Assembly (NCBI RefSeq): GCF_044647545.1
Contig: NZ_CP172818.1
DNA from: Escherichia coli
GTDB lineage: Bacteria; Pseudomonadota; Gammaproteobacteria; Enterobacterales; Enterobacteriaceae
DNA length: 64,000 nt
Reading direction: 5' to 3' (one strand)
In this document: one piece after another, positions 1-64,000 of the stretch
Layout of the letters: every line of letters begins with the position of its first letter
Position numbering within the stretch: position 1 is the first letter of the stretch
Position numbers and translations under genes: made by a program
The notes under the pieces: generated by a model
The model's input: the letters and a program-made list of their open reading frames with translations, nothing else
The model's database searches: none
What the model was told of the DNA's origin: nothing

Positions 1-615
1 GTTGCAACCGTGCCCCTTTTTACCCTGTGCTTCAGCCGCCTGTTTGGCATTAAAACGCGCAAACTGGAATGGGTGGGTATCGCCATTGGGCTTGCCGGAA
101 TCATCATGCTCAATAGCGGTGGAAACTTAAGCGGCAATCCATGGGGCGCGATTCTGATTTTAATCGGCTCGATTAGCTGGGCGTTTGGCTCAGTTTATGG
201 CTCGCGCATTACCTTACCTGTAGGGATGATGGCGGGTGCGATTGAGATGCTGGCGGCAGGCGTGGTGTTAATGATCGCGTCGATGATTGCGGGTGAAAAA
301 CTGACGGCGCTTCCTTCCCTTTCAGGCTTCCTTGCGGTCGGCTATCTGGCGCTGTTTGGTTCGATTATCGCCATCAACGCTTATATGTATTTAATCCGTA
401 ATGTCAGTCCGGCTCTCGCCACCAGCTACGCTTACGTTAACCCGGTGGTCGCGGTCTTGCTGGGTACGGGACTGGGCGGAGAGACGTTGTCGAAGATTGA
501 ATGGCTGGCGCTCGGCGTAATTGTCTTCGCGGTGGTACTGGTCACGTTGGGAAAATATCTCTTTCCGGCAAAACCCGTAGTTGCGCCAGTTATTCAGGAC
601 GCATCAAGCGAGTAA
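1..615 (+). CDS. eamA: EamA/DMT-family transporter, C-terminal part (gene starts upstream of window)
   Basis: ORF 10..615 is a polytopic hydrophobic protein; lies directly upstream of vsr-dcm as yedA does in E. coli. Confidence 0.65.
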   Translation, partial: VATVPLFTLCFSRLFGIKTRKLEWVGIAIGLAGIIMLNSGGNLSGNPWGAILILIGSISWAFGSVYGSRITLPVGMMAGAIEMLAAGVVLMIASMIAGEKLTALPSLSGFLAVGYLALFGSIIAINAYMYLIRNVSPALATSYAYVNPVVAVLLGTGLGGETLSKIEWLALGVIVFAVVLVTLGKYLFPAKPVVAPVIQDASSE

Positions 616-1074
616 ATGTATCCCCTGCGTGTCGATCTGCGCGCTGGCACCTTCGCCGCAGATCCACTCTTCCAGACGCTCGGTAAGCGCTTCATCCGTC
701 AGCTTCTCGCGCCCACGTAACGCGCACTCCCAGACAATCAATACGCGCCAGCCGAGTTCCTGCAAGCGACTGATATCGCGGCGATCGCGCTCAACATTTT
801 TACCTATCTTCTCCAGCCAGAACTCGGTTCGAGTCGCAGGCACTTTAAACAGATAGCAGTGATGATGATGCCAGAAGCAGCCATGGGTAAATATCACGCA
901 GCGATATTCATCAACGGCAAAATCCGGGCGTCCGGGCAGACTGGCGTCCTGAACGCGAAACGCAAGGCCCTGCCCAGTTAACAAACTGGCGAGGCGCTTC
1001 TCAATCGCCGTATCACGCGTGGCAATCGCGCGCATATTTTTGCTGCGGGTGGCCTTATCGTGAACGTCGACCAT
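604..1074 (-). CDS. vsr: Very-short-patch repair endonuclease Vsr
   Basis: Translation from internal start [21 protein letters not shown]...[10 protein letters not shown] matches Vsr; 5' end overlaps dcm 3' end. Confidence 0.85.
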
Positions 1075-2473
1075 GTTGTGCCTCTTGCTGACGCAACGCC
1101 ACCGCCTGTTTGATTTTTGGCTCAAGCAGTTTTGCCACCGCGGCAAAGACCGGCACGACCACCGAGTTACCGAACTGGCGATAAGCCTGAGTGTCCGAAA
1201 CCGGAATGCGGAATTTCGCTTCTCCCGGCGCTTCAAAACCCATTAAGCGCGCGCATTCCCGAGGCGTTAACCGACGTGGACGATGTTGCTGATTCAGCGG
1301 ATCGTCAAAGTCTTTTTCACCCGTGGCCATATCCCAGCCGCGATCGATTAAAATTTCCGCGCCATCTTTGTAATAACGCGCAGACAGCGTACGCGTGACG
1401 CTTTGCGGATTGTTCGGATAAACCATTCCATAACCGAAGCCATTACCGCGCGCCTGATGTTTTTTCGCATAACGATAGAGGTACTTCCACAGCACCGGCG
1501 TCAGGATATATTTCGCCTCGACCATCGGGTCCAGCAGCTGGGCCAGCGTCACTCGCTGCGCAGGGAAACATTCACTGATATCACGCAGGGTAAAATCGGC
1601 TTTCAGATTCAGATCGCGACGAAAACCCACCAGCACGATGCGTTCACGGTGCTGCGGCAGGAAATGTTTGCCATCGATGATTTTCGGATCGTCCGGCCCG
1701 TTATCTTCTGCATCAGCCACGTCATAGCCCAGTTCGTCCAGCGTCTGCATGATGATGCGGAACGTTTTACCCTGGTCGTGACTTTTCAGGTTTTTGACGT
1801 TTTCGAGCACAAACATCGCCGGACGACGCGCGTCGATAATGCGCACCACATCAAAGAACAGCGTGCCCTGGGTATCGCAGGCAAAACCGTGCGCCCGCCC
1901 GAGCGAGTTCTTTTTCGATACGCCAGCCAGCGAAAATGGCTGACAAGGAAAACCGGCCAGTAATACATCGTGTTCAGGAATGTGTTGACGAATATGTTCC
2001 GCCGCCGCCTCATCACTCACGCCTTCTTGATGGCTGAGGGTGATGTCGCGGATATCTTCATTAAAATGATGCGTCGCCGGGTCGCAATAATGATTGGCTT
2101 TATAAGTGCGTACCGCATGTTTGTTCCATTCGCTGGTAAACACGCACTGTCCACCAATCGATTCAAAACCGCGACGGATGCCGCCAATTCCGGCAAATAG
2201 ATCGATAAAGCGAAACGCATAATGCGGATGATGTGCCGGTGGTTTGGGTAACAACGTTTGCAGATGGGCGAACTCTTTCTCACTTAAACGGTGCCATGCC
2301 GAGTCATTCGCCAGTGCACGTTTTAAAATTGCCGCGCTCCAGTGATTCTCACCCACACCATTAAGCTGCGCCACCAGCGTTTTAACATCATAAATTTGCA
2401 GCAGTTTCTCCAGCATTGCCTGAACGGCATTCCCGGTGCTGTATGAATCGGTTACTGATATATTTTCCTGCAT
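1055..2473 (-). CDS. dcm: DNA-cytosine C5 methyltransferase Dcm
   Basis: 472-aa ORF with C5-MTase motifs ([17 protein letters not shown]); overlaps vsr. Confidence 0.9.
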
Positions 2474-2539
2474 AGATTTAACCGGCCATCTGAGATGGCC
2501 GACAGGTTAACATAATTACAGCCATTTAGGGCCACGCGC

Positions 2540-3235
2540 TCAGCCCGCGGGTGAAAACGCATCTATCACCTTGTGATCGACACCTTCATTCTCCCCCGCC
2601 AGTTCGGCACTGAGCTTCGCCATAAACTCGACTAAAAATTGCGCGTTGTGCTGCGCCAGCTGCTTGCCTCTTGCGGTTTGCATGGTTTGCGGTAATTTCA
2701 GTAACTTTGTCTGGAAATGATCCAGCGCGTAGCGTTTATCATCAAGCGGGCGATGCTGTGCGAACGGATCTTCGCCATCAAACAGCGCCACGCCCAATGC
2801 CCCTGAAACGGCAAACACGCGCGCCAGGCCAATCGCCCCCAGGGCTTCCAGCCGATCCGCATCCTGGACGATTTTAGCTTCCGTTGTTAAGGGGGCGATT
2901 TGCGCGCTGAAACTGTGAGCGGCAATGGCATGACAAACGGCCTCAATTTTCTCCGCCGGAAATTGCACGAACTCTTCACGGAGCAGGCGACGCGTCTCTT
3001 CTGCCGCCAGGATTGAAGAACGCTGCCGTTGCGGATGATTTTTCGCCAGGCTCACAATATCGTGAAAATAACAGGCGGTTAAAATCACCAGCATATCGAC
3101 GTCATCATCTGCCGCCAGCTTCTGTGCCGTAGCCCAGACGCGGCGAAAATGACACACGTCATGGGCCGCGTCCTGGTGCTGATGATGGTTTTTCAACCAG
3201 TTTTCGAACTCTGCCTGCCAGTGTTGTAAGTCCAT
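2540..3235 (-). CDS. yedJ: HD-domain phosphohydrolase
   Basis: 231-aa ORF with HD motif region (CYFHDIV); position matches yedJ. Confidence 0.7.
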
Positions 3236-3274
3236 ACGCGCTCCGTTGCCAAAGAGTCGCCACCTTAGCAGTTT

Positions 3275-3658
3275 TTATTCATAGCGTCTGCTACGTGCGG
3301 GACGAGGTCGGGTGTACCAGGCAATGCTGCCTAACAATGCCCCGACCAGAGCCATAAATAAAAATCCGACCAGTGCCCCTAACCACTTTCCCGCGGTAGA
3401 GCCTAAATCGCTTTCAAATCCCGACACGGGGGCATCGGGGATCCGGCTCATCACCCAGATGTAACGCGCCATTGCCCAGACGAAATAGCCACACCATGTA
3501 TAGAAAGCCCACAAAGCCAGTTTGCCACCAGGGCTGCGAGAGAGTCTCTCTTCCATCTTTGTCGAACCGTATTCCATTTTGAGATAACCCGGAAAATTCA
3601 GACTTAGTACTATTATGTGATAAAAATCACATTTTTCCACATTGAATGAGCCAGTCAA
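3275..3658 (-). CDS. yedR: Small inner-membrane protein; start codon uncertain (internal MEYGSTK start possible)
   Basis: 127-aa ORF with two hydrophobic segments; position matches yedR. Confidence 0.5.
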   Translation of the reverse strand: MTGSFNVEKCDFYHIIVLSLNFPGYLKMEYGSTKMEERLSRSPGGKLALWAFYTWCGYFVWAMARYIWVMSRIPDAPVSGFESDLGSTAGKWLGALVGFLFMALVGALLGSIAWYTRPRPARSRRYE

Positions 3659-3870
3659 GACTCAATCATTTTTTGAACAAATAGATAATTTTTGCGCAAC
3701 GGCAGTGAATACAAGAAAAATCGTTTTGAGCGATTTTATTTATCTTTGATATCGGCTTTATTAATTCATTCAATCAATATATTAGCACTGATTACAATTA
3801 TACCTTTTTATTATTCTGTGTCATGATGCCTCCGTTATTAGCCTTTTATCGTCTTGTTTATATTTTTTGG

Positions 3871-3896
3871 GCCGGCATGATGCCGGCTTTTTTTTA
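3871..3896 (+). terminator. Orphan intrinsic-terminator-like hairpin (GCCGGCAT-GA-TGCCGGC plus T8)
   Basis: Perfect 7-bp GC stem followed by T-run on plus strand; no plus-strand gene upstream. Confidence 0.4.
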
Positions 3897-4054
3897 TGCC
3901 TTCATTAATGTGCGCGTGATCACACCAGCCGTTTAGCGCAACGATCATTGATACTCCCTATCTTTCAGTTCAACTCATAACTTATTGATATACATTTATA
4001 ATCTTCATGAATGTTTATATTCAGAATTCATAATCCTGAATTATATTAAATAGA

Positions 4055-4105
4055 TTAGAAACATTTTGAAATCTTTTAAATACATTTGTTACATGTAATC
4101 CTTAA
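4055..4105 (+). promoter_or_regulatory. OmpR-box-like repeats in porin promoter region
   Basis: gaaacattttgaaatc / tacatttgttacatgt resemble the ompC/ompF OmpR-binding TTTACATTTTGAAACAT motifs; about 100-150 bp upstream of porin start. Confidence 0.3.
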
Positions 4106-4206
4106 AATAAAATGAACTTCATAGAATAGTATCCAAATGTGCTTTTTTTTGGATAACGGCACTTATTGATATATTCATGAAGATTATAATCACAAGGGAA
4201 TACATA

Positions 4207-5322
4207 ATGAAAAGAAAAGTTCTGGCAATGCTGGTCCCGGCGTTATTAGTTGCTGGCGCAGCAAATGCGGCTGAAATTTATAATAAAGATGGCAATAAAG
4301 TTGATTTCTACGGCAAGATGGTTGGCGAACGCATCTGGTCAAATACTGATGATAATAACAGCGAAAACGAAGATACCTCCTATGCTCGTTTCGGTGTTAA
4401 AGGTGAAACCCAAATCACCAGCGAACTGACTGGTTTTGGTCAGTTTGAATACAACCTCGACGCCAGCAAGCCCGAAGGTGAAAACCAGGAAAAAACCCGT
4501 TTAACCTTCGCCGGTTTGAAATATAACGAGTTAGGATCATTTGACTATGGCCGTAACTACGGTGTTGCTTATGATGCCGCAGCTTATACCGATATGTTAG
4601 TTGAATGGGGTGGCGATTCCTGGGCTTCCGCTGACAACTTCATGAATGGTCGTACCAACGGTGTTGCAACCTACCGTAACTATGATTTCTTTGGCCTGGT
4701 TGATGGTCTTGATTTTGCGATTCAGTACCAAGGCAAAAACAGCAACCGTAGCACTAAGAAACAAAATGGTGACGGCTATGCGTTGTCTGTAGACTATAAC
4801 ATCAATGGTTTTGGTATCGTTGGTGCATATAGCAAATCTGATCGCACCAACGATCAAGTTGCCGATGGAAACGGTTCAAATGCTGAACTGTGGTCATTGG
4901 CTGCAAAGTATGACGCGAACAATGTCTACGCAGCTGTAATGTACGGCGAAACTCGTAATATGACTCCGGGTTCTATTGATACAGGTGTTGCCGATCGAGA
5001 AGGCAATACAATAATGCGTGATCAACTTATCAATGAAACCCAGAACTTTGAAGCGGTTGTTCAGTATCAATTCGACTTTGGTCTGCGTCCGTCCTTAGGT
5101 TATGTGTACTCTAAAGGTAAAGATATCAAAGGGGTACCTGGACATAGATATGTTGACGCTGACCGTGTGAACTACATTGAAGTTGGTACCTGGTACTACT
5201 TTAATAAGAACATGAACGTTTATACTGCATACAAATTCAACATGCTGGATAAAGATGACGCCGCCATTACTGGCGCAGCAGCTGATGACCAGTTTGCAGT
5301 TGGTATCGTCTACCAGTTCTAA
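4207..5322 (+). CDS. yedS: OmpC-family general porin (intact here)
   Basis: ORF with signal peptide [31 protein letters not shown] start of mature porin, C-terminal ...VGIVYQF; track ORF starts 30 nt upstream. Confidence 0.8.
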
Positions 5323-5365
5323 TCAGCCAACTCGCTGCGGCGTGTTACTGTAAAACTTAACACTA

Positions 5366-5402
5366 GCCTGAGTTCGTCCCTCATCGAACTCAGGCTTTTT
5401 TA
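5366..5402 (+). terminator. Rho-independent terminator downstream of porin gene
   Basis: GCCTGAGTTCG-tccctca-CGAACTCAGGC perfect 11-bp stem followed by TTTTTTATT. Confidence 0.7.
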
Positions 5403-5913
5403 TTGGCATTTCATCTCCATCTGCGGCACACGCAATTGCCGAAGCATATCGATACAGCACCTTACCCTGCCCCTCCTGGCACAATAACATCAACCAGCTA
5501 CTCTTCAAGCTAACACCCAAATGCATTTCTTTATGAATTAATCCGTAACAAACACGCTTCCCATATAGAAATATTTGCAAAAATAGTGCATGAAATAAGC
5601 TTTTTCTCTACCAATCCGCGATATAAATATTCATCAGCACCACAATATTCCACAGCACTAAATCTCTCCCCGCCACCCCGTACCTCTGATAATGGTCTAA
5701 AATCATTGAGGCCACTTGCGACGACGTTACTCAATAAGGAAAATTTGGCGTGAATAATATTCAACACCAGTGCAGCATCATCATTACATACTTACACCCG
5801 CCGACTACCGCTTTCGATATATTGACTCAATTTTCCAGCCTGGTTAAAAATAGCGACCAGCTCAGTCGCAAATATAGTGACTACCCTAACTAAGCAACAA
5901 TAAGGAATACACT

Positions 5914-6765
5914 ATGACTGTTCAAACAAGTAAAAATCCGCAGGTCGATATTGCTGAAGATAATGCATTCTTCCCTTCAGAATATTCGCTTAGCCAATAT
6001 ACCAGTCCTGTCTCTGATCTTGATGGCGTGGACTATCCAAAACCGTATCGCGGTAAACATAAAATTCTGGTGATCGCCGCGGACGAACGTTATTTGCCGA
6101 CCGATAACGGAAAACTGTTCTCGACCGGTAACCATCCGATTGAAACGTTGCTGCCGTTGTATCATCTCCATGCTGCAGGTTTCGAATTCGAAGTGGCGAC
6201 CATTTCCGGCCTGTTGACCAAGTTTGAATACTGGGCTATGCCGCACAAAGATGAAAAAGTAATGCCATTCTTTGAGCAGCATAAATCGTTGTTCCGCAAT
6301 CCGAAGAAACTCGCGGATGTTGTCGCCAGCCTCAACGCTGATAGCGAATATGCAGCAATCTTTGTTCCTGGTGGTCATGGCGCACTTATTGGTTTACCTG
6401 AAAGCCAGGACGTAGCTGCCGCTTTACAGTGGGCAATCAAAAATGACCGTTTTGTTATCTCCCTTTGCCACGGCCCGGCGGCTTTTCTGGCGCTTCGCCA
6501 CGGCGATAACCCACTGAATGGTTATTCCATTTGCGCATTCCCAGACGCCGCAGACAAACAAACGCCAGAGATAGGCTATATGCCGGGTCATCTCACCTGG
6601 TACTTCGGCGAAGAGCTGAAGAAAATGGGCATGAACATTATTAATGACGACATCACCGGGCGAGTACATAAGGACCGTAAAGTTCTCACCGGCGACAGTC
6701 CTTTCGCAGCGAATGCGTTGGGTAAACTGGCGGCGCAGGAAATGCTGGCAGCTTACGCGGGTTAA
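5914..6765 (+). CDS. hchA: Hsp31 glyoxalase/chaperone (DJ-1/PfpI family)
   Basis: 283-aa ORF MTVQTSKNPQVDIAEDNAFFPSEYSLSQYTSPVSDLDGVDYPKPYRGKHKILVIAADE... matches HchA. Confidence 0.85.
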   Translation: MTVQTSKNPQVDIAEDNAFFPSEYSLSQYTSPVSDLDGVDYPKPYRGKHKILVIAADERYLPTDNGKLFSTGNHPIETLLPLYHLHAAGFEFEVATISGLLTKFEYWAMPHKDEKVMPFFEQHKSLFRNPKKLADVVASLNADSEYAAIFVPGGHGALIGLPESQDVAAALQWAIKNDRFVISLCHGPAAFLALRHGDNPLNGYSICAFPDAADKQTPEIGYMPGHLTWYFGEELKKMGMNIINDDITGRVHKDRKVLTGDSPFAANALGKLAAQEMLAAYAG

Positions 6766-6872
6766 TCCCTGTTACGTTTTAATGTAAGCGCATAATCAAT
6801 CGCAGCCGCGTTAGTATTCACGACGTGGCTGCGTTTTTTCACGGTTAATTTATGGCGTACTGAAGCCCTATG

Positions 6873-8231
6873 TTAATTTCTTTGCGGCAACGTAATCCGG
6901 AACACATTATGCTTATTGAGATAGTGATACGTAGCACTTCCCCCATGTAATTCGGCAATCGCTTTGACTAAAGAAAGGCCTAGTCCCTGACCTACGGAAT
7001 GACGCGAATTATCTCCCCGCCAAAATCTACGGAAGAGTTTTTCAGGCTCATTAATTTTCGTTCCAGGGCTGGCGATATCAATATTAATAGATCCGTTGGT
7101 ATCAAGAAAACTGGTTATATGAATACGCGATTTTTCTGGTGAATATCTAATGGCATTAACAATAAGATTCGATAACATTCGTTGCAGTAAAATTTTATCC
7201 GCAAAGATTTGCTGATTGCACTCGACATTAAAGCAAATCTCTTTCTCGTCTGAAAGATATTCAAGATAGTCCAACAAATTTTCGACTTCCTTATTGAGAG
7301 AAAGCGAGTCCAGTTTCACCAAAACATTGTTTTTATCTGCCCTGGCAAGAAACAGTATGTTCTCTGTTAACCGCGAAATATTTTCCAGCTCTTCAATGTT
7401 ACCGGCAATTGTTTTTTGATATTCAGCGATACTTCTGGTTTGACTGAGCGTAACCTGATTCTGACCCAGTAATGCATTAATTGGCGTTCTAAGTTCATGA
7501 GCGAGATCGTCAGCAAACTGACTTAGACGCTCAAAATCTTTGACTAAAGCATGATGCATTTTATTCAACGCCTGCCCAAGAGGTTTTAGTTCTCTCGGTA
7601 ATGTGCTAACCTCAACAGGCTCCCGGCTATCGTTATAATTCAGCGCTTCCGTTACACCACTCAACTTTTTGATCTCTCGTAACCCCGTTCGGATTAACAG
7701 CGGACTTAATACTGAGCACAGTATAATGGCGACAATGCAAATTATAATGCTATTGATTTTATACTGTTCAAGCATGTTATGTCTGGCTGAAGCCAATTTA
7801 GCCACAGTAACCGTTAATGATGGCGAAACTTCATCAATATTAATTCGTAAAGCATCAATCTCAGTGTCATTAATAATGCTTCTGTAAATGCCAGCTGCGC
7901 TGATTGTCTCACTAGCAGGTATGTTATTTAACATGTCATCACTGACATTTGTCCGGTTAACAATTTTATTGATGCCATCACCATGAATGATCAAGATATC
8001 CTGGCTAACATCCATCATCCGGTTAAAGTATACAGGTAACGTATCTGGATTTACCCCATCAATTAACAACTGCTTGATCTGCGCTGTCCGGTTAATGAGT
8101 GTTGTATCATCGCGCCATTTCAACTCACTTGCCAGGCCATTATAGAGAGTCCAGACAATTCCAGCGCCAGCAACAGACAGCAGCAATATAAAAAGCAAGG
8201 TTAAACGGACGGTTATAGATAATCTTTTCAT
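6873..8231 (-). CDS. hprS: Two-component sensor histidine kinase
   Basis: 452-aa ORF with N-terminal TM, HAMP, H-box (LAHELRTPI) and ATPase G-boxes; adjacent to its response regulator. Confidence 0.8.
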   Translation of the reverse strand: MKRLSITVRLTLLFILLLSVAGAGIVWTLYNGLASELKWRDDTTLINRTAQIKQLLIDGVNPDTLPVYFNRMMDVSQDILIIHGDGINKIVNRTNVSDDMLNNIPASETISAAGIYRSIINDTEIDALRINIDEVSPSLTVTVAKLASARHNMLEQYKINSIIICIVAIILCSVLSPLLIRTGLREIKKLSGVTEALNYNDSREPVEVSTLPRELKPLGQALNKMHHALVKDFERLSQFADDLAHELRTPINALLGQNQVTLSQTRSIAEYQKTIAGNIEELENISRLTENILFLARADKNNVLVKLDSLSLNKEVENLLDYLEYLSDEKEICFNVECNQQIFADKILLQRMLSNLIVNAIRYSPEKSRIHITSFLDTNGSINIDIASPGTKINEPEKLFRRFWRGDNSRHSVGQGLGLSLVKAIAELHGGSATYHYLNKHNVFRITLPQRN

Positions 8232-8902
8232 TATTTTTTTACCGCTACGAATGAATAGCCCATCCCCCGGATTGTGGCGATTAGCTTTTCAGGAAAAGGA
8301 TCATCAACTTTTGCGCGGAGCCTGCGAATGGCGACGTCCACCGTATTGGTATCACTATCAAAGTTGATTCCCCAAATTTCACTCGCAATAACCGTTCTGG
8401 GTATAATTTCGCCTGCTCTGGAGGCCAGTAGCCAAAGTAACTGAAACTCCTTGCGCGTCAGTGTAATACTGATATTGTCCCTGCTCACACTTTGACTAAC
8501 AGAGTCCATTCTTAAGCCGCTGATTTCTAATGTTGAATTCAAAGCGTGATGTTGCCTTAATTGTGCCCGAACCCTTGCCAGCAACTCAGAAAATGAAAAA
8601 GGTTTTACCAGATAATCATTTGCTCCACTGTCCAACCCTCTGACTCTGTCATCGACAGAATCCCTTGCAGTAAGGCAAATAACAGGGGTTTGCTTTGCCG
8701 TTCTTAACGTTTGTAAGATCTGCCAGCCATCCATACCCGGAAGCATAATATCCAGAATGATCAATGCATAATCATCCTTCAGCGCAAGATAAAGCCCATC
8801 TCTGCCATCAGAAACGGCATCGATGACATAACCCGCTTCGGAAAGCCCCTGCGTTACCCACTCCTGGGTCCTTTGATTATCTTCAATAAGTAAAATCTTC
8901 AT
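8231..8902 (-). CDS. hprR: OmpR-family response regulator
   Basis: Internal start MKILLIEDNQRTQEW...; receiver plus winged-helix domains; track ORF has non-native N-terminal extension. Confidence 0.8.
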   Translation of the reverse strand: MKILLIEDNQRTQEWVTQGLSEAGYVIDAVSDGRDGLYLALKDDYALIILDIMLPGMDGWQILQTLRTAKQTPVICLTARDSVDDRVRGLDSGANDYLVKPFSFSELLARVRAQLRQHHALNSTLEISGLRMDSVSQSVSRDNISITLTRKEFQLLWLLASRAGEIIPRTVIASEIWGINFDSDTNTVDVAIRRLRAKVDDPFPEKLIATIRGMGYSFVAVKK

Positions 8903-9034
8903 GAAAATAATATGCCATAAATCATATGTTATAGAAACAGCCTGGTTCATTACAAAATTGTAATGCTGCTGTAAGGTTACCCTGGACGTTTTTTCGCTAT
9001 CCTCAAAACTCATTCACATGACAAGGATATAAAC

Positions 9035-9448
9035 ATGTTAAAGCGTTATTTAGTACTCTCGGTAGCAACGGCAGCATTTTCATTACCTTCTTTGGTTAAT
9101 GCCGCACAACAAAACATTCTTAGCGTGCACATTTTGAACCAGCAAACAGGAAAACCCGCTGCTGACGTGACAGTCACTCTTGAAAAGAAGGCGGATAACG
9201 GCTGGTTACAACTTAATACCGCCAAAACAGATAAGGATGGACGAATTAAGGCACTGTGGCCCGAGCAAACTGCAACTACGGGCGATTACCGTGTCGTATT
9301 TAAAACCGGGGACTATTTCAAGAAACAAAATCTTGAAAGTTTCTTCCCTGAGATCCCCGTTGAATTTCATATTAATAAAGTGAACGAGCATTATCATGTG
9401 CCTTTATTACTTAGCCAATATGGGTATTCAACCTATCGTGGCAGTTAA
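9035..9448 (+). CDS. hiuH: 5-hydroxyisourate hydrolase (transthyretin-like), periplasmic
   Basis: 137-aa ORF with signal peptide and C-terminal YRGS motif typical of HIU hydrolases. Confidence 0.8.
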
Positions 9449-9550
9449 TGCATAAATATGTAAAAGCAGATCTCTGCTACTGTTAGGGAGGACACTCCCT
9501 GACAGATTAACAGTAAACGGCTCTTGCTGGCTAACGACAAAAAAGTGTGA

Positions 9551-10561
<1,011 letters not shown>

Positions 10562-11197
10562 ATGCGTCTGACAGCAAAACAGGTGACATGGCTGAAAGTT
10601 TGCCTGCATCTTGCCGGATTGTTGCCGTTTCTCTGGCTGGCCTGGGCGATCAATCACGGTGGACTGGGTGCCGATCCGGTGAAAGATATTCAGCATTTTA
10701 CCGGTCGCACTGCACTGAAATTTTTGCTGGCGACCTTGTTAATCACACCTCTGGCACGCTACGCAAAACAGCCGTTATTGATACGCACTCGCCGCCTGTT
10801 AGGCTTATGGTGCTTTGCCTGGGCGACACTGCATTTAACCAGTTACGCATTGCTGGAGCTGGGCGTGAATAATCTGGCGTTATTAGGTAAGGAGTTAATT
10901 ACCCGGCCTTATTTAACGTTAGGTATTATCAGCTGGGTAATTTTGCTTGCGTTAGCGTTCACTTCAACCCAGGCGATGCAGCGAAAACTCGGCAAACACT
11001 GGCAACAGTTGCATAACTTCGTCTATCTTGTCGCGATCCTGGCCCCAATACATTATTTGTGGTCAGTGAAGATTATTTCACCGCAGCCACTCATCTACGC
11101 TGGGCTGGCGGTACTGCTTTTAGCCTTACGGTATAAGAAGTTGCTTTCCCTTTTCAACCAGTTACGCAAGCAGGTTCACAACAAATTATCTCTATAA
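10562..11197 (+). CDS. msrQ: Heme-binding membrane subunit of MsrPQ
   Basis: 211-aa polytopic ORF immediately downstream, start overlapping msrP stop. Confidence 0.85.
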
Positions 11198-11229
11198 CTT
11201 CATATTGCCAACAAAGTACGCGTTATCCC

Positions 11230-11261
11230 GGCCGGATGCGGCGCGAGCGCCCTATCCGGCC
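11230..11261. repeat. REP (repetitive extragenic palindromic) element
   Basis: GCCGGATGCGGCG...CCTATCCGGCC matches REP consensus. Confidence 0.6.
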
Positions 11262-11396
11262 CACACAGATCGCATCAAGTTATGTTTCGTTTGTCATCAA
11301 CCTTTCATCACCAGAATAATTTATTTTATTTCAATAAGATAGGAAAATACACCTGAGAAAACTATGCTCTCGTTTCCTAAGAGTTATTGCATTTCG

Positions 11397-11420
11397 CCAT
11401 ATGTTACAATATAACATTAT
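11397..11420 (+). promoter_or_regulatory. Zur-box-like palindrome in zinT promoter
   Basis: ATGTTACAATATAACAT resembles Zur consensus GAAATGTTATAWTATAACATTTC; about 35 bp upstream of zinT start. Confidence 0.5.
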
Positions 11421-11453
11421 ACATCATGTACATTAACTCTGGAGGAAACTGTT

Positions 11454-12104
11454 TTGGCGATTCGTCTTCATAAACTGGCTGTTGCTTTAGGCGTCTTTAT
11501 TGTTAGCGCTCCTGCCTTTTCGCATGGTCATCACTCACACGGCAAACCCTTAACAGAGGTCGAACAAAAAGCTGCTAATGGTGTTTTTGATGATACCAAT
11601 GTACAAAACCGAACGCTCAGTGACTGGGATGGAGTCTGGCAATCCGTTTATCCTTTACTGCAAAGTGGCAAACTTGACCCCGTCTTTCAGAAGAAAGCGG
11701 ATGCAGATAAAACCAAAACATTTGCTGAAATTAAAGATTATTATCGCAAAGGTTATGTGACAGATATCGAGATGATTGGCATTGAGGACGGCATTGTTGA
11801 ATTCCATAGACATAATGAAACAACATCCTGTAAATATGATTACGATGGATACAAAATACTCACCTATAAATCAGGCAAGAAAGGCGTTCGTTACTTATTC
11901 GAATGTAAAGATCCTGAAAGCAAAGCCCCTAAATATATTCAATTTAGCGATCATATAATTGCACCACGAAAATCATCTCATTTTCACATTTTTATGGGTA
12001 ATGATACCCAACAGTCTTTATTGAATGAAATGGAAAACTGGCCAACGTATTATCCATATCAGTTGAGTAGCAAAGAAGTGGTCGAGGAGATGATGTCTCA
12101 TTGA
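11454..12104 (+). CDS. zinT: Periplasmic zinc/cadmium-binding protein
   Basis: 216-aa ORF with signal peptide and His-rich HGHHSHG motif. Confidence 0.85.
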
Positions 12105-12191
12105 TTTTTTGCGCTGACTTCAATTATTTAACAGAACAGTGCCTGGTAGTAACGACAATAATTTACCAAGACAAATAAATAAGACAAACTC

Positions 12192-12225
12192 AGACACGCT
12201 CATGCTTGAGACGTGTCTTTTTTAT
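12192..12225 (+). terminator. Rho-independent terminator after zinT
   Basis: AGACACG...CGTGTCT hairpin followed by TTTTTTATT. Confidence 0.6.
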
Positions 12226-29527: not shown

Positions 29528-30445
29528 TTAGCTCACCAATTGCCACTGCCTTTTTTCCATCACTGGAGAACTAATCACTGACATTAACAACTCTTTCACT
29601 GCCTGTGCCTGTGGCGATAAGTTCGCTCTGGCGGGTAAATTTAATGACAAAGAGAGACTCATGGAAGGCGTGGTAATGCGTGACATCCACCCATTTACTG
29701 CGCCACATAACGAACGCGCGGCCGATTCGGGTAATACTGCAACGCCCATGCCGCTGGCAATCGCTGCGGTAAGCGTAGCAATAGACTCAATTTCACCAAT
29801 GACTTTTGCCGTGAGCCGCCGTAGGGAAAACGCCTCATCAACACGAAGTCTAACAGCGCTGTAATCACTGGGGAGAAAAAGGTTCATTTGTGCAATAGCA
29901 TTAACATCAACGCTTTGCCCCGGGCAATCTTGAGTTCCTACCAGGAAAAGATCTTCTTTCAGCAAAGCCTGACTGGATACACCAGCCACAGGGGAATGCT
30001 CATAAATCACCGCCATATCGAGTTGTTGATTTATCAGTTTTTCGTTAAGCACTGCACCGCTATTTTCATGAAGATAGATAACGACCTCCGGGAATTCAGC
30101 GCGAACCGCCTGTAATAAGGGCATGGTGATGGATGACGCAGCGGTTCCTGGCGCAAAGCCAATCGAGACTTGCCCCGATAATGCCTGACCAACGTTATGC
30201 ACCGCCAGTTGGGCCTGCTCACACTGACGTAAAATGGCCCGCGCATGGGTATAGAGAATTTTTCCGGCGTCTGTTGGCGTAACGCCCCGTTTTGTGCGAA
30301 TCAAAAGTTGTTGATTTAACTCACCTTCGAGTGTGGCAACCTGCTGGCTGAGCGCTGGTTGTGCGATATGCAATACTTCAGCAGCCTGAGTCAGGCTACC
30401 AATATCTACAATTTTTACGAAGTATTTCAGGCGTCTGAAGTTCAT
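29528..30445 (-). CDS. nac: Nitrogen assimilation control protein (LysR family)
   Basis: Start MNFRRLKYFVKIVDIGSLTQAAEVLHIAQPALSQQ...; track ORF has 10-aa extension. Confidence 0.85.
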   Translation of the reverse strand: MNFRRLKYFVKIVDIGSLTQAAEVLHIAQPALSQQVATLEGELNQQLLIRTKRGVTPTDAGKILYTHARAILRQCEQAQLAVHNVGQALSGQVSIGFAPGTAASSITMPLLQAVRAEFPEVVIYLHENSGAVLNEKLINQQLDMAVIYEHSPVAGVSSQALLKEDLFLVGTQDCPGQSVDVNAIAQMNLFLPSDYSAVRLRVDEAFSLRRLTAKVIGEIESIATLTAAIASGMGVAVLPESAARSLCGAVNGWMSRITTPSMSLSLSLNLPARANLSPQAQAVKELLMSVISSPVMEKRQWQLVS

Positions 30446-30498
30446 GTTGCCTCCGGTTTTTGAGAATCGGCCCAAGTGCCGCCATTACTTACAACCAG

Positions 30499-30515
30499 AT
30501 TGCAAGATGCTTGCC
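30499..30515 (-). promoter_or_regulatory. Sigma-54 promoter (-24/-12) for nac
   Basis: Minus strand reads TGGCAAGCATCTTGCA, matching TGGCAC-N5-TTGCA about 55 bp upstream of nac start. Confidence 0.6.
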
Positions 30516-30770
30516 AGTTTTATTTTGGCGTTGATGTACAAGCTAACCAACTGTCAAATAAGAGATTATGATAGATTCGTCATTGGCTCTTTTCACCAGC
30601 AGTCGCGTTCCCCTGCCCTATAAAAGGAGGGTATGCACCACGATGGTTCATTACCAATAAGATTGAAATCTCATCACTTTGTTGAAATTGACAGCAAACA
30701 AACAAAAAAATGCATTTCACCCTTTGACATCACCATGCACTGCCATTAATATGCGCCCCGTTCACACGAT

Positions 30771-30846
30771 TCCTCTGTAGTTCAGTCGGTAGAACGGCGG
30801 ACTGTTAATCCGTATGTCACTGGTTCGAGTCCAGTCAGAGGAGCCA
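30771..30846 (+). tRNA. asnV: tRNA-Asn (GUU), canonical
   Basis: Exact 76-nt match to asnT sequence. Confidence 0.9.
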
Positions 30847-30901
30847 AATTCAAAAAAGCCTGCTTTCTAGCAGGCTTTTTGCTTTCTAATTACCAACGCT
30901 C

Positions 30902-31834
30902 TTAAAACATCTGTCTTGAACCAGAACTAATTTGCACAGGCATTCCCGATCGACGTTGCAACGCAGCATTTGCGCGATTCACATCAACTTCTTGCCCGTT
31001 GATAAACGCCCGCAAAGATGGGGTTACCGGCAATGGCACTTTTCGGTCAGACTCATATTCAGCACGATTGCGCGACAGCGGCTCATGAACTTCCAGCCAC
31101 TTTGAACCATCCGGTTCCGTTGTGTATTTCACTGGCTGATCAATAATTTGCACACGAGTACCTACAGGAACATTATCAAACAGATATTTGATATCGTCAT
31201 TGCGCAGACGAATACAGCCCTGACTTACCCGGAGCCCAATACCAAAATTGGCATTGGTACCGTGGATGGCATATAGCCTGCCAATATAAATCGCGTACAG
31301 CCCCATGGGATTATCGGGCCCCGCAGGAACAAATGCGGGCAAACTCTCCCCTCGTTTCGCATATTCGCGCCGGGTGTTCGGCGTTGGCGTCCAGGTTGGT
31401 GCTTCTTGTTTACGTTCAACGGTAGTCACCCAGTTACGCGGGGTTTCTCGCCCAGCCTGGCCGATACCAATAGGAAAGACTTCCACAGTATTACTGTCTG
31501 GTGGGTAGTAATAAAGACGCATCTCAGCGACGTTAACCACAATCCCTTTACGAACAGTGGCGGGCAAAATCAGTTGCTGCGGAATGGTGAGTTGCGAACC
31601 TGACTTCGGTAAGAAGACATCAGCGCCCGGATTCGCTTCCAGCATGTTACTTAACCCTTGCCCGTATTGTGCGGCAAAAGTCTCCAGCGGCTGGGTATTG
31701 TGATCAGGAACAGTTACAGTAAGCGACTGCCCCACTAAACGGCTACCCTCTGGAGGTAATGGATAAGTTACCGCCAGGCTAGTATGGCTGGCAAAAAGCA
31801 GAGCAAATGAGCAAAGAATATTTACACGACGCAT
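30902..31834 (-). CDS. ldtA: L,D-transpeptidase (YkuD domain)
   Basis: ORF with signal peptide and YkuD catalytic region; matches ErfK/LdtA. Confidence 0.8.
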
Positions 31835-31898
31835 CATGTCCCTTTCCTAAGTCGCGAAAGCTATCGGTTAAGTATAGCTTTTATCAGACTTTTCGTTT

Positions 31899-32978
31899 TT
31901 AACTGTTCAAATCAGAAGTCGTATTCCCCGGTAGAACAATTTTACTGGCAGCAAGTTCGCCCATGTTGTTGTATATCGCACAAGCAGCTTCGATGATGGG
32001 CATCGCCAGAGCTGCGCCACTCCCCTCACCTAAACGCATATCCATATTGAGAAAAGGCTCCAGCCCCAAATGCGACAGCGCTATACGCGCCCCTTTTTCT
32101 GCCGACAGGTGAGAAGGAATGAGATACGGTTTGATTGCAGGAGACATCTGGCAGGCTGCGAGCGCAGCAGCATAAGAAAGAAATCCATCCAGCAACACGG
32201 GTAAACCGCAGGAAGCAGCGCCTAACATCACGCCAGCCATTCCGACCAAATCAAATCCACCCACTTTTGCCAGAACATTAACGCCATCCTGCGGATTTGG
32301 CTGATTCAACGTAATCGCCCGGCGCACAACATCAATTTTATTAGCCAGTTTATCTGTCGGCAGGTTTGCGCCAATCCCAACCACTTCTTCAGGATCCCGG
32401 CCAGTGATTGTGCTGACTATTGCTGCTGCCGGTGTCGTGTTTGCCATCCCCAGTTCACCTACACCAAACAGCGTGACACCGTTTTTTGCCAGCTCCCGCG
32501 TATAACATATGACGTCCAAAAGTAACTTTTCAGCCTGACGGCGACTCATTGCCGGAGCTGAAGCAATATTGCCGCTACCTCGTGCGACACGCATGTTGAT
32601 AAGCCCGGGGATAGGCTCAGCAGTATCAATACCAACATCAATTACGTGGACGTTAGCGCCCGCTTGTGCTGCCAGCACACACACGCCGGTTGTTCCGCGG
32701 GTCATATTTTCAGCCTGAATGGCTGTCACTTCTTTTGGGGAAATAGCGACCCCTTCCTCCCAGACGCCGTGATCGGCACACATAACCAGTACCGCTTTTT
32801 TGCCCACATGCGGTATGCCATTCAACCCCGGCATTCCCGCCAGTTGTACGCCAAGCGCCTCCAGCCTTCCCAGGCTACCAACAGGTTTGAGTAACCCGTC
32901 AATATGCCGTTGTGCACGCGACATAGCGGCAGGATCGATGGCAGGGATCGTATTCAGTAAATTGGCAAGTGTTTGCAT
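31899..32978 (-). CDS. cobT: Nicotinate-nucleotide:dimethylbenzimidazole phosphoribosyltransferase
   Basis: 359-aa ORF matching CobT; first gene of convergent cobUST block. Confidence 0.85.
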
Positions 32979-32989
32979 GTCACGTCTCT

Positions 32990-33733
32990 TTATAGCAGTG
33001 CCAGCAGGAAGACCAGTTCACCAAGCTCTATGGCTGCTCCCAGCGTATCGCCGGTTTGCCCGCCCAGCGTACGTTTGAGAAGCTGACCGAGGATGAAAAT
33101 CGCCACCATCGTCACCACCATAGCAGCCACACCATGCATACCCGGCAATAATACGGCAGCAAAAATAGCGGCTAAGCCGAGTGTGACGCAGGTTTGTCGC
33201 CCATCAATTTTGCCAATGAACACATTGCCAAGCCCTTCTTCCCGGGCATAACGATGACGATACATCAATAATGCGGCAGTCCCGCGGCTGATCGCACATG
33301 CTGCCGCCAGCGATGCAAGGATCGGTTCGCCACGCAGAGCCAACTCGCTTAACACCAAAATCTTTGCCAGTACAACAAAAATCAATGCCAGACCGCCGTG
33401 GGTACCTAAACGGCTATCACGCATGATTTCCAACATGCGATCGCGGCTACGTGCAGAAAATACGCCATCACAGGTATCAGCGAGGCCGTCCAGATGGAAT
33501 CCCCCGGTCATCAGCACCAGCACAAGTACGCTAAACAGTGCCGCCAGTGGTGCGCCACACCATGCCTGCAGCACCATGAAGACCAGCCCGCTAATCGCGC
33601 CAAGCAATAATCCAATCAAAGGAAAAGTAATAATACCGCGAGAATAATGCTCGAAATCCAGTCCCTGGGACCAGCGACGCGGTACAGGCAGACGCGTAAT
33701 AAATGAGAGCATCGCCCAAAATAATTTACTCAT
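32990..33733 (-). CDS. cobS: Cobalamin 5'-phosphate synthase
   Basis: Polytopic ORF, internal start [16 protein letters not shown]... Confidence 0.85.
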
Positions 33734-34275
33734 TTGATTTTTACTCCAATACCCGAAACCACCAGCCATACTTCATTTGCCGCAGCGGCCAACTGCTGAT
33801 TTACCCGCCCGGCAATATCACGAAAATGTCGTGCCAGACGACTCTCCGGCACAATCCCCATTCCCACTTCGTTAGTCACTAATACAACCTTTGCGGGGCA
33901 ACGTTGGCAGGCAGCAATCAACGACTGAATCTCAGCATTAATCGCCTGTTCCATCGCCTGATAATCCCATTCATCAGGGTCTTTATCGCCGCCATAATCA
34001 AACAACAGATTAGTCACCATTGTGGTAACGCATTCAAGCAACACAACCTCATTCGGGTTAATGTCTGCATGAATTAATTCATCAAGATGTTGCCAGCGCT
34101 CCACTGTGCGCCAGTGCTCCGGGCGGCCTTGCCGATGATGTTCTATCCGTGCAGCCATCTCATCATCAAGGATTTGCGAGGTAGCGATATACAGAACCTG
34201 TGAAGAGTCCCCAATAAGCGCCTCTGCGTGGCGACTCTTCCCGCTCCGTGCGCCCCCCGTCACCAAAATCATCAT
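33730..34275 (-). CDS. cobU: Adenosylcobinamide kinase / adenosylcobinamide-phosphate guanylyltransferase
   Basis: 181-aa ORF with P-loop GGARSGKS. Confidence 0.85.
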
Positions 34276-35691
34276 ACCGACTCCTGATTCAAATGTATGA
34301 TGGTATTCATTGAACAGAACAATGGATCCCCCACCGTTGCTGACCGCAAAACATTTACGCGATTAATACTGCGCGTAATATAATTAAAAATCCAGCATTC
34401 TCAATCCATTACGAAATAAGATGGCATTACGGAATAGCCAGACTTTCTCGTGTTAACGTCCGACAAAATGCGTCATTGACAGCGGTTTCTGTGGATTGAC
34501 ACATTTCATTCAGATAATGAATTAATGCTACTGCCGGAACAACCAGCAAACGGGCATTGTGTTCTGAAATCCAGGCTATTGATTCAACGTCAGCGACAGA
34601 TCTGCGCTGTAAAAGAACTTGTAAAACAACGTAATAGAATTATCCGGAATGGTGGCCTAGAACACCACAATTTCGCTCTCTCGGTAAGGCACTGTCACAG
34701 CATTCAACAGAATGTGACTTGCCAGATTTATTAGCGCCACCAGATGTTTAACCGGGTAACCACGACCCAGTCGGGGATATATTCCATCTTCTCGCTGACA
34801 TCATCAAGAATAAAAAGGTTTATCACACTCAGAGCAACGTTCTTCAGCAGGCGGGATAATTCTTCAACATTTAGAAGATGTGTTATTAAAGGCATACAAA
34901 CTGGACGTATTGTATTTTCTTTTGGTGGTTGACCTAAGGTAGCAGTTTATCCTGATGCGCTGAGATTTCTGTAATATCTACGTCAACATTCTCCTCGAAT
35001 AGAAAATGCAGCCCCGGCAAGTGATTCACATTTTTTAACAAAACGTTGTTAGCGTGCCATTTTCAGAAGCTCTCCAAGAAAGCGAATTCTTTTCTCAAAT
35101 TCTGCATTCTCAGACACAGCTTTCTACTCCATGGTAATGGCCCAAATACGAAGTTGCTCAGGATCATTAGTGGTGCTGAGAAGTTAAATAACCATGCGGA
35201 GTACCACTCGTCATCACGTATTTATATATCATGAAGCTATTGTTGTGTTTTGTACATCAGTAGATATATTCTGATATACTCCTTTTGCTAGACATAACCT
35301 TTCACCTGCTTGCAAAGCTTCTGTGTTCTGACATTGCCAAATTGTTGCAATTCTGTATCCAGCCTTCTTTCAGTCATAGCTTCGGGCCGCGATAAGACTC
35401 ACTGATCTGACCCTGATTCCTCTTGCAGACTTTATAGACCAATTAAAATGCAGTTTCTGCAGGTCAACGTCTGACCATCATTGTCATCACTCTGGCCATT
35501 AGAGTAACCTTCTGCATTCATCCTTTTGTAAAAAGTTTATATTAGTATCAGCAATTAACCGGACCTGATACTGATATGAGTCTTACCGCATATACGGTCA
35601 ATTTCAGCAATTAATTACATTATCCACGCCAAAGTATTTGTCATCACAATGATGGTACCTTCTTTCAGACACCATTTTTTCAACTCCGTTT

Positions 35692-35732
35692 TCCACGGAC
35701 CGCACTCTTATGTCAAGAGTGCGGTCCGTGGA
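35692..35732. repeat. Perfect 18-bp inverted repeat with 5-nt spacer
   Basis: TCCACGGACCGCACTCTT-atgtc-AAGAGTGCGGTCCGTGGA; no T-run after it. Confidence 0.9.
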
Positions 35733-35883
35733 TACAACCAGAGACCGACTGACACGAGTCAGAGGAAACGACGGATATGTTCAGTCGTAAAATATCTATC
35801 AAAAAACATGATTAAGGTCAAAAATGTTTGATATTTACAATTTATGAAGATGACAATAATTATAGATATATGAGAACATAAAT

Positions 35884-35904
35884 GAAAATAATTATCATTA
35901 CAGC
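35884..35904 (+). promoter_or_regulatory. Fur-box-like sequence upstream of TonB-dependent receptor gene
   Basis: GAAAATAATTATCATTACAGC resembles Fur consensus GATAATGATAATCATTATC. Confidence 0.35.
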
Positions 35905-36254
35905 AATCATTTGTACTTTGTATTAATGAGGGATGAAATGTTATATAATATACCTTGTCGAATTTATATCCTTTCCACTCTGTCATTATGCATTTCTGGG
36001 ATAGTTTCTACTGCAACCGCAACTTCTTCAGAAACAAAAATCAGCAACGAAGAGACGCTCGTCGTGACCACGAATCGTTCGGCAAGCAACCTTTGGGAAA
36101 GCCCGGCGACTATACAGGTTATTGACCAACAAACATTGCAGAACTCCACCAATGCCTCCATAGCCGATAATTTGCAGGACATCCCCGGAGTAGAGATAAC
36201 AGACAACTCCTTGGCAGGCCGTAAACAAATCCGCATTCGTGGCTGGATTTGCCC

Positions 36255-37160
36255 CTATATTTCCAGACATCTGTTATCACTTAACCCATTACAAGCCCGC
36301 TGCCGCAGATATTCCCGTGGCGAGCGATAACCCAGCGCACTATGCGGATGCCATTCGTTATAATGCTCGAACGCCTCTGCAAGGTTCTTTGCTGCCGTTA
36401 ACCCGTCTGGTTTGGGCATGATACTGATGTAGTCACGCTTTATCGTTTTCACGAAGCTCTCTGCTATTCCGTTACTCTCCGGACTCCGCACCGCCGTGTT
36501 CTTCGGTTCAAGTCCCAACATCCGGGCGAACTGGCGTGTTTCATTAGCCCGGTAGCATGAACCATTATCCGTCAGCCACTCCACTGGAGACGACGGAAGA
36601 TCGTTGCCGAAGCGGCGTTCCACCGCTCCCAGCATGACGTCCTGTACTGTTTCACTGTTGAAGCCGCCGGTAGTGACCGCCCAGTGCAGTGCCTCACGAT
36701 CACAGCAGTCCAGCGCGAACGTGACACGCAGTCTCTCTCCGTTATCACAGCAGAACTCGAACCCGTCAGAGCACCATCGCTGATTGCTTTCTTTCACGGC
36801 CACTCTGCCTGTATGTGCCCGTTTCGATGGCGGTACAGCAGGTTTTCGCTCAAGCAACAGCGCATTCTGGCGCATGATCCGGTAAACACGTTTGGCATTG
36901 ATCGCAGGCATACCATCAAGTTCTGCCTGTCTGCGAAGCAGCGCCCATACCCGACGATAACCATACGTTGGCAGCTCTCCGATAACATGGTGTATACGGA
37001 GAAGCACATCCGTATCATCAGTGTGACGACTGCGGCGGCCATCCATCCAGTCATCGGTTCGTCTGAGAATGACGTGCAACTGCGCACGCGACACCCGGAG
37101 ACAACGGCTGACTAAGCTTACTCCCCATCCCCGGGCAATAAGGGCGCGTGCGCTATCCAC
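36255..37160 (-). CDS. insD: IS2 transposase OrfB (DDE integrase domain)
   Basis: 301-aa [33 protein letters not shown]... matches InsD. Confidence 0.9.
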
Positions 37161-37482
37161 TTTTTTGCCCGTCCATATTCAACGGCTTCTTTGAGGAGTT
37201 CATTTTCCATCGTTTTCTTGCCGAGCAGGCGCTGGAGTTCTTTAATCTGCTTCATGGCAGCAGCAAGTTCAGAGGCAGGAACGACCTGTTCTCCGCGGCG
37301 ACAGCAGTAAGACTTCCCCCCTGGATTGCTTGCGCCAGAGAAATAACTGGCTGGCTGCTACACCGTGTTGCCGGGCAACAAGGGAGGCCGTCATTCCCGG
37401 TTCAAAGCTCTGCTGAACAATAGCGCTCTTTTCCTGTGTAGTACGCCGTCTGCGTTTCTCCGGTCCCTAAGACATCAATCAT
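37118..37482 (-). pseudogene. insC: IS2 OrfA (InsC), out of frame in this copy
   Basis: ATG...TAA span is 365 nt (not a multiple of 3); MIDVLG then frame lost; later frames still encode [12 protein letters not shown]...LFLWRKQ and ...[45 protein letters not shown]. Confidence 0.65.
37160..37167 (-). promoter_or_regulatory. IS2 programmed -1 frameshift slippery site (A6G)
   Basis: Minus strand CAAAAAAG at the insC/insD overlap. Confidence 0.6.
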
Positions 37483-37804
37483 CTGTTCTCCAATGACTAA
37501 GTCAAAAACTAGAATATTAAGACTATCACTTATTTAAGTGATATTGGTTGTCTGGAGATTCTGGGGGCTAGTCTAGTGGCGAAGCATCCTCCCGTGTTTT
37601 AATTCTCATTGATGGTCAGGAGGTAACTTATCAGCGCGCCGGAGATAATTATGGTGTGGGACTGTTGATAGATGAGTCTGCGCTGGAGCGTGTTGAGATA
37701 GTGAAAGGTCCATATTCCGTACTGTACGGTTCACAGGCAATTGGCGGTATTGTTAACTTCATCACCAAAAAGGGTGAATCTCCAGACTCCCTATATCACT
37801 TAAA

Positions 37805-38515
37805 TTGATACAACTTTTTAGAGTAGTCATTAGTGAACAGATAATTGATAACTCAGAACCAGTAAAATGCAAAAGACGCACCACGCTGGGAAAATCGCTG
37901 CTATTCAGCAGAGTTTTGTATCGAGAATGGTGGCCAGCCACTTATTGCTCTCGCGTAAGCGGGTACCGTGACATTCTGCCCGAACTGGACCTGGTACTGT
38001 GGCTGATTAAAGCCGATGACCGTGCCCTGTCTGTGGATGAGTATTTCTGGCGACACATCCTGCACCGGGGACATCAGCGGGTACTGTTTGTGGTGATGCA
38101 GGCCGATAAAACGGAGCCCTGCCATGAATGGGATATGGCCGGTATTCAGCCTTCTCCCGCACAGGCACAGAACATTCGCGAAAAAACGGAGGCGGTATTC
38201 CGTCTGTTCCGGCCCGTACATCGGGTTGTTGCCGTATCGGCCCGCACCGGCTGGGAACTGGATACGCTGGTCAGTGCGCTCATGACAGCACTTCCCGACC
38301 ATGCCGCCAGTCCCCTGATGACCCGCCTGCAGGACGAGCTGCGCACGGAATCTGTCCGCGCTCAGGCCCGTGAACAGTTTACCGGTGCGGTGGACCGGAT
38401 ATTTGACACGGCGGAGAGCGCCTGTATTGCCTCTGTTGCACGCACGGTTCTGCGTGCCGTCCGTGACTCGGTGGTCTCTGTTGCCCGCGCGGTATGGAAC
38501 TGGATTTTCTTCTGA
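37805..38515 (+). pseudogene. yeeP: Prophage GTPase-like protein, N-terminally truncated (no P-loop)
   Basis: 236-aa ORF matches the C-terminal part of YeeP-type GTP-binding proteins; no GxxxxGK[ST] motif present. Confidence 0.55.
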
Positions 38516-38609
38516 ACCGGTGGTGACTGATGCCCTCCCTGACTCTGAGTCTGCTCACAAAAGCACTGTTTTCGTTACTGTCTCTCTTGTCCGTGCAATA
38601 GCTCAATAA

Positions 38610-38818
38610 TAGAATAAAACGATCAATATCTATTTTATCGATCGTTTATATCGATCGATAAGCTAATAATAACCTTTGTCAGTAACATGCACAGATACGT
38701 ACAGAAAGACATTCAGGGAACAACAGAACCACAATTCAGAAACTCCCACAGCCGGACCTCCGGCACTGTAACCCTTTACCTGCCGGTATCCACGTTTGTG
38801 GGTACCGGCTTTTTTATT
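38610..38818 (+). ncRNA. isrC: Small RNA IsrC region (5' leader upstream of flu); boundaries approximate
   Basis: Position between yeeP and flu; ends at intrinsic terminator CCGGTATCCAC-gttt-GTGGGTACCGG plus T6 (38780..38818). Confidence 0.4.
38621..38656 (+). promoter_or_regulatory. Three GATC sites (Dam/OxyR phase-variation switch of Ag43)
   Basis: GATC at 38621, 38640 and 38653 within aacGATCaatatctattttatcGATCgtttatatcGATCgataag, about 200 bp upstream of flu. Confidence 0.75.
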
Positions 38819-38842
38819 CACCCTCAATCTAAGGAAAAGCTG

Positions 38843-41800
38843 ATGAAACGACATCTGAATACCTGCTACAGGCTGGTATGGAATCACATGACGGGCGCTT
38901 TCGTGGTTGCCTCCGAACTGGCCCGCGCACGGGGTAAACGTGGCGGTGTGGCGGTTGCACTGTCTCTTGCCGCAGTCACGTCACTCCCGGTGCTGGCTGC
39001 TGACATCGTTGTGCACCCGGGAGAAACCGTGAACGGCGGAACACTGGCAAATCATGACAACCAGATTGTCTTCGGTACGACCAACGGAATGACCATCAGT
39101 ACCGGGCTGGAGTATGGGCCGGATAACGAGGCCAATACCGGCGGGCAATGGGTACAGGATGGCGGAACAGCCAACAAAACGACTGTCACCAGTGGTGGTC
39201 TTCAGAGAGTGAACCCCGGTGGAAGTGTCTCAGACACGGTTATCAGTGCCGGAGGCGGACAGAGCCTTCAGGGACGGGCTGTGAACACCACGCTGAATGG
39301 TGGCGAACAGTGGATGCATGAGGGGGCGATAGCCACAGGAACCGTCATTAATGATAAGGGCTGGCAGGTCGTCAAGCCCGGTACAGTGGCAACGGATACC
39401 GTTGTTAATACCGGGGCGGAAGGGGGACCGGATGCAGAAAACGGTGATACCGGGCAGTTTGTTCGCGGGGATGCCGTACGCACAACCATCAATAAAAACG
39501 GTCGCCAGATTGTGAGAGCTGAAGGAACGGCAAATACCACTGTGGTTTATGCCGGCGGCGACCAGACTGTACATGGTCACGCACTGGATACCACGCTGAA
39601 TGGGGGATACCAGTATGTGCACAACGGCGGTACAGCGTCTGACACTGTTGTGAACAGTGACGGCTGGCAGATTGTCAAAAACGGGGGTGTGGCCGGGAAT
39701 ACCACCGTTAATCAGAAGGGCAGACTGCAGGTGGACGCCGGTGGTACAGCCACGAATGTCACCCTGAAGCAGGGCGGCGCACTGGTTACCAGTACGGCTG
39801 CAACCGTTACCGGCATAAACCGCCTGGGAGCATTCTCTGTTGTGGAGGGTAAAGCTGATAATGTCGTACTGGAAAATGGCGGACGCCTGGATGTGCTGAC
39901 CGGACACACAGCCACTAATACCCGCGTGGATGATGGCGGAACGCTGGATGTCCGCAACGGTGGCACCGCCACCACCGTATCCATGGGAAATGGCGGTGTA
40001 CTGCTGGCCGATTCCGGTGCCGCTGTCAGTGGTACCCGGAGCGACGGAAAGGCATTCAGTATCGGAGGCGGTCAGGCGGATGCCCTGATGCTGGAAAAAG
40101 GCAGTTCATTCACGCTGAACGCCGGTGATACGGCCACGGATACCACGGTAAATGGCGGACTGTTCACCGCCAGGGGCGGCACACTGGCGGGCACCACCAC
40201 GCTGAATAACGGCGCCATACTTACCCTTTCCGGGAAGACGGTGAACAACGATACCCTGACCATCCGTGAAGGCGATGCACTCCTGCAGGGAGGCTCTCTC
40301 ACCGGTAACGGCAGCGTGGAAAAATCAGGAAGTGGCACACTCACTGTCAGCAACACCACACTCACCCAGAAAGCCGTCAACCTGAATGAAGGCACGCTGA
40401 CGCTGAACGACAGTACCGTCACCACGGATGTCATTGCTCAGCGCGGTACAGCCCTGAAGCTGACCGGCAGCACTGTGCTGAACGGTGCCATTGACCCCAC
40501 GAATGTCACTCTCGCCTCCGGTGCCACCTGGAATATCCCCGATAACGCCACGGTGCAGTCGGTGGTGGATGACCTCAGCCATGCCGGACAGATTCATTTC
40601 ACCTCCACCCGCACAGGGAAGTTCGTACCGGCAACCCTGAAAGTGAAAAACCTGAACGGACAGAATGGCACCATCAGCCTGCGTGTACGCCCGGATATGG
40701 CACAGAACAATGCTGACAGACTGGTCATTGACGGCGGCAGGGCAACCGGAAAAACCATCCTGAACCTGGTGAACGCCGGCAACAGTGCGTCGGGGCTGGC
40801 GACCAGCGGTAAGGGTATTCAGGTGGTGGAAGCCATTAACGGTGCCACCACGGAGGAAGGGGCCTTTGTCCAGGGGAACAGGCTGCAGGCCGGTGCCTTT
40901 AACTACTCCCTCAACCGGGACAGTGATGAGAGCTGGTATCTGCGCAGTGAAAATGCTTATCGTGCAGAAGTCCCCCTGTATGCCTCCATGCTGACACAGG
41001 CAATGGACTATGACCGGATTGTGGCAGGCTCCCGCAGCCATCAGACCGGTGTAAATGGTGAAAACAACAGCGTCCGTCTCAGCATTCAGGGCGGTCATCT
41101 CGGTCACGATAACAATGGCGGTATTGCCCGTGGGGCCACGCCGGAAAGCAGCGGCAGCTATGGATTCGTCCGTCTGGAGGGTGACCTGATGAGAACAGAG
41201 GTTGCCGGTATGTCTGTGACCGCGGGGGTATATGGTGCTGCTGGCCATTCTTCCGTTGATGTTAAGGATGATGACGGCTCCCGTGCCGGCACGGTCCGGG
41301 ATGATGCCGGCAGCCTGGGCGGATACCTGAATCTGGTACACACGTCCTCCGGCCTGTGGGCTGACATTGTGGCACAGGGAACCCGCCACAGCATGAAAGC
41401 GTCATCGGACAATAACGACTTCCGCGCCCGGGGCTGGGGCTGGCTGGGCTCACTGGAAACCGGTCTGCCCTTCAGTATCACTGACAACCTGATGCTGGAG
41501 CCACAACTGCAGTATACCTGGCAGGGACTTTCCCTGGATGACGGTAAGGACAACGCCGGTTATGTGAAGTTCGGGCATGGCAGTGCACAACATGTGCGTG
41601 CCGGTTTCCGTCTGGGCAGCCACAACGATATGACCTTTGGCGAAGGCACCTCATCCCGTGCCCCCCTGCGTGACAGTGCAAAACACAGTGTGAGTGAATT
41701 ACCGGTGAACTGGTGGGTACAGCCTTCTGTTATCCGCACCTTCAGCTCCCGGGGAGATATGCGTGTGGGGACTTCCACTGCAGGCAGCGGGATGACGTTC

Positions 41801-41962
41801 TCTCCCTCACAGAATGGCACATCACTGGACCTGCAGGCCGGACTGGAAGCCCGTGTCCGGGAAAATATCACCCTGGGCGTTCAGGCCGGTTATGCCCACA
41901 GCGTCAGCGGCAGCAGCGCTGAAGGGTATAACGGTCAGGCCACACTGAATGTGACCTTCTGA
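38843..41962 (+). CDS. flu: Antigen 43 self-associating autotransporter adhesin
   Basis: 1039-aa ORF from MKRHLNTCYRLVWNHMTGAFVVASELARARG (extended signal peptide), beta-helical passenger repeats, C-terminal beta-barrel ending ...QATLNVTF. Confidence 0.9.
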   Translation: MKRHLNTCYRLVWNHMTGAFVVASELARARGKRGGVAVALSLAAVTSLPVLAADIVVHPGETVNGGTLANHDNQIVFGTTNGMTISTGLEYGPDNEANTGGQWVQDGGTANKTTVTSGGLQRVNPGGSVSDTVISAGGGQSLQGRAVNTTLNGGEQWMHEGAIATGTVINDKGWQVVKPGTVATDTVVNTGAEGGPDAENGDTGQFVRGDAVRTTINKNGRQIVRAEGTANTTVVYAGGDQTVHGHALDTTLNGGYQYVHNGGTASDTVVNSDGWQIVKNGGVAGNTTVNQKGRLQVDAGGTATNVTLKQGGALVTSTAATVTGINRLGAFSVVEGKADNVVLENGGRLDVLTGHTATNTRVDDGGTLDVRNGGTATTVSMGNGGVLLADSGAAVSGTRSDGKAFSIGGGQADALMLEKGSSFTLNAGDTATDTTVNGGLFTARGGTLAGTTTLNNGAILTLSGKTVNNDTLTIREGDALLQGGSLTGNGSVEKSGSGTLTVSNTTLTQKAVNLNEGTLTLNDSTVTTDVIAQRGTALKLTGSTVLNGAIDPTNVTLASGATWNIPDNATVQSVVDDLSHAGQIHFTSTRTGKFVPATLKVKNLNGQNGTISLRVRPDMAQNNADRLVIDGGRATGKTILNLVNAGNSASGLATSGKGIQVVEAINGATTEEGAFVQGNRLQAGAFNYSLNRDSDESWYLRSENAYRAEVPLYASMLTQAMDYDRIVAGSRSHQTGVNGENNSVRLSIQGGHLGHDNNGGIARGATPESSGSYGFVRLEGDLMRTEVAGMSVTAGVYGAAGHSSVDVKDDDGSRAGTVRDDAGSLGGYLNLVHTSSGLWADIVAQGTRHSMKASSDNNDFRARGWGWLGSLETGLPFSITDNLMLEPQLQYTWQGLSLDDGKDNAGYVKFGHGSAQHVRAGFRLGSHNDMTFGEGTSSRAPLRDSAKHSVSELPVNWWVQPSVIRTFSSRGDMRVGTSTAGSGMTFSPSQNGTSLDLQAGLEARVRENITLGVQAGYAHSVSGSSAEGYNGQATLNVTF

Positions 41963-42076
41963 CAGAACCATCGCCTCTCTGTGGTCCCGGTCATCATGAC
42001 CGGGACCCGGACCGGCGCAACGGATCTTCAACGCCACATTCGCTGGCATTAACAATAACATGATATTCATCACGGA

Positions 42077-43615
42077 GTGACTATGTTACAGATAGTCGGC
42101 GCGCTGATCCTGCTGATCGCAGGATTTGCCATTCTTCGCCTTTTGTTCAGAGCATTAATCAGCACGGCTTCTGCGCTGGCAGGGCTCATATTGCTGTGTC
42201 TGTTCGGCCCGGCCTTACTGGCTGGCTATATCACCGAACGCATAACCCGGTTGTTCCATATTCGCTGGCTGGCAGGCGTATTTCTGACGATTGCCGGAAT
42301 GATCATCAGCTTCATGTGGGGACTTGATGGTAAACATATCGCGCTGGAGGCTCACACCTTTGACTCTGTGAAATTTATTCTGACCACCGCTCTCGCCGGT
42401 GGTCTGCTGGCTGTTCCCCTGCAGATCAAAAACATTCAGCAGAACGGGATCACACCAGAAGATATCAGCAAGGAAATTAACGGGTATTACTGCTGTTTTT
42501 ATACTGCCTTTTTCCTTATGGCGTGTTCTGCATGCGCACCATTGATCGCGTTACAGTACGATATTTCACCGTCACTGATGTGGTGGGGCGGGTTGTTGTA
42601 CTGGCTGGCTGCATTAGTGACGCTGCTATGGGCGGCCAGCCAGATCCAGGCGCTGAAAAAACTGACCTGTGCCATCAGCCAGACACTGGAAGAACAACCG
42701 GTGCTCAACAGTAAATCGTGGCTGACCAGTTTGCAAAACGATTACAGCCTTCCTGACTCACTGACGGAGCGCATCTGGCTGACGCTCATTTCTCAACGGA
42801 TTTCCCGGGGAGAGCTGAGGGAATTTGAACTGGCAGACGGAAACTGGTTACTGAACAATGCCTGGTATGAAAGAAACATGGCAGGGTTTAACGAACAGTT
42901 GAAAGAGAACCTGTCATTCACACCTGATGAACTGAAAACGCTCTTCCGGAACCGCCTGAATTTATCACCGGAAGCGAATGACGATTTTCTCGATCGTTGC
43001 CTGGACGGCGGTGACTGGTATCCCTTTTCAGAAGGTCGCCGTTTTGTATCATTCCATCACGTGGATGAGCTTCGTATCTGTGCCTCCTGCGGGCTGACAG
43101 AAGTACATCATGCCCCGGAAAATCATAAGCCGGATCCGGAATGGTACTGCTCCTCTCTTTGTCGCGAAACAGAAACACTGTGTCAGGAAATTTATGAACG
43201 CCCTTACAACAGCTTTATTTCCGATGCAACGGCGAATGGTCTGATTCTCATGAAACTGCCGGAAACCTGGAGTACAAATGAGAAAATGTTTGCTTCCGGA
43301 GGGCAGGGACATGGGTTTGCCGCTGAACGGGGAAACCATATTGTCGACAGAGTCCGTCTGAAAAACGCACGGATCCTCGGTGATAATAATGCCAGAAATG
43401 GAGCAGACAGACTGGTCAGCGGAACAGAAATCCAGACGAAATATTGTTCAACTGCAGCCCGTAGCGTCGGTGCGGCATTCGACGGACAAAACGGACAGTA
43501 TCGTTACATGGGAAATAATGGCCCCATGCAACTGGAAGTCCCCCGTGATCAGTATGCCGGCGCTGTTGAAACCATGAGGAATAAGATCCGCGAAGGTAAA
43601 GTAGAGGAGCGATGA
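42077..43615 (+). CDS. yeeR: Prophage inner-membrane protein of unknown function with Cys-rich C-terminal region
   Basis: 512-aa ORF; N-terminal TM helices; CASCG...CSSLC motif. Confidence 0.75.
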   Translation: MTMLQIVGALILLIAGFAILRLLFRALISTASALAGLILLCLFGPALLAGYITERITRLFHIRWLAGVFLTIAGMIISFMWGLDGKHIALEAHTFDSVKFILTTALAGGLLAVPLQIKNIQQNGITPEDISKEINGYYCCFYTAFFLMACSACAPLIALQYDISPSLMWWGGLLYWLAALVTLLWAASQIQALKKLTCAISQTLEEQPVLNSKSWLTSLQNDYSLPDSLTERIWLTLISQRISRGELREFELADGNWLLNNAWYERNMAGFNEQLKENLSFTPDELKTLFRNRLNLSPEANDDFLDRCLDGGDWYPFSEGRRFVSFHHVDELRICASCGLTEVHHAPENHKPDPEWYCSSLCRETETLCQEIYERPYNSFISDATANGLILMKLPETWSTNEKMFASGGQGHGFAAERGNHIVDRVRLKNARILGDNNARNGADRLVSGTEIQTKYCSTAARSVGAAFDGQNGQYRYMGNNGPMQLEVPRDQYAGAVETMRNKIREGKVEER

Positions 43616-44058
43616 CGCCCGGCGAGCGCAGTCTCATTCAGCGGGCCCTGAAAACCCTGGACCGCCATCTTCATGAACCCGGCGTGCCCTTCACCTCCAC
43701 CCGTGCGGCACGGGAATGGCTGATTCTGAACATGGCGGGACTGGAGCGTGAAGAATTCCGGGTGCTGTATCTGAATAACCAGAATCAGCTGATTGCCGGT
43801 GAAACCCTCTTCACCGGCACCATCAACCGCACGGAAGTCCATCCCCGGGAAGTGATTAAACGCGCCCTGTATCACAATGCCGCTGCCGTGGTGCTGGCAC
43901 ACAATCACCCGTCCGGTGAAGTCACACCCAGCAAGGCAGACTGCCTTATCACGGAACGTCTGGTACAGGCACTGGGCCTGGTGGATATCCGGGTGCCGGA
44001 CCATCTGATAGTCGGTGGCAACCAGGTTTTCTCCTTTGCCGAACATGGTCTGCTTTAA
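43612..44058 (+). CDS. yeeS: RadC-like JAMM-domain protein
   Basis: 148-aa ORF with HNHPSGE JAMM motif. Confidence 0.8.
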   Translation: MTPGERSLIQRALKTLDRHLHEPGVPFTSTRAAREWLILNMAGLEREEFRVLYLNNQNQLIAGETLFTGTINRTEVHPREVIKRALYHNAAAVVLAHNHPSGEVTPSKADCLITERLVQALGLVDIRVPDHLIVGGNQVFSFAEHGLL

Positions 44059-44120
44059 CCCGTCACAACCACATCACACCTGTTTTCACTTTTATCTTCT
44101 GTCTTCAGAGGTATCCCACT

Positions 44121-44342
44121 ATGAAAATTATCACCCGTGGCGAAGCCATGCGTATTCACCGTCAGCATCCGGCATCCCGTCTTTTTCCGTTCTGTACCGG
44201 CAAATACCGCTGGCACGGCAGTGCTGAAGCTTATACCGGTCGTGAAGTGCAGGATATTCCCGGTGTGCTGGCCGTGTTTGCCGAACGCCGTAAGGACAGT
44301 TTTGGTCCGTATGTCCGGCTGATGAGCGTCACCCTGAACTGA
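44121..44342 (+). CDS. yeeT: DUF987-family small protein
   Basis: 73-aa ORF MKIITRGEAMRIHRQHPASRLFPFCTGKYRWHGSAEAYTGREV... Confidence 0.75.
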   Translation: MKIITRGEAMRIHRQHPASRLFPFCTGKYRWHGSAEAYTGREVQDIPGVLAVFAERRKDSFGPYVRLMSVTLN

Positions 44343-44416
44343 AAGTGGGAATTCTGCTCATCAGAATTATCACCACTACCGAACCATTCTTACCGATTTT
44401 CTGTAAGGATTTTATC

Positions 44417-44785
44417 GTGTCAGACACACTCTCCGGGACAACACATCCCGACGACAATCACGACCACCCCTGGTGGGGACTACCCTGCACCGTGACGCCC
44501 TGTTTCGGCGCCCGTCTGGTGCAGGAGGGTAACCGCTTGCATTACCTTGCCGACCGCGCCGGTAACAGAGGCCTGTTCAGCGATGCAGATGCGTACCCCC
44601 TGGACCAGGCCTTTCCGCTGCTGATGAAACAACTGGAACTCATGCTCACCAGCGGTGAACTGAATCCCCGCCATCAGCATACCGTCACACTGTATGCGAA
44701 GGGGCTGACCTGTGAAGCTGACACCCTCGGCAGCTGTGGTTACGTTTATCTGGCTGTTTATCCGACGCCCGAAACGAAAAATTAA
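44417..44785 (+). CDS. cbeA: Type IV antitoxin (cytoskeleton bundling-enhancing factor)
   Basis: GTG start; VSDTLSGTTHPDDNHDHPWWGLPCTVTPCFGARLVQEGNRLHYLADRAG... matches CbeA/YeeU. Confidence 0.8.
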   Translation: MSDTLSGTTHPDDNHDHPWWGLPCTVTPCFGARLVQEGNRLHYLADRAGNRGLFSDADAYPLDQAFPLLMKQLELMLTSGELNPRHQHTVTLYAKGLTCEADTLGSCGYVYLAVYPTPETKN

Positions 44786-44873
44786 CCCACCGGAATAACC
44801 TTCTGCTCCGGCCTGGTGCTTTCACCACGCCACTTTTCCATTTTTATCTCTGCATATCAGGAAAATCTTCAGT

Positions 44874-45246
44874 ATGAAAACATTACCCGTATTACCCGGG
44901 CAGGCGGCGTTCTCGCCCGTCTCCTGTTACCATCTGGCAGATACTGCTCACCCGATTACTGGACCAGCACTACAGCCTTACGCTGAATGACACACCGTTC
45001 GCCGATGAACGCGTGATTGAGCAGCATATTGAGGCAGGCATTTCACTGTGTGATGCAGTGAACTTTCTCGTGGAAAAATACGTACTGGTACAACTGACCA
45101 GCCGGGATTCAGCGCCGGAACCCGTCTCAGTTAATCAACAGCATTGATATCCTCCGGGCTCGCCGGGCAACCGGTCTGATGACCCGCAGCAACTACAGAA
45201 CGGTAAATAACATTACCCTGGGTAAGTATCCGGAGGCGAAAAATGA
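44874..45246 (+). pseudogene. cbtA: Type IV toxin CbtA (YeeV), frameshifted at least twice
   Basis: [12 protein letters not shown] then frame lost; second frame [54 protein letters not shown]; third frame DILRARRATGLMTR.NYRTVNNITLGKYPEAK runs into yeeW. Confidence 0.7.
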
Positions 45247-45439
45247 AATGACGCTGGAAGCCGACAGCGTTAACGTACAGGCGCTGGATATGGGGCACAT
45301 TGTCGTTGACGTCGATGGTGTTAATCTCACTGAACTGATTAATAAAGCCGCTGAAAACGGTTATTCACTCCGCGTGGTGGATGACCGTGACACTACCGAA
45401 ACACCGGCAACTTCTGCCAGCCCTCATCAGTTGCCGTAA
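45247..45439 (+). CDS. yeeW: Small prophage protein
   Basis: MTLEADSVNVQALDMGHIVVDVDGVNLTELINKAAENGYSLRVVDDRD...; in this sequence its frame is continuous with the last cbtA fragment. Confidence 0.6.
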
Positions 45440-45479
45440 GACAATACAGTGATACAGAGTATAATGCCATTAGCCACAG

Positions 45480-45492
45480 AAAAAAAAAAAAA
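45480..45492. repeat. A13 homopolymer
   Basis: 13 consecutive A downstream of yeeW. Confidence 0.9.
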
Positions 45493-45605
45493 CAGCACTG
45501 TTGTCCTGTATTAAACAGGCAAGAGAAGATATCCATACCCTGCGCCATCTGCAGCTTCTGCACCAGAACCGGTGAATCTCACTCAACAGACTTCATTTCC
45601 CCTGA

Positions 45606-45637
45606 CGCCAGCCTGAATACAGCTGGCGTTTTCATTT
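45606..45637 (+). terminator. Intrinsic-terminator-like hairpin
   Basis: CGCCAGC-ctgaataca-GCTGGCG followed by TTTTCATTT. Confidence 0.45.
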
Positions 45638-45733
45638 ATATACAGAAAGGAAAACCGATAATAATGGAATGGACGCCCCGACCATGAAGCAACGGTAGGA
45701 TATTACTGATAAACCTTCCAGTGGAGGTGCGTT

Positions 45734-45813
45734 ATGGCCGTTTTAACGATTAGCATTGACCTGACAAAAAATGAATTCCAAATCCACGGTCTGGGTAGGA
45801 ACAGAAAAATCTA
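45734..45813 (+). pseudogene. N-terminal remnant of an IS110-family-like transposase (26 codons then stop)
   Basis: MAVLTISIDLTKNEFQIHGLGRNRKI resembles the xGIDxxKxxFQ.HG start of IS110-family transposases. Confidence 0.35.
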
Positions 45814-45889
45814 AGCTCAGAAAACGGATTAAAGTAAGCGTCAACGGAGCACCATATTGACGCTTATTTATTGGTGAGAACTACGTTCC

Positions 45890-46246
45890 ATGGCAGGAGT
45901 TCGTCAACACGGTTGGAGGGCCATTCCGGCAGTATGCTCAGAATATGGCGCAGATACGCTTCCGGATCGATACCGTTCAGACGGCAGGTGCCTGCTTTTC
46001 CGGCAACAAGCAGGAATCTCAGCGCTGAAGCAGGAATTAGAGGTAAAAACGCCCTACCGGGCCATGAATCACCCGGTCATTGGAGTAGTAACCAAAGCAG
46101 ATTTAGCCAGCATGGAACAAATATCTTTGGTGAAATGTTGGTTACGGGAAGCTGGAGCGCACAACGTGTTAGTAACCAGTGCGGTTAATAACAATGGAGT
46201 TACAGAACTTTTTGCCTTGCTGCATACAGAAGAAGGCTGCCGCTAA
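45890..46246 (+). pseudogene. yoeF: EutP/PduV-family GTPase C-terminal fragment
   Basis: 118-aa ORF ending ...HPVIGVVTKADLASMEQISLVKCWLREAGAHNVLVTSAVNNNGVTELFALL; lacks N-terminal P-loop. Confidence 0.55.
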
Positions 46247-46346
46247 TTTCGATAGGTTCTCAGATGAGAATGATGACGGTGATACACAGATAAGAATCAA
46301 TGAGCAATGAGGGTTGCCGGGCAACCCTCATTGAATAAAACAGGAA

Positions 46347-46676
46347 TTACTTCGCTTCGCCGTTTTTCATTTCGCCCATAGCTTTCAGCTTTTTGGAGAT
46401 ATCGCGGCGTTCTTTGGAGAGCTCGGCATTTTTGATGATGTAATCGTCAACGCGATCTTCATAGTCACCTTTCATGCTGGCGATGATGCCCTGGATTGCT
46501 TCAACGCTCATCCCTGGCTTGATGTAATCGCTCAGGTTGTCCAGCAACAGGACGCGCTTCTGGTTGTCACGGATCTTTTTCTCAACGTCCTGAATTTCAC
46601 GTTGCAGTTTGTTCTTACGACGGAACAGACGAACAAATTCCAGTACGTCCTGGAATGAAGGCTTGGTAGTTTCCAT
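46347..46676 (-). CDS. yeeX: DUF496-family protein
   Basis: Internal start [42 protein letters not shown]... Confidence 0.8.
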
Positions 46677-46847
46677 TTTTATACCCCTGATAATGTGAGA
46701 GTCGGATTCGTTTAAGCAACCGCTATTCGATAGGGCCAACATTACTCATAGCTGCCGCAGATGACAATGCTTTTATCCCTTTTCACTATCATACCCTTTA
46801 TCCTTGCTGAATCGAAGCAGCAGCAAGATGATTCTGAAGTTCAGGAA

Positions 46848-47906
46848 TTATTTGCGCAAGGCCCGGCAAATCAGATTCGATAGCAACTCAAGCTGATGCG
46901 CCGTTTCCATGTTCAGCCACACATAACCATAGATTGGTGTTTCCACAACCTTCAGGTCATGGTGGTTATTAAGCAACAGACGCAGCTCTTCCACAGCATC
47001 GTTCAATTTTTCCGTATTGGCAAAAACCGGCTGCGGATTACCTTCGTACAGCGCATGAACAAGGCTCAGCAGTATTTGCTGCATCATGTGCTGGGTATCA
47101 CGAAGTTTTTGCGCGTTCAATAACACGAAATGGCTGGGGCGCGTGGCCCAGTATGCATTGATTTGCAACTCCAGCATACAAACCAGATTGCGGTTAATGG
47201 TCTGGATACCTTCATATATCGATTTTGGAATACGGGTTTCTTTGCTGGCGGGCGCAATCAGCCCACGCATTTTCACGGCATCGGTCAGCAGTTTTTGTAG
47301 ATGGCTTTCCAGACGTGGGCGTTCGAGTAAGTTCGGTGAGAATGCAGATTGATAGACCCGATTATACTCGGTCAGACTTTTCGCCAGTTGAATGCGCCAG
47401 TGGATGAACGCCCGTTGTGGCCAGATACCGGTAAACAACATTGCCAGTAAAGAGCCGAGGATCACATCGCCGCTTCGCCATAACGCCGTATCAATTTCAC
47501 CTGTCGGGGAACCCACAACAATTGCCAGCGTCACCCCAATCAATAATCCTTGATACGGTTTCTTGCCCAGCGCCAGCCAACCGCAAAGAAACATCGCCGC
47601 CGCGCACCAGACTAACATCAGCGGTAACGAAATTAACTCCAGTTGCAGAGCGATAAGACCTAAAATCGAACCCAACACCGTACCGCCAATACGTTCGAAG
47701 GCACGAGGGACAACGTTCCCCCAGAACGAGATTGGCCCCATAATCACCACCATGGTGACCAGCGGCCAGGTGCTTTCCGGGATAGTAAACAGGCGGATAA
47801 TGAGAAAAGTGAGCAGGAATGCCAGCGCGACCCGAGTACCATGCACAATGCGGTAATGGCGGTATACCCGGATTTCAAACGGGCTTAATGACTTATCGGC
47901 ACGCAC
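46848..47906 (-). CDS. yeeA: FUSC-like inner-membrane protein
   Basis: 352-aa polytopic ORF matching YeeA. Confidence 0.8.
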   Translation of the reverse strand: MRADKSLSPFEIRVYRHYRIVHGTRVALAFLLTFLIIRLFTIPESTWPLVTMVVIMGPISFWGNVVPRAFERIGGTVLGSILGLIALQLELISLPLMLVWCAAAMFLCGWLALGKKPYQGLLIGVTLAIVVGSPTGEIDTALWRSGDVILGSLLAMLFTGIWPQRAFIHWRIQLAKSLTEYNRVYQSAFSPNLLERPRLESHLQKLLTDAVKMRGLIAPASKETRIPKSIYEGIQTINRNLVCMLELQINAYWATRPSHFVLLNAQKLRDTQHMMQQILLSLVHALYEGNPQPVFANTEKLNDAVEELRLLLNNHHDLKVVETPIYGYVWLNMETAHQLELLSNLICRALRK

Positions 47907-48103
47907 GCAGAAACTCCGTAATGAAGATTAAAAGCGCTCATAACACATCTGTCGGCCAGAAGGCGCGCCTCTGAGTTATCCGACGGACATACCGGGAACA
48001 GTGTAATTTCCCGGCAGGAGCGAAAAATTTGAAAGGCGCATCTTACTCTTTTCGCTTTCAAAAAAAGAGTGGTCTTCGCGTCAACACACCGCCCTGAGAT
48101 GAA

Positions 48104-48577
48104 TTAGTGATGTTTTGGCTGCACCGCAACATACATTTCGATATCCCAGTACCCATCTTCCGCGCCATTGTTCAAGTAAACCTCGAAGCAGGGCTTTGGT
48201 AACATTTCATAGGCACTGTCCTGCAAGAGGCTATTAAAGAACTGATACCAGGGTTTAGCAAAATCATCACCGACTACACGAGCCACCGCCACCGCATACT
48301 GACCACCTGAAATTTCTGTCAGAATGACGCCCTCACTGTTTTCGGGGAGCGTAAAGTTATTCGGCACCGTCACGACGGTGTCGCAGCGTAATTTTTCGGC
48401 GGGTGTTTCATCTGGATTGTCGTAATAGACAGCAACCCACTCCTTCGGCACAATATTTTTGCTATCTATCCACATCATCAACTGCTCAAAGCCTTTCTTT
48501 ACCGTCTGTTCCCACGGGCCAACGAGATGGAAACCTGCAACGGTACGTTTATCTTCCTGCTTAATCTCGTAGTTCAT
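48104..48577 (-). CDS. sbmC: DNA gyrase inhibitor (SOS-induced)
   Basis: 157-aa [50 protein letters not shown]...; LexA box upstream. Confidence 0.85.
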
Positions 48578-48591
48578 GACGCCCCCATTAA

Positions 48592-48611
48592 TACTGTTTT
48601 TATATACAGTA
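48592..48611. promoter_or_regulatory. LexA (SOS) box upstream of sbmC
   Basis: TACTGTTTTTATATACAGTA is a perfect palindromic CTGT-N8-ACAG LexA box. Confidence 0.75.
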
Positions 48612-48695
48612 TAGTTGCAATATTAAAACCACAAGGAATGAGTGTTGATTATGCGAGCAGACTCGCACTCCTGCCAGTCTGCTGCAAAAGAAAGG

Positions 48696-49868
48696 TCAGG
48701 CCTTATGGTGGAAATAATCACTCAGCCGGGAAAACATGCTGCCTTCCCCGACAGATTCCAGGGTAACCAGCGGCCAGTGCGCCACCTGTTTATCACGGTC
48801 GTAAAGTTCAATTTCCCCTACCCGCTGATGGGCGCTAATTGGCGCGGTGAGTTCTTTACCATCAAGGGTATATTTGGCTTTGATATGTGGAATTTCGGCT
48901 TTCGGTAGCACCATCCAGAACTCTTGTTCCGTTCCCAGGGCGATATTTTCTTTATCGCCATACCAGATGCGTTCCGTACCAACCTTTTTCCCACGGTGCA
49001 AAATTTGCACCGTAGTAAAGTTTTGTTGACCCCAACGCAGTAATTTTCTTGCCTCTTCCTCACGACCTTTTGCGCTGTCAGCCCCCATTACCACTGCAAT
49101 GAGACGACGCTGCCCATCTACAGCCGAAGCAATGAGATTAAACCCGGCACCAGAAGTATGACCCGTTTTCAGGCCGTCAACATTCATGGTTTTATCCCAC
49201 AATAACCCGTTACGGTTTTGCTGGGTGATACCGTTCCAGGTGAGGCTTTTCTCACTGTACATATGATAAAACTCGGGCTCGCCGTGGATGATAGCGCGAG
49301 AAAGCACAGCTAAATCATAAGCCGAGCTATGCTGGCCAGGTGCATCCAGACCATGCACTGTTTCAAAATGCGTATCCTTGAGATGCAGCTTCTCGGCATA
49401 GTTGTTCATCATTTCAACAAACTGCCGTTGCCCACCGGCAATATAGTCAGCCAGTGCAACACAAGCGTCATTTCCGGAATCCACAATTAAACCACGGCTT
49501 AAATCACGTACCGATACGCGATCGCCCTCTTTCAAAAACATCAGTGAAGAACCGACAAACACCGGATTATCTTTCGCCCACGCATCACGCCCCACGGTGA
49601 CAATATCGTCTGGCGTAATGCGATGACTATCGATAGCACGATCCACGACATAGCCCGTCATCAGCTTTGTCAGGCTGGCGGGATTGCGCTGTTGATGCTC
49701 ATTACCCGCGGTGAGAATCTGACCGGTGGTGTAATCCATCAATACCCAGGACCCGGCATGAATCTCTGGAGGCTGAGGTGAAAAAGGAATGTTTTCCGCC
49801 GCAAAACCAGACGATAAATTAAAAACGAACAAAGAAGCAGCAATAATAAGACGGCGTTTCAACAGCAA
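48696..49868 (-). CDS. dacD: D-alanyl-D-alanine carboxypeptidase (PBP6b)
   Basis: ORF with signal peptide, SxxK (SLTK), SGN and KTG motifs. Confidence 0.85.
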   Translation of the reverse strand: MLLKRRLIIAASLFVFNLSSGFAAENIPFSPQPPEIHAGSWVLMDYTTGQILTAGNEHQQRNPASLTKLMTGYVVDRAIDSHRITPDDIVTVGRDAWAKDNPVFVGSSLMFLKEGDRVSVRDLSRGLIVDSGNDACVALADYIAGGQRQFVEMMNNYAEKLHLKDTHFETVHGLDAPGQHSSAYDLAVLSRAIIHGEPEFYHMYSEKSLTWNGITQQNRNGLLWDKTMNVDGLKTGHTSGAGFNLIASAVDGQRRLIAVVMGADSAKGREEEARKLLRWGQQNFTTVQILHRGKKVGTERIWYGDKENIALGTEQEFWMVLPKAEIPHIKAKYTLDGKELTAPISAHQRVGEIELYDRDKQVAHWPLVTLESVGEGSMFSRLSDYFHHKA

Positions 49869-50070
49869 ACCCTCAGGTGTTTCAAATAGCTGTTCTTTTT
49901 ACGGAAATACTTATGAACTGGCTGGAATAAAGTGCAAGAAAATGTGACTACTATCTCATTTTTATCTGACATGATCTGTTGCCACTCGCTGCCAAATTGT
50001 CGCGCTAAAGCTGATTAGCACGGTGATATTTGATACTCTGGCAGACAGCAGAAATAACGGATTTAACCTA

Positions 50071-51498
50071 ATGATGAATGACGGTAAGCAACAACCTACC
50101 TTTTTCTTTCACGATTACGAAACCTTTGGAACGCACCCCGCGTTAGATCGCCCTGCACAGTTCGCAGCCATTCGCACTGATAACGAATTCAATGTCATCG
50201 GCGAACCCGAAGTCTTTTACTGCAAGCCCGCGGATGACTATTTACCCCAGCCTGGAGCAGTATTAATTACCGGTATTACCCCGCAGGAAGCACGGGCGAA
50301 AGGAGAAAACGAAGCCGCGTTTGCCGCCCGTATTCACTCGCTTTTTACCGTACCGAAGACCTGTATTCTGGGCTACAACAATGTGCGTTTCGACGATGAA
50401 GTCACACGCAACGTTTTTTATCGTAATTTCTACGATCCTTACGCCTGGAGCTGGCAGCATGATAACTCGCGCTGGGATTTACTGGATGTTATGCGTGCCT
50501 GTTATGCCCTGCGCCCGGAAGGAATAAACTGGCCTGAAAATGATGACGGTCTACCGAGCTTTCGCCTTGAGCATTTAACCAAAGCGAATGGTATTGAACA
50601 TAGCAACGCCCACGATGCGATGGCTGATGTGTACGCCACTATTGCGATGGCGAAACTGGTAAAAACGCGTCAGCCACGCCTGTTTGATTATCTCTTTACC
50701 CATCGTAATAAACACAAACTGATGGCGTTGATTGATGTTCCGCAGATGAAACCCCTGGTTCACGTTTCCGGAATGTTTGGGGCATGGCGTGGCAATACCA
50801 GCTGGGTGGCACCGCTGGCGTGGCATCCTGAAAATCGCAATGCCGTAATTATGGTGGATTTGGCAGGAGACATTTCACCATTACTGGAGCTGGATAGCGA
50901 CACATTGCGCGAGCGTTTATATACCGCAAAAGCCGATCTTGGCGATAACGCCGCCGTTCCGGTTAAGCTGGTGCATATCAATAAATGTCCGGTACTGGCC
51001 CAGGCGAATACGCTACGCCCGGAAGACGCTGAGCGTTTAGGGATTGCTCGTCAACACTGCCTGGATAACCTGAAAGTGTTGCGCGAAAACCCGCAAGTAC
51101 GCGACAAAGTTGTGGCAATTTTTGCAGAAGCTGAACCGTTTACACCATCAGATAATGTAGATGCACAGCTTTATAATGGCTTTTTTAGCGACGCCGATCG
51201 TGCAGCAATGAAAATCGTGCTGGAGACTGAACCGCGTAATTTACCGGCTCTGGATATCACCTTTGTTGATAAGCGTATCGAGAAACTCCTGTTCAACTAC
51301 CGCGCCCGCAACTTCCCCGGCACGTTAGATGACAACGAGCAGCAACGCTGGCTTGAGCACCGCCGCCAGGTCTTCACACCCGAGTTTTTACAAGGCTATG
51401 CAGAAGAGATTCAGATGCTGGCGCAGCTGTATGCCGACGATAAAGAAAAAGTGGCGCTGTTAAAAGCGCTTTGGCAGTACGCGGAAGAGATTGTCTAA
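50071..51498 (+). CDS. sbcB: Exodeoxyribonuclease I
   Basis: Internal start MMNDGKQQPTFFFHDYETFG... (DEDDh exonuclease); track ORF extended 16 aa upstream. Confidence 0.85.
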   Translation: MMNDGKQQPTFFFHDYETFGTHPALDRPAQFAAIRTDNEFNVIGEPEVFYCKPADDYLPQPGAVLITGITPQEARAKGENEAAFAARIHSLFTVPKTCILGYNNVRFDDEVTRNVFYRNFYDPYAWSWQHDNSRWDLLDVMRACYALRPEGINWPENDDGLPSFRLEHLTKANGIEHSNAHDAMADVYATIAMAKLVKTRQPRLFDYLFTHRNKHKLMALIDVPQMKPLVHVSGMFGAWRGNTSWVAPLAWHPENRNAVIMVDLAGDISPLLELDSDTLRERLYTAKADLGDNAAVPVKLVHINKCPVLAQANTLRPEDAERLGIARQHCLDNLKVLRENPQVRDKVVAIFAEAEPFTPSDNVDAQLYNGFFSDADRAAMKIVLETEPRNLPALDITFVDKRIEKLLFNYRARNFPGTLDDNEQQRWLEHRRQVFTPEFLQGYAEEIQMLAQLYADDKEKVALLKALWQYAEEIV

Positions 51499-51540
51499 TG
51501 TGAAGCCTCCGCCGCTGGTACGGCGGAGGACAATTTTGAG

Positions 51541-51768
51541 TCAGGCTTTTTGAACGGTGATGCTCCACGCTGCATCGCCAATCTGCTGATAATCGGTGAT
51601 GGCATGTCCTTCTTCTGCCGCCCACTGTGGGATTGCTTCAGTTGCCTGGGTGCAATCAAACTCAATTACCAACTCATCGCCGCTGGCCATTTCTGCCAGT
51701 GCTGCTTTTGCTTCTATGAGTGGAAACGGACAGACCTGCGTCACCACATCCAGCTTTTTAATCGCCAT
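51541..51768 (-). CDS. yeeD: TusA-like sulfurtransferase
   Basis: 75-aa ORF with CPFP motif (VCPFPLIEAK). Confidence 0.8.
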   Translation of the reverse strand: MAIKKLDVVTQVCPFPLIEAKAALAEMASGDELVIEFDCTQATEAIPQWAAEEGHAITDYQQIGDAAWSITVQKA

Positions 51769-51781
51769 CTTTACACCTTAC

Positions 51782-52840
51782 TTAATTTGCCGCAGCAGTT
51801 GCCAGTCGCGCCTTACGCTGCGGTCGAACATACACAAGCCAGGACGCAGTCCAGACTCCGAGAATCATAAATACAAGGCCAATCCAGCCCTGCCAGGTCA
51901 TCATTGCAGTCATGACCAGTCCATTACCGATAGAGCAACCACCTGCAATGCTGGCACCGAAGCCCATCAGTACACCACCTAACCCGCTACGTAATGTTGT
52001 TTGTGCATCAGCAGCGCGAACGCGGAACTCACGGCTCGCTTTGGCGGCAATAAATGACCCCACGAAGCTCCCTAACACCAGGAAAACGCCCCAGTTAATG
52101 TATTTCACGTCACCCGCGACCAGAAATTGCAGAATATTGGCCGTTGGGGAAGTGATGCCTAACCCAAACATACGTCCGGTTGCTTCACTCAGGGGCCAGG
52201 CTAAAAGCGCAATCAAACCGATGAGTACAGCTGTGACAAAGGGATGCCAGCGTTTTTCAAACAGAATATGAGCGATCCCGGTTCGGCGCGGCGGTAAGGT
52301 CGCGACTTTGAGTTTTGGCTTCTTCAACTCTTTCATCACCACCCAGAGCGTTATCACCAGCAAAACGGCAACCAACGGCCACACAGACAAATTAAAAGTA
52401 TCAGCAATAGAGTTATGTTCAGTAGTGTAGTGCTGCAAGGTTTGATTTAAACCACTGGCGTGTGGAGAACGCATCACCGCACTCATCACCATATAAGTGA
52501 AAAGCGCGATCCAACTGCCGATCAATCCCTCACCCGCGCGATACCAGGTCCCGGTGGCACATCCACCCGCCAGAACAATTCCCAGCCCGAAAAGATACCC
52601 ACCTATAACAGTACCAAGCCACGGGAACGCCCCGGCTTCGTAAGTCAGTAGGCCCGCCTGAATTAACGCAAAAACCCCCACGCTTTGTACCGAAATTGCA
52701 ATCAGCAAGGCGTAAAACATGCGATTATTTTTCGCGACATACATATCGCGAAAACCACCTGTCAGGCAAAAACGCCCACGCTGCATGACAAATCCCAGCA
52801 GAGCACCACAAATTAGCCCGCTTAATATCATTGAAAACAT
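51782..52840 (-). CDS. yeeE: YeeE/YedE-family thiosulfate-transporter-like membrane protein
   Basis: 352-aa polytopic ORF immediately upstream of yeeD (operon). Confidence 0.8.
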   Translation of the reverse strand: MFSMILSGLICGALLGFVMQRGRFCLTGGFRDMYVAKNNRMFYALLIAISVQSVGVFALIQAGLLTYEAGAFPWLGTVIGGYLFGLGIVLAGGCATGTWYRAGEGLIGSWIALFTYMVMSAVMRSPHASGLNQTLQHYTTEHNSIADTFNLSVWPLVAVLLVITLWVVMKELKKPKLKVATLPPRRTGIAHILFEKRWHPFVTAVLIGLIALLAWPLSEATGRMFGLGITSPTANILQFLVAGDVKYINWGVFLVLGSFVGSFIAAKASREFRVRAADAQTTLRSGLGGVLMGFGASIAGGCSIGNGLVMTAMMTWQGWIGLVFMILGVWTASWLVYVRPQRKARLATAAAN

Positions 52841-52963
52841 AAATTAATTAACCAGATGAATGTTAATAAGGAAATTATTCATGACTGGTGGAATGCAGAC
52901 CAATAACCAAATTCTCTAAATTAGAACAAATGGTTATTAATGAGGATTTCGATAAAAAAGAAT

Positions 52964-52998
52964 AAAAAAACCGGAGCCAAATATTCATTCGACTCCGG
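52964..52998 (-). terminator. Rho-independent terminator after plaP
   Basis: CCGGAG...CTCCGG hairpin with U-run on minus strand. Confidence 0.55.
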
Positions 52999-53018
52999 TT
53001 GATTATTAGAAAAGATGA

Positions 53019-54377
53019 TTATGCTACGTCTTCGTACTGCGGAACCGGGTTACGGAAGCTCTTGGTTACGCATGCCAGGTAAATCAGACCGATAGCAGCC
53101 CAGATCAGACCCAGAACCATTGAGCTTTCTTCCAGGTTAACCCACAGCGCACCAACGGTCAGCGCACCACACATCGGCAGGAACAGATACTGGAAGTGAT
53201 CTTTCAGCGTCTTGTTACGCTTCTCACGGATCCAGAACTGCGAGATGACCGACAGGTTAACGAAGGTGAACGCCACCAACGCACCAAAGTTAATCAGCGC
53301 CGTTGCCATTACCAGGTCAAAGTTGATTGCCAGCAGGGCAATCGCGCCAACCAGGATGATATTCATCGCCGGAGTACGCCATTTCGGGTGTACATAACCG
53401 AAGAAGCTTTTCGGGAACACGCCGTCACGACCCATTACGTACATCAGACGCGCAACGCCTGCGTGCGCCGCCATACCGGACGCCAGTACGGTAATGGTGG
53501 AGAAGATCAGCGCGCCAACCTGGAACGCTTTACCCGCAACGTACAGCATGATTTCAGGCTGTGACGCATCCGGATCTTTAAAGCGAGAGATATCCGGGAA
53601 GTACAGCTGCAGGAAGTAAGTTGCAAAGATGAAGATCATGCCGCCAATCAGCGCGGTCAGGAAAATCGCACGCGGGATCACGCGCTCTGCATCTTTGGTT
53701 TCTTCCGACAGGTTGCTGATGCCGTCAAAGCCGGTAAAGGAGAAGCACAGGATTGTCGCCCCGGTAATCATCGGGATAACATGCGCATCGCCAGACCAGA
53801 ACGGACGAGTGCTCGCCAGCGTACCCGCTCCTTCACCTTCAAATACGCCATAAACAACCATGCCCAGGATCACCGCGATCAGCACTACCTGCAACACGAC
53901 GATTACAGTGTTGAAGTTCGCTACGGATTTCAGACTACGCAGGTTAAAGGCGGTCATAAAGGCCACCAGCGCCACCACAAACATCCACGATGGAATGGAA
54001 GGCACCAGAGCTTCAAAATAGATTTTCGCCAGCAGAATGTTGATCATCGGCGCGAACAGATAGTCGAGCAGAGAAGACCAACCCACCATAAAGCCGACAG
54101 TCGGGCTAATGGATTTCTGGGCGTAAGTGTATGCAGAGCCAGCAGAAGGATAGCGGCGGACCAGCTTCCCGTAGCTCAGAGCCGTAAACAGGATCGCAAT
54201 CAATGCGAACGCATAGGCTGTCGGCACATGACCATCCGTGAGGCCTGAAACGATACCAAAAGTATCAAACAGCGTCATCGGCTGCATATAGGCAAGACCC
54301 ATCATTACAACCGGAACTAACGTAAGCGTTTTACGCAATTCCACGCGAGAGGTGTTTGGAGTAACGTTATGCGACAT
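53019..54377 (-). CDS. plaP: Putrescine importer (APC family)
   Basis: Start [20 protein letters not shown]...; 12-TM amino acid/polyamine permease. Confidence 0.85.
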
Positions 54378-54524
54378 GGTCATTCTCCTTTACGGTGATA
54401 ACCGTCGCGTAAGCAAAAAATTGCCCCATTTTTTTGGATTCCTCAGCGACAACAACTGTCGATTTTTAGTAAATATCTATCCGGTACGAAGCCCGGCCTC
54501 TTGGTATGAATGATTGGTTTGAAG

Positions 54525-54561
54525 CAAAAAATAACCGACGCTGATGAAACGTCGGTTTTTA
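54525..54561. terminator. Bidirectional terminator-like hairpin between plaP and yeeY
   Basis: A-run, ACCGACG-ctgatgaa-CGTCGGT, T-run. Confidence 0.5.
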
Positions 54562-54643
54562 GTCATTTTTTGACAGCGGCGCATTGTGCCTAAATGGGGG
54601 GGAAATGACAAGAGAATGAGAGGCTTGTCATAATAATTTTTCT

Positions 54644-55573
54644 TTAAATGGCTGATTTTCCGTCATCAGATTTTGCATAAACACCGGCGATCGCACTATT
54701 TGCTAAAATTTCATCCCGCCACCAGCCGCTGGCAAGCCCTGCGGTCTGTTCATTCCAGCCAATCCAGACGGGTTCAAAGAGAGTTTGGGCGACCACTTTC
54801 TTCTCGATTAACGCGCCACTATCGAGAAAACGTTGCGCCAGATAACGGGGTAAATAGCCGCAGCCGAGGCCGCTAATTTGCAGCTCCAGCTTGGTTTTAA
54901 AATCGAAAACGGTAATGGCTTCTTGTTCGTCGAGAAGTTGTGAGGCCGTAGAAGCGCCTGCCTGCGCAGTGTCCCCCACCACAATCGCCCGATATCGCTT
55001 AATGATACGACGGTTTAACGGCTCTTCTTCCTGGGCTAACGGATGATGAGGCGCGACCGCAAAGACTTGTTCCAGATCGCCCAACCGCGAGAAACCAAAT
55101 TCACTGGAAGATGGTGGCTCATGCATCGCGCCAACAATAATATCCGCTCGCCCCTGAGTCAGGGCATCCCAGGAACCACCGAGTACGCCATTGATAAACT
55201 TCAGGCGCGTCACGCTATGATGTTGATAAAAAGCTTCAATCAGTGGCGCAAGCAGAGAAAAAGGAAACGTGTCGTCCACGCCAATCACCAGCTCGTTTTC
55301 CCAGCCTTCATGCAGTTTGATCGCCTGCTTTTCCAGTTCCCGCACGGTATGCAGAACTTCCCGCCCTTTCTCTAATAACATTTTTCCGGTGCGGGTGAAT
55401 TTAGCGCGGTGACCGCTACGATCAAGCAATTGAATATTAAGGTCGCTTTCCAGCTTGTGAACGGTGTAACTCAGAGCGGACGGCGTCTTGTAGAGTTTGG
55501 CCGACGCCGCCGCAAAACTGCCTTCTTTTTCTAAGGCATCGAGGATCATCAACACATCCAGCAGTGGTTTCAT
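54644..55573 (-). CDS. yeeY: LysR-family transcriptional regulator
   Basis: Start MKPLLDVLMILDALEKEGSFAAASAKLYKTPSALSYTVHKLE... (HTH). Confidence 0.8.
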   Translation of the reverse strand: MKPLLDVLMILDALEKEGSFAAASAKLYKTPSALSYTVHKLESDLNIQLLDRSGHRAKFTRTGKMLLEKGREVLHTVRELEKQAIKLHEGWENELVIGVDDTFPFSLLAPLIEAFYQHHSVTRLKFINGVLGGSWDALTQGRADIIVGAMHEPPSSSEFGFSRLGDLEQVFAVAPHHPLAQEEEPLNRRIIKRYRAIVVGDTAQAGASTASQLLDEQEAITVFDFKTKLELQISGLGCGYLPRYLAQRFLDSGALIEKKVVAQTLFEPVWIGWNEQTAGLASGWWRDEILANSAIAGVYAKSDDGKSAI

Positions 55574-55618
55574 ACACGCCCCCTTGCAGTGCATGCGGCG
55601 TCCTGCTGGCGTGATCGT

Positions 55619-56443
55619 TTACTCCAGCGGCATTACCAGCGGATCGGGATACTGGTATTCAAACCCCAGTTCATTACAAATCCGACTGCCATCAATAATC
55701 TTACCTTTGCCGCTGTCCAGACTATTTCTGAACTGCGGAGGTTCCAGCCCCAGTAAACGGGCCATCTGCGGATAGAAAACATTACGCGCAGGGTGAGCTG
55801 GCGCACATATATTATAGATGTGTCCGCCTTTAGGTGCCTGTAACAACAGAGTGATAGCGCCAATAACATCTTCTAAATGGACTAAATTAACACCATGTTC
55901 ACCATCAGGCGCGGTTTTTCCGGCAAAGAAGCGTCCGGGATGACGTCCCGGTCCGACAAGGCCCGCAAGACGCAGAATATCGACCGAAGTACCGGGTAAA
56001 TTGTGCAGCCAGTCTTCGAGTTCTTCTAATACTCTTCCACTGTTGGTTACCGGATTACGCGGGGTAGTTTCTTTCACCGTGCCTTGCGCGTCGCCATAGA
56101 CAGACGTTGAGCTGGTGAAAATAATGCGGGGAATACGATGAGCCAGCGCGCTATCCACTAACTCTTGTACCGCTTGTAAATAGAACTCATCGCCGGGGCC
56201 GCTACGACGTGCCGGAAGCGTAATGACCAGCGCATCGGCATCCATCAGGGCATCCAGATCGTCAGAATCGCAAACTAACTCAGGCTCCATGCGAAGCAGA
56301 TAGCTATCAATGCCACTCATTCGGGCCGCTTCGACACCATCTTGTGTGGTTTTACTCCCGGTGACTTGCCAGCCTCGCGCTGAAAGTGACATCGCCAGCG
56401 GCATGCCTAACCACCCTAACCCGACAATTGCGACCTTTTTCAT
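55619..56443 (-). CDS. yeeZ: NAD-dependent epimerase/dehydratase-family protein
   Basis: 274-aa ORF with Rossmann GxxGxxG (VAIVGLGWLG). Confidence 0.8.
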   Translation of the reverse strand: MKKVAIVGLGWLGMPLAMSLSARGWQVTGSKTTQDGVEAARMSGIDSYLLRMEPELVCDSDDLDALMDADALVITLPARRSGPGDEFYLQAVQELVDSALAHRIPRIIFTSSTSVYGDAQGTVKETTPRNPVTNSGRVLEELEDWLHNLPGTSVDILRLAGLVGPGRHPGRFFAGKTAPDGEHGVNLVHLEDVIGAITLLLQAPKGGHIYNICAPAHPARNVFYPQMARLLGLEPPQFRNSLDSGKGKIIDGSRICNELGFEYQYPDPLVMPLE

Positions 56444-56582
56444 CCGTTATCTCCTGATACACCTAAGATCTATAAGGCTACGCTAGCGTATCAAAACTGA
56501 CAATTCATTCTATGAATGAGACGTTCATACCACACAAGAAAATTATGAGAGAAAGATCAATATTGAACTTTACCAACATTTG

Positions 56583-56618
56583 TAGACCAGATAAGGCATT
56601 CACGCCGCATCCGGCAGG
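56583..56618. repeat. REP element
   Basis: Reverse complement CCTGCCGGATGCGGCGTGAATGCCTTATCTGGTCTA matches REP consensus. Confidence 0.6.
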
Positions 56619-56861
56619 AACCAAAGCCCACTTTAGTTACAGAACACAATGTTCTTGAGGGTTTTAAAGACATATTTTCACGATTTCTTTTCTAACGTAG
56701 TCAAAACCACCTAACGCCAGTCACTCCAGGCCCCCTCCTTTCCCCGCTCATTCATTAAACAAATCCATTGCCATAAAATATATAAAAAAGCCCTTGCTTT
56801 CTAACGTGAAAGTGGTTTAGGTTAAAAGACATCAGTTGAATAAACATTCACAGAGACTTTT

Positions 56862-56912
56862 ATGACACGCGTTCAATTTAAACACCACCATCATCACCAT
56901 CATCCTGACTAG
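56862..56912 (+). CDS. hisL: his operon leader peptide (7 consecutive His codons)
   Basis: ATG ACA CGC GTT CAA TTT AAA CAC CAC CAT CAT CAC CAT CAT CCT GAC TAG = MTRVQFKHHHHHHHPD. Confidence 0.9.
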   Translation: MTRVQFKHHHHHHHPD

Positions 56913-56976
56913 TCTTTCAGGCGATGTGTGCTGGAAGACATTCAGATCTTCCAGTGGTGCATGAACGCATGAGAAA

Positions 56977-57010
56977 GCCCCCGGAAGATCACCTTCCGGG
57001 GGCTTTTTTA
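56977..57010 (+). terminator. his attenuator terminator
   Basis: GCCCCCGGAAG-atcacc-TTCCGGGGGC followed by TTTTTTATT. Confidence 0.85.
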
Positions 57011-57057
57011 TTGCGCGGTTGATAACGGTTCAGACAGGTTTAAAGAGGAATAACAAA

Positions 57058-57957
57058 ATGACAGACAACACTCGTTTACGCATAGCTATGCAGAAATCCG
57101 GCCGTTTAAGTGATGATTCACGCGAATTGCTGGCGCGCTGTGGCATTAAAATCAATCTTCACACCCAGCGCCTGATCGCGATGGCAGAAAACATGCCGAT
57201 TGATATTCTGCGCGTGCGTGACGACGACATTCCCGGTCTGGTAATGGATGGCGTGGTAGACCTTGGGATTATCGGCGAAAACGTGCTGGAAGAAGAGCTG
57301 CTTAACCGCCGCGCCCAGGGTGAAGATCCGCGCTACTTTACCCTGCGTCGTCTGGATTTTGGCGGCTGCCGACTTTCACTGGCAACGCCGGTTGATGAAG
57401 CCTGGGACGGCCCGCTCTCCTTAAACGGTAAACGTATCGCCACCTCTTATCCTCACCTGCTCAAGCGTTATCTCGACCAGAAAGGCATCTCTTTTAAATC
57501 CTGCTTACTGAACGGTTCTGTTGAAGTCGCCCCGCGTGCCGGACTGGCGGATGCGATTTGCGATCTGGTTTCCACCGGTGCCACGCTGGAAGCAAACGGC
57601 CTGCGCGAAGTCGAAGTTATCTACCGCTCGAAAGCTTGCCTGATCCAACGCGATGGCGAAATGGAAGAATCCAAACAGCAACTGATCGACAAACTGCTGA
57701 CCCGTATTCAGGGTGTGATCCAGGCGCGCGAATCAAAATACATCATGATGCACGCACCGACCGAACGTCTGGATGAAGTCATCGCCCTGCTGCCAGGTGC
57801 CGAACGCCCAACTATTCTGCCGCTGGCGGGTGATCAACAGCGCGTAGCGATGCACATGGTCAGCAGCGAAACCCTGTTCTGGGAAACCATGGAAAAACTG
57901 AAAGCGCTGGGTGCCAGTTCAATCCTGGTCCTGCCGATTGAGAAGATGATGGAGTGA
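57058..57957 (+). CDS. hisG: ATP phosphoribosyltransferase
   Basis: Start [34 protein letters not shown]...; 299 aa. Confidence 0.9.
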
Positions 57958-57962
57958 TCGCC

Positions 57963-60333
<2,371 letters not shown>

Positions 60334-60334
<1 letters not shown>

Positions 60335-61400
60335 TGAGTCAGAAGTATCTTTTTATCGATCGCGATGGAACCCTGATTAGCGAACCGCCGAGTGATTTTC
60401 AGGTGGACCGTTTTGACAAACTCGCCTTTGAACCGGGCGTGATCCCGGAACTGCTGAAGCTGCAAAAAGCGGGCTACAAACTGGTGATGATCACTAATCA
60501 GGATGGTCTGGGAACACAAAGTTTCCCGCAGGCGGATTTTGATGGACCGCACAACCTGATGATGCAGATCTTCACCTCGCAAGGCGTGCAGTTTGATGAA
60601 GTGCTGATTTGTCCGCACCTGCCCGCAGATGAGTGCGACTGCCGTAAACCGAAAGTAAAACTGGTGGAGCGTTATCTCGCTGAGCAAGCGATGGATCGTG
60701 CCAACAGTTATGTGATTGGCGATCGCGCGACCGATATTCAACTGGCGGAAAACATGGGTATTAATGGTTTACGCTACGACCGCGAAACCCTGAACTGGCC
60801 GATGATTGGCGAGCAACTCACTAAACGAGACCGTTACGCCCACGTAGTGCGCAACACCAAAGAGACGCAAATTGACGTCCAGGTGTGGCTGGATCGTGAA
60901 GGTGGCAGCAAGATTAACACCGGCGTTGGCTTCTTTGATCACATGCTGGATCAGATCGCCACCCACGGCGGTTTCCGCATGGAAATCAACGTCAAAGGCG
61001 ACCTCTATATCGACGATCACCACACCGTCGAAGATACCGGCCTGGCGCTGGGCGAAGCGTTAAAAATTGCCCTCGGCGATAAACGCGGTATTTGTCGCTT
61101 TGGTTTTGTGCTGCCGATGGACGAATGCCTTGCCCGCTGCGCGCTGGATATCTCTGGTCGCCCGCACCTGGAATATAAAGCCGAATTTACCTACCAGCGC
61201 GTGGGCGATCTCAGCACTGAAATGATCGAGCACTTCTTCCGTTCGCTCTCTTACACTATGGGCGTGACGCTACACCTGAAAACCAAAGGTAAAAACGATC
61301 ATCACCGTGTAGAGAGCCTGTTCAAAGCCTTTGGTCGCACCCTGCGCCAGGCCATCCGCGTGGAAGGCGACACCCTGCCCTCGTCAAAAGGAGTGCTGTA

Positions 61401-61401
<1 letters not shown>
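60334..61401 (+). CDS. hisB: Bifunctional histidinol-phosphatase / imidazoleglycerol-phosphate dehydratase
   Basis: [19 protein letters not shown]... (HAD phosphatase) plus IGPD domain. Confidence 0.9.
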
Positions 61402-63479
<2,078 letters not shown>

Positions 63480-63486
<7 letters not shown>

Positions 63487-64000
63487 CAGAACAACAACGT
63501 CGCGAACTGGACTGGGAAAAAACCGACGGACTTATGCCGGTGATTGTGCAACACGCGGTATCCGGCGAAGTGCTAATGCTGGGCTATATGAACCCGGAAG
63601 CCTTAGACAAAACCCTCGAAAGCGGCAAAGTCACCTTCTTCTCGCGCACTAAACAGCGACTGTGGACCAAAGGCGAAACGTCGGGCAATTTCCTCAACGT
63701 AGTGAGTATTGCCCCGGACTGCGACAACGACACGTTACTGGTGCTGGCGAATCCCATCGGGCCAACCTGCCACAAAGGCACCAGCAGCTGCTTCGGCGAC
63801 ACCGCTCACCAGTGGCTGTTCCTGTATCAACTGGAACAACTGCTCGCCGAACGTAAATCTGCCGACCCGGAAACCTCCTACACTGCCAAACTGTATGCCA
63901 GCGGCACCAAACGCATTGCGCAGAAAGTAGGCGAAGAAGGCGTGGAAACCGCGCTGGCCGCGACGGTACATGACCGCTTTGAGCTGACCAACGAGGCATC
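63480..64000 (+). CDS. hisI: Phosphoribosyl-AMP cyclohydrolase / phosphoribosyl-ATP pyrophosphatase, 5' part (runs off window)
   Basis: ATG at 63480 overlapping hisF stop; reads [42 protein letters not shown]... Confidence 0.85.

Follow-up and report, generated by a model that had tools for sequence, protein, structure and literature searches.

The window, a stretch of 64,000 nucleotides of Escherichia coli (contig NZ_CP172818.1, assembly GCF_044647545.1), contains in order yedA, vsr, dcm, yedJ, drpB (yedR), a 650-bp AT-rich intergenic region, a yedS-type porin gene, hchA and hprS. The annotated genes upstream of the intergenic region, from vsr to drpB, are all on the minus strand, and the sequence-only reading was right, as far as protein genes go, that no plus-strand gene precedes the terminator discussed below. 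The yedS-type porin gene (4207-5322, +) is intact and encodes 371 aa as annotated by PGAP. Just past its stop codon lies a terminator-like hairpin (5365-5396, +; 12 pairs, 7 of them G-C, T-rich tail), which is presumably the yedS terminator. Between Escherichia species the porin is 53-64% identical at the protein level versus 93-97% for the flanking DrpB and 92-97% for HchA, a sequence divergence that marks it as a probable hypervariable surface protein. Aside from the small RNA described in the next section, the following RNA features of the window scored above their Rfam gathering scores, and four of the five tRNA genes did so with identical scores.

12734-12820 (-), tRNA gene
13812-13884 (+), tRNA gene
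26535-26607 (-), tRNA gene
28356-28428 (+), tRNA gene
30771-30843 (+), tRNA gene
38619-38822 (+), IS102 RNA
54524-54598 (-), STnc240
56888-57011 (+), histidine operon leader

The small RNA gene between drpB and yedS

An Rfam scan of 3200-4400 gave one strong match, to RF01401 (rseX Hfq binding RNA) at 3805-3894 on the plus strand, with 99 bits against a gathering score of 50, an E value of 3.6e-14 and model positions 1-94 of 94 covered. It was recovered again by a whole-window scan at gathering thresholds. In the RefSeq record of MG1655, the ncRNA rseX (b4603, 2033649-2033739, +) is flanked by drpB and the yedS pseudogene; aligned to the window it falls at 3805-3895, and 90 of 91 nucleotides are identical. 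The single difference is a C at 3830 here and a T (U) in K-12, by which the 5' hairpin loop reads GCCUCC and GCUUCC, respectively. The two have their ends, -10 hexamer, terminator and drpB (yedR)/yedS neighbours in common, and RseX of K-12 (b4603, RF01401) is the same gene as that of the window, the neighbouring yedS being intact here and a pseudogene there. PMC7648144 likewise maps the locus as yedS-rseX-drpB-yedJ, and according to it rseX is an sRNA of 91 nt by which OmpA and OmpC are downregulated. We are all but certain that window 3805-3895 (+) is the RseX gene, the known 91-nt trans-acting sRNA of Escherichia and close relatives; it probably forms its own transcription unit between drpB (yedR) and yedS. 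Its parts and the overlapping open reading frame (ORF) are as follows.

3793-3798 (+), putative sigma-70 -10 hexamer TACAAT of the rseX promoter, read from the sequence and identical to MG1655
3805-3895 (+), rseX, 91-nt Hfq-dependent small regulatory RNA, from Rfam RF01401, the MG1655 b4603 alignment and drpB-rseX-yedS synteny
3818-3842 (+), weak 5' stem-loop of RseX, GUGUCAUGAU-loop-GUUAUUAGC, from the Rfam consensus structure, the minimum-free-energy fold and loop variability in 15 orthologues
3823-3936 (+), 37-codon ORF from the ORF list, starting with ATG, translation MMPPLLAFYRLVYIFWAGMMPAFFYAFINVRVITPAV; judged non-coding
3834-3853 (+), conserved core GTTATTAGCCTTTTATCGTC, from the alignment of 15 orthologues; likely seed for the ompA/ompC initiation regions
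3854-3868 (+), U-rich single-stranded stretch UUGUUUAUAUUUUUU just 5' of the terminator, from sequence and alignment; T-run length strain-variable
3869-3895 (+), intrinsic terminator of rseX, a 9-pair hairpin at 3869-3889 with loop UGA and a T8 tail at 3888-3895, from the terminator scan, the fold and the alignment fold

The TACAAT hexamer lies 7 nt upstream of the annotated rseX 5' end, and its activity as the rseX promoter element is putative. The -35 region is poor, matching at most three of six positions at 3769-3775, and owing to this weak -35 the rseX promoter is absent from the list returned by the promoter scan. For K-12, PMC8313858 relates that 5' RACE (Douchin 2006) speaks for a sigma-70 promoter and for a primary transcript. 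The scan's list does include a near-consensus sigma-70-like site on the minus strand at 3797-3824 (ATGACA, 16-nt spacer, TATAAT, 11 of 12 positions), which overlaps the rseX -10 hexamer, transcription start and 5' end. Its -35 element corresponds to the plus-strand TGTCAT at 3819-3824, invariant in all 15 rseX orthologues. The drpB promoter is a different one, mapped in PMC7648144 to the interval from the old GTG-1 to ATG-22 (about 3640-3577). Judging by its sequence, it could be a divergent promoter competing with rseX transcription.

The terminator hairpin is GGGCCGGCA-UGA-UGCCGGCUU at 3869-3889. Its core stem pairs GCCGGCA (3871-3877) with UGCCGGC (3881-3887) around the loop UGA (3878-3880), and two G-U pairs lengthen the stem. 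The terminator scan reports nine pairs, six of them G-C, a loop of three and a T-rich tail, and the hairpin alone folds at -14.6 kcal/mol (RNA fold, centroid structure). Hence, the strong plus-strand intrinsic terminator with T8 that had been noticed earlier is confirmed; it had been written as GCCGGCAT-GA-TGCCGGC, which implies a 2-nt loop where the loop has 3 nt, a trivial difference. None of the 15 sequences departs from the six inner terminator pairs (columns 76-81) of the alignment fold, and at columns 75/91 Citrobacter has A-U in place of G-C. Weak Rfam matches over the terminator (STnc430 on the minus strand, RyhB, Esr41, suhB/mmgR) were far below their gathering scores and were discarded as generic matches to a hairpin plus U tail. 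The terminator is the only robust structure in the RNA: the whole-RNA fold is no more stable than shuffles (z -1.13), and the 5' stem-loop is weak, one orthologue breaking a pair. Both T-runs of rseX vary in length across strains and species, that before the hairpin at 3863-3868 and the tail at 3888-3895, which has 6 to 8 T. A U-rich stretch before the terminator serves as the Hfq-binding module in Hfq-binding sRNAs. The window carries this 3' module in full (U-rich stretch, hairpin and U8), and by analogy the stretch at 3854-3868 is expected to be the Hfq-binding module of RseX.

Targets and silencing of RseX

The identity, boundaries, synteny, conservation pattern, ORF non-conservation and in-silico pairing were obtained in this analysis; the literature is the source for Hfq dependence, the 5' end, H-NS silencing and repression of ompA, ompC, fimB and ihfB, all of which pertain to K-12, not to the window strain. 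A sigma-70 promoter and a Rho-independent terminator led to the prediction of the gene in 2002; its isolation followed in 2006, when in multicopy it suppressed the essentiality of the RseP protease (PMC8313858). That the 91-nt RseX represses ompA and ompC in an Hfq-dependent manner in K-12 is credited to Douchin 2006 in the passages of PMC8313858 on that work. The same paper reports that RseX binds and represses fimB and ihfB, and that it is silenced by H-NS/StpA. Specifically, native RseX is undetectable in the wild type, and on northern blots an hns deletion reveals RseX of ~91 nt together with a ~75-nt form, the RNA being stronger in hns stpA mutants.

We paired RseX nucleotides 14-50 with positions -35 to +12 of K-12 ompA and ompC using RNAduplex and 500 shuffles. 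These predictions are in silico only and ignore accessibility and Hfq. The predicted duplex with ompA has -24.2 kcal/mol (z -2.74, 1.2% of shuffles as good) and that with ompC -22.0 kcal/mol (z -2.78, 0.4% of shuffles as good), each spanning the Shine-Dalgarno region. The predicted pairing agrees with the published model. This local test replaced a whole-length RNAduplex run of RseX against 150-190-nt 5' UTRs, which had given long, implausible duplexes (z -1.3 to +0.6). The K-12 allele pairs with ompA and ompC 2.1-2.7 kcal/mol more weakly than the window allele, the C at 3830 creating a better predicted anti-Shine-Dalgarno motif than the U of K-12. The yedS initiation region pairs with RseX no better than shuffles (RNAduplex, z +0.85 for the window allele and +0.53 for that of K-12), and on this result a cis-linked sRNA-porin pair of RseX and the adjacent yedS was rejected.

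These data and the K-12 literature are consistent with the following mechanism. The weak sigma-70 promoter (-10 TACAAT, 3793-3798) would start the RseX transcript, and the seemingly orphan hairpin with U8 would end it. The usual Hfq-binding 3' module would consist of the U tail and the U-rich stretch preceding the hairpin, and the conserved core GUUAUUAGCCUUUUAUCGUC, together with the variable loop next to it, would pair with the ribosome-binding regions of ompA and ompC mRNA, blocking translation and promoting decay; fimB and ihfB would be repressed in the same manner. In wild-type cells, silencing of rseX by H-NS/StpA would leave the RNA nearly undetectable. The overlapping 37-codon ORF would be a by-product of the U-rich sequence and not a gene. 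MicA, RybB, MicC and MicF resemble RseX in being short primary transcripts with a single-stranded seed, a U-rich stretch and an intrinsic terminator, and in pairing at the initiation regions of omp mRNAs (PMC8313858 and general knowledge). They have no sequence relation to RseX and belong to different Rfam families. Unlike these porin-repressing sRNAs, RseX is not controlled by sigma-E or OmpR, and is silenced by H-NS/StpA (PMC8313858).

Conservation of rseX and of the overlapping reading frame

Of 5426 complete E. coli genomes, 4908 have the region, rseX being absent from about 10%, which agrees with the listing of rseX among the Hfq-associated sRNAs that vary within E. coli/Shigella (PMC3318445). 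Species-representative genomes were scanned for a pattern that takes in both core and hairpin. Seven true loci were found, in E. albertii, E. whittamii, two Escherichia sp., two divergent E. coli and Citrobacter amalonaticus; an eighth, in a Granulosicoccaceae MAG (L005), was a chance pattern match and was discarded. RseX has been reported in Salmonella (PMC3632133). No Salmonella locus in the species-representative scan fits the exact core-plus-hairpin pattern, and Salmonella RseX was left out of the comparison. All seven loci score above the RF01401 gathering score (70.9-95.2 bits) with unchanged ends; a yedS-like porin gene adjoins rseX in each, and drpB is on the other side in all six with enough fetched sequence. 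Ten E. coli genomes, sampled over the identity range, were added to the ortholog set.

Identity to the window is 0.76-0.91 within the sRNA versus 0.33-0.72 in the 90 nt upstream. The core at 3834-3853 has one substitution among 15 orthologues (3835 T to A in E. coli SCPM), and columns 3836-3853 (TATTAGCCTTTTATCGTC) are invariant in all 15 aligned sequences, Citrobacter included. The 5' loop (about 3828-3833) is variable, reading GCCUCC, GCUUCC, AACCGC or others by lineage, and given these differences the strength of RseX on its targets may differ across lineages. Downstream of the terminator, the 60 nt at 3896-3955 (TATGCCTTCATTAATGTGCGC..GATCACAC..ATCATTGAT) are 0.70-0.93 identical among Escherichia versus 0.52-0.72 (outside K-12) for the 90 nt upstream of rseX; they may belong to the yedS regulatory region.

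The sequence-only reading had put an ATG at about 3822 and proposed an unannotated small membrane protein with a weak ribosome-binding site. The 37-codon ORF, its translation and its passage through the hairpin were as described, with the start one base further on, at 3823 and within the 5' stem. The sRNA ends at 3895 and the stop codon (3934-3936) comes 39-41 nt later, so the terminated RNA would be a non-stop message of about 24 codons. As to the ribosome-binding site, no GGAG-like Shine-Dalgarno is present in the 14 bases before the ATG (tattattctgtgtc). The 37-codon ORF does not hold start, ribosome-binding site and stop together within the transcript. Nor is its length unusual: the first 8 kb are overlapped by 84 ORFs of 30 aa or more, and the drpB-yedS intergenic region accounts for five of these. 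T makes up 41% of the ORF and 51% of its second codon positions, and this T-rich composition is why the translation is hydrophobic. Pfam has no match to the product, and NCBIfam only a compositional one of 14.6 bits against a cutoff of 569. The supplement of a ribosome-profiling study of small ORFs contains none at the K-12 coordinates, which is weak evidence as rseX is silent in the wild type.

Single-base indels in the T-runs put the ORF out of frame, and across 19 orthologous loci it is 18, 27, 31, 36, 37, 39, 42 or more than 46 aa long, with unrelated C-termini. Four of the 19 loci lack the first ATG, three E. coli strains having ATC there and Citrobacter ATT. Variable columns in codons 1-15 are distributed 6:4:6 over the three codon positions; there is no third-position bias and hence no synonymous-biased substitution, and the ORF conservation that had been suggested as a check across enterobacteria did not materialize in these orthologues. 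Codons 6-10 are invariant even at third positions, and the Citrobacter flanks fall to 33-37% identity. This pattern of invariant codons amid diverged flanks indicates constraint at the nucleotide rather than the amino-acid level. Three differences from K-12 fall within the ORF and all change the product (P3L, V32L, stop to W). Judged by the alignments, conservation tracks the RNA, that is seed and terminator, and not the peptide. A type I toxin, with a hydrophobic peptide and an antisense RNA, was also considered and rejected: conservation of the ORF is lacking, and the one minus-strand promoter-like site nearby is directed away from the ORF.

Two other explanations of the locus were weighed. 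RseX might have a dual function like SgrS/SgrT and also encode a small hydrophobic single-helix membrane peptide, of 37 aa here. An ATG-initiated ORF with a hydrophobic translation is indeed present, its first ~15 codons, M(M/I)xxLLAFYRLVYIF, look conserved, and four lineages with one T fewer carry an 18-codon version that ends at the terminator-loop UGA. The AUG buried in the 5' stem, the stop beyond the sRNA end, the missing Shine-Dalgarno, the frame, length and start codon that are unstable over the 19 loci, the 6:4:6 distribution, the K-12 differences and the lack of a family match speak against such a peptide. SgrS/SgrT and AzuCR/IsrB, like RseX, have a short ORF overlapping an Hfq-dependent sRNA; their ORFs are conserved, have a ribosome-binding site and lie inside the transcript, whereas the RseX ORF has none of the three properties. 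The ortholog comparison largely refutes the peptide, and we consider it very improbable. The shorter version merits a separate word. Found in E. whittamii, Escherichia sp. E1V33, Escherichia sp. MOD1-EC7003 and E. coli E69, it reads M-I-x-x-LLAFYRLVY(I/V)F(G/E)PA and lies wholly within the sRNA, from the AUG in the 5' stem to the UGA of the terminator loop; in E. coli, a T-run slip would turn it into a read-through frame. That RseX acts in some lineages as a very short mRNA, translated via this ORF when H-NS silencing lifts, is a long shot. If true, RseX would be a dual-function sRNA with its coding capacity switched by homopolymer length.

The other explanation is that no transcript belongs to the hairpin, which would be either a terminator, stray or bidirectional, or left over from horizontally acquired DNA. 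It draws on an RNA undetectable in the wild type (PMC8313858), on an AT-rich and H-NS-bound region, on the absence of rseX from about 10% of complete E. coli genomes, and on its being counted among variable sRNAs (PMC3318445). The 91-nt unit, however, is conserved as a block in Escherichia species and Citrobacter while its flanks diverge, and for K-12 PMC8313858 reports the transcript on northern blots of hns mutants, with its 5' ends mapped and targets validated. Read on the minus strand, the hairpin leads into CCAAAAAATAT, which lacks a U tract, and there is no minus-strand gene converging on it. A terminator without a transcript has next to no probability in view of this evidence. The drpB-yedS locus is best explained by rseX, an already-known and ordinary sRNA gene that PGAP leaves unannotated.

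Annotation of rseX

All 11 E. coli genomes with RefSeq/PGAP annotation in the set (loci L002 and L011-L020) carry rseX, and none has an rseX feature. Even FDAARGOS_497, 100% identical to the 651-base query (window 3560-4210), has a PGAP record without it. Among the E. coli records compared, only the curated MG1655 record annotates the gene. For K-12, rseX is also in EcoCyc. The terminator looked orphan because PGAP-annotated records have no feature at rseX. The small RNA that the sequence-only reading had offered as an alternative to a peptide was thus the correct choice, and its orphan or new status was not, rseX being annotated in MG1655, curated in Rfam and experimentally studied. As a discovery the finding carries little weight: the gene, predicted in 2002, received its name and characterisation in 2006 and is present in RefSeq for K-12 and in Rfam. 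The practical point is annotation, as the PGAP omission means that sequence-only readers will go on finding rseX anew as an "orphan terminator". The rseX comparison is, moreover, a clean example of RNA-level conservation mimicking a conserved N-terminal peptide.

Follow-up and report, generated by a model that had tools for sequence, protein, structure and literature searches.

Can the promoter region of the porin gene yedS be turned around in the genome of Escherichia coli? In the window (the whole stretch of 64,000 nucleotides that was analysed) the predicted yedS promoter is bracketed by two copies of a repeated sequence, of which one part recurs in the same direction and the other part in the opposite direction. 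The original prediction recognized in this arrangement the architecture of an invertible promoter switch, with duplicated operator sites as the alternative.

Repeat structure of the yedS upstream region

The locus and its repeats are made up of the following features:

3805 to 3894, plus strand: rseX small RNA gene (full-length Rfam RF01401 match with 99 bits, gathering score 50)
3869 to 3889, plus strand: stem of the intrinsic rseX terminator (terminator scan)
3980 to 3992, plus strand: left (distal) copy of the direct repeat, ACTTATTGATATA, 13 nt (exact repeat search)
3996 to 4012, plus strand: left arm of the inverted repeat, TTATAATCTTCATGAAT, 17 nt (exact reverse complement of 4173-4189)
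4013 to 4172, plus strand: segment between the arms, 160 nt, 22.5% G+C against 49% for the window (composition count)
4161 to 4173, plus strand: right (proximal) copy of the direct repeat, ACTTATTGATATA, 13 nt (exact repeat search)
4173 to 4189, plus strand: right arm of the inverted repeat, ATTCATGAAGATTATAA, 17 nt (exact reverse complement of 3996-4012)
4207 to 5322, plus strand: yedS, a porin gene of the OmpC/OmpF family, intact in the source strain (annotated as 'porin', WP_000824355.1)

The query region of the window is 100% identical to E. coli strain FDAARGOS_497. Along the locus, the minus-strand genes yedA-vsr-dcm-yedJ-drpB precede rseX, yedS, hchA and hprSR, and rseX, the upstream neighbour of yedS, has the same orientation as this gene. 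In the Rfam search rseX was the sole match above threshold; STnc430 (24.5 bits) and RyhB (23.1 bits) were rejected as sub-threshold matches resting on the rseX terminator. The yedS protein scores under the NCBIfam cut-offs for OmpF, OmpC and PhoE and is therefore considered a distinct paralogue. YedS has reportedly been connected with carbapenems (work of Warner in AAC, 2013), and the porin is said to be linked to carbapenem susceptibility.

Both repeats turn out to be one base longer than originally described (13 instead of 12 nt for the direct repeat at the yedS promoter, 17 instead of 16 for the exact inverted repeat). The AT-rich stretch of about 160 bp with OmpR-box-like motifs that was described between them is recovered as 160 nt of 22.5% G+C with ACATTTTGAAA inside, and the yedS start at 4207 agrees with the annotated coding sequence. 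The repeat is genuine in sequence and non-random in the source strain: an inverted repeat of at least 17 nt was found in none of 2000 Markov shuffles of 3660-4206 (where the maximum was 15) and in none of 300 dinucleotide shuffles of 3895-4206. A direct repeat of at least 13 nt, on the other hand, is produced by approximately 2.4% of the Markov shuffles of 3660-4206, and is thus marginal when taken alone. An 8-bp palindrome, TTCATGAA, is present in both arms, and a 10-bp palindrome, GATTATAATC (4182-4191), overlaps the right arm. The arms are thus partly self-symmetric, and consequently the 'inverted' match is in part also a direct match. No second close copy of the 17-mer arm sequence exists elsewhere in the 64-kb window, hence it does not represent a dispersed repeat.

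Orientation of the segment between the arms

We constructed a synthetic query from 3916-4269 in which 4013-4172 was flipped, and searched it against complete E. coli genomes with a cut-off of at least 80% coverage. None of the 4,879 E. coli genomes carrying the locus reached this coverage, each assembly being a consensus in which a rare flipped subpopulation would escape notice. All 4,879 match the flipped construct as two flanks on one strand and the middle on the other, and the native sequence is colinear with the window in 4,878 genomes. A switch that reaches the majority in some cultures should appear among several thousand independent assemblies. The metagenome contigs were searched with a degenerate junction pattern, having an N at each polymorphic left-arm position; here the inverted junction was found in no contig, against 87 contigs found with the corresponding pattern for the native junction. 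The orientation of the segment is thus fixed throughout these collections.

The original prediction had already remarked that a recombinase gene is not adjacent. This is borne out by the neighbouring genes (yedJ, drpB, rseX, yedS, hchA and hprSR), among which there is no recombinase. The sole recombinase gene in the 64-kb window is the integrase of the HPI island (14092-15354), located about 10 kb from the segment.

Conservation of both copies across strains and species

The locus was aligned for nine E. coli lineages and then for representatives of six further Escherichia species together with Citrobacter and Salmonella, these additional loci being located via the neighbouring gene drpB. The left arm matches the right arm at 17 of 17 positions in the source window, at 16/17 in K-12-like strains, EDL933 and most E. 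coli, at 13/17 in ST131 (four mismatches) and at 10-15/17 in the other Escherichia species. Similarly, the direct repeat is complete in the window (13/13), reaches 12/13 in most E. coli (with ACATATTGATATA at the left copy) and is lower in the outgroups. Compared to shuffled sequences, the inverted repeat stands out in the window and also, as a 19-nt match with a single mismatch, in a K-12-like strain; in ST131, E. albertii and Escherichia sp. E1V33 it stays within what shuffles produce.

The two copies differ strongly in their constancy. The right copy is invariant in the nine E. coli lineages and nearly so in the six other Escherichia representatives, the only exception being E69 with two changed nucleotides, both in the direct repeat. 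Its inverted-repeat arm is identical in all Escherichia sampled; the right direct-repeat copy is invariant in eight of nine Escherichia lineages, is not kept outside the genus and is absent in Salmonella. Metagenome contigs give the same picture, with identical right copies in 69 of 73 contigs against 20 haplotypes of the left segment (direct plus inverted repeat) in 80 contigs. The surroundings of the copies differ as well: the yedS coding sequence and the region upstream of approximately 4038 are hypervariable, and the left copy falls in a fast-evolving stretch, whereas promoter and leader from about 4038 to past the start codon, including the right copy and most of the 160-nt segment, are extraordinarily conserved and almost invariant across Escherichia.

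Exactness of the repeats belongs to the lineage of the source strain. Relative to the commonest E. coli allele, a T>C substitution at 4003 and an A>T substitution at 3982 make both repeats perfect; these substitutions are found separately in the population, and together in about 1-3% of strains. Among the 73 metagenome contigs that could be scored for both repeats, the inverted repeat is complete (17/17) in three, the direct repeat (13/13) in five, and both in two. An exact 55-nt match to the left copy of the window is found in 53 of 5,426 complete genomes. The perfect identity looks like an accident of two point substitutions, and the arms are not maintained as a matching pair. Given that the repeat was picked for its perfection, a similarity that falls with distance from the source strain is expected from ascertainment alone. 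Nonetheless, the 16/17 inverted repeat of most E. coli still beats shuffles, and 'pure accident' may thus understate some pressure towards similarity.

Promoter elements and regulatory context

The conserved segment contains the following predicted elements:

about 4058 to 4099, plus strand: OmpR-box-like sequence, including ACATTTTGAAA (4061-4071) and GTTACATGTAAT (4088-4099)
4122 to 4127 and 4127 to 4132, plus strand: candidate -10 hexamers TAGAAT and TAGTAT (consensus and conservation)

From these elements we infer the approximate placement of the yedS promoter and transcription start. The 11-nt sequence ACATTTTGAAA recurs unchanged upstream of ompC in K-12, where we take it to be the core of the OmpR C1 box; ACATTTTGAAA and GTTACATGTAAT together presumably resemble the OmpR boxes of ompC and ompF. 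The upstream regions of yedS and ompC (a comparison proposed with the original prediction) show an overall similarity that is low and patchy. The predicted layout is comparable to that of the ompC and ompF promoters in that OmpR-like boxes abut a weak -35 element, with an IHF-consensus site located upstream at yedS; IHF sites at the ompC and ompF promoters were reportedly described by Huang, Tsui and Freundlich in the 1990s. Unlike ompC and ompF, yedS is silent in laboratory culture, and in K-12 and EDL933 the gene is a pseudogene.

A porin gene adjacent to drpB is present, based on synteny, in Escherichia, Citrobacter, Klebsiella and Salmonella, and the proximal promoter and leader blocks align across genera, including S. 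diarizonae. The Salmonella porin gene at this position is presumably ompS1. Judging from synteny and the literature, yedS is likely to be the orthologue of ompS1, and a conserved promoter is found at the orthologous locus, as for a quiescent porin of the ompS1 type. The resemblance concerns the genomic position (a porin gene divergent from drpB/yedJ/dcm), an AT-rich region that in E. coli is derepressed without H-NS/StpA, and OmpR-box-like sequence upstream of a weak -35 element. In contrast, Salmonella ompS1 is without the right direct-repeat copy; furthermore, its sites are said to have been defined (Oropeza 1999; Flores-Valdez 2003; De la Cruz 2007), whereas those of yedS are predicted from sequence. 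LeuO reportedly acts on ompS1 as well (Guadarrama 2014).

Published observations point indirectly to silencing by H-NS/StpA and its relief by LeuO, as do the G+C content of 22-28% and the H-NS-type motif of the E. coli region. In K-12 hns/stpA mutants the otherwise silent rseX 'and surrounding areas' are derepressed (PMC8313858). Salmonella ompS1 is quiescent, and LeuO antagonises or evicts H-NS there (PMC4264507; PMC7145609), while expression of ompS in S. Typhi is OmpR-dependent (PMC2704369).

The left copy contains a candidate IHF site

A consensus scan adds one feature to the left copy:

3978 to 3990, minus strand: IHF-consensus match TATCAATAAGTTA (consensus WATCAANNNNTTR), overlapping the left direct repeat

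This is the one match to the IHF consensus in 3895-4206, with five matches in the whole 64 kb when both strands are counted. Read on the minus strand, the left copy consists of ATTCATGAAGATTATAA-ATGTA-TATCAATAAGTTA, i.e. an AT-rich stretch followed by a perfect consensus match, so that both features by which IHF sites are recognized (the WATCAANNNNTTR core and an AT-rich 5' flank) are present at the predicted site. In the alignment of Escherichia, Citrobacter and Salmonella the core TTGATA (ATCAA) and ATAA (TTA) are kept and the four N positions vary freely. Such an alternation of kept, four variable and again kept positions is what selection on a putative IHF site would leave. The left copy (3978-4012) is located approximately 120-155 nt upstream of the predicted transcription start, and its arm approximately 122-138 nt. 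The candidate sites for IHF, H-NS and OmpR rest on consensus matches, and such matches come cheap in DNA of 22-28% G+C.

The right copy is part of the predicted mRNA leader

Since the right copy lies 3' of the best-conserved promoter-like elements, it falls in the predicted 5' leader of the yedS mRNA. Its arm ends 4 nt ahead of the Shine-Dalgarno sequence AAGGGA (4194-4199). Just 5' of this arm a small hairpin is predicted at about 4140-4163, which recurs at the same place but with other stems in Citrobacter, Klebsiella and Raoultella (single-sequence folds with weak z-scores). RNAalifold returned no consensus structure for the leaders of 13 species, because indels misalign the small hairpin. 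The right copy has the core ATTCAY-N4-WTTAT, whose start precedes the ATG by 34 nt in 16 of 17 species; in Citrobacter NCU1 the distance is 36 nt. Such a fixed distance points to a constraint tied to translation initiation.

Besides, 9 of the 10 positions of TTGATATATT (4166-4175), located in the right direct repeat, agree with the high-affinity H-NS site of proV, a nucleation site with the sequence TCGATATATT (PMC2094087, Table 1). The H-NS-silenced proU/proV and bgl loci are alike in having AT-rich sites on either side of the promoter. The difference is that the high-affinity sites of proU are identical direct copies with measured affinity, whereas the yedS pair is inverted, degenerate in most strains and predicted from sequence.

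Alternative explanations

In an invertible switch, site-specific inversion of 4013-4172 between the 17-bp arms would turn yedS on and off. The attraction of this reading is evident: the arms are perfect, improbable by chance and flank a predicted promoter, with the promoter-like consensus sites and OmpR-like boxes sitting between them, and phase variation is plausible for a porin. The arrangement also recalls fimS of E. coli and the capsule invertons of Bacteroides, where short inverted repeats likewise enclose a few hundred bp of promoter-bearing DNA ahead of a gene for a surface protein. Those systems differ from yedS, however, in that here the orientation of the segment is constant, the arms are not co-conserved and no dedicated recombinase lies alongside. 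In about 97-99% of strains the arms do not match perfectly, and conservation is limited to one arm; the nearest recombinase is the HPI integrase mentioned above, although one acting in trans is conceivable. Efficient RecA-dependent recombination needs arms longer than 17 bp. Among the top-ranked literature matches there is no paper that links yedS to inversion. Taken with the count of flipped copies (0 of 4,879 genomes, no metagenome contig against 87 native ones), this makes inversion extremely improbable, and we give hardly any credit to the variant in which the perfect arms of about 1% of strains mark a newly born inverton. These outcomes come down essentially to what the original prediction had named as speaking against a switch, namely no detectable inversion and repeats absent from the yedS promoters of related strains.

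The repeats could also be thought of as the relic of a single event, either a MITE-like insertion with terminal inverted repeats or a template switch that copied the leader upstream. The arms indeed resemble terminal inverted repeats around a 194-bp unit, and the adjacency of direct and inverted repeats suggests one rearrangement. Yet there is one copy per genome and none other in the window, and relatives offer no empty site, since colinearity extends over the entire promoter from Escherichia to Klebsiella and Salmonella. Moreover, both direct repeats lie to the left of their arm instead of flanking the unit as target-site duplications would, and for these reasons a MITE or other small mobile element was rejected. 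The left direct-repeat core is kept across genera and the right one is Escherichia-specific, with the reverse pattern for the inverted repeat, and similarity climbs towards the source lineage rather than decaying from a perfect ancestor. Overall, a relic is very unlikely. Only slightly better are the prospects of a role at the RNA level, which we still regard as improbable. Here a plus-strand transcript containing the left arm, originating from rseX read-through or from a far-upstream start, would pair in cis or trans with leader sequence immediately ahead of the ribosome-binding site, altering translation or stability. The plus-strand left arm is complementary to the leader (-19.1 kcal/mol for the isolated 17-bp duplex), the common T allele yields a G-U wobble rather than a mismatch, the centroid structure of a hypothetical 3895-4230 RNA contains the long-range helix, and rseX, a small RNA that represses outer membrane proteins, is located directly upstream in the same orientation. 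Against this, the stretch from the strong rseX terminator to the left arm is devoid of predicted plus-strand promoters. The minimum free energy structure of the same hypothetical RNA is without the helix (overall z-score -1.4), and the helix probability is near 0 in the K-12-like and ST131 alleles (unscaled partition function). Covariation is not significant either, as the four double-sided changes are reached by 45 of 500 shuffles. The duplex energies of RseX and MicF with the leader are no better than those of shuffles; the RNAduplex z-scores (+0.2 to +1.0 for full-length RseX and K-12 MicF against the leader) are uninformative, however, since the method ignores intramolecular structure.

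More weight should be given to the second reading of the original prediction, the duplicated operator sites. The conserved positions coincide in both arms and define the motif ATAAW-N4-RTGAAT in opposite orientations, with ATAA and TGAAT kept and the middle free. We scanned the 330-bp upstream regions of 17 species for this motif, allowing at most one mismatch. Exactly two matches are found in each of seven Escherichia species, at about -209 (plus strand) and -34 (minus strand) from the ATG, and about five of the other ten species (Citrobacter, Klebsiella and Salmonella) have a comparable upstream match at similar distance with at most one mismatch. The motif was defined post hoc from these same sequences, so the per-species P values (0.00-0.13 where at least two matches occur) are optimistic. 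Both arms differ in Citrobacter amalonaticus and Salmonella diarizonae, yet at the homologous places they are still complementary at 11-12 of 17 positions. This complementarity ranks 1st to 3rd among 261 windows, though direct-orientation matches of 10-12/17 are found at other places in these regions as well. For the arm pairs of 12 sequences the share of complementary cells is 80.9%; sliding the partner lowers it to 32-48%. Since a weak resemblance thus reaches Citrobacter and Salmonella, the copies may be related protein-binding sites.

In a true operator pair one regulator or nucleoid protein (bridging H-NS/StpA or a LeuO tetramer) would loop the intervening 170-180 bp and clamp the promoter. 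The two-match pattern and its recurrence outside Escherichia, the coinciding kept and free positions, the complementarity of the arm pairs, the 170 bp between the TTCATGAA centres and the silencing of the locus by H-NS/StpA in K-12 (PMC8313858) are all in line with such a pair. Nevertheless, apart from the post hoc nature of the motif, the left site is absent in 4 of 17 species and fast-evolving even within E. coli (four mismatches in ST131), and the fixed ATG distance of the right site suggests a constraint on the mRNA rather than the DNA. Known regulator consensuses do not fit the motif either: compared by eye with the arms, Fur, Zur, ArgR, FNR, MetR, the RcsAB box, TorR and the MarA box gave no convincing fit, and neither did OmpR half-sites with the motif. 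Of the duplicated operator sites there remains, as a lead, a degenerate motif at both positions in opposite orientations. We therefore regard the operator pair as possible, though rather doubtful. The same tentative standing applies to its wider form, a conserved inverted two-site operator with sites about 175 bp apart, at which a bridging or tetrameric protein would clamp the yedS/ompS1 promoter and alleles would set the degree of silencing.

Proposed role of both copies

With exactness confined to about 1% of strains and no flipped copy found, the repeats are best regarded as ordinary AT-rich regulatory DNA and not as a switch. In our opinion the region probably serves the quiescent porin gene yedS as static cis-regulatory DNA, neither mobile nor invertible. 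According to this explanation the right copy (4161-4189) would be part of the invariant 5' leader, with the 5' hairpin on one side and the ribosome-binding site on the other. A constraint on the mRNA is probable, either through translation initiation or through access of small RNAs or Hfq, and the copy may in addition serve as a downstream site of the H-NS type. The left copy would on the minus strand form one complete IHF-like site, in which the WATCAANNNNTTR core comes after an AT-rich 5' half. The point substitutions at 4003 (T>C) and 3982 (A>T) account for the 17-nt and 13-nt perfection. The old weak resemblance would fit a situation where both copies contact an AT-rich nucleoprotein complex that controls this class of promoters. 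By analogy with the syntenic ompS1 of Salmonella, such a complex might involve silencing by H-NS/StpA, bending by IHF, anti-silencing by LeuO and activation by OmpR. The binding proteins, the exact transcription start and any cooperation between both sites are what we infer, whereas the fixed orientation, the constancy of the right copy next to a variable left copy and the lineage restriction of the exact repeats are directly shown by the sequence comparisons.

For phase variation of a porin linked to carbapenem susceptibility, these results strike one false candidate from the list, and the locus matters little as a switch. The predicted IHF-consensus site and the conserved inverted motif pair offer concrete targets for dissecting the activation of a silent porin. 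More generally, where AT-rich regulatory DNA holds a perfect repeat that is statistically striking, this repeat can represent the peak of a resemblance that is imperfect and drifting. If the operator pair were true, alleles of the left site would tune how tightly yedS is silenced across E. coli lineages, and with a two-site operator the 20 or more natural upstream alleles would set lineage- or host-specific silencing of the porin. The yedR-yedS intergenic region is already in use as a polymorphic marker of host source (PMC11267920).

Variation in YedS and conservation of its expression signals

Across E. coli, and across Escherichia as a whole, the YedS porin is hypervariable: the other alleles are 53-70% identical to the product encoded at 4207-5322 in the window (comparison against L002-L006 and L009-L015 of our sequence set). 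In the same comparison the yedS leader, the proximal promoter (from ~4038) and the first ~100-130 nt of the coding sequence are conserved. This looks as if a surface protein were undergoing allelic replacement or diversifying selection while the expression signal beside it stays frozen.

One structural element is predicted in the conserved leader:

~4140-4163: small hairpin GUGC...GCAC, where the predicted yedS leader begins

A leader hairpin is found at the equivalent position in other genera (L016, L017 and L020-L025), with differing stems (GUAC/GUAC in Citrobacter, GUCA/UGAC in Klebsiella and UUGC/GCAA in Raoultella). The energies are modest (z from -0.4 to -3.8), and the predicted structure is similar to the 5' stem-loops that stabilise other omp mRNAs. 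Further downstream, the start of the coding sequence, AAAGAAAAGTTCTGGC (4211-4226), is invariant. It resembles the complement of what we take to be the 5' seed of the RybB sRNA (GCCACUGCUUUUCUUU), with 9 + 4 matching bases; several porin mRNAs are known targets of RybB.

Upstream region

Two further features, both on the minus strand, are listed here with the plus-strand small RNA gene rseX:

3805-3894, plus strand: rseX, directly 5' of yedS and sharing its orientation
3824-3797, minus strand: predicted near-consensus sigma-70 promoter (ATGACA-16-TATAAT, 11/12), within the 5' end of rseX and directed at drpB
3978-3990, minus strand: perfect match to the IHF consensus, TATCAATAAGTTA, overlapping the left direct repeat (3980-3992)

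Since the minus-strand sigma-70-like promoter is located inside the 5' end of rseX, the promoters of rseX and the neighbouring drpB appear, on sequence grounds, to overlap back to back. The IHF-consensus match follows a conserved, variable (4 positions), conserved pattern in Escherichia, Citrobacter and Salmonella. By eye, two GATC (Dam) sites are seen just upstream of the left repeat copy, at 3919-3922 and 3944-3947, the latter of which is lost in most other lineages (AATC instead). This inspection gave no hint of a switch that depends on Dam.

Loss of yedS

In K-12 and EDL933 yedS is a frameshifted pseudogene. In addition, an IS1-like end (GGTAGTGACTCCAACTTACT) interrupts the right inverted-repeat arm (4173-4189), just 5' of the ribosome-binding site, in one of the 80 metagenome contigs (L030-L109), and one complete genome (H25, NZ_AP021895.1) carries an IS1A element inside the matched region. 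Insertion therefore provides a further way of knocking out yedS.

Elsewhere in the window, positions 13855-44377 hold the yersiniabactin High-Pathogenicity Island, which runs from ybtS to fyuA and has a tRNA-Asn gene as its insertion site. Its tyrosine integrase (14092-15354) is the sole recombinase gene within the window. The island is followed by a truncated inverse-autotransporter / Ig-like pseudogene at 45028-47835.

Follow-up and report, generated by a model that had tools for sequence, protein, structure and literature searches.

The porin gene at 4207-5322 of the Escherichia coli DNA analysed here (64,000 nucleotides, hereafter the window) is likely a functional yedS, the putative positional orthologue of Salmonella ompS1, and its product is probably a quiescent diffusion porin of the OmpF/OmpK35 kind. 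The gene is intact, belongs to the general porins and lies in the gene order of the yedS locus; its pore residues and regulatory region are conserved, and it evolves under purifying selection.

ORF analysis of the plus strand returned one uninterrupted frame of 371 codons plus stop at 4207-5322. An in-frame ATG at 4177 is the formal start of the longest ORF, and RefSeq places the start of the identical gene at ATG 4207. The gene and its immediate signals comprise the following features.

4194-4199, plus strand: Shine-Dalgarno-like AAGGGA, 7 nt 5' of ATG 4207, by direct sequence reading.
4207-5322, plus strand: yedS (ompS1), coding for 371 aa and closed by a stop; the 371-aa form of allele class A, from the ORF, the Porin_1 match, RefSeq identity and dN/dS.
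4207-4269, plus strand: signal peptide of 21 aa, identical across all 12 E. coli alleles compared.
5365-5401 (also delimited as 5365-5396), plus strand: strong intrinsic terminator of yedS, a 12-bp stem with 7 GC pairs followed by a T-run, identical in K-12.

The encoded protein is 100% identical to the RefSeq 'porin' WP_000824355.1, whose cluster at 90% identity holds 1321 sequences. It matches Pfam PF00267 (Porin_1) with 396.1 bits against a cut-off of 23.7 (E=2e-118), residues 27-371 spanning profile positions 1-337 of 337. Signal-peptide cleavage is placed after ANA, as mature PDB porin chains start aligning at residue 22; the mature N-terminus following this cleavable signal fits the porin pattern AE(I/V)YNKDGNK, and the chain ends in ...VGIVYQF, with the terminal aromatic Phe of the BAM beta-signal. 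The 371 codons, the 21-residue signal and the ...YQF end agree with the earlier note on this DNA, which had read an intact single ORF that begins with a signal peptide and ends in Phe.

The gene order dcm-yedJ-drpB-rseX-porin-hchA is that of the E. coli yedS locus, with the porin gene and drpB on opposite strands. The protein-coding neighbours of the porin in the window are as follows.

2540-3235, minus strand: yedJ.
3275-3556, minus strand: drpB/yedR.
5914-6765, plus strand: hchA.
6873-8231, minus strand: hprS.

At the corresponding locus of E. coli 13P477T, drpB (L005, 178-459) is annotated as a pseudogene with an internal stop, and yedS is intact there.

Positions 1-12227 of the window are 99.99% identical to E. 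coli FDAARGOS_497. At the tRNA-Asn gene at 13812-13887, that strain carries a yersiniabactin High Pathogenicity Island of ~31 kb (int, ybtS to fyuA), which is missing from the window; 3' of the tRNA gene the window runs on into a yeeJ-like region (noted to ~14500). An inverse-autotransporter adhesin of 1511 aa at 14126-18661 (plus strand), with IAT_beta and many Big_1 and Invasin_D3 repeats, is followed after a gap of ~400 bp by a 525-aa ORF with Big_1 and Invasin D3/D4 domains at 19059-20636 (plus strand). Together these look like a YeeJ-type gene split in two, and the YeeJ-type region of FDAARGOS_497 is annotated as a frameshifted pseudogene. Further tRNA-Asn (GTT) genes occur at 26532-26607, 28356-28431 and 30771-30846, all within 17 kb of the first; we take the tRNA-Asn genes of the window to be the known asnT/U/V/W cluster, used as island integration sites. 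The 1091-aa AIDA-type autotransporter at 38687-41962 (plus strand), with an ESPR signal, AIDA repeats, an autochaperone and a beta-domain, adjoins an IS3-family transposase-like ORF (rve, HTH_21) at 36255-37160 (minus strand), and probably represents an Antigen-43-like adhesin carried on the remnant of a prophage or mobile element.

Comparison with K-12 revealed both the expected lesions and a deeper difference. In MG1655, yedS (b4496) is annotated as a pseudogene, and in the K-12 strain BW2952 as 'frameshifted; internal stop'. When the K-12 gene was translated, codon 162 proved to be an amber and the frame to shift once, leaving three pieces, so that the multi-piece pseudogene described in the earlier note is confirmed. 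Both genes occupy the same position. Identity between them is 97-100% across ~400 bases that take in the upstream region and signal peptide, and equally high over the gene's last 20 bases and the terminator. The two do not differ in the closest ~200 bp of upstream sequence, in the 5'UTR, in the signal peptide or in the terminator, and are nearly identical in the remaining upstream sequence. In contrast, the part encoding the mature protein shows ~70% DNA identity and ~60% protein identity, with many indels. The K-12-type mature part carries a PEFGGD motif in loop L3, and its intact relatives are 392-404 aa long. In the alignment with K-12 yedS, which had been proposed as a check, the K-12 lesions are absent from the window, which carries another allele class, with a mature part of ~60% amino acid identity. 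Judged from the alignment, the window allele is not the K-12 gene repaired; it represents a separate allele class.

The description of the gene as an OmpC-family porin holds in the broad sense of a general porin. It does not extend to the OmpC subfamily itself (NF007841 of NCBIfam), for which the window protein scores 417.4 bits, below the cut-off of 484; it matches OmpF models and OmpK35 best. The best-scoring NCBIfam model was the OmpF equivalog NF007446 with 449.9 bits, below the cut-off of 583, and the PhoE equivalog NF007544 gave 414.4 bits, below the cut-off of 599. The closest solved structures are Klebsiella pneumoniae OmpK35 (486 bits, E=9e-145), K. aerogenes Omp35 and E. coli OmpF (399 bits). 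An AlphaFold (AF2) model of moderate confidence (pLDDT 70) has 16 strands, and its L3 spans residues 116-152 and includes a short helix; its best Foldseek match was again OmpK35 (TM 0.78/0.85).

The likeness to OmpK35 extends into the constriction loop, where both proteins have the motif LVEWGGD.

4588-4617, plus strand: core of constriction loop L3, residues 128-137, from alignments; OmpK35-like, against PEFGGD in OmpF, OmpC and K-12 yedS.

The window protein also shares with OmpK35 and OmpF the basic cluster and the acidic residues of L3, but it is just 60-70% identical to them, has a longer loop L6 and is encoded at another locus. OmpC and OmpN belong to the same superfamily and have signal peptides nearly identical to that of the window protein, but their amino acid identity to it is 57-58%. 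Orthology of the window protein to OmpK35 or OmpF is ruled out by synteny: the window gene lies between drpB and hchA, not at the asnS-aspC locus of ompF. OmpK35 itself sits at pncB-asnS-porin-aspC, the ompF locus, and is therefore a paralogue.

An alignment of 29 porins disclosed that K37, R149 and D129 of the window protein are invariant and that R61, R98 and E133 are nearly so. These residues correspond to the basic cluster of OmpF (K16, R42, R82 and R132 equal K37, R61, R98 and R149) and to the acidic residues facing it (D113 and E117 equal D129 and E133). Retention of the acidic L3 residues and the opposing OmpF-type basic cluster suggests that the protein should act as a non-specific diffusion channel.

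Nei-Gojobori estimates for the window gene gave dN/dS values of 0.07-0.17 in comparisons with orthologues and other alleles. The value was 0.12 for the 357-aa allele, 0.07 for Escherichia fergusonii and 0.08-0.12 for other genera. By region, dN/dS was 0.04-0.12 in the barrel, L3 and turns, and 0.16-0.28 in the surface loops. The low ratios indicate that yedS is kept functional by selection, with the exposed loops apparently under relaxed or diversifying pressure.

The earlier note had presented the gene as intact here, but in the sampled genomes this is nothing special. We inspected 14 E. coli loci by annotation, most of them picked at even steps along a similarity ranking, and found yedS intact at 12, with lengths of 352, 357, 371, 387, 392, 393, 395, 397 or 404 aa. 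The two broken copies were those of K-12 and of an HS-like laboratory stock, in which IS3 truncates the gene. A 91-mer with the K-12 amber at its centre has exact matches in just 357 of 5426 complete genomes, and the nine genomes listed among them are laboratory or K-12-type strains, for example ER1709, RR1, AB1157, J53 and MC1061. In 892 of the 5426 genomes, matches covered at least 80% of the variable part of the window gene; among all genomes matching this part, 459 did so at 99% identity or more, and O25b:H4 strains stood at 99.0%. Intact yedS is the usual state in the E. coli strains sampled.

The ORF could nevertheless be intact by chance, in a gene that has lost its function or is decaying into a pseudogene like that of K-12. 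Loss of yedS is evidently tolerated, as K-12 and the HS-like stock have lost it, and 536 of the 5426 genomes (~10%) have no match at all. We consider decay highly improbable in view of the dN/dS of 0.04-0.12, the full set of pore-lining and folding motifs, the conserved regulatory region and the annotation of the window allele type, every copy of which among the matches listed is an intact 'porin'.

Mean pairwise identity among 12 E. coli alleles is 99-100% at 4106-4265 (the 5'UTR and signal peptide, also well conserved in E. fergusonii), 22-88% in the mature part and ~95% after the stop. Seven identity troughs, at 4346-79, 4460-96, 4737-68, 4846-83, 4964-5043, 5124-42 and 5260-93, coincide with the surface loops L1, L2, L4, L5, L6, L7 and L8 predicted from the AlphaFold model (pLDDT 70); L3 is comparatively conserved. 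The alleles fall into at least four classes, namely A (371 and 357 aa, the class of the window), B (352 aa), C (392-404 aa, the K-12 type) and D (387 aa). Within class A, the 371-aa and 357-aa forms are 90% identical, and between classes protein identity is 59-72%, the range that separates OmpC, OmpF, PhoE and OmpN. Some classes fall inside the OmpC subfamily of NCBIfam and others outside it: alleles of classes C and D reach 540 and 520 with the OmpC-subfamily model, compared with 591 for OmpN and 748 for OmpC, and both exceed the OmpC cut-off, which explains their RefSeq label 'ompC'. Allele segments (window 4300-5295) are mosaic even within one class, and the promoter-proximal region, 5'UTR, signal peptide and terminator are 99-100% identical in every class. 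Between E. coli alleles, dS reaches 0.50 within class A and 1.29 for class A versus B, far above what would be expected of core genes within a species.

We found no description of the depth of this polymorphism in the papers searched that mention yedS. As a tentative reading, to which we would give somewhat less than even weight, yedS may be among the most polymorphic chromosomal loci of E. coli, with ancient and possibly trans-species alleles kept by frequency-dependent selection (phages, colicins, antibody) and swapped as cassettes through the invariant flanks. If true, cassette swapping in invariant flanks would let YedS vary as a surface module while its regulatory circuit stays fixed.

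The nearest relatives outside E. coli bear on where the window allele came from. They are found in E. fergusonii (85% aa identity), Citrobacter (75%), Enterobacter hormaechei (75%) and the K. oxytoca group (69%), and their genes directly follow (yedA-)vsr-(dcm-)yedJ(-drpB), which is the yedS position; the orthologues there are of the window allele type. As the nearest relatives occupy this position, the window class looks like a long-standing resident and the K-12 type like the divergent one. A different origin, which we regard as quite unlikely, would be a recent import of an OmpK35/OmpF-type gene from another genus, which displaced a K-12-type yedS through recombination within the conserved flanks. 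Such an event would fit the sharp boundaries between the near-identical flanks and a mature part of ~70% DNA identity, as well as the mosaic segments within alleles and the rank of Klebsiella OmpK35 as best solved match. It is difficult to reconcile with the location of OmpK35 at the ompF locus (pncB-asnS-porin-aspC) and with the position of the nearest relatives outside E. coli (69-85% aa), all at the yedS site; moreover, the best donor candidate is no closer than 85% aa, and dS to every other genus is saturated (1.3-1.8). The window type thus appears ancestral at the yedS position.

In E. fergusonii, a second porin gene (L029, 5663-6772) lies directly 3' of the yedS orthologue. It encodes 369 aa with an NmpC/PhoE-like signal peptide, is 63-65% identical to OmpC, OmpN and PhoE, and is followed by a TrkH-family gene and then hchA. 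This arrangement prompted the idea that the E. coli allele classes derive from a tandem pair of paralogues, of which different strains lost different members. The idea was rejected because the second E. fergusonii gene differs in its signal peptide and upstream region, and its identity to the E. coli yedS alleles compared is only 54-63%.

The region upstream of the window gene was examined for regulatory elements. Between drpB and yedS lie 548 bp with a GC content of 29.6%, compared with 49% for the window, in which we identified the following features.

3805-3894, plus strand: rseX sRNA gene, from Rfam RF01401 (99 bits, gathering score 50); MG1655 has it annotated at this position too.
3909-3924, unstranded: CRP-like palindrome TGTGC-GCGTGA-TCACA, by direct sequence reading.
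4047-4097, plus strand: OmpR-like tandem 10-bp half-sites, GAAACATTTT GAAATCTTTT AAATACATTT GTTACATGTA, from a position weight matrix (PWM), with four tandem units at 4058-4097.
4086-4113, plus strand: candidate sigma-70 promoter TTGTTA-16-TAAAAT, from a consensus scan, with 9/12 matches, no better than shuffles.

An Rfam scan of 3300-6000 returned rseX as its sole match and no known 5'UTR element. This Hfq-binding sRNA gene has its own terminator (3869-3889) and is co-directional with yedS, 312 nt 5' of the yedS ATG. Analogous sRNA-porin neighbours in K-12 are micF-ompC and micC-ompN; both pairs are divergent, unlike rseX-yedS. The CRP-like palindrome is situated in the rseX-yedS interval, with ~200 bp separating it from the candidate yedS promoter downstream. 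At its K-12 equivalent (coordinate 2033766), an in-vitro CRP footprint has been assigned to yedS in a 2026 Footprint-seq preprint (PMC12871828).

The PWM for OmpR was built from six K-12 ompF/ompC OmpR sites, each verified in the K-12 sequence. Of the 127,962 window positions scored with this six-site PWM, the OmpR-like site at 4058-4077 came 2nd, and the double sites took ranks 2 and 4. As the matrix is small and crude and rewards AT-rich DNA, the OmpR boxes are suggestive only. The candidate promoter at 4086-4113 is directly 3' of the OmpR-like units, and the 5'UTR predicted from it would measure ~85-95 nt.

Published work on this region and on its Salmonella counterpart points to silencing. 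In hns mutants, rseX 'and surrounding areas' are de-repressed (PMC8313858). Salmonella ompS1 encodes a quiescent porin that is repressed by H-NS and StpA, derepressed by LeuO and dependent on OmpR, with an AT-rich regulatory region (PMC4264507); the window likewise has an AT-rich upstream region with OmpR-like boxes. In K-12, 'yedS (ompS1)' is listed among the sigma-E-repressed porin genes, the two names being given as synonyms (PMC2731931). Orthology of the Salmonella gene to yedS is taken from this synonym in the literature, and its regulation would carry over to yedS by orthology. The sigma-E response of the K-12 yedS transcript suggests some activity of the promoter, whose sequence the window shares unchanged. 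The earlier note had held that a disrupted promoter would count against its reading; the promoter region is intact, identical to that of K-12 and sigma-E-responsive there.

An intact and strictly conserved promoter and 5'UTR, together with strong purifying selection, could also point to a constitutive, highly expressed third major porin that shapes permeability in ordinary growth like OmpC and OmpF. Consistent with this, provided that the protein maps to yedS, the outer-membrane proteome of a STEC strain contained a putative porin with 50% homology to K-12 YedS (PMC9731836). However, the upstream region of 30% GC lies in a domain reported to be H-NS-repressed (PMC8313858), the Salmonella orthologue is quiescent under laboratory conditions (PMC4264507), and the promoter match is weak, so that constitutive high expression appears unlikely to us. 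A quiescent YedS remains the reading that we prefer.

MarA-dependent control of YedS through MicF was reportedly described by Warner et al. in 2013. No pairing was found between the MicF 5' end and the ribosome-binding region of yedS: the energy was -7.7 kcal/mol, compared with -27.1 for ompF and a mean of -12.1 for controls, and was worse than that of 84% of the control translation initiation regions (TIRs). For RseX and MicC, too, pairing with the yedS start region did not exceed the background set by 45 control TIRs. A possible MicF target was instead located further downstream.

4287-4327, plus strand: candidate MicF pairing site, codons ~27-41, RNAduplex -21.9 kcal/mol with MicF nt 1-32; speculative.

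This match has a 12-bp contiguous core and falls in the 0.2% tail of 60-nt windows, and comparable coding-region matches occur in other allele classes. It is a lead rather than evidence, since many windows were tested and a match of this kind would arise by chance about once per ten genes of this size. A MicF site inside the yedS coding region is thus a weak candidate.

The connection with carbapenems that the earlier note had drawn was already in print. YedS of a carbapenem-resistant clinical E. coli isolate influences carbapenem susceptibility together with marR, according to the accounts of Warner 2013 (AAC 57:1935) given in PMC4048246 and PMC11267920. As described in these citing papers, that isolate resembles the window in having an intact, translatable yedS in a non-K-12 strain. 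It differs in that the MicF/MarA control reportedly found for it is unsupported by start-codon pairing in the window allele. With an intact and expressed clinical yedS and its carbapenem effect published, as far as these accounts convey, and the exact protein in RefSeq, the present finding is an ordinary and already known one.

What we infer on expression level, on control by H-NS, OmpR or MicF and on drug entry can be assembled into a working model. The product would be exported by its Sec signal peptide and inserted by BAM via the C-terminal ...YQF signal, to form a 16-strand barrel with its pore narrowed by L3; a trimer is assumed from the family. The channel would be OmpF/OmpK35-like, admitting small hydrophilic solutes including beta-lactams and carbapenems. 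The gene is expected to be silenced by H-NS over its 548-bp upstream region of 30% GC, and its transcription would probably depend on OmpR at the tandem boxes at ~4047-4097. If YedS is quiescent in this way, it would therefore contribute to permeability mainly upon de-repression or upon loss of OmpC and OmpF.

In strains that lose OmpC and OmpF under antibiotics, an intact YedS would be a remaining entry route for carbapenems, so that MICs can move with the amount of YedS made. At the yedS locus, K-12 serves poorly as a reference: with different porin subfamilies at one position, permeability, phage-receptor and antigenic properties are not transferable between strains.

Follow-up and report, generated by a model that had tools for sequence, protein, structure and literature searches.

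The spacer between cobU and yoeA in the 64-kb window (the whole stretch of K-12-like Escherichia coli DNA that was analysed) is, judged by homology searches, a patchwork of broken pieces of three mobile elements together with two ordinary promoter regions. It is very probable that ancestral DNA is joined here to a horizontally acquired, decayed segment rich in insertion sequences (IS), corresponding to the left end of the cryptic prophage CP4-44. The ancestral side would comprise the promoter of cobU together with the last part of an open reading frame (ORF) of the cbi region. The acquired segment would have brought the Fur-regulated TonB-dependent receptor gene yoeA, and its first ~1.15 kb would represent a graveyard of insertion sequences. 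All features of the spacer are already annotated or published, and it is ordinary decayed accessory DNA.

The spacer measures 1,635 bp (34276-35910) and has no long ORF; according to the ORF listing the longest is at most 75 aa, with several of 30-75 aa, and every coding remnant is on the minus strand. Its GC content is 39.7%, compared to 49.1% for the whole window, in agreement with the preliminary description of an AT-rich interval bordered by the start of cobU (34275, minus strand). The AT-richness very probably reflects both a foreign origin and a GC-to-AT-biased decay. The right limit, 35910, is merely the base preceding an upstream TTG, the yoeA ATG being located at 35938. The name cobU is given in the annotations of MG1655 and other strains, and yoeA, which PGAP annotates in other strains as an intact 2,148-bp gene, is interrupted here by IS2, with an IS2 transposase ORF at 36255-37160. 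The interval had also been described as unannotated and devoid of any ORF resembling a known protein. Neither statement holds: MG1655 (NC_000913.3) annotates yeeH, yoeG, yoeH and the start of CP4-44 here, PGAP marks two pseudogenes here in other strains, and four separate stretches display clear protein homology. The features are as follows.

33730..34275, minus strand: cobU, left boundary gene (intact 181-aa ORF; 100% identity with MG1655)
34276..34426, minus strand: cobU leader and promoter region (promoter scan; PMC3946193)
34427..34570, minus strand: 3' end (48 codons and the stop) of a 144-145-aa ORF specific to Escherichia (PGAP pseudogene; BLASTP)
34579..34767, minus strand: IS4-family transposase, internal fragment of ~63 codons with one internal stop (PGAP label; tblastn; NCBIfam)
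34752..35195, minus strand: IS66-family transposase (TnpC), residues 1-151, decayed (tblastn; blastn)
35196..35310, minus strand: IS66 tnpB-tnpC intergenic stretch and last ~25 tnpB codons (DNA alignment; weak protein match)
35311..35563, minus strand: ISEc11-like 3' non-coding region, NCR (alignment to eight ISEc11-family NCRs)
35564..35725, minus strand: ISEc11-like transposase, last 54 codons with the original stop, equivalent to yoeH (tblastn)
35692..35732, no strand assigned: perfect palindrome, two 18-nt arms around a 5-nt loop (repeat search; fold)
35733..35937, plus strand: yoeA promoter region with a Fur-box cluster at 35846-35902 (Fur consensus scan; PMC2189734)
35938..36243, plus strand: 5' fragment of yoeA, TonB-dependent receptor, right boundary gene (cut by IS2; MG1655 annotation)

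The short ORFs had been regarded as decayed gene remnants, and they are indeed truncated and frameshifted fragments of IS4-, IS66-, and IS110/IS1111-family elements. Because of their decay and stop codons, a Pfam profile search with the six-frame translations of the spacer matched no family, and a weak IS4 match is the sole one found with NCBIfam. None of the three IS remnants is able to move, since each lacks a catalytic domain and both element ends and is riddled with stops or frameshifts. The debris has no known function; the functional parts are, according to published work, the two flanking promoters. The proposal that the interval is degraded accessory DNA was right, ~1.15 kb of it (34579-35732) consisting of such fragments. 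Two parts are not debris: the region with the promoter of cobU and the promoter of yoeA, controlled by Fur, are functional regulatory DNA (PMC3946193, PMC2189734, PMC4676285).

The remnant closest to yoeA derives from an ISEc11-like element (IS110 family, IS1111 group; Prosseda 2006; Siddiquee et al. 2024, PMC11187229). By tblastn it corresponds to residues 284-337 of a plasmid IS110-family transposase (48% identity, E 4e-9), and a 50-aa query searched against 7.3 Gb recovered plasmid IS110/ISEc11-family transposases at 42-49% identity (E down to 3e-5). The MG1655 yoeH pseudogene maps to 35564-35722. The reference transposase bears the Pfam domains DEDD_Tnp_IS110 and Transposase_20 (210-285); what is left here, residues 284-337 of ~340, falls almost wholly after Transposase_20, and the DEDD transposase domain is missing. 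As in ISEc11, the transposase C-terminus ends with a stop codon at the same place and is followed by a co-linear NCR of ~250 nt, and as in ISEc11 relatives on plasmids, the remnant sits within an IS66-family element. Unlike ISEc11, it retains neither the catalytic DEDD domain nor the left end, and its right subterminal repeat is gone.

The NCR aligns end to end with those of eight ISEc11-family elements at 62-73% identity, and the homologous region of ISEc11 encodes the seekRNA. The role of this region has been described, and its location downstream of the transposase gene is the hallmark of the IS1111 group (PMC11187229). It is decayed, yet keeps the conserved blocks of the family, with variable guide segments where they are expected. 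It deviates at 35 of the 157 columns that are invariant in the eight relatives, mostly by G-to-A or C-to-T changes, including positions within conserved core motifs, and the stem enclosing the guide segments is bulged. The relatives have ATGAACGCATCCC / GGGATGCGTTCAT as subterminal inverted repeats. The terminal GGGATGCGTTCAT repeat is missing from the end of the NCR, where IS66 tnpB sequence follows straight after TTGCAAGC. In most of the intact relatives compared (L005, L010/L015, L011, L012, and L016; L013 partly), the first guide segment equals the reverse complement of the sequence on the right flank. The flank in the window (AGGTGAAAGG...) does not match the NCR's own guide segment, which marks the junction as a deletion rather than a place of insertion.

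At its other side the transposase gene is cut off at a palindrome, whose existence was confirmed: the arms, 35692-35709 and 35715-35732, are 18 nt long and 100% complementary, and none of 100 shuffles of the window contained two arm matches. As RNA it folds with -41.1 kcal/mol (z = -8.2). Arm 35692-35709 is transposase coding sequence and arm 35715-35732 is an inverted copy of it; in intact relatives the inner-arm coding sequence occurs without a palindrome. The other strains examined do have the palindrome. It may have formed through fold-back (snap-back) repair, or through template switching, where a break removed the rest of the ISEc11-like transposase gene. A role as intrinsic terminator was discarded, since no T-run follows on either strand, as was a REP-type repeat, the palindrome being a single site in the 64-kb window. 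In strain THO-008 an IS3-family element is inserted in the palindrome after 35725, and yoeA has been lost. None of the insertions seen in THO-008, YL03 and O157 AC-3 accounts for the origin of the palindrome.

The debris is transcribed on both strands, as a yoeH sense RNA and an antisense RNA that is degraded by RNase III and terminated by Rho (PMC6847712). A divergent minus-strand promoter-like site (35888..35859), lying within the yoeA promoter region, was assigned to yoeH; the yoeH promoter TTTTCA-18-TATAAT is listed in PMC3946193 and was also found in the promoter scan. The near-full-length seekRNA-type region and the documented transcription leave a small possibility of residual RNA activity. 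One could thus propose that the retained NCR, perhaps with the palindrome, still yields a working RNA from the yoeH promoter, either an orphan seekRNA acting in trans for an incoming ISEc11-family transposase or a sense/antisense modulator of the yoeA/Fur promoter. Such a reading, which draws on the end-to-end alignment with active family members, the distinct guide segments, the upstream minus-strand promoter, the sense and antisense transcripts, and the ability of the ISEc11 NCR to work in trans (PMC11187229), is very unlikely. The altered invariant positions extend to the core motifs, the changes are mainly GC-to-AT transitions as predicted by neutral decay, no IS fragment here keeps a catalytic domain, the ISEc11-like right-end repeat is gone, and the region has no Rfam match. 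There is likewise only a slim chance that the decayed seekRNA region acts as an orphan guide or decoy RNA, or that yoeH sense and antisense RNAs and the hairpin constitute an RNase III-dependent device affecting the yoeA promoter. Neutral decay of mobile-element debris is the preferred explanation.

An IS66-family tnpB gene is cut off at the ISEc11-like 3' end. The IS66 remnant includes the first 151 residues of the transposase TnpC, disrupted by four frameshifts and at least four stops, and forms most of yoeG, whose upstream end coincides with the TnpC start at 35195. Searches with tblastn gave E 1.7e-23 (1.9e-37 summed over frames) in five frame-shifted segments of 41-71% identity, and blastn gave 71% DNA identity (E 8e-77) with an intact plasmid IS66-family element, the nearest intact one found. 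The alignment to this plasmid reference (L004) extends to 35310, equivalent to L004 position 3571, within tnpB, and TnpB residues 107-124 give a weak protein match. The reference TnpC has the IS66 Pfam domains, including LZ_Tnp_IS66 and zf-IS66; residues 1-151 cover the N-terminal leucine-zipper and zinc-finger part, and the fragment itself scores below the Pfam thresholds. Beyond residue 151 (34752) the homology gives way to the IS4 fragment, and the catalytic DDE_Tnp_IS66 domain is absent. Of the accessory genes upstream of tnpC, tnpA was not detected, nor was any part of tnpB other than its last ~25 codons. A repeat search found no candidate pair flanking the fragment; both element ends lie outside the retained stretch, so that neither terminal inverted repeats nor an 8-bp target duplication would be expected. 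As in ISEc8 and the plasmid element in NZ_MW390526.1, the TnpC N-terminal region is homologous, the tnpB tail is kept, and the tnpB-tnpC spacing, gene order, and orientation are retained. In contrast to such elements, of roughly 2.5 kb, the remnant is ~560 bp long, without the DDE domain or tnpA and probably without terminal repeats. The fragment is a remnant and not a functional member of the family. A promoter-like site TGTACA-17-CATGAT has been listed for yoeG (PMC3946193) and was placed by eye at 35256..35228.

Within the TnpC remnant lies the 54-codon minus-strand ORF of the preliminary description. Its quoted sequence is exact, and its position is 34731..34895 instead of about 34745..34910. 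Only its residues 28-48 align with TnpC, at 71% identity. It was considered whether the spacer, with its several short ORFs in a transcribed region (PMC6847712), conceals an intact small gene, for a small protein or an sRNA, such as this ORF. This is most improbable: the 54-codon ORF stays open over the IS66 remnant by chance, with no more than its residues 28-48 in the ancestral frame, and the remaining short ORFs also overlap decayed fragments. Furthermore, the MG1655 annotation has no small gene here, and Pfam, NCBIfam, and Rfam gave no match beyond the IS4 fragment. The Rfam search covered 33500-36500 at E values up to 1 and found no real family, with a chance match of a miRNA model on the palindrome only; known sRNAs and riboswitches in the spacer were excluded by this search.

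The IS66 element is interrupted after transposase residue 151, abutting the IS4-family fragment, which comprises MG1655 yeeH and the 3' part of yoeG. PGAP labels the equivalent pseudogene as "IS4 family transposase", and tblastn found plasmid IS4 family transposase genes with 73-75% identity (E ~1e-21). The NCBIfam model transpos_IS4_1 was matched weakly at positions 132-197 of 332 (E 0.008; 15 bits vs. a cut-off of 115 bits). Homology to IS4-type DDE transposases is supported, as a fragment alone. Since the IS fragments meet at deletion junctions rather than clean insertion junctions, the order of events can no longer be read from them; an ISEc11-like element may have entered the IS66 element, with the deletions occurring afterwards. 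No intact relative with more than 80% identity was found for any of the three fragments, and for this reason the exact parent elements go unnamed. The clear homology to intact annotated genes that would refute the preliminary description exists in a limited sense: the fragments match intact transposases elsewhere, and the leftmost stretch matches an intact ORF at the same position in strain E2348/69. Intact orthologues of the IS fragments were seen at this locus in none of the strains examined.

This leftmost stretch represents the ancestral side. The ORF tail matches the intact E2348/69 ORF with 72% identity (BLASTP, E 5e-25), a PGAP pseudogene sits at the equivalent position in other strains, and the family of 144-145-aa ORFs is limited to Escherichia and Shigella. 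Sources name this ORF "cobalamin biosynthesis protein", with "cobalt-precorrin 5A hydrolase" as one of the names. Its assignment to a specific Cbi enzyme is tentative: it has no Pfam domain, the homologues found are confined to those two genera, and the source names are the sole support. The tail, probably left over from the lost cbi region, marks the edge of the ancestral locus. Next to cobU, a sigma-70-like promoter, TTGAGA-16-TATATT (34404 to 34377), scores 10/12 in the promoter scan, and the same hexamers are listed as the constitutive promoter of cobUST (PMC3946193). The first 128-296 bp of the spacer were found in 5,403 of 5,426 complete E. coli genomes. DNA homology to E2348/69 stops at ~34571, 296 bp upstream of cobU, and the cobalamin riboswitch annotated in that strain, ~790 bp upstream of cobU, lies beyond this point; no match to this riboswitch (Rfam RF00174) was found in 33500-36500 at E up to 1. 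That the interval is native cobUST regulatory DNA, for instance a diverged cobalamin riboswitch leader, as its place directly upstream of cobU and the E2348/69 annotation might suggest, is scarcely tenable, because homology ends short of the riboswitch, Rfam is negative, and all DNA past 34579 is homologous to mobile elements, which refutes it for 34579-35732.

On the opposite side, the Fur-box-like site reported earlier was located at 35884-35902. It scores 15/19, and nowhere else in the 64-kb window is the 19-bp Fur consensus matched as well; additional 14/19 matches occur at 35878 and 35846, a score reached by only 2.9% of local 204-bp shuffles. The best site occupies the positions 36-54 bp upstream of the yoeA start codon (ATG), further sites overlap it or lie nearby, and direct repeats ATGA[C/A]AATAATTAT are found at 35850 and 35882. 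The cluster lies close to the promoter of an iron-uptake gene, the downstream gene being a TonB-dependent receptor. Chen et al. (2007) reported yoeA as having the strongest predicted Fur cluster of the genome (27.4 bits, 12 sites, 95 bp) and confirmed it by gel shift (PMC2189734); yoeA is also among listed Fur targets (PMC4676285). The site in the window does not differ from this published operator cluster, and what had been called Fur-box-like is a Fur-binding cluster with experimental support.

The same locus with the same sequence is present in MG1655 as yeeH (b4639), yoeG (b4640), and yoeH (b4641) at the left end of CP4-44, with 100% and 99.94% identity on either side of the IS5H site. MG1655 has IS5H, its CTAG target duplication, and 9 adjacent bp (GACTATGCA), whereas the window is without all three, the 9 bp being missing from the IS4 fragment at 34656/34657. 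The IS5-less junction of the window was not found in the complete E. coli genomes searched. About half of the complete E. coli genomes (2,787 of 5,426) match the mosaic over at least 80% of the query, and full-length matches among those listed are 98-99.9% identical. Among strains free of the island, E2348/69 keeps the intact ORF, the cobalamin riboswitch, pocR, and pduF, and in ET350 a PduV fragment precedes tmaR (yeeX) and yeeA.

The analysis removes a false lead, as the spacer is annotated pseudogene debris flanked by two published regulatory regions, a result that by itself matters little. It also provides family names for the three K-12 pseudogenes, which the MG1655 RefSeq table lists without product names, so that the IS4, IS66, and ISEc11-like assignments are new detail: yeeH is an IS4-family fragment, yoeG the N-terminus of an IS66-family TnpC, and yoeH the C-terminus of an ISEc11-like transposase with a fossil seekRNA region downstream. 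The locus offers a clear case of an ISEc11-family element within an IS66-family element. Strains YL03, O157 AC-3 and THO-008 were discarded as carriers of a more intact ancestor of the mosaic; the first two harbor only fresh, unrelated ISEc8 insertions in the same spacer, and THO-008 the IS3-family insertion in the palindrome. The locus is a recurrent IS landing site across different lineages.

The AT-rich spacer between cobU (minus strand, start codon at 34275) and yoeA (plus strand, start at 35938) is real, with a GC content of 39.7% over 1,635 bp against 49.1% for the window, and its first reading as degraded accessory DNA was essentially right. The preliminary description also called the spacer unannotated and without any ORF resembling a known protein, and neither statement holds. 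MG1655 carries the pseudogenes yeeH, yoeG, and yoeH and the start of the cryptic prophage CP4-44 here, and PGAP lists pseudogenes named “cobalamin biosynthesis protein” and “IS4 family transposase” in other strains, so the locus is already annotated; the remnants match IS4-, IS66-, and ISEc11-like transposases and a 144-145-aa ORF. All of the pieces are decayed remains of familiar types, and the Fur site, promoters, and transcripts are already published. The additions made here are that each of the three K-12 pseudogenes is assigned to a family and that a fossil seekRNA region is recognized downstream of yoeH. All coding remnants lie on the minus strand, the longest ORF within the interval has 75 aa, and a hidden small gene in the spacer is unlikely. 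The features are as follows.

34276-34426, minus: cobU leader, with TTGAGA-16-TATATT at 34404..34377
34427-34570, minus: last 48 residues of the 144-145-aa ORF, intact at the same position in strain E2348/69
~34531: start of CP4-44 (MG1655 annotation)
34579-34656: yeeH pseudogene (MG1655 annotation)
34579-34767, minus: internal fragment of an IS4-family transposase, 63 codons (plasmid homologues, weak NCBIfam match)
34663-35195: yoeG pseudogene (MG1655 annotation)
34752-35195, minus: IS66-family transposase, residues 1-151 (frame-aware tblastn)
35311-35725, minus: 3' end of an ISEc11-like element (IS110 family, IS1111 group)
35311-35563, minus: 3' non-coding region of ISEc11 type (end-to-end alignment with eight ISEc11-family elements)
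35564-35722: yoeH pseudogene (MG1655 annotation)
35564-35725, minus: last 54 residues of the ISEc11-like transposase, stop codon in the ancestral place
35733-35937, plus: yoeA promoter
35888..35859, minus: divergent promoter TTTTCA-18-TATAAT, assigned to yoeH (PMC3946193)

The IS4 fragment is 73-75% identical to annotated IS4-family plasmid genes (E ~1e-21). The IS66 remnant was recovered by frame-aware tblastn as five segments in three frames (41-71% identity, at least four stops, summed E 1.9e-37), and the DNA at 34759-35310 is 71% identical to an intact plasmid IS66-family element (E 8e-77), in an alignment that takes in the tnpB-tnpC spacer and the final ~80 nt of tnpB. The 54-codon ORF noticed earlier is present, at 34731..34895, about 15 bp from where it had been placed; it is an accidental open stretch across the IS66 remnant, whose ancestral frame it follows only at residues 28-48 (FILDDVSEKMEYIPDWVVVTR).

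The transposase end at 35564-35725 shows 48% identity to an IS110-family transposase (E 4e-9), with IS110/ISEc11-family matches down to E 3e-5 in a 7.3-Gb database, and the non-coding region beside it is 62-73% identical to those of the eight ISEc11-family elements. In ISEc11, this region encodes the seekRNA by which the target is selected (PMC11187229). The first variable segment is, in most intact relatives compared, a reverse complement of the element’s right flank, in agreement with the targeting rule of that study, which it illustrates independently at the sequence level. The window’s copy carries distinct guide segments of its own, which do not match its flank. The terminal GGGATGCGTTCAT repeat is missing from this copy, and the non-coding region departs from its relatives at 35 of the 157 positions invariant in all eight, mostly by GC-to-AT transitions. 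The seekRNA region is a fossil. On F-type plasmids, ISEc11-family elements occur repeatedly inside IS66-family elements, in tnpC or beside tnpA/tnpB (L005 3331-4757, L010 ~780-2240, and L015). Beside the element of L005 (plasmid CP057768.1), an extra 36 bp at 4791-4826, with a 7-bp overlap of IS66 sequence, is absent from the uninterrupted IS66 element of plasmid locus L004.

The reported palindrome was borne out: its 18-nt arms (35692-35709 and 35715-35732) are perfectly complementary around a 5-nt loop, far beyond chance, and fold at -41.1 kcal/mol (z = -8.2). The first arm codes for part of the transposase (…ECGPW…) and is homologous to intact relatives, and the second is its exact inverted copy; complementarity ends at 18 nt, the flanks are unrelated to one another, and none of the intact transposase relatives has the palindrome. 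This structure thus marks the break that took away the rest of the ISEc11-like transposase gene, and may have arisen there by fold-back repair or template switching. The palindrome is present in the other strains examined. Homology stops inside it in ~660 genomes; in THO-008 the cause is an IS3-family insertion at this point, and the other genomes, which share the breakpoint, probably carry one too. A residual RNA function of the hairpin or of the seekRNA region is unlikely, given the decay.

Catalytic domain and ends are missing from all three IS fragments, so none is able to transpose, and no function can be shown for most of the interval (34579-35732). Transcription of the debris has been reported, including yoeH sense RNA and a yoeH antisense RNA of ~150-200 nt, which RNase III degrades and the Rho-dependent iRAP#6850 terminates (PMC6847712); this agrees with pervasive transcription of foreign, AT-rich DNA and is no sign of a function. 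The joins between fragments are deletion rather than insertion junctions, and the history can therefore be sketched in outline only: an ISEc11-type element would have lain in or beside an IS66-type element, a pairing known from plasmids, an IS4-type element would have adjoined the IS66 transposase gene, and later deletions would have trimmed all three. Of 5,426 complete genomes, 2,787 carry the mosaic over at least 80% of the interval, and full-length matches are 98-99.9% identical among the matches listed; the mosaic is therefore old and is inherited along with the yoeA segment. The spacer (equivalents of 34276-35937 in L002, L008, L009, L017, and hit H1) is also a recurrent IS landing site: IS5 has inserted in K-12 and IS1A in strain G5, and YL03 and O157:H7 AC-3 carry ISEc8-type IS66 elements at two different positions.

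On the cobU side, the leader hexamers TTGAGA and TATATT are the cobUST constitutive promoter in a genomic SELEX list (PMC3946193). The 48-residue tail is 72% identical to the intact E2348/69 ORF (E 5e-25); the family is limited to Escherichia and Shigella, lacks a Pfam domain, and is named “cobalamin biosynthesis protein” or, by one source, cobalt-precorrin 5A hydrolase. Two strains lacking the yoeA/CP4-44 segment show the locus without the island: in E2348/69 (L007 2634-4473), cobU is followed by the intact 145-aa ORF, a cobalamin riboswitch, pocR, and pduF, and in ET350 (L006 2682-3288) only by a PduV-family fragment, then tmaR (yeeX) and yeeA. Homology to E2348/69 stops at ~34571, which is where the acquired DNA really begins, ~40 bp past the annotated CP4-44 start. 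A cobalamin riboswitch in the cobU leader was excluded by Rfam search and comparison with the E2348/69 locus.

The window is from E. coli K-12, being 100% and 99.94% identical to MG1655 on the two sides of 34656/34657. MG1655 has IS5H between yeeH and yoeG; missing from the window are this element (1,195 bp), its CTAG target duplication, and 9 neighbouring bp (GACTATGCA), 1,208 bp in total, and wild strains without the IS have these 9 bp and a single CTAG. The exact junction occurs in none of the 5,426 complete E. coli genomes (closest is HS-01, with a 3-bp difference), and the source thus resembles a K-12 derivative in which IS5 was deleted imprecisely or by engineering. The IS2 in yoeA is retained.

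The Fur-box-like site also stands: at 35884-35902 it matches 15 of 19 positions, the best Fur-consensus match in the whole 64 kb, with 14/19 matches at 35878 and 35846. Chen et al. (2007) placed yoeA at the top of their strong Fur cluster predictions, equal with gpmA at 27.4 bits, with 12 sites over 95 bp and a gel shift shown (PMC2189734), and yoeA is in a list of Fur targets (PMC4676285). Inside this cluster, ATGA[C/A]AATAATTAT occurs as two direct copies 32 bp apart (35850-35863 and 35882-35895). The minus-strand yoeH promoter-like site overlaps both, so binding of Fur might influence transcription into the debris as well. As in MG1655, yoeA is broken by IS2 after ~306 bp (~36244-37574; insD-like ORF at 36255-37160, minus strand), and in other strains it is an intact TonB-dependent receptor gene of 2,148 bp.

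What the first reader, a model, noticed from the sequence alone, without database searches (positions are those of the whole stretch)
35692..35732. Perfect 18-bp palindrome in the unannotated cobU-yoeA spacer
TCCACGGACCGCACTCTT-atgtc-AAGAGTGCGGTCCGTGGA is a perfect 18-bp inverted repeat. It would form a very stable hairpin, yet has no U-tract, so it is not a typical intrinsic terminator. It lies about 180 bp upstream of the yoeA start and near a Fur-box-like sequence. It could be a high-affinity dimeric protein-binding site, an RNA structure, or a MITE-like remnant.
Basis: seen in the sequence. Interest (0 to 1): 0.4.

Follow-up and report, generated by a model that had tools for sequence, protein, structure and literature searches.

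The report
Hairpin inside a dead transposase gene
The perfect 18-bp palindrome is real, but it lies inside the decayed tail of an insertion-sequence transposase gene (pseudogene yoeH in E. coli K-12) and most likely arose as a replication copying error, so it is ordinary genomic debris, not a regulatory site.

Summary
Arms 35692-35709 and 35715-35732 are perfectly complementary around a 5-nt loop. This is the longest perfect hairpin in the window, and no T-tract follows it on either strand.

The interpretation mostly fails. The palindrome sits on the minus strand inside the last ~57 codons of a dead ISEc11-like (IS1111/IS110-family) transposase gene (nhmmer E=2.5e-67). Curated MG1655 annotates this remnant as pseudogene yoeH. 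The remnant's seekRNA non-coding region and an IS66-family remnant follow it.

Intact relatives are not palindromic here. They carry only an 8-bp inverted repeat, from codons I-H-G and P-W-I. The window differs by a 10-nt frameshifting deletion, an in-frame stop in the loop, and a clustered CCT->TGC change at a Pro conserved in 103 of 106 relatives. Each change makes the arms complementary. That is the signature of quasipalindrome correction by template switching in an already dead gene (inferred).

The element is single-copy, found only in part of E. coli, absent from 100,044 species-representative genomes, and absent upstream of orthologous receptors. About 440 genomes carry a SNP in one arm. 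IS2 and IS3 have inserted into it.

Published work shows both strands are transcribed here, so an incidental RNA effect is not excluded. Interest is low.

The parts
35692..35709 (.). Left arm of the palindrome (TCCACGGACCGCACTCTT). On the minus strand it encodes E-C-G-P-W of the transposase remnant.
   Evidence: codon alignment; nhmmer alignment.
35710..35714 (.). 5-nt loop ATGTC. On the minus strand it contributes to the codons ACA TAA, and the TAA is an in-frame stop at 35710-35708. In strain KE51 an IS2 has inserted here with the 5-bp target duplication TGTCA (35711-35715).
35715..35732 (.). Right arm (AAGAGTGCGGTCCGTGGA). On the minus strand it carries codons I-H-G, then the 10-nt deletion point (between 35725 and 35724), then T-A-L-L. 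G35721 is A in about 440 E. coli genomes. An IS3 junction follows 35724 in many genomes.
35564..35736 (-). C-terminal remnant (~57 codons) of an ISEc11-like IS1111/IS110-family transposase gene. It has 2 in-frame stops and a 10-nt frameshifting deletion. It corresponds to pseudogene yoeH (b4641) of MG1655. No transposase homology is detectable upstream of 35736.
   Evidence: tblastn 48% identity over 54 aa, E=1e-9; nhmmer E=2.5e-67.
35305..35563 (-). Remnant of the same IS's 3' non-coding region, which encodes the seekRNA in ISEc11. It is 67-73% identical to intact relatives and lacks the last ~17-20 nt of the right end.
   Evidence: role of the NCR from PMC11187229.
34759..35313 (-). IS66-family remnant (tnpB 3' end and tnpC 5' part) abutting the IS1111-family remnant. 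It overlaps pseudogene yoeG (b4640) of MG1655.
35859..35888 (-). Sigma-70 promoter-like site TTTTCA-18-TATAAT reading leftward through the palindrome. The same hexamers and spacing are listed as the constitutive yoeH promoter in a genomic SELEX study.
   Evidence: PMC3946193.

Best explanation
The palindrome is a mutational by-product inside a dead insertion sequence. It is not a purpose-built site.

Shown: window 35736-35305 (minus strand) is the 3' end of an ISEc11-like IS1111/IS110-family element. It comprises the last ~57 codons of the transposase (pseudogene yoeH in MG1655) and the downstream seekRNA region, and it is truncated at both ends.

Shown: intact relatives read ...ATC CAC GGA GCA AGG GCG GCA GCA TTA CTG ACC AAA GAA CCT GGN CCG TGG ATA... 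(F-I-H-G-A-R-A-A-A-L-L-T-K-E-P-G-P-W-I). This contains only an 8-bp inverted repeat, ATCCACGG...CCGTGGAT, 37 nt apart.

Inferred: after the gene was inactivated, or as the inactivating event, replication template switching on this quasipalindrome made the arms perfect. The nascent strand folded back and copied the opposite arm. One tract changed CCT to TGC, the exact complement of the Ala codon GCA in the other arm. Another replaced 12 nt by CC, a net deletion of 10 nt, and re-joined at the pre-existing CCGTGGA repeat.

Inferred: today the element has no dedicated function. Because the region is transcribed on both strands, the hairpin may incidentally affect RNA 3' ends or RNase III sensitivity. 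As DNA it may attract IS3-family insertions.
For: - Homology: tblastn of an IS110-family transposase aligns 54 aa in one frame to 35725-35564 (48% identity, E=1e-9). An nhmmer profile of four complete elements hits 35736-35305 with E=2.5e-67 and places a 10-nt gap inside the right arm.
- The relatives have Pfam DEDD_Tnp_IS110 and Transposase_20 domains and are about 92% identical to a cluster named 'ISEc11 family'.
- MG1655 annotates the same 53 codons as pseudogene yoeH.
- The relatives' DNA is not palindromic at this point: 5 of 18 positions complementary.
- In the 106 of 121 relatives that a pattern search captured, the motif length is constant and Pro is present in 103. None has Cys.
- The minus-strand 5' arm differs from relatives only synonymously (GCA CTC TTG ACA versus GCA TTA CTG ACC, both A-L-L-T). 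The opposite arm has four adjacent changes, ACCT to GTGC, equal to the reverse complement of that arm.
- The 10-nt deletion (a frameshift) and the TAA in the loop are incompatible with a working gene. The perfect palindrome therefore post-dates, or caused, inactivation.
- All 18 pairs are Watson-Crick, with no G-U. This is what DNA copying predicts, whereas RNA-level selection would tolerate G-U pairs.
- My estimate for neutral drift alone is ~4e-9. It assumes 33% divergence, 12 pairs kept and 6 pairs gained.
- The mechanism is established in E. coli: PMC7202029 and PMC5941160.
- Evidence against a dedicated function: single copy in only 2755 of 5426 E. coli genomes; 0 hits in species-representative genomes; no counterpart upstream of 15 orthologous receptors; no Rfam match; an arm SNP in ~440 genomes; IS2 in the loop and IS3 in the arm.
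Against: - The nearest intact relatives are only ~67% identical in DNA, so the true ancestor is unknown. It could already have been more palindromic or carried Cys.
- At least two switching events, or one complex event, are needed to explain the pattern.
- A fold-back inverted duplication at the truncation point is not rigorously excluded. Transposase homology stops only 4 nt beyond the palindrome, and the support for native origin of the right arm is modest: 9 of 15 nt plus four identical amino acids.
- Lack of function is inferred, not shown. The G35721A SNP leaves a G-U wobble in the minus-strand RNA, so it does not argue against selection on that RNA.
- An RNase III-sensitive, Rho-terminated RNA antisense to yoeH has been published (PMC6847712). 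I could not place its ends or iRAP#6850 relative to the hairpin.
Confidence: 0.7

Rival explanations
1. Exapted RNA hairpin. Whatever its origin, the 18-19 bp stem now acts in RNA. It could be the RNase III cleavage determinant of the yoeH sense or antisense transcripts. It could be the exonuclease-resistant 3' end left after Rho-dependent termination. It could be part of the RNA-polymerase-binding aptamer iRAP#6850.
For: Both strands are reported to be transcribed. A constitutive sigma-70 promoter TTTTCA-18-TATAAT is listed for yoeH (PMC3946193) and coincides with the scan hit at 35888-35859. A ~150-200 nt RNA antisense to yoeH is seen only in an rnc mutant and ends at iRAP#6850 by Rho (PMC6847712). 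The hairpin is very stable on both strands (-36.7 and -36.6 kcal/mol). A C-rich, G-poor stretch follows it on the + strand. The arm SNP keeps a G-U pair in the minus-strand RNA.
Against: That paper never mentions a hairpin (0 occurrences) and explains the RNase III sensitivity by sense-antisense pairing. I could not obtain coordinates for the RAP, the transcription start or the 3' end. The SNP breaks the pair in the + strand RNA (-30 versus -36.7 kcal/mol). The element is missing or IS-disrupted in about 59% of E. coli genomes. A perfect DNA palindrome with no G-U pair points to a DNA-level origin.
Confidence: 0.15
2. One-step fold-back (snap-back) inverted duplication. It would have occurred at the break that truncated the IS, so the right arm would be a fresh reverse-complement copy of the left arm and not native coding sequence.
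For: Detectable transposase homology ends at about 35736, only 4 nt outside the right arm. The palindrome therefore abuts a rearrangement junction. The I-H-G match of the outer right arm is uninformative, because in relatives I-H-G is already the complement of P-W-I.
Against: The right arm plus loop still reads T-A-L-L-T in the correct frame. It is contiguous with E-x-G-P-W-x-T-E-L-K-K and differs from relatives only synonymously. Identity is 9 of 15 nt against about 4 expected. The flanking TGTA resembles the relatives' TTTA. The model does not explain the CCT->TGC change in the supposedly original arm.
Confidence: 0.1
3. Operator for a dimeric regulator, or an insulating terminator, serving the Fur-regulated TonB-dependent receptor gene (yoeA / Hma-type) 206 bp downstream.
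For: It lies upstream of the receptor promoter region and is a perfect dyad.
Against: It lies inside a transposase pseudogene. Fifteen orthologous receptor loci in Kluyvera, Citrobacter, Raoultella, Enterobacter, Klebsiella, Providencia and Izhakiella show no similarity and no comparable hairpin upstream. A plasmid copy of the receptor keeps homology only from about 35753-35760 onward and so lacks the palindrome. There is no U-tract.
Confidence: 0.03
4. Native functional element of the IS (for example a transposase-binding or translational control hairpin), or a member of a dispersed repeat or MITE family.
For: It lies in mobile-element DNA.
Against: Four intact relatives lack it (5 of 18 positions complementary). 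In the 106 relatives captured by the motif search, the motif has constant length and none has Cys. It requires a frameshift and contains a stop codon. It is single-copy in every E. coli genome that has it. There were no hits in phages, no hits in plasmids other than near-identical E. coli DNA, and none in 100,044 species-representative genomes.
Confidence: 0.02

Closest known systems
ISEc11 and ISEc11-like elements (IS1111 family, DEDD transposase guided by a seekRNA/bridge RNA)
   Same: The transposase C-terminal codons and the 3' non-coding seekRNA region are collinear with the window's minus strand 35736-35305. As with several relatives, it lies next to or within IS66-family DNA.
   Different: Only the last ~30% of the element survives. 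It has 2 stops, a 10-nt frameshift and ~33% DNA divergence. The N-terminal DEDD domain, the left end and the tip of the right end are absent. The perfect palindrome is absent from all intact relatives examined.
Quasipalindrome-associated template-switch mutation hotspots (thyA hotspot and lacZ QP reporters in E. coli; T4 rIIB; yeast CYC1)
   Same: A pre-existing imperfect inverted repeat. Clustered substitutions and an indel, each equal to the complement of the opposite arm. Together they convert it to a perfect repeat (mechanism in PMC7202029, PMC5941160).
   Different: This is a natural, fixed, 18-bp product inferred from comparison with relatives ~33% diverged. It is not an observed mutation event, and more than one switch seems to be needed.
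Rho-independent (intrinsic) terminator
   Same: A G+C-rich stable stem-loop in otherwise A+T-rich DNA.
   Different: No U-tract on either strand. The stem is longer than the other perfect hairpins in the window, whose stems are 10-14 bp, several with A/T-run flanks. It lies inside a pseudogene, not after a gene.
REP/BIME palindromic units as targets of IS3-family elements such as IS1397 (from my own knowledge, not tested here)
   Same: An extragenic hairpin-forming palindrome with an IS3-family element (IS2) inserted exactly in its loop in one strain, and IS3 inserted in an arm.
   Different: It is single-copy and unrelated in sequence to REP. The insertions seen are a few events, and no specificity was demonstrated.

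Membership tests
IS1111/IS110-family insertion sequence (ISEc11-like) | C-terminal transposase region (Transposase_20 domain and tail) homologous to family members | tested here: met
   tblastn E=1e-9, 54 aa in one frame. nhmmer E=2.5e-67. Relatives carry PF02371 and PF01548. The match covers only the tail after the Pfam domain, and it is a pseudogene.
IS1111/IS110-family insertion sequence (ISEc11-like) | N-terminal DEDD catalytic domain (PF01548) | tested here: not met
   No homology upstream of 35736 in local alignments against four relatives; scores were at shuffle level. This is a truncated remnant, not a functional member.
IS1111/IS110-family insertion sequence (ISEc11-like) | Long non-coding region downstream of tnp that encodes the seekRNA (IS1111 type) | tested here: met
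   Window 35563-35305 aligns to the 3' non-coding region of four relatives at 67-73% identity. The relatives share a conserved predicted fold of 63 pairs, 8 of them with compensatory changes. The role of this region is taken from PMC11187229.
IS1111/IS110-family insertion sequence (ISEc11-like) | Intact ends (subterminal inverted repeats) flanked by the specific target | tested here: not met
   Homology stops ~17-20 nt before the relatives' right end and joins IS66-family DNA. The left end is absent.
Quasipalindrome template-switch product | An imperfect inverted repeat pre-exists in the ancestral sequence | tested here: met
   Relatives carry ATCCACGG...CCGTGGAT (8 bp) from codons I-H-G and P-W-I. 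If the deletion is applied to their sequence, 12 of 18 positions pair.
Quasipalindrome template-switch product | The changes are clustered tracts identical to the complement of the opposite arm, and all of them raise complementarity | tested here: met
   ACCT->GTGC in one arm is the reverse complement of GCAC in the other. Twelve nt are replaced by CC, the complement of GG. All 6 previously mismatched pairs were corrected and none of the 12 matched pairs was lost. The ancestor is approximated by ~33%-diverged relatives.
Quasipalindrome template-switch product | Direct observation of the switch, or dependence on replication and exonuclease genotype | not testable with these tools
   Needs a reporter carrying the reconstructed ancestor.
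Intrinsic terminator | Stem-loop followed by a U-rich tract | tested here: not met
   The + strand continues TACAACCAG and the - strand continues AAAACGGAG. The scan does not call it.
Dispersed repeat or MITE (REP/BIME, ERIC and similar) | Many copies per genome | tested here: not met
   One locus per genome. It occurs once in the window. There were 0 hits in 100,044 species-representative genomes.
Known structured RNA families (Rfam 15) | Covariance-model match at or above the gathering score | tested here: not met
   Only sub-threshold chance hits, for example mir-5444 at 21.5 bits against a gathering score of 90.
Cis-regulatory operator of the TonB-dependent receptor gene | Conserved upstream of orthologous genes | tested here: not met
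   Fifteen orthologous loci (66-78% amino-acid identity) show no DNA similarity and no comparable hairpin within 1.2 kb upstream.

The most novel reading that the evidence does not exclude
The hairpin, born by template switching in IS debris, has been co-opted. It would be the actual RNase III target or the 3'-end stabiliser (or part of iRAP#6850) of the published yoeH sense/antisense RNA pair. As a DNA cruciform or hairpin it may also be a preferred landing site for IS3-family elements such as IS2 and IS3.
Probability: 0.15. Interest if true: 0.35.

Novelty: new member of a known kind. Interest (0 to 1): 0.15.

Why it matters
The finding matters mainly as a clean negative. A striking perfect palindrome next to a virulence-associated iron-receptor gene turns out to be a fossil in a dead insertion sequence, so it should not be pursued as an operator or riboregulator without further evidence.

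Two small positive points follow. First, it is a natural, fixed example of quasipalindrome correction in which the pre-existing repeat can be traced to two conserved protein motifs (I-H-G and P-W-I). Second, it offers a simple alternative or additional explanation for the RNase III sensitivity of the published yoeH-antisense RNA, and this explanation is cheap to test.

Tried and rejected
- Exact-arm scan of 100,044 species-representative genomes: 0 hits.
- Rfam at E<=10: only noise over the palindrome.
- Phage collection: no match.
- Plasmid collection, palindrome region: only near-identical E. coli DNA, apparently chromosomal sequence filed as plasmid, plus one plasmid whose homology starts downstream of the palindrome.
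- Receptor orthologues in 15 other Enterobacterales loci: no upstream similarity or equivalent hairpin. A conserved cis-regulatory role is rejected.
- Word-indexed protein search with the 59-aa pseudo-protein: no candidates.
- Exhaustive HMMER search with the 54-aa remnant: one hit, another fragment of the same family. No relative closer than the ISEc11-like group was found.
- Search for transposase homology upstream of 35736: none. My by-eye impression of homology out to ~35790 was dropped.
- Fur consensus with 3 or fewer mismatches: none in the window.
- I first read the G35721A SNP as evidence against any structural selection. Folding showed it keeps a G-U pair in the minus-strand RNA, so that argument was weakened.
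- I could not obtain Lybecker 2014, Sedlyarova 2017 or the supplements of PMC6847712. The positions of iRAP#6850, the antisense transcription start and the dsRNA region relative to the hairpin remain unknown.

Full report
OBSERVATION

The sequence is as described. TCCACGGACCGCACTCTT (35692-35709), ATGTC, AAGAGTGCGGTCCGTGGA (35715-35732) form 18/18 complementary pairs. With up to 3 mismatches allowed, the arm occurs nowhere else in the window (0.03 expected).

It is the longest perfect hairpin in the 64 kb. The next longest has a 14-bp stem, and several of the shorter ones have the A/T-run flanks of terminators. Thirty block-shuffles gave at most 11 bp. As RNA the 49-nt segment folds at -36.7 kcal/mol on the + strand and -36.6 kcal/mol on the - strand, with z = -10 and -11.6. 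No T-run follows on either strand, and the terminator scan does not call it.

CONTEXT

The window is E. coli K-12-like DNA. In order it contains:
- cobT-cobS-cobU, with cobU at 33730-34275 on the minus strand;
- a 1.66-kb decayed spacer;
- a TonB-dependent receptor gene starting at 35938 and interrupted by IS2.

In uropathogenic strains the receptor is intact at 715 aa, with Plug and beta-barrel domains. The island next to cobU is known in the literature as the one carrying the haem receptor Hma (PMC7545054). I did not verify that this receptor is Hma itself.

WHAT THE PALINDROME LIES IN

A low-stringency BLAST of the spacer against E. coli genomes gave, besides thousands of copies of the same locus, two distant matches. 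One was to IS66-family genes (window 34900-35313). The other was to an 'IS110 family transposase' (window 35310-35596).

Three results place the palindrome inside that transposase remnant:
- tblastn with the transposase aligned its last 54 residues (AALLTKEPGPWITELKK...HVSIR) in a single frame, with two stops, to the minus strand 35725-35564 (48% identity, E=1e-9).
- I fetched four intact 340-aa relatives: one E. coli chromosome, two E. coli plasmids and one Pantoea plasmid. An nhmmer profile of their complete elements gave one hit, E=2.5e-67. Profile positions 988-1434 of 1469 matched window 35736-35305 on the minus strand.
- The relatives carry PF01548 and PF02371 and are about 92% identical to a cluster named 'ISEc11 family'.

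ISEc11 is an IS1111-family element whose 3' non-coding region encodes the target-selecting seekRNA (PMC11187229).

The remnant therefore has two parts. The transposase C-terminus occupies 35736-35564. The seekRNA region occupies 35563-35305; it is 67-73% identical to relatives, which share a conserved predicted fold. The right-end tip is missing and the remnant abuts IS66-family debris. No transposase homology exists upstream of 35736.

The curated MG1655 record annotates exactly these codons as pseudogene yoeH (b4641), equivalent to window 35564-35722 on the minus strand, with an identical translation. One paper describes yoeH as a non-functional transposase (PMC12363166).

HOW THE PALINDROME AROSE (INFERENCE)

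On the minus strand the palindrome reads:
T ATC CAC GGA | CC GCA CTC TTG ACA TAA GAG TGC GGT CCG TGG A.

Relatives read:
ATC CAC GGA GCA AGG GCG GCA GCA TTA CTG ACC AAA GAA CCT GGN CCG TGG ATA.

Relatives are not palindromic here (5 of 18 positions complementary). They do contain an 8-bp inverted repeat, ATCCACGG...CCGTGGAT, formed by the conserved motifs I-H-G and P-W-I.

The window differs from relatives in four ways:
- (a) A 10-nt deletion: 12 nt are replaced by CC. This shifts the frame.
- (b) An in-frame TAA in the loop.
- (c) GAA CCT has become GAG TGC. These are four adjacent changes, and they turn Pro into Cys. In the 106 of 121 relatives whose motif a pattern search captured, Pro occupies this position in 103, none has Cys, and the motif length never varies.
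- (d) GCA CTC TTG ACA replaces GCA TTA CTG ACC. These changes are purely synonymous (A-L-L-T in both).

Point (d) indicates that the inner part of this arm is native coding sequence that diverged while the gene was still under selection. In (c), GTGC is exactly the reverse complement of that arm's GCAC. In (a), CC is the complement of the GG in the native GGT CCG TGG, and the deletion re-joins at the pre-existing CCGTGGA repeat.

If the deletion is applied to the relatives' sequence, 12 of 18 positions pair. In the window all 6 mismatched pairs are corrected and none of the 12 matched pairs is lost, despite ~33% overall divergence. By my estimate, neutral drift would achieve this with probability ~4e-9.

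Tract-wise changes that each copy the opposite arm are the hallmark of quasipalindrome correction by replication template switching. The mechanism is documented experimentally in E. coli (PMC7202029) and has been proposed to explain the excess of perfect inverted repeats in proteobacterial genomes (PMC5941160).

The perfect form needs a frameshift and contains a stop codon. It therefore arose in, or created, a dead gene, and it is not a native IS feature.

At least two switches, or one complex event, are needed. A one-step fold-back duplication at the nearby truncation junction is a weaker alternative: it explains neither the in-frame T-A-L-L-T nor the Pro-to-Cys tract.

IS IT DOING ANYTHING?

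Evidence against a dedicated role:
- The locus is single-copy and present in 2755 of 5426 complete E. coli genomes, intact in 2211.
- The arm is absent from 100,044 species-representative genomes.
- Fifteen orthologous receptor loci in seven other genera have no similar DNA and no comparable hairpin upstream.
- A plasmid-borne copy of the receptor keeps homology only from about 35753-35760 onward and so lacks the palindrome.
- About 440 genomes carry G35721A, checked in three of them. This makes the DNA repeat 17/18 and mismatches the + strand RNA. It leaves a G-U pair in the - strand RNA, so it is neutral evidence for that strand.
- IS elements have disrupted it. IS2 sits exactly in the loop with the 5-bp duplication TGTCA in strain KE51. 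IS3 is joined after 35724 in a class of genomes (at most 544) in which the downstream receptor region is also deleted.

Evidence that leaves the question open comes from the literature, which shows transcription of both strands:
- A constitutive sigma-70 promoter TTTTCA-18-TATAAT is assigned to yoeH (PMC3946193). It is identical to the scan hit at 35888-35859 on the minus strand.
- A ~150-200-nt RNA antisense to yoeH is detectable only without RNase III and is terminated by Rho at the RNA-polymerase aptamer iRAP#6850 (PMC6847712).

That paper never mentions the hairpin, and I could not obtain the coordinates needed to place it relative to these features. An incidental or exapted RNA effect, such as an RNase III site or a 3'-end stabiliser, therefore remains possible. 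I rate it at about 0.15.

VERDICT

The best explanation is a quasipalindrome-corrected hairpin in the yoeH remnant of an ISEc11-like IS. Confidence is about 0.95 for the location, about 0.65 for the mechanism, and 0.7 for the explanation as a whole. It is a new instance of known kinds of thing, and interest is low.

Noticed in passing
window 35681-35759; L001 4226, L004 4255, L041 1535-2866, L007 ~4000: IS3-family insertions cluster around the palindrome in different strains. IS2 sits exactly in the loop (5-bp duplication TGTCA). IS3 is joined after 35724 in the right arm. An IS629-like end lies at 35757, an unidentified IS-like element ends just upstream of ~35753-35760 in a plasmid copy (family not determined), and an IS3-family break lies at 35681. 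Five of the nine breakpoints I saw in an 890-bp query fall within 79 bp. Sampling was not systematic.
   Followed up: partly
window 35305-35563 (-): Remnant of the seekRNA/bridge-RNA-type non-coding region of the dead IS1111-family element. Four intact relatives share a conserved predicted fold of 63 pairs, 8 with compensatory changes. Several of these pairs are broken in the window copy.
   Followed up: partly
L036 2149-3573; hits H84-H89: ISEc11-like elements are repeatedly found inserted at the same point near the 5' end of IS66-family tnpC, which fits RNA-guided target choice. In the window the IS1111-family remnant instead abuts the IS66 tnpB 3' end, while the usual tnpC site is uninterrupted.
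   Followed up: partly
window 35859-35888 (-) and 35846-35902: A strong minus-strand sigma-70-like promoter (TTTTCA-18-TATAAT, 10/12) overlaps the + strand promoter-like sites and the Fur-like boxes of the receptor gene. The best Fur match is 15/19 at 35884-35902. It equals the 'yoeH' constitutive promoter in PMC3946193. Divergent or overlapping promoters could interfere with each other.
   Followed up: partly
window 38619-38822 (+): Full-length Rfam match to IS102 RNA (RF00124), 252.6 bits, E=4.9e-49. This is what I recall as the isrC sRNA region upstream of the Ag43 gene (my knowledge, not tested).
   Followed up: no
window 34276-34900 versus L044 2660-3854: The window lacks the IS5H copy that MG1655 carries between yeeH and yoeG. 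It is otherwise 100% identical over 34900-35790 to K-12 derivatives such as J53. PGAP calls a cobalamin-biosynthesis gene fragment and an IS4-family fragment next to cobU.
   Followed up: no
window 35733-35752: About 20 nt (TACAACCAGAGACCGACTGA...) lie between the end of detectable transposase homology (35736) and the start of homology with a plasmid-borne receptor upstream region (about 35753). Their origin is unknown. The stretch is C-rich and G-poor on the + strand, and a small 5-bp hairpin (CTGAC/GTCAG, 35749-35762) straddles its right-hand boundary.
   Followed up: no

Follow-up and report, generated by a model that had tools for sequence, protein, structure and literature searches.

The stretch of Escherichia coli DNA considered here (64,000 nucleotides of contig NZ_CP172818.1, referred to below as the window) carries a copy of the insertion sequence IS2 whose insC gene cannot be read as one open frame. 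Is this copy a genuine, defective element, or does the break lie in the assembled sequence instead of the chromosome? A sequence-only reading had left the choice between a non-autonomous copy and a mis-polished multicopy IS. These two have proved to be the main explanations, and the evidence set out below shifts the weight toward mis-polishing.

An IS2 copy in yoeA inherited with the CP4-44 block

The element spans 1332 bp on the minus strand (36244-37575), against 1331 bp for the canonical IS2 of K-12. The sequence-only reading had proposed an alignment to canonical IS2 as a check; when run, it gave 98.4% identity across all 1332 bp, which rules out a chance resemblance, and placed the differences exclusively at the left end. 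On either side lies the sequence GTGGC (36239-36243 and 37576-37580), a perfect 5-bp target-site duplication that K-12 carries at the same site; the length of the element and its duplication are thus as that reading had described them. The two ends of IS2 are a 41-bp right inverted repeat, IRR, which acts as the donor end, and a 42-bp left inverted repeat, IRL (PMC3299598). IRR (36244-36284, minus) is identical to that of K-12, and IRL (37534-37575, minus) bears two changes, G7A (37569) and T14A (37562), both of which are seen in natural IS2 copies. Inverted-repeat arms were detected at 36252-36284 and 37534-37566, the imperfect terminal repeats expected for IS2.

The regulatory and catalytic parts are also in place. 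OrfA binds IS positions 39-48 and thereby represses the promoter P_IRL (PMC3299598); this operator and the extended -10 promoter itself (TGATAGTCT, IS positions 48-56) are unchanged here (37520-37537, minus). OrfAB is made by -1 slippage at the A6G site (PMC3299598), and this slippery sequence, CAAAAAAG, is present and intact at 37160-37167 (minus), as is the overlap of orfA and orfB. The insD gene (orfB; 36255-37160, minus) is open over 301 codons, its DNA identical to K-12 insD, and its product matches the Pfam families HTH_21, rve (E = 1e-18) and rve_3, consistent with a DDE integrase-like core. The sequence-only reading was right about both the intact insD and the slippery site. Nucleotide identity, inverted repeats, the 5-bp duplication and a DDE OrfB all identify the element, which is IS2 (IS3 family, IS2 group) by descent and by every structural criterion save an intact orfA, here split over three frames. 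The copy shares with the IS3-family machinery of IS2 and IS911 the 41/42-bp inverted repeats, P_IRL, the orfA/orfB overlap with A6G, the DDE (rve) core and the 5-bp duplication, but differs in that its H+HTH DNA-binding domain is untranslatable as written. Taken at face value, the sequence would not describe an autonomous element.

The interrupted gene is yoeA. By transfer of the K-12 annotation, a 5' fragment encoding the signal peptide and the start of the Plug domain lies at 35938-36243 (plus), and the remainder beyond the IS (37576-37808, plus) encodes the rest of the Plug domain and is then truncated, without a beta-barrel, as in K-12. When the IS and one GTGGC repeat were excised in silico and the two parts rejoined, the product matched the Plug family PF07715 (E = 5e-25). 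The frame stops at 37808, and the C-terminal 22-strand beta-barrel is missing. The Plug domain bears out the proposal that the target is a TonB-dependent receptor gene, now a pseudogene; in K-12, too, the annotation lists the yoeA fragments as incomplete pseudogenes.

Searching 5,426 complete E. coli genomes, we traced the locus to the CP4-44 prophage of K-12 strains, whose yoeA carries an IS2 that matches ours in exact insertion point, orientation and duplication. The K-12 copy (MG1655 and derivatives) further shares with ours IRR, insD, A6G and the 3' third of insC, together with the neighbours cobU, the yeeP-like pseudogene, agn43/flu and yeeR. The yoeA fragments are identical apart from two SNPs, both in the right flank of the IS, and over the roughly 10 kb around the insertion the only departures from K-12 are a few SNPs and one short stretch of diverged sequence within the yeeP-like pseudogene. 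Because site, orientation and duplication coincide and the cobU-yeeR block, with yoeA::IS2 and agn43 inside it, is nearly base-for-base that of K-12, the insertion is the K-12 event, inherited with the CP4-44 block, and not a new transposition. The K-12 copy differs in being 1331 bp long and in having an intact 121-aa InsC and an annotated programmed frameshift, and it lies in a chromosome with an IS5 beside cobU. We also considered that an IS2 which was already chimeric or defective had transposed, independently and recently, into this hot spot in yoeA. Such a coincidence would fit the differing left end, and the preferred target regions of IS2 (PMC3299598) count in its favour. Nevertheless we consider it very improbable, given the shared site, orientation and duplication, the 100% identity of the right 1015 bp and the nearly K-12 surroundings; moreover, without OrfAB of its own the copy could have moved only by mobilisation in trans.

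The chromosome around this block is that of a different lineage. The window is about 98% identical to K-12 overall, collinear with it, and contains a single IS within its 64 kb. Host core genes are 1-3% diverged from K-12 (about 2% overall), almost entirely at third codon positions or synonymous sites, and the closest complete genome reaches only about 97.5-98% over the neighbouring 20 kb. We rejected the idea that the window is K-12 itself in view of the overall identity of about 98%, the absence of IS5 and the differing yoeB-yefM and yodB regions. A Shigella origin, by which absence from the E. coli genome collection could be explained, was judged unlikely, since the window holds a single IS in 64 kb, is fully collinear with K-12 and has an SbcB allele labelled E. 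coli. That yoeA::IS2 and the nearly K-12-identical CP4-44 block around it occur in a chromosome about 2% diverged shows that lineages share the block, IS included. The insertion is therefore nothing new in kind: it is the well-known IS2 insertion in yoeA of the K-12 CP4-44 prophage, here with the left end of another isoform. A literature search on IS2 and yoeA returned nothing relevant to sequence variants.

Three further observations concern this setting. The IS5 that adjoins cobU in K-12 is missing at about 34656, where the junction is clean. CP4-44 itself is a mosaic relative to K-12, with identical blocks at 33405-37258 and 38523-43609 and blocks diverged by 4-9% at 37981-38522 (the yeeP-like GTPase pseudogene) and from 43610 on; the alternation suggests recombination among paralogous CP4-type elements. 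The clinical isolate BHUCD01 (NZ_CM183442.1) has exactly the K-12 architecture and coordinates with a canonical IS2, and in the yeeP-like tract it is 98.1% identical to the window, against 96.9% for K-12; the BHUCD01 pattern might stem from a K-12-guided consensus.

A split insC within a variant left end

The nominal insC (orfA; 37118-37482, minus) runs from an ATG at 37480-37482 to a TAA at 37118-37120. This ATG-to-TAA span of 365 nt, against 366 in K-12, cannot be translated as one open reading frame. InsC instead appears as four pieces in three frames: MIDVLG in frame 0, GPEK...WRKQ in frame 1, a third piece of 10 protein letters again in frame 0, and GEQVV...GDGE followed by the stop in frame 2. 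The longest of these lie in a 41-aa ORF (37269-37394) and a 45-aa ORF (37118-37255) that covers M77-E121, the leucine-zipper-like part. In the domain map given for IS2, the DNA-binding H+HTH occupies residues 13-58, the leucine-zipper-like segment about 73-100 and the catalytic core 236-398 (Lewis et al., PMC3219604). The 365-nt span and the scatter over three frames had been noticed from the letters alone, as had the consequence that neither OrfA nor OrfAB could be made as encoded. We recovered all of this, and a shift at codon 6/7 that cuts the ATG off from the binding domain accounts for the last point.

Six indels, all of them private to this copy, separate it from natural IS2 on the minus strand. 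The first three lie in the 5' leader: an additional TT at 37513-37514, directly downstream of P_IRL, and the change of TTTTTAGACTAGTC to TTTTTGACTTAGTC at 37500-37503, which combines the loss of an A with the gain of a T. The remaining three lie in the coding region, at the sites TTAGGGACCGG, GCAATCCAGG and GCCGCGGAG. The fourth indel, an insertion of one base at codon 6/7 (TTAGGGACCGG, 37460-37470; the natural alleles are GGG-CC or GGA-CC), shifts the ATG away from the reading frame of the entire H+HTH domain. The fifth is the loss of an A at IS position 249 in codon 53 (37320-37329), directly 5' of a CCAGG site, and the sixth the loss of one base at IS position 280 in codon 63 (37291-37299), where the natural alleles are C or A.

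A programmed -1 frameshift at A6G is already part of normal IS2 expression, and we asked if InsC might still be made through extra programmed shifts at the three coding indels. This would demand one +1 and two -1 shifts at sites unlike A6G, the GPEK segment is directly preceded by an in-frame TAG, the leader indels are non-coding, and the arrangement occurs in no other IS2 copy examined. We regard such recoding as hardly credible.

The indels do not lie in otherwise K-12-like sequence. All 23 alignment columns that differ from K-12 IS2 fall within a single variant tract (37259-37569, minus; IS positions 7-316), which comprises 15 substituted positions and the six indel events, and over its other approximately 1015 bp the IS does not differ from K-12. 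The switch from variant to K-12-type sequence takes place between IS positions 316 and 358. All 15 substituted bases are known natural states of a second IS2 isoform, found as full-length copies in gut-metagenome E. coli contigs (L022-L027) and on plasmids (pSTEC299_1), as an in-frame left-end remnant of about 355 bp in chromosomes of the FDAARGOS_497 type, and in partial mosaics. This isoform supplies 13 of the 15 substituted bases, with A7 and A14 of IRL occurring only in the remnant and in pSTEC299_1. Its InsC, which differs from that of K-12 by I19S, V32A and E55G, is the InsC of the window once the indels are removed. The copies of the second isoform read in frame and lack all six indels; they carry G at positions 214 and 274, whereas the window has the K-12 base at each of these two sites, isolated within otherwise variant sequence. 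The full-length copies also show 21-41 further differences from K-12 IS2 downstream, where the window is purely K-12-type. As assembled, the copy in the window is a chimera whose left 310 bp or so (IRL, leader and the first two-thirds of insC) are of the isoform type and whose remainder is of the K-12 type. Either recombination between IS2 copies or a mixing of reads could have produced it.

The left-end remnant of about 355 bp lies, in FDAARGOS_497 and Z0117EC0051, at a conserved site flanked by an RND-efflux pseudogene and by small HTH genes, and it is the top-scoring match in many human and animal isolates.

Origin of the six indels

What distinguishes the copy from everything sampled is the indels alone. 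Removing all six in silico restores a 121-codon insC, the protein of which matches HTH_Tnp_1 (Pfam) and is present verbatim in natural full-length IS2 copies. The window copy consists of a natural allele, six private indels and zero private substitutions. In E. coli, spontaneous substitutions outnumber small indels by about 10 to 1 in mutation-accumulation studies. Given that ratio, the probability that six indels arise before any substitution is about 6e-7, and the probability that six uniformly placed indels all land within 310 of 1332 bp is 1.6e-4. Two of the indels, moreover, sit exactly at sites at which the isoforms differ (G/A at position 109 and C/A at position 280).

Nor did searches recover the indel-bearing left end. 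It was not found in the 5,426 complete E. coli genomes, with their 21,714 IS2 left ends (best full-coverage match 97.4%), nor in 72,556 plasmids, 4,670 of which carry the segment (best full-coverage match 96.6%). Searches for short strings spanning the indels were likewise negative: the leader indels were absent from species-representative genomes and metagenome contigs, the codon-6/7 indel from species-representative genomes and viral contigs, the position-249 indel from metagenome contigs and the position-280 indel from viral contigs. Three ORFs specific to the variant were absent, as exact proteins, from a collection of 15 billion proteins.

These findings lead us to favour the view that the six indels in the insC region are consensus errors of assembly or polishing, to which we assign a probability of about 60%. 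The argument rests on the form of the sequence: unique indels without any novel substitution, confined to the isoform tract, in a window that is clean elsewhere. We envision that reads from non-identical IS2 copies would clash in the polymorphic left end and so yield indels and a patchwork of states, while over the approximately 1 kb that matches canonical IS2 pooled reads would still yield a correct consensus. A consensus drawn from mixed reads is expected to give indels at isoform-differing sites and isolated K-12 bases, as observed. The cause of the indels acted only where the copy differs from canonical IS2. A generic sequencing error was rejected, since indels are absent from 47 of the 49 other genes compared with K-12 and most of the divergence is synonymous. 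If the indels are indeed consensus errors, the true copy would encode an intact 121-aa InsC variant and, via the -1 frameshift at A6G, normal OrfAB, and the element would be an ordinary, potentially autonomous IS2.

The main alternative takes the sequence to be correct and the copy to be a real, defective, non-autonomous IS2, the left 310 bp or so having been replaced by recombination or gene conversion from a diverged, decayed IS2 fragment. This is a possibility that we take seriously but hold to be doubtful. In its favour, solo left-end remnants stand at fixed chromosomal sites in other lineages, and at about 355 bp they match the length of the tract; yet the known remnant carries no indels, and six indels without a novel substitution are very unlikely for a decayed donor. 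A long-decayed IS2 relic was on these grounds, zero private substitutions and an indel-free remnant, judged an unlikely donor. The recombination that this scenario calls for would be in keeping with CP4-44 in this strain, a mosaic at 37981-38522 and from 43610, and with natural IS2 left ends, which are themselves mosaic, some other full-length copies being partial mosaics of the isoforms. However, only 6 bp separate the tract from the IS terminus, so that conversion would find almost no outer homology. The assembly is clean elsewhere, which favours a real copy, but the indel-bearing left end occurs in no collection searched. The host lineage is poorly sampled, and an unsampled decayed donor is accordingly conceivable.

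Frameshifted insC genes are frequent in nature, and they offer both a precedent for a real defective copy and a contrast with it. O157:H7 EDL933 has insC split into ORFs of 53 aa and 45 aa, and several genomes have it split into 75 or 76 aa and 45 aa. Like the window, these copies are broken upstream of M77, leave the same 45-aa orphan ORF (MKQIK...GDGE) and retain an intact 301-aa insD; the orphan ORF is called on 532 contigs, EDL933 included. Unlike the window, each natural dead copy carries a single lesion, a 4-bp slip deletion, a 1-bp deletion or a CAG-to-TAG nonsense change, none of which is common to the window with its six indels. Selection for inactivation would not explain the leader indels (+TT, -A and +T) either, because they are non-coding. 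If the sequence is nonetheless real, the copy would make no OrfA repressor and no OrfAB transposase, and at most InsD and a 45-aa leucine-zipper-like fragment without the H+HTH domain (residues 13-58). Mobilisation in trans by OrfAB from other IS2 copies would then be conceivable, both ends, the parts of Pjunc, the operator, the promoter and A6G being intact.

A third way to account for the clustering is that the indels are real and were made together with the recombination that installed the foreign left end, as the footprint of error-prone, frameshift-biased repair synthesis at an IS end targeted by transposase. Such a process would explain an indel-only cluster confined to a conversion tract that starts at IRL. 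We think it quite unlikely.

Several observations weigh against consensus error, the reading we prefer. The assembly is otherwise accurate, also in other repeats, with all four copies of tRNA-Asn intact. The indels do not resemble the simple homopolymer errors that a single sequencing platform typically makes. Natural insC genes are often broken, and cbtA in the same window is also frameshifted.

The biological weight of the copy itself is small, since yoeA::IS2 belongs to the textbook picture of K-12 and dead or chimeric IS copies are commonplace. Its interest is rather as an example for the quality control of annotation: when indels are restricted to the segment that varies among the copies of a multicopy element and no novel substitution accompanies them, they speak for consensus error and not for pseudogenisation, and labelling such a copy non-autonomous from the assembly alone is unsafe.

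Other differences from K-12 in the window

Two other genes in the window carry frameshifts. In cbl (29317-29337, minus), a clean 7-bp tandem duplication, GTCAGGC GTCAGGC, lies near codon 30, and the resulting frameshift would make this LysR-type regulator a pseudogene in the strain. Three indels (-2, -1 and -1) scatter the CbtA toxin gene cbtA (44874-45241) over three frames, and cbeA (44417-44785), the antitoxin gene of this CP4-44 toxin-antitoxin pair, stays open. The best match to the cbtA-yeeW allele in the 5,426 complete E. coli genomes is 92.9% identical, so that it is diverged by substitution too; natural decay is enough to explain the cbtA frameshifts, given so diverged an allele.

The remaining differences concern gene content and sequence. 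The 3' third of sbcB (about 50970-51470) differs from K-12 at 13-21 positions per 100 bp without indels, whereas the remainder of the gene shows 0-5 per 100 bp. From this pattern the last 500 bp or so of sbcB resemble a segment brought in by recombination; the resulting SbcB protein, WP_400165262.1, is known from a single contig. The yoeB-yefM toxin-antitoxin module of K-12 is missing; where K-12 has about 660 bp, the window has about 210 bp of unrelated sequence (56519-56730). Between zinT and tRNA-Ser/mtfA, the roughly 1 kb of the K-12 yodB region is replaced by about 180 bp at 12104-12284, and yodB has no match in the window. Finally, the inverse-autotransporter gene yeeJ is 93% identical to K-12 inside 18936-20566, with gaps and a short unaligned piece, an internal difference that is likely to be repeat-domain variation.

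Follow-up and report, generated by a model that had tools for sequence, protein, structure and literature searches.

IS2, an insertion sequence of the IS3 family (IS2 group), has ends that combine an outer 11-bp cleavage domain with an inner protein-binding domain, and the transposase chemistry joins the terminal nucleotide of the IS2 end (Lewis et al., PMC3299598). Partial copies of insertion sequences are present in Escherichia coli K-12; IS911A in CP4-6, which is truncated at nt 764 and interrupted by IS30A, is a dead IS fragment that lies in a cryptic prophage or island, with rearrangement joints on its sides. Copies such as this one are annotated in the MG1655 record, which also places a full IS2 (IS2F) within yoeA and curates CP4-44 at 2066020-2078748, leaving 311 bp unannotated (2070475-2070785) between yoeA and yeeP. 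Full-text literature searches on yoeA together with yeeP, CP4-44 or IS2 returned no description of a fragment at this site.

We examined the corresponding region in a 64,000-nucleotide stretch of E. coli DNA (contig NZ_CP172818.1, assembly GCF_044647545.1), hereafter the window, which is K-12-like and runs from cobUST through CP4-44 towards sbcB, colinear with MG1655 and ~98% identical to it. An earlier note on this DNA had pointed to a short IS2-like sequence where yoeA gives way to yeeP. The IS2-like sequence occupies 37775-37965, and the explanation that we favor, with a probability of about 0.88 for the explanation as a whole, is that this interval is a non-functional remnant of an old IS2-family (IS3 family) element, bracketed by two deletions. 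The relic resembles IS911A in kind and in setting but, unlike it, falls in a gap in the annotation.

Results

The yoeA-yeeP interval contains the left end of an IS2-family element

The features of the interval, in the order in which they occur on the chromosome, are as follows.

35938..36243, plus strand: first part of yoeA (fragment 1), covering codons 1-102 of the 716 in this TonB-dependent receptor gene, 100% identical to intact O157:H7 yoeA (L002 3662-4005)
36244..37575, minus strand: full-length IS2 of 1332 bp within yoeA, where MG1655 annotates IS2F
37576..37774, plus strand: yoeA fragment 2, up to codon 168 (...FITKKG); identity to intact yoeA (L002, L016) 99.5-100%
37775..37965, plus strand: IS2-family relic of 191 bp, IS2 nt 14 to ~246, truncated on either side and in the orientation opposite to the full IS2
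37775..37805, plus strand: inner (protein-binding) part of the left inverted repeat, 28/31 to IS2 nt 14-44
37841..37965, plus strand: remains of the 5' part of the InsC/InsA homologue orfA in decayed form (codons 1 to ~52), from alignment and tblastn
37963..37965, plus strand: GTA, a 3-nt microhomology at the joint of relic and yeeP (relic ...AAGCGGGTA, intact yeeP ...CCCTGTACCGTGAC)
37966..38515, plus strand: yeeP without its 5' part, retaining codons 108-290 and the stop codon of a gene for a 290-aa GTPase-family protein (YkfA/YfjP type), from BLASTP

IS2 ancestry is seen in the inverted repeat, in which 28 of the 31 positions from 37775 to 37805 (TGAATCTCCAGACTCCCTATATCACTTAAAT) equal nt 14-44 of the canonical IS2 left repeat (IRL). 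Two blocks of the inner repeat, TGAATCTCCAGAC and ATATCACTTAAAT, are the same as in IS2, and the three mismatches are all confined to a segment in which the left and right ends of IS2 themselves differ. The only other IRL match within the window is the left end of the full IS2, to which the match at 37775 is 90% complementary over 30 nt in inverted orientation (pair I3), and in 100 shuffles of the window that preserved dinucleotides the real count of matches was never reached (mean per shuffle, 0.00). The earlier note had recognized the match, its orientation opposite to the full IS2 and its distance of about 200 bp from it, all of which hold, the relic beginning 199 bp beyond the IS2; its start at 37776 and its count of 25 of about 30 positions need correction to 37775 and to the higher figure given here.

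The similarity continues beyond the repeat as four colinear blocks of inverted similarity that a repeat finder identified between the left end of IS2 and 37776-37960.

Block I3: 90% complementarity to the IS2 left end
Block I1: 73% complementarity to the IS2 left end
Block I2: 76% complementarity to the IS2 left end
Block I5: 86% complementarity to the IS2 left end

Comparison with MG1655 IS2F by blastn aligned 37775-37929 with IS2 nt 14-181 at 71.4% identity and 37933-37960 with nt 218-245 at 89% identity, giving a relic that is ~71% identical to IS2 overall, with the similarity stopping at about nt 246. It comprises the left repeat minus the outer 13 nt, the leader and the decayed first ~50 codons of orfA, and by comparison with IS2 it has lost 12-14 nt immediately internal to the repeat and 33 nt within orfA. 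In orfA, which in IS2 encodes a helix-turn-helix protein, ATA (37841-37843) stands in place of the ATG start codon, a frameshift is also present, and tblastn with MG1655 InsC recovers the remnants IIDNSEPVKCKRRTT and KIAAIQQSF in two different frames; these protein matches are short (E = 0.004-0.02 in a two-sequence comparison) and the nucleotide colinearity is clear. The relic contains no orfB DDE transposase, programmed -1 frameshift window, right repeat or 5-bp duplication, and the only right repeat and target duplication nearby are those of the separate full IS2. Set against the left end of IS2, the order of parts is colinear and the leader and orfA codons 1 to ~52 are recognizable, but only ~18% of the element is left; the outer 13 nt of the repeat, the right repeat, orfB and the frameshift window are missing, and the remnant cannot transpose. 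The suggestion in the earlier note of a scar of an older IS2 is borne out in that this is a remnant of an IS2-type element and not native yoeA, although it measures 191 bp rather than ~30 bp.

The left joint interrupts yoeA at codon 168

Intact 716-codon yoeA genes (O157:H7 and strain 144) agree with the window at 99.5-100% identity as far as 37774 and bear no relation to it from 37775 onward, and after codon 168 they read GGDKLASGVV... where the window has the relic. The end of yoeA had been placed at the IS2 match by the earlier note, and the homology indeed stops there, at codon 168 of 716. The joint (37774|37775) is blunt in the junction alignment, with no shared base and no target duplication. 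The yoeA frame extends 34 nt into the relic, where it meets a stop codon at 37806-37808, which would suit a reading of the match as chance similarity or as native yoeA coding sequence. We consider the probability of that reading to be negligible: no shuffle was comparable, the similarity spans 191 bp colinear with IS2, intact yoeA of other strains, which had been named as the comparison to make, diverges exactly at 37775, and the same 191 bp lies beside an aspA-like gene in other genomes. The shuffle test and the comparison with intact yoeA together exclude chance or native yoeA.

The 13 nt that precede 37775 are yoeA sequence, and the relic repeat, lacking its outer 13 nt, thus lacks the 11-bp cleavage domain. 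The outer nucleotides are retained in the sister copies L003 and L004 (the latter from strain C1) as TAGGCTGGCCCCC and TAGACTGGCCCCC, respectively.

The full IS2 is a separate insertion into yoeA, with yoeA codons 103-168 to its right (37576/37581-37774). It is flanked by the 5-bp target duplication GTGGC (36239-36243 and 37576-37580), and the two yoeA halves overlap by 5 bp on intact yoeA; the MG1655 record labels the counterpart of 35938..36243 'gene fragment 1 of yoeA'. The proximity of the relic to the IS2 left end, at 199 bp, and their inverted-repeat relationship would be expected of a recent partial copy of, or gene conversion from, this adjacent IS2. With only ~71% identity between the two, and with the relic present at 99.5-100% identity in four inspected strains that have no IS2 in yoeA (two at the yoeA site and two beside the aspA-like gene), a recent copy is refuted and its probability is close to nil.

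The full IS2 copy is itself non-canonical. Its 23 differences from MG1655 IS2F cluster at 37259-37569, the left ~315 bp of the element, orfA is split by frameshifts near 37294 and 37324 into ORFs of 41 aa and 45 aa, and no genome in the collection matches its left end plus the yoeA flank at more than 95.5%. This copy may be a mosaic, decayed IS2 or an assembly with errors, and its capacity to encode working OrfA/OrfAB is in doubt.

The right joint enters yeeP at codon 108

The relic ends in ...AAGCGGGTA in all contexts examined, and megablast matches to intact yeeP begin at 37963. Truncated YeeP shares 180 of 183 residues with positions 108-290 of the intact J31 protein (BLASTP), and PGAP labels the gene 'GTPase family protein, missing N-terminus'. 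The chimeric ORF 37805-38515 starts inside the relic and reads yeeP in frame. The earlier note had yeeP begin at the match itself (37808); the homology begins at 37963-37966, codon 108 of 290, ~190 bp further on, and the interval between is IS2-like. DNA folding at this joint is unremarkable (z = -0.84).

The yeeP segment shows a divergence of its own. At 37981-38522 it differs from MG1655 by ~3.5%, the relic and yoeA differ at two positions only (37698 and 37784), and isrC-flu to the right of yeeP shows no differences for ~5 kb. Strain 144 carries, in place, a yeeP with 99.8% identity to the window allele, and BS-04 and BHUCD01 carry mixtures of the two alleles. By its sequence pattern this looks like a recombination or gene-conversion patch confined to the yeeP homology. 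Between yeeP and flu, the small RNA isrC (Rfam IS102) is matched at full length at 38619-38822 (252.6 bits), as expected for the locus.

Other E. coli genomes retain the intact arrangement

In strain 144 (NZ_CP023364.1), the three pieces that adjoin one another in the window are found colinearly and apart, as intact yoeA, 46,171 bp, a relic with the full repeat, 17,121 bp and intact yeeP. The island between cobU and yeeX/tmaR in this strain is arranged as follows.

Left part: cobUST, a cobalamin pseudogene, an IS4 fragment, intact yoeA, ibrBA-like and metabolic genes, and an aspA-like gene
Right part: the full-repeat relic, an IS911-like fragment on the opposite strand, an IS66 fragment, the interval from a PfkB kinase gene to an ISL3 element, P4-like genes, and yeeP

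The window segments match strain 144 in the same order and orientation at 100% (yoeA), 100% (relic) and 99.8% (yeeP) identity. Compared with this island, the window is without the DNA between yoeA and relic (46.2 kb) and between relic and yeeP (17.1 kb), and after yeeP it continues with isrC-flu where strain 144 has a dynamin-family cluster. As strain 144 holds the three pieces colinearly, the window appears to carry two deletions that bracket the relic. The identical 191 bp, preceded by the 13 nt missing from the window (TAGGCTGGCCCCC), also occurs in LH10-b-1 and FDAARGOS_497, and in these strains as in strain 144 it lies just downstream of the aspartate ammonia-lyase (aspA-like) gene. The IS911-like fragment beside the relic is 80% identical to nt 11-764 of MG1655 IS911A, and it is convergent with the relic.

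A different arrangement is found in O103:H2 PV16-126 and in HUE1, in which codons 1-168 of yoeA are followed by the relic, the IS911 fragment and then metabolic genes, with no IS2 in yoeA; PV16-126 has a full-length yeeP ~17.6 kb to the right of the relic.

The two joints are nested in their distribution

Among 5,426 complete genomes, the joint of yoeA and relic occurs in 558 and the joint of relic and yeeP in 358, and both occur together in exactly 358, leaving 200 genomes, PV16-126 and HUE1 among them, with the first joint and not the second. Every genome with the yeeP joint thus also has the yoeA joint, which suggests that the 46-kb deletion took place before the 17-kb deletion. The joint of the relic with the IS911-like fragment is shared by both alleles of the relic, and because these are only 89% identical it is probably the oldest of the three.

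These two alleles are represented by 801 records at identity of at least 99% to the window copy and 1,485 records with the 89% allele. A distant blastn comparison with E. coli genomes returned three identity classes only (at least 99%, 89%, and 60-80%, the last comprising IS2 and IS2-like elements), and the 191 bp is conserved at 99.5-100% across several genomic contexts (100% in L003, L007 and L017). A close intact parent element was not found in E. coli genomes, plasmids or species-representative genomes. The nearest full-length elements belong to the IS2 family, at 71-73% identity to the window allele and 84-87% to the less decayed sister allele; the best full-length relatives on plasmids are likewise IS2-family elements at 84-87% to the sister allele, and no exact match to relic-specific 24/25-mers turned up in 100,044 species-representative genomes. 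IS2 is the closest known element, and because no close intact parent was found, 'IS2-family' would be a safer label for the relic than 'IS2'.

Discussion

Formation of the yoeA-yeeP junction

The junction can be accounted for by a succession of four events. The right side of the element would have been lost long ago at about IS2 nt 246, with fusion to the convergent IS911-like fragment. A deletion of ~46.2 kb would then have fused yoeA codon 168 with nt 14 of the repeat, in a blunt joint with no microhomology, and a further deletion of ~17.1 kb in a K-12-like lineage would have joined the inner end of the relic to yeeP codon 108 over the 3-nt GTA. The full IS2 would have entered the yoeA stump separately, 199 bp away, with a normal 5-bp duplication. 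The two deletions would be independent and non-homologous. Because neither joint is at an IS terminus, one lying 13 nt inside the repeat and the other inside orfA, and because target duplications are absent, the joints, with microhomology of 0 nt and 3 nt, are most readily attributed to illegitimate recombination and not to transposase chemistry. We also considered the 17-kb interval as an insertion with GTA as a 3-bp duplication, and rejected it, as such an insertion would have had to rebuild in frame an intact and widely conserved yeeP.

The earlier note had raised the possibility of an IS2-mediated rearrangement that set the island boundary, in which an IS2 or IS2-like transposase would have made the yoeA/yeeP junction by adjacent deletion or inversion and thereby fixed where CP4-44 begins on its left. 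In favor of this, the relic is indeed descended from the left end of an IS2-type element, and in strain C1 (L004) the repeat is complete to its tip and adjoins new DNA ~400 bp upstream of the yoeA site, the geometry that an IS-end-mediated deletion in that lineage would give. In the window, however, the yoeA joint lies within the repeat and the 11-bp cleavage domain is gone (PMC3299598), the other joint falls inside orfA, no target duplication is present, and the 200 genomes with the yoeA joint alone indicate that the yeeP boundary was not its product. The curated limits of CP4-44 also lie elsewhere, with yoeA and the relic internal to them, and neither an integrase gene nor a tRNA gene occurs at the joint, the nearest being the tRNA-Asn gene at 30771-30846. 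The position of the joint largely refutes transposase action as the origin of the junction, which we judge very unlikely, and the proposed boundary role does not survive these comparisons.

Strain C1 carries the 89% allele, and its complete left-repeat tip (L004 3945 against L005 6104) abuts DNA ~400 bp upstream of the yoeA start, with yoeA absent. This tip-precise joint is what an adjacent deletion mediated by an IS end would leave, unlike the joint in the window.

Upstream of the relic, four tRNA-Asn genes (13812, 26532, 28356 and 30771) and one tRNA-Ser gene (12731) lie within 12731-30846. Such tRNA genes are common integration sites of islands, and strain 144 has fyuA, the yersiniabactin receptor gene, in the corresponding stretch of its chromosome.

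One observation counts against the two-deletion explanation: on its left side the 17-kb deletion ends only 0-4 nt away from the much older joint between relic and IS911-like fragment, which is improbable for a random endpoint. Three independent endpoints in fact lie within ~25 bp, namely the IS2|IS911 fusion, the 17-kb deletion of the K-12 lineage and, in the strain-C1-type allele, a deletion of 736 bp that starts 19-22 nt from the old joint (window 37962-37965; L005 7188-7213), and three junction types are seen immediately to the right of ...GCGTAAGCGGGTA. An IS2 transposase-binding domain, preserved as judged by sequence, lies 160 bp from this joint. It is conceivable, though improbable, that the old joint of IS2-like and IS911-like DNA (37962-37965) is a recurrent deletion hotspot and not a passive scar, in which case a dead piece of IS would continue to direct rearrangements of the genome. 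The cluster of endpoints could be a coincidence or a local hotspot.

Present state of the relic

In the two-deletion explanation, the remnant would be inert today. The alternative, that the relic is kept for a function, would make it a binding site or decoy for IS2 OrfA/OrfAB or a weak rightward promoter for the ORF 37805-38515, isrC and flu. Both conserved protein-binding blocks are intact and the three mismatches fall in the end-variable segment, TGATACAAC sits where IS2 has the weak extended -10 motif TGATAGTCT, and the 191 bp is highly conserved across contexts. The high identity within an allele is, however, expected from recent common descent, the alleles are only 89% identical to each other, and the loss of the start codon, the frameshift and the deletions of 12-14 nt and 33 nt indicate free decay. 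A scan for promoter or terminator function remained at background, with no more promoter-like sites than in shuffled sequence, and a search of 35000-40000 with Rfam at the gathering threshold returned only IS102/isrC and nothing on the relic. We therefore rate retention for function as highly improbable, while a small possibility would be left for residual binding or transcription from the preserved domain and TGATACAAC.

Two further differences from MG1655 were seen elsewhere in the window. At 34656 the window has no IS5H, which in MG1655 (1195 bp) lies between yeeH and yoeG, so its source is a K-12-like genome other than MG1655. A second cluster of divergence at 43500-49300, with up to 49 differences per 500 bp near 45000, covers the 3' part of flu and yeeR-yeeS and suggests mosaic recombination inside CP4-44.

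Conclusions

The relic is relevant chiefly to the history of the locus and to its annotation in the curated MG1655 record, where it fills a gap. It corresponds to ~2070471-2070661 of MG1655, where 'yoeA fragment 2' runs four nt into it (window 37775-37778) and yeeP is annotated from 124 bp after the start of the yeeP homology, so that the 311-bp gap (window 37779-38089) contains the relic and the first 41 retained yeeP codons. The ORF that runs into yeeP is a chimera which begins in IS debris. The relic is an ordinary IS2-family fossil, previously unannotated, and represents no new kind of element or mechanism. Its value is in what it records of the island: yoeA and yeeP probably became neighbors through two deletions, of ~46 kb and ~17 kb, from a larger island, and not through a single IS2 event or the integration of a prophage.

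Follow-up and report, generated by a model that had tools for sequence, protein, structure and literature searches.

The module composed of flu (Ag43) and yee genes is cargo of many Escherichia coli genomic islands. A block of this kind in a 64,000-nucleotide stretch of E. coli chromosome (the window) therefore raises the question of whether it is the CP4-44 remnant itself or a look-alike, where it ends and which of its genes still work. Textbook knowledge of E. coli K-12 already covers CP4-44, Ag43 phase variation and the CbtA/CbeA pair, and the significance of the locus is accordingly small, with annotational by-products: the ends of the block are IS debris, yeeR is a deletion product and nothing P4-like is left.

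Identity and chromosomal site of the block

Between 34656 and 55000, the window and the K-12 CP4-44 region (strain J53, NZ_CP028702.1) are collinear (98.1%, by alignment and annotation). Alignment to the same chromosome places the block at the position it occupies in K-12, between cobU and tmaR/yeeX, with cobT-cobS-cobU on the left and tmaR-yeeA-sbmC-dacD-sbcB on the right in exactly the K-12 order. Within the block the K-12 gene order (yoeA::IS2, yeeP, isrC, flu, yeeR, yeeS, yeeT, cbeA, cbtA, yeeW, yoeD, yoeF) is complete (Table 1), and at least 80% of the 10-kb arrangement was found in 716 of 5,426 genomes. With all the named genes in K-12 order between syntenic flanks, the match to CP4-44 that a sequence-only reading had proposed for 37805-46250 is upheld. 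The block is very probably the orthologous CP4-44 locus of a chromosome near K-12, an immobile remnant, fixed in place, of the distal 'flu + yee' module.

Paralogous modules are common, the 10-kb query having a median of 9 matching places per E. coli genome, and the block might be a CP4-44-like island from elsewhere, for example of the pheV, leuX or thrW type. Synteny refutes this view, which is left with next to no probability, as not only the flanks but also the junction debris (IS2 in yoeA, the IS3-family fragment against 'yeeP and the order 'DUF957-IS110 stub-IS66 fragment-pduV') are those of K-12. These data point to the CP4-44 remnant itself rather than a look-alike island.

Table 1. Features of the block and its two borders, in window coordinates
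Feature	Position	Strand	Basis or remark
cbiP' fragment, cobalamin-biosynthesis pseudogene	34427..34570	-	host scar, left edge; K-12 PGAP: 'cobalamin biosynthesis protein, missing N-terminus'
IS4-family transposase fragment	34579..34767 (approximate)	-	coordinates carried over from PGAP annotation of strains a7 and GN4554
yoeA' 5' part, TonB-dependent receptor plug domain	35938..36243	+	Pfam Plug 1e-07; NCBIfam TonB-receptor matches
IS2 inserted in yoeA	36244..37575	-	yoeA uninterrupted in strain a7
yoeA' 3' part	37575..37775	+	Pfam Plug 5e-12, profile positions 54-107 of 107
Terminal fragment of IS2-like IS3-family element	37776..37963		cuts both yoeA and yeeP
'yeeP, C-terminal 183 codons of island GTPase	37964..38515	+	full-length GTPase gene homology begins 37963
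Promoter-like site of flu, TTGTCC-17-TAGAAT	38587..38615	+	sequence motif; K-12 identity from 38523 on
isrC, flu leader RNA	38619..38822	+	Rfam RF00124, 252.6 bits
flu (agn43), Ag43 autotransporter adhesin	38843..41962	+	full length, 1039 aa; NF033177, Pfam
yeeR, approximately N-terminal 507 aa of 838-aa protein	42083..43615	+	cut by 3.3-kb deletion
yeeS, RadC-like JAB protein, 148 aa	43612..44058	+	Pfam RadC 1.3e-44, domain complete
yeeT (DUF987)	44121..44342	+	Pfam 1.5e-40
cbeA (yeeU), type IV antitoxin	44417..44785	+	intact; Pfam PF06154 CbeA_antitoxin 4.6e-53, profile positions 1-100 of 101
cbtA (yeeV), toxin pseudogene	44874..45248	+	indels -2, -1, -1, +4 vs K-12
yeeW (DUF5983), open reading frame	45251..45439	+	Pfam DUF5983_N 5.3e-29
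'DUF957 fragment	45473..45575	+	K-12 orthologue PGAP: 'DUF957 domain-containing protein, missing N-terminus'
IS110-family transposase 5' stub	45734..45833	+	gene degenerate in all strains examined
IS66-family (ISEc23-like) TnpC C-terminal fragment	45834..45992	-	Pfam PF13817 DDE_Tnp_IS66_C 1.5e-15
3' end remnant of IS110-family element	45993..46063	+	adjoins pduV'
yoeF = 'pduV, last 183 nt of host pdu operon	46064..46246	+	full-length pduV homology begins 46064 (CUVET19-1704)

Ends of the block and its mobility

While the gene content assigned to 37805-46250 was correct, the left edge was not. The foreign block extends from 34572 to 46063, starting ∼3.2 kb further left, and additionally takes in the IS4-family fragment, an AT-rich spacer, yoeA::IS2 and the IS3-family end that cuts yeeP. 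Alignment to genomes without the island, the check originally suggested, places the ends at 34463 | 46072 against an empty-site genome (the empty site occurs in 531 of the 5,426 genomes) and at 34571 | 46064 against a pdu-bearing strain; no pre-insertion junction survives at the block ends. IS debris forms both borders: the left one is an IS4-family fragment, and the right one an IS110-family element interrupted by an IS66 fragment.

On the left, cbiP' homology ends at 34571 when compared with pdu-bearing E. coli and at 34463 in empty-site genomes. Comparison with strain a7 shows the target duplication of the IS2 in yoeA as a 5-bp overlap (5801-5805). The element retains an intact insD (36255-37160), while its insC is dead through three frameshifts (indels at 37295, 37325 and 37464). 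The adjacent IS3-family fragment is identical to a comparison locus (100%, window 37775-37965 against L004 2680-2870), and its end matches the complement of the IS2 terminal repeat at 90%; window positions 37576-37965 share 99.5% identity with strain a7, in which an IS3-family pseudogene comes next. The 236-aa TTG open reading frame starting at 37805 is an extension by the ORF caller into this fragment. Compared with full-length island GTPase genes, 'yeeP has lost ∼107 N-terminal codons, the P-loop among them, and displays only weak Era-like matches, confined to the C-terminal half.

At the right end, the IS110-family stub had been recognized, but the IS66 TnpC fragment inside the same element had been missed. 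The first 26 codons of the stub equal the start of IS110-family pseudogenes (PGAP) in strains EC-129 and 67-1 and are one residue off in GN4554; the downstream part of the 67-1 pseudogene matches Pfam Transposase_20. The IS66 fragment, 93.7-98.7% identical to plasmid IS66/ISEc23 copies, takes the place of 1,311 bp inside the IS110-family element, and positions 45993-46063 share 98.5-99% identity with the sequence 3' of that element in EC-129 and GN4554. Beyond them lies yoeF, previously listed as an island gene (an EutP-like fragment). That assignment fails, as yoeF corresponds to the last 183 nucleotides of host pduV, which is full length at the same position in strain CUVET19-1704. Indeed, yoeF covers only positions 86-142 of the 143-position PduV-EutP profile (Pfam), the C-terminal third, compared with 1-142 for the full-length gene, and CUVET19-1704 carries pocR-pduF-pduA..pduV-tmaR at the position of the block. 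Both yoeF and cbiP' are host scars of the cbi-pdu region, at the right and left edge, respectively, and not prophage genes. As the conventional limits of CP4-44 include these two relics, the block occupies not an attachment site but the scar, between cobU and tmaR, where the cbi-pdu region was lost. For genome surveys, the data advise caution in scoring blocks of this kind as prophages.

The absence of an integrase and of an att site, already proposed, holds across the whole 64-kb window. All 13 phage P4 proteins were used in tblastn searches of the 64 kb, and nothing better than E=0.027 was returned; P4 Int gave a best E of 2.3, and no replication or control gene (alpha, cI, epsilon, delta, psu, sid) fell below E=0.027, in a search that had no integrase as a positive control but whose Vis/AlpA query found a homologue in comparison locus L004 (E=4e-8). 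The island proteins matched no phage structural or replication PHROG, the tRNA-Asn 3' end has no copy in the window beyond the four tRNA genes themselves (≤3 mismatches), and no flanking direct repeats of at least 16 nt surround the block. By these searches the block retains nothing for mobility or a phage life cycle, and nothing P4-like.

Related flu/yee modules elsewhere sit in islands with P4-type integrases beside tRNA genes (PMC11537424), and four tRNA-Asn genes lie in the window 7-32 kb upstream of the block, which could suggest a still-mobile P4-type prophage or integrative island with its integrase and att site just outside 37805-46250. In EC-129, moreover, an integrase-bearing yersiniabactin integrative and conjugative element (ICE) at asnV comes within 3 kb of the module. 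This ICE, however, terminates upstream of the GTPase-Ag43 module, at a degenerate attR of its own (CCAGTCAGGGGAGCCA, L008 3422-3437), so that the module lies outside it. Together with the negative P4 and tRNA-Asn searches, the collinearity of the window with K-12, in which no integrase is annotated at this locus (window-specific segments are <600 bp), refutes a mobile island for the 64-kb window and leaves the idea a vanishing probability. Consistent with this view, CP4-44 lacks an integrase and its excision is undetectable in K-12 (PMC3105296).

Retained and decayed genes

The flu unit is the best preserved part of the block. The stretch from 38523 to 43500, comprising the promoter, GATC sites, leader, flu and yeeR, equals K-12 except for one synonymous change, the single difference in yeeR. 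The Ag43 protein, described as full length from the sequence alone, is indeed so, with 0 differences from K-12 over 1039 aa; it scores 1874.9 bits against the Ag43/Cah equivalog NF033177 (NCBIfam; cutoff 1200) and contains the ESPR, AIDA-repeat, AC_1 (autochaperone) and Autotransporter beta-domain families of Pfam. Three GATC sequences (38621, 38640 and 38653) lie in isrC just downstream of the promoter-like site, and the 3' end of isrC displays a terminator-like hairpin (38782-38809) followed by a T-run.

The agn43 gene is under Dam/OxyR control (PMC3764049); the dam and oxyR genes are both located outside the window. By analogy, the sigma-70-like promoter would start the leader RNA known as isrC, and the OxyR operator (38621-38656) would contain the three GATC sites. 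Methylation of these sites by Dam would prevent OxyR binding, turning flu ON, while OxyR bound first would block both methylation and transcription, turning flu OFF; the state would be inherited, with switching at replication. Ag43 would then be exported via the type V pathway, causing cells to clump. As promoter, GATC sites, leader and coding sequence are all 100% identical to K-12, the unit is inferred to be intact and working, which argues for Dam/OxyR phase-variable Ag43, the self-aggregation adhesin, as the retained function and the one clearly working cargo of the block, in agreement with the original proposal.

Around this unit, truncation or frameshift has struck yeeP, yeeR, yoeA, the DUF957 gene and each of the four IS pieces. 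The decay first described for the neighbours of Ag43 ('yeeP truncated, cbtA frameshifted, an IS110 stub) is thereby confirmed. The yeeR gene, which has no match in Pfam, NCBIfam or PHROG, is the product of a deletion, as window 41900-43603 follows comparison locus L012 217-1920 at 99.8% and then jumps to L012 5257. The same 3.3-kb deletion removed the first 24 nt, the native 5' end, of yeeS, whose full-length form is 158 aa. In cbtA the frame is lost after codon 12, a stop follows at codon 39 and PF06755 is matched by one internal 44-aa open reading frame only. With the toxin dead, cbeA is left as an orphan antitoxin. The DUF957 fragment carries a 10-A expansion at 45480-45489.

The open frames of cbeA, yeeS, yeeT and yeeW, from which function is here assumed, might be taken to mean that the main reason for keeping the block is the surviving yee genes and not Ag43, orphan CbeA, for example, neutralizing CbtA-family toxins of other islands or stabilizing FtsZ/MreB. 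These frames have stayed open while the toxin decayed by four indels, the third-position bias of substitutions in yeeS, yeeT and cbeA suggests past purifying selection and, at the same site in other strains, flu is swapped for dynamin/RdcB/patatin genes while the yee genes are kept. Against this, CbeA differs from K-12 at 9 of 122 residues, and the substitutions are spread fairly evenly over codon positions (3, 6, 12), as would fit relaxed constraint; no other part of the block has as many indels as the yee segment, and flu with its switch is the only part that is 100% conserved. It is thus unlikely that the yee genes, rather than Ag43, account for retention of the block. The narrower proposal is that the toxin was lost while selection kept cbeA, whose orphan product could counter addiction to CbtA-family toxins from other islands or stabilize FtsZ/MreB in general; it is less likely still.

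The yeeS-yeeW segment is an allele absent from all 5,426 complete E. coli genomes, none of which exceeds 94.4% identity to it, and the DNA adjoining it on both sides is 100% identical to K-12. This mosaic, and the frameshifts, could be assembly or sequencing artefacts of plain K-12 sequence; several indels fall in homopolymer runs (A3 to A13 at 45480-45489 among them), and no record exists of the exact CbeA and SbcB proteins. In core genes of the window, however, substitutions are strongly third-position biased with frames open (ldtA 3/1/27, dacD 0/1/15, plaP 1/0/17), the DacD allele is very common among public genomes, the indels are confined to diverged pseudogene blocks and intergenic DNA, and IS5 and yefM-yoeB of K-12 are cleanly absent. 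An artefact is therefore highly improbable.

Comparison with known systems

With CP4-44 of K-12 MG1655 the block shares its site, gene order, the IS2 insertion point in yoeA, the points at which yeeP, yeeR and the DUF957 gene are cut, the IS110/IS66 debris, the lack of an integrase and a 100% identical flu with its control region. It differs in the frameshifts of cbtA, intact in K-12, and of IS2 insC, in ∼6% divergence with several indels across yeeS-yeeW and in ∼3.6% divergence of yeeP. The IS5 (insH6) found at 34656 in K-12 is also absent (K-12 L001 4449-5657 has no counterpart), a strain difference that gives no reason to reject orthology.

With satellite phage P4, 'CP4' denoting cryptic P4-like, only the historical name is shared, 0 of 13 P4 proteins having a homologue in the window. 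GI-pheV and its relatives, and CP4-6 and CP4-57 of K-12, have in common with the block the GTPase, Ag43, RadC, DUF987, CbeA/CbtA, DUF5983 and DUF957 genes, consistent with the recurrence of flu and yee modules in tRNA-linked islands (PMC11537424). The tRNA-integrated islands, however, still have a P4-type integrase and a tRNA attachment site, together with DUF905, DUF932 and antirestriction genes; all of these are absent here, where the block sits in a pdu deletion scar. Fuller flu/yee modules occupy this same site in strains 67-1, EC-129, NR3736 and Ecol_448. Finally, cbiP' and pduV' (yoeF) correspond to the two ends of the cbi-pdu locus of pdu-positive E. coli. This locus has here lost pocR, pduF and pduA-pduU, with 11.5 kb of island and IS sequence standing where the pdu strain has ∼17.6 kb.

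Extent and origin of the block

The block between cobU and tmaR is the known, immobile island remnant CP4-44, which the sequence-only reading had identified correctly and which is not novel; every element listed for the block in that reading was found at the place given. From dcm to hisIE the gene order of the window is collinear with the K-12 chromosome at ~98% identity, in a mosaic pattern. Synteny excludes the alternative that the block is a paralogous island at a different chromosomal site. Two partial matches (H81 and H82), inspected as possible paralogous islands for the right end, represent this same locus, into which additional IS elements have inserted.

The site was classified into three states in E. 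coli, pdu-bearing, empty and island-bearing, the window representing the last of these. In the pdu-bearing strain CUVET19-1704, cobU is followed by a small hypothetical ORF, a cobalamin riboswitch, pocR, pduF, pduA to pduV and tmaR. Alignment to strains lacking the island, proposed earlier as the means of defining its ends, fixed both. Homology to CUVET19-1704 ends at 34571 and restarts at 46064, which delimits a foreign block of about 11.5 kb at 34572-46063, while the empty site of a metagenome-assembled E. coli scaffold fuses 34463 directly to 46072. The empty configuration is present in 531 of 5,426 complete genomes. The block actually begins roughly 3.2 kb to the left of the start at 37805 that had been proposed. 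The cobalamin-biosynthesis pseudogene fragment cbiP' (34427-34570) and yoeF are host cbi-pdu relics and not prophage genes; yoeF is indeed an EutP-like fragment, as described, but it comprises the last 183 nt of pduV and does not belong to the prophage island. The limits conventionally used for deletion of CP4-44 from K-12 take in the entire cobU-tmaR interval, based on an approximate coordinate conversion of the published endpoints (PMC3105296). The K-12-type right junction occurs in 3,073 of the 5,426 genomes, suggesting that the insertion is old and fixed, and that its interior has diversified since.

Decay and retention within the block

In the region of the IS4-family fragment at the left of the block, K-12 contains an additional IS5, in contrast to the window. 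The spacer between this fragment and yoeA (34768-35937) is AT-rich (GC 34-42%) and unannotated, and carries no K-12 gene annotation; an 18-bp inverted repeat within it (35692-35732) is perfect. The yoeA gene, which encodes the N-terminal plug domain of a TonB-dependent receptor, is interrupted by an IS2 in which insD is intact and the insC frame is destroyed by three indels. As a result of these frameshifts the copy can probably not produce transposase. It is itself a mosaic, the insD half being identical to K-12 and the insC end ~6% diverged. The description of yeeP as a truncated GTPase gene was borne out, its 5' part being gone.

Features of the block and related sites (window positions unless a retrieved comparison sequence, L, is named)
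Feature	Position	Details
tRNA-Asn genes	13.8, 26.5, 28.4, 30.8 kb	
IS4-family fragment	about 34579-34767	
IS2 in yoeA	36244-37575	5-bp target duplication
IS2-like IS3-family element, terminal fragment	37776-37963	188 bp; adjoins truncated yeeP
yeeP	37964-38515	C-terminal 183 codons of island GTPase; homology to full-length copies only from 37963
Promoter-like site	38587-38615	TTGTCC-17-TAGAAT
isrC	38619-38822	Rfam RF00124, 252.6 bits
GATC sites (three)	38621, 38640, 38653	directly after promoter-like site
Terminator-like hairpin	38782-38809	end of leader, 33 nt upstream of flu start codon
flu	38843-41962	Ag43/Cah equivalog model, 1874.9 bits (cutoff 1200)
DUF957 gene, 3' fragment	3' of yeeW	A3 to A13 expansion
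Degenerate IS110-family element, 5' stub	45734-45833	
IS66/ISEc23 TnpC fragment	45834-45992	159 bp; minus strand; Pfam PF13817, 1.5e-15
IS110-family element, 3' remnant	45993-46063	last 71 bp; directly adjoins pduV'
yoeF (pduV')	46064-46246	PduV-EutP profile, last third only
Dynamin/RdcB/patatin trio	L004 20770-25135; L013 1-2303; L017 19134-21167	other E. coli strains

Strain 67-1 has a more complete island at this site, and relative to it 3,336 bp are missing from both the window and K-12. An 838-aa protein loses its C-terminal 332 aa in this deletion, such that yeeR is the truncated N-terminal part of its gene; also gone are the genes for IrmA, DUF905 and DUF932 proteins, antirestriction genes and the first 24 nt of yeeS. 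Strong full-length Pfam matches were obtained for yeeS, yeeT, cbeA and yeeW. The frameshift reported in cbtA reflects indels of -2, -1, -1 and +4, with the frame lost past codon 12 and a stop at codon 39; the antitoxin gene cbeA is thus retained and its toxin gene lost.

At the right end, yeeW is followed by the DUF957 fragment, the IS110-family 5' stub, the IS66 fragment, the IS110-family 3' remnant and pduV'. EC-129 and GN4554 have an uninterrupted 1,311-bp IS110-family interior where the window has the IS66 fragment. Neither Pfam nor NCBIfam recognised the IS110 stub (26 aa) or cbiP' (47 aa), and both were assigned from annotated copies with homologous DNA. The codons of the stub, 26 in number and beginning at 45734, are identical to the start of IS110-family pseudogenes annotated in other strains, the downstream part of which matches Pfam Transposase_20, in agreement with the original assignment of the stub.

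The Ag43 cassette is the only unit kept base-for-base relative to K-12. As had been claimed, flu is full length, encoding a 1039-aa Ag43 with 0 differences from the K-12 protein and with the ESPR, AIDA-repeat, autochaperone and beta-barrel domains present. The flu leader corresponds to the catalogued RNA isrC, and its terminator-like hairpin may cause premature termination, as described for the agn43 leader in published work. A promoter-like site precedes this leader, and three GATC sites lie at its start. At agn43, OxyR bound to unmethylated GATC sites represses the gene, while Dam methylation of these sites keeps OxyR off (PMC3764049). Occupancy of the unmethylated sites by OxyR would hold flu OFF and Dam methylation would exclude OxyR and allow the ON state, generating heritable phases. 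As dam and oxyR are located outside the window, we infer Dam/OxyR phase variation of flu in this strain from its identity to K-12 and the established mechanism.

Mosaic divergence from K-12

The segments 33,500-37,250 and 38,523-43,500 show essentially no difference from K-12, with the remaining blocks of the window 1-9% different. Over 37,000-47,000 K-12 is the best match among complete RefSeq E. coli genomes (98.1%), and none is better. The yeeS-yeeW segment (43500-45700), which has K-12-identical DNA on both sides, shows ≤94.4% identity to any of the 5,426 complete E. coli genomes. An exact-protein look-up returned no record of the CbeA allele, and exact 37-38-mers of the cbtA pseudogene were absent from GTDB species representatives and JGI metagenomes. 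Such rare sequence and the frameshifts could reflect a sequencing artefact. This is unlikely, however, as indels are confined to pseudogene blocks and substitutions in core genes relative to K-12 are strongly biased to the third codon position, with frames open, indicating natural divergence. The indels in the block all cluster at 43500-45700 and 37250-37520. Recombinational mosaicism in an unsampled lineage is the simplest reading of the yeeS-yeeW divergence.

Further differences from K-12 were observed elsewhere in the window. The 3' end of sbcB (51000-51500) has 78 differences within 500 bp, the level elsewhere being about 1-2%, and this points to an imported segment; the SbcB allele had no record in an exact-protein look-up of a public collection, while the DacD allele was ubiquitous and hence uninformative. 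The yefM-yoeB toxin-antitoxin pair, located between yeeZ and hisL in K-12, is missing at 56519-56730, where 211 bp of unrelated sequence replaces about 660 bp; the pair is also missing from several other E. coli contigs (L015, L016, L017). The inverse autotransporter gene yeeJ (14126-20636) is split into ORFs of 1511 aa and 525 aa, has a frame change near 18631 and, relative to the 2358-aa K-12 protein, lacks one ~105-aa repeat and has a shortened C-terminus. The cytochrome b gene yodB is deleted (12104-12284): about 1 kb of K-12 sequence is missing here, and the K-12 YodB protein gave no tblastn match. Two K-12 pseudogenes are open frames here: an ompC-like porin gene (4177-5322, 381 aa) and a family-9 glycosyltransferase gene upstream of shiA (20780-21895, 371 aa; 94.6% identity to the K-12 pseudogene translation).

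Alternative cargo and mobility

Cargo at the same site differs among strains on a shared yee backbone. In some, flu-yeeR is replaced by a trio encoding a dynamin-family protein, RdcB (YjcZ) and a patatin-like phospholipase, a cassette that may serve in defence or membrane remodelling; in others, DUF932 and antirestriction genes accompany an Ag43/Cah allele. In EC-129 (L008 1-3437, L009, L011), an asnV-integrated, ICE-type yersiniabactin island lies to the left of the flu/yee module, encoding an integrase, a VirB-type secretion system, MobC, an ABC-three-component system and retron Eco8; the asnV-to-pduV' interval of this strain lacks ldtA, cobTSU and yoeA. EC-129 was considered as a source of an integrase-bearing version of the island, but the integrase-bearing ICE at asnV has a degenerate attR of its own, where it stops short of the GTPase gene, and is therefore a separate element. 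No integrase was found in the stretches examined from NR3736, 67-1, Ecol_448 and a7.

That the block is a mobile island with an integrase close by is excluded for this window. As the sequence-only reading had held, integrase and att site are both lacking: tblastn of all 13 phage P4 proteins against the whole 64 kb gave nothing below E=0.027, and the tRNA-Asn 3' end occurs solely within the four tRNA genes themselves. No direct repeats bracketing the block were found, and PHROG scans revealed no structural or replication function. In lacking an integrase the window agrees with CP4-44 of K-12, which is likewise without one and whose excision is undetectable (Wang et al. 2010, PMC3105296).
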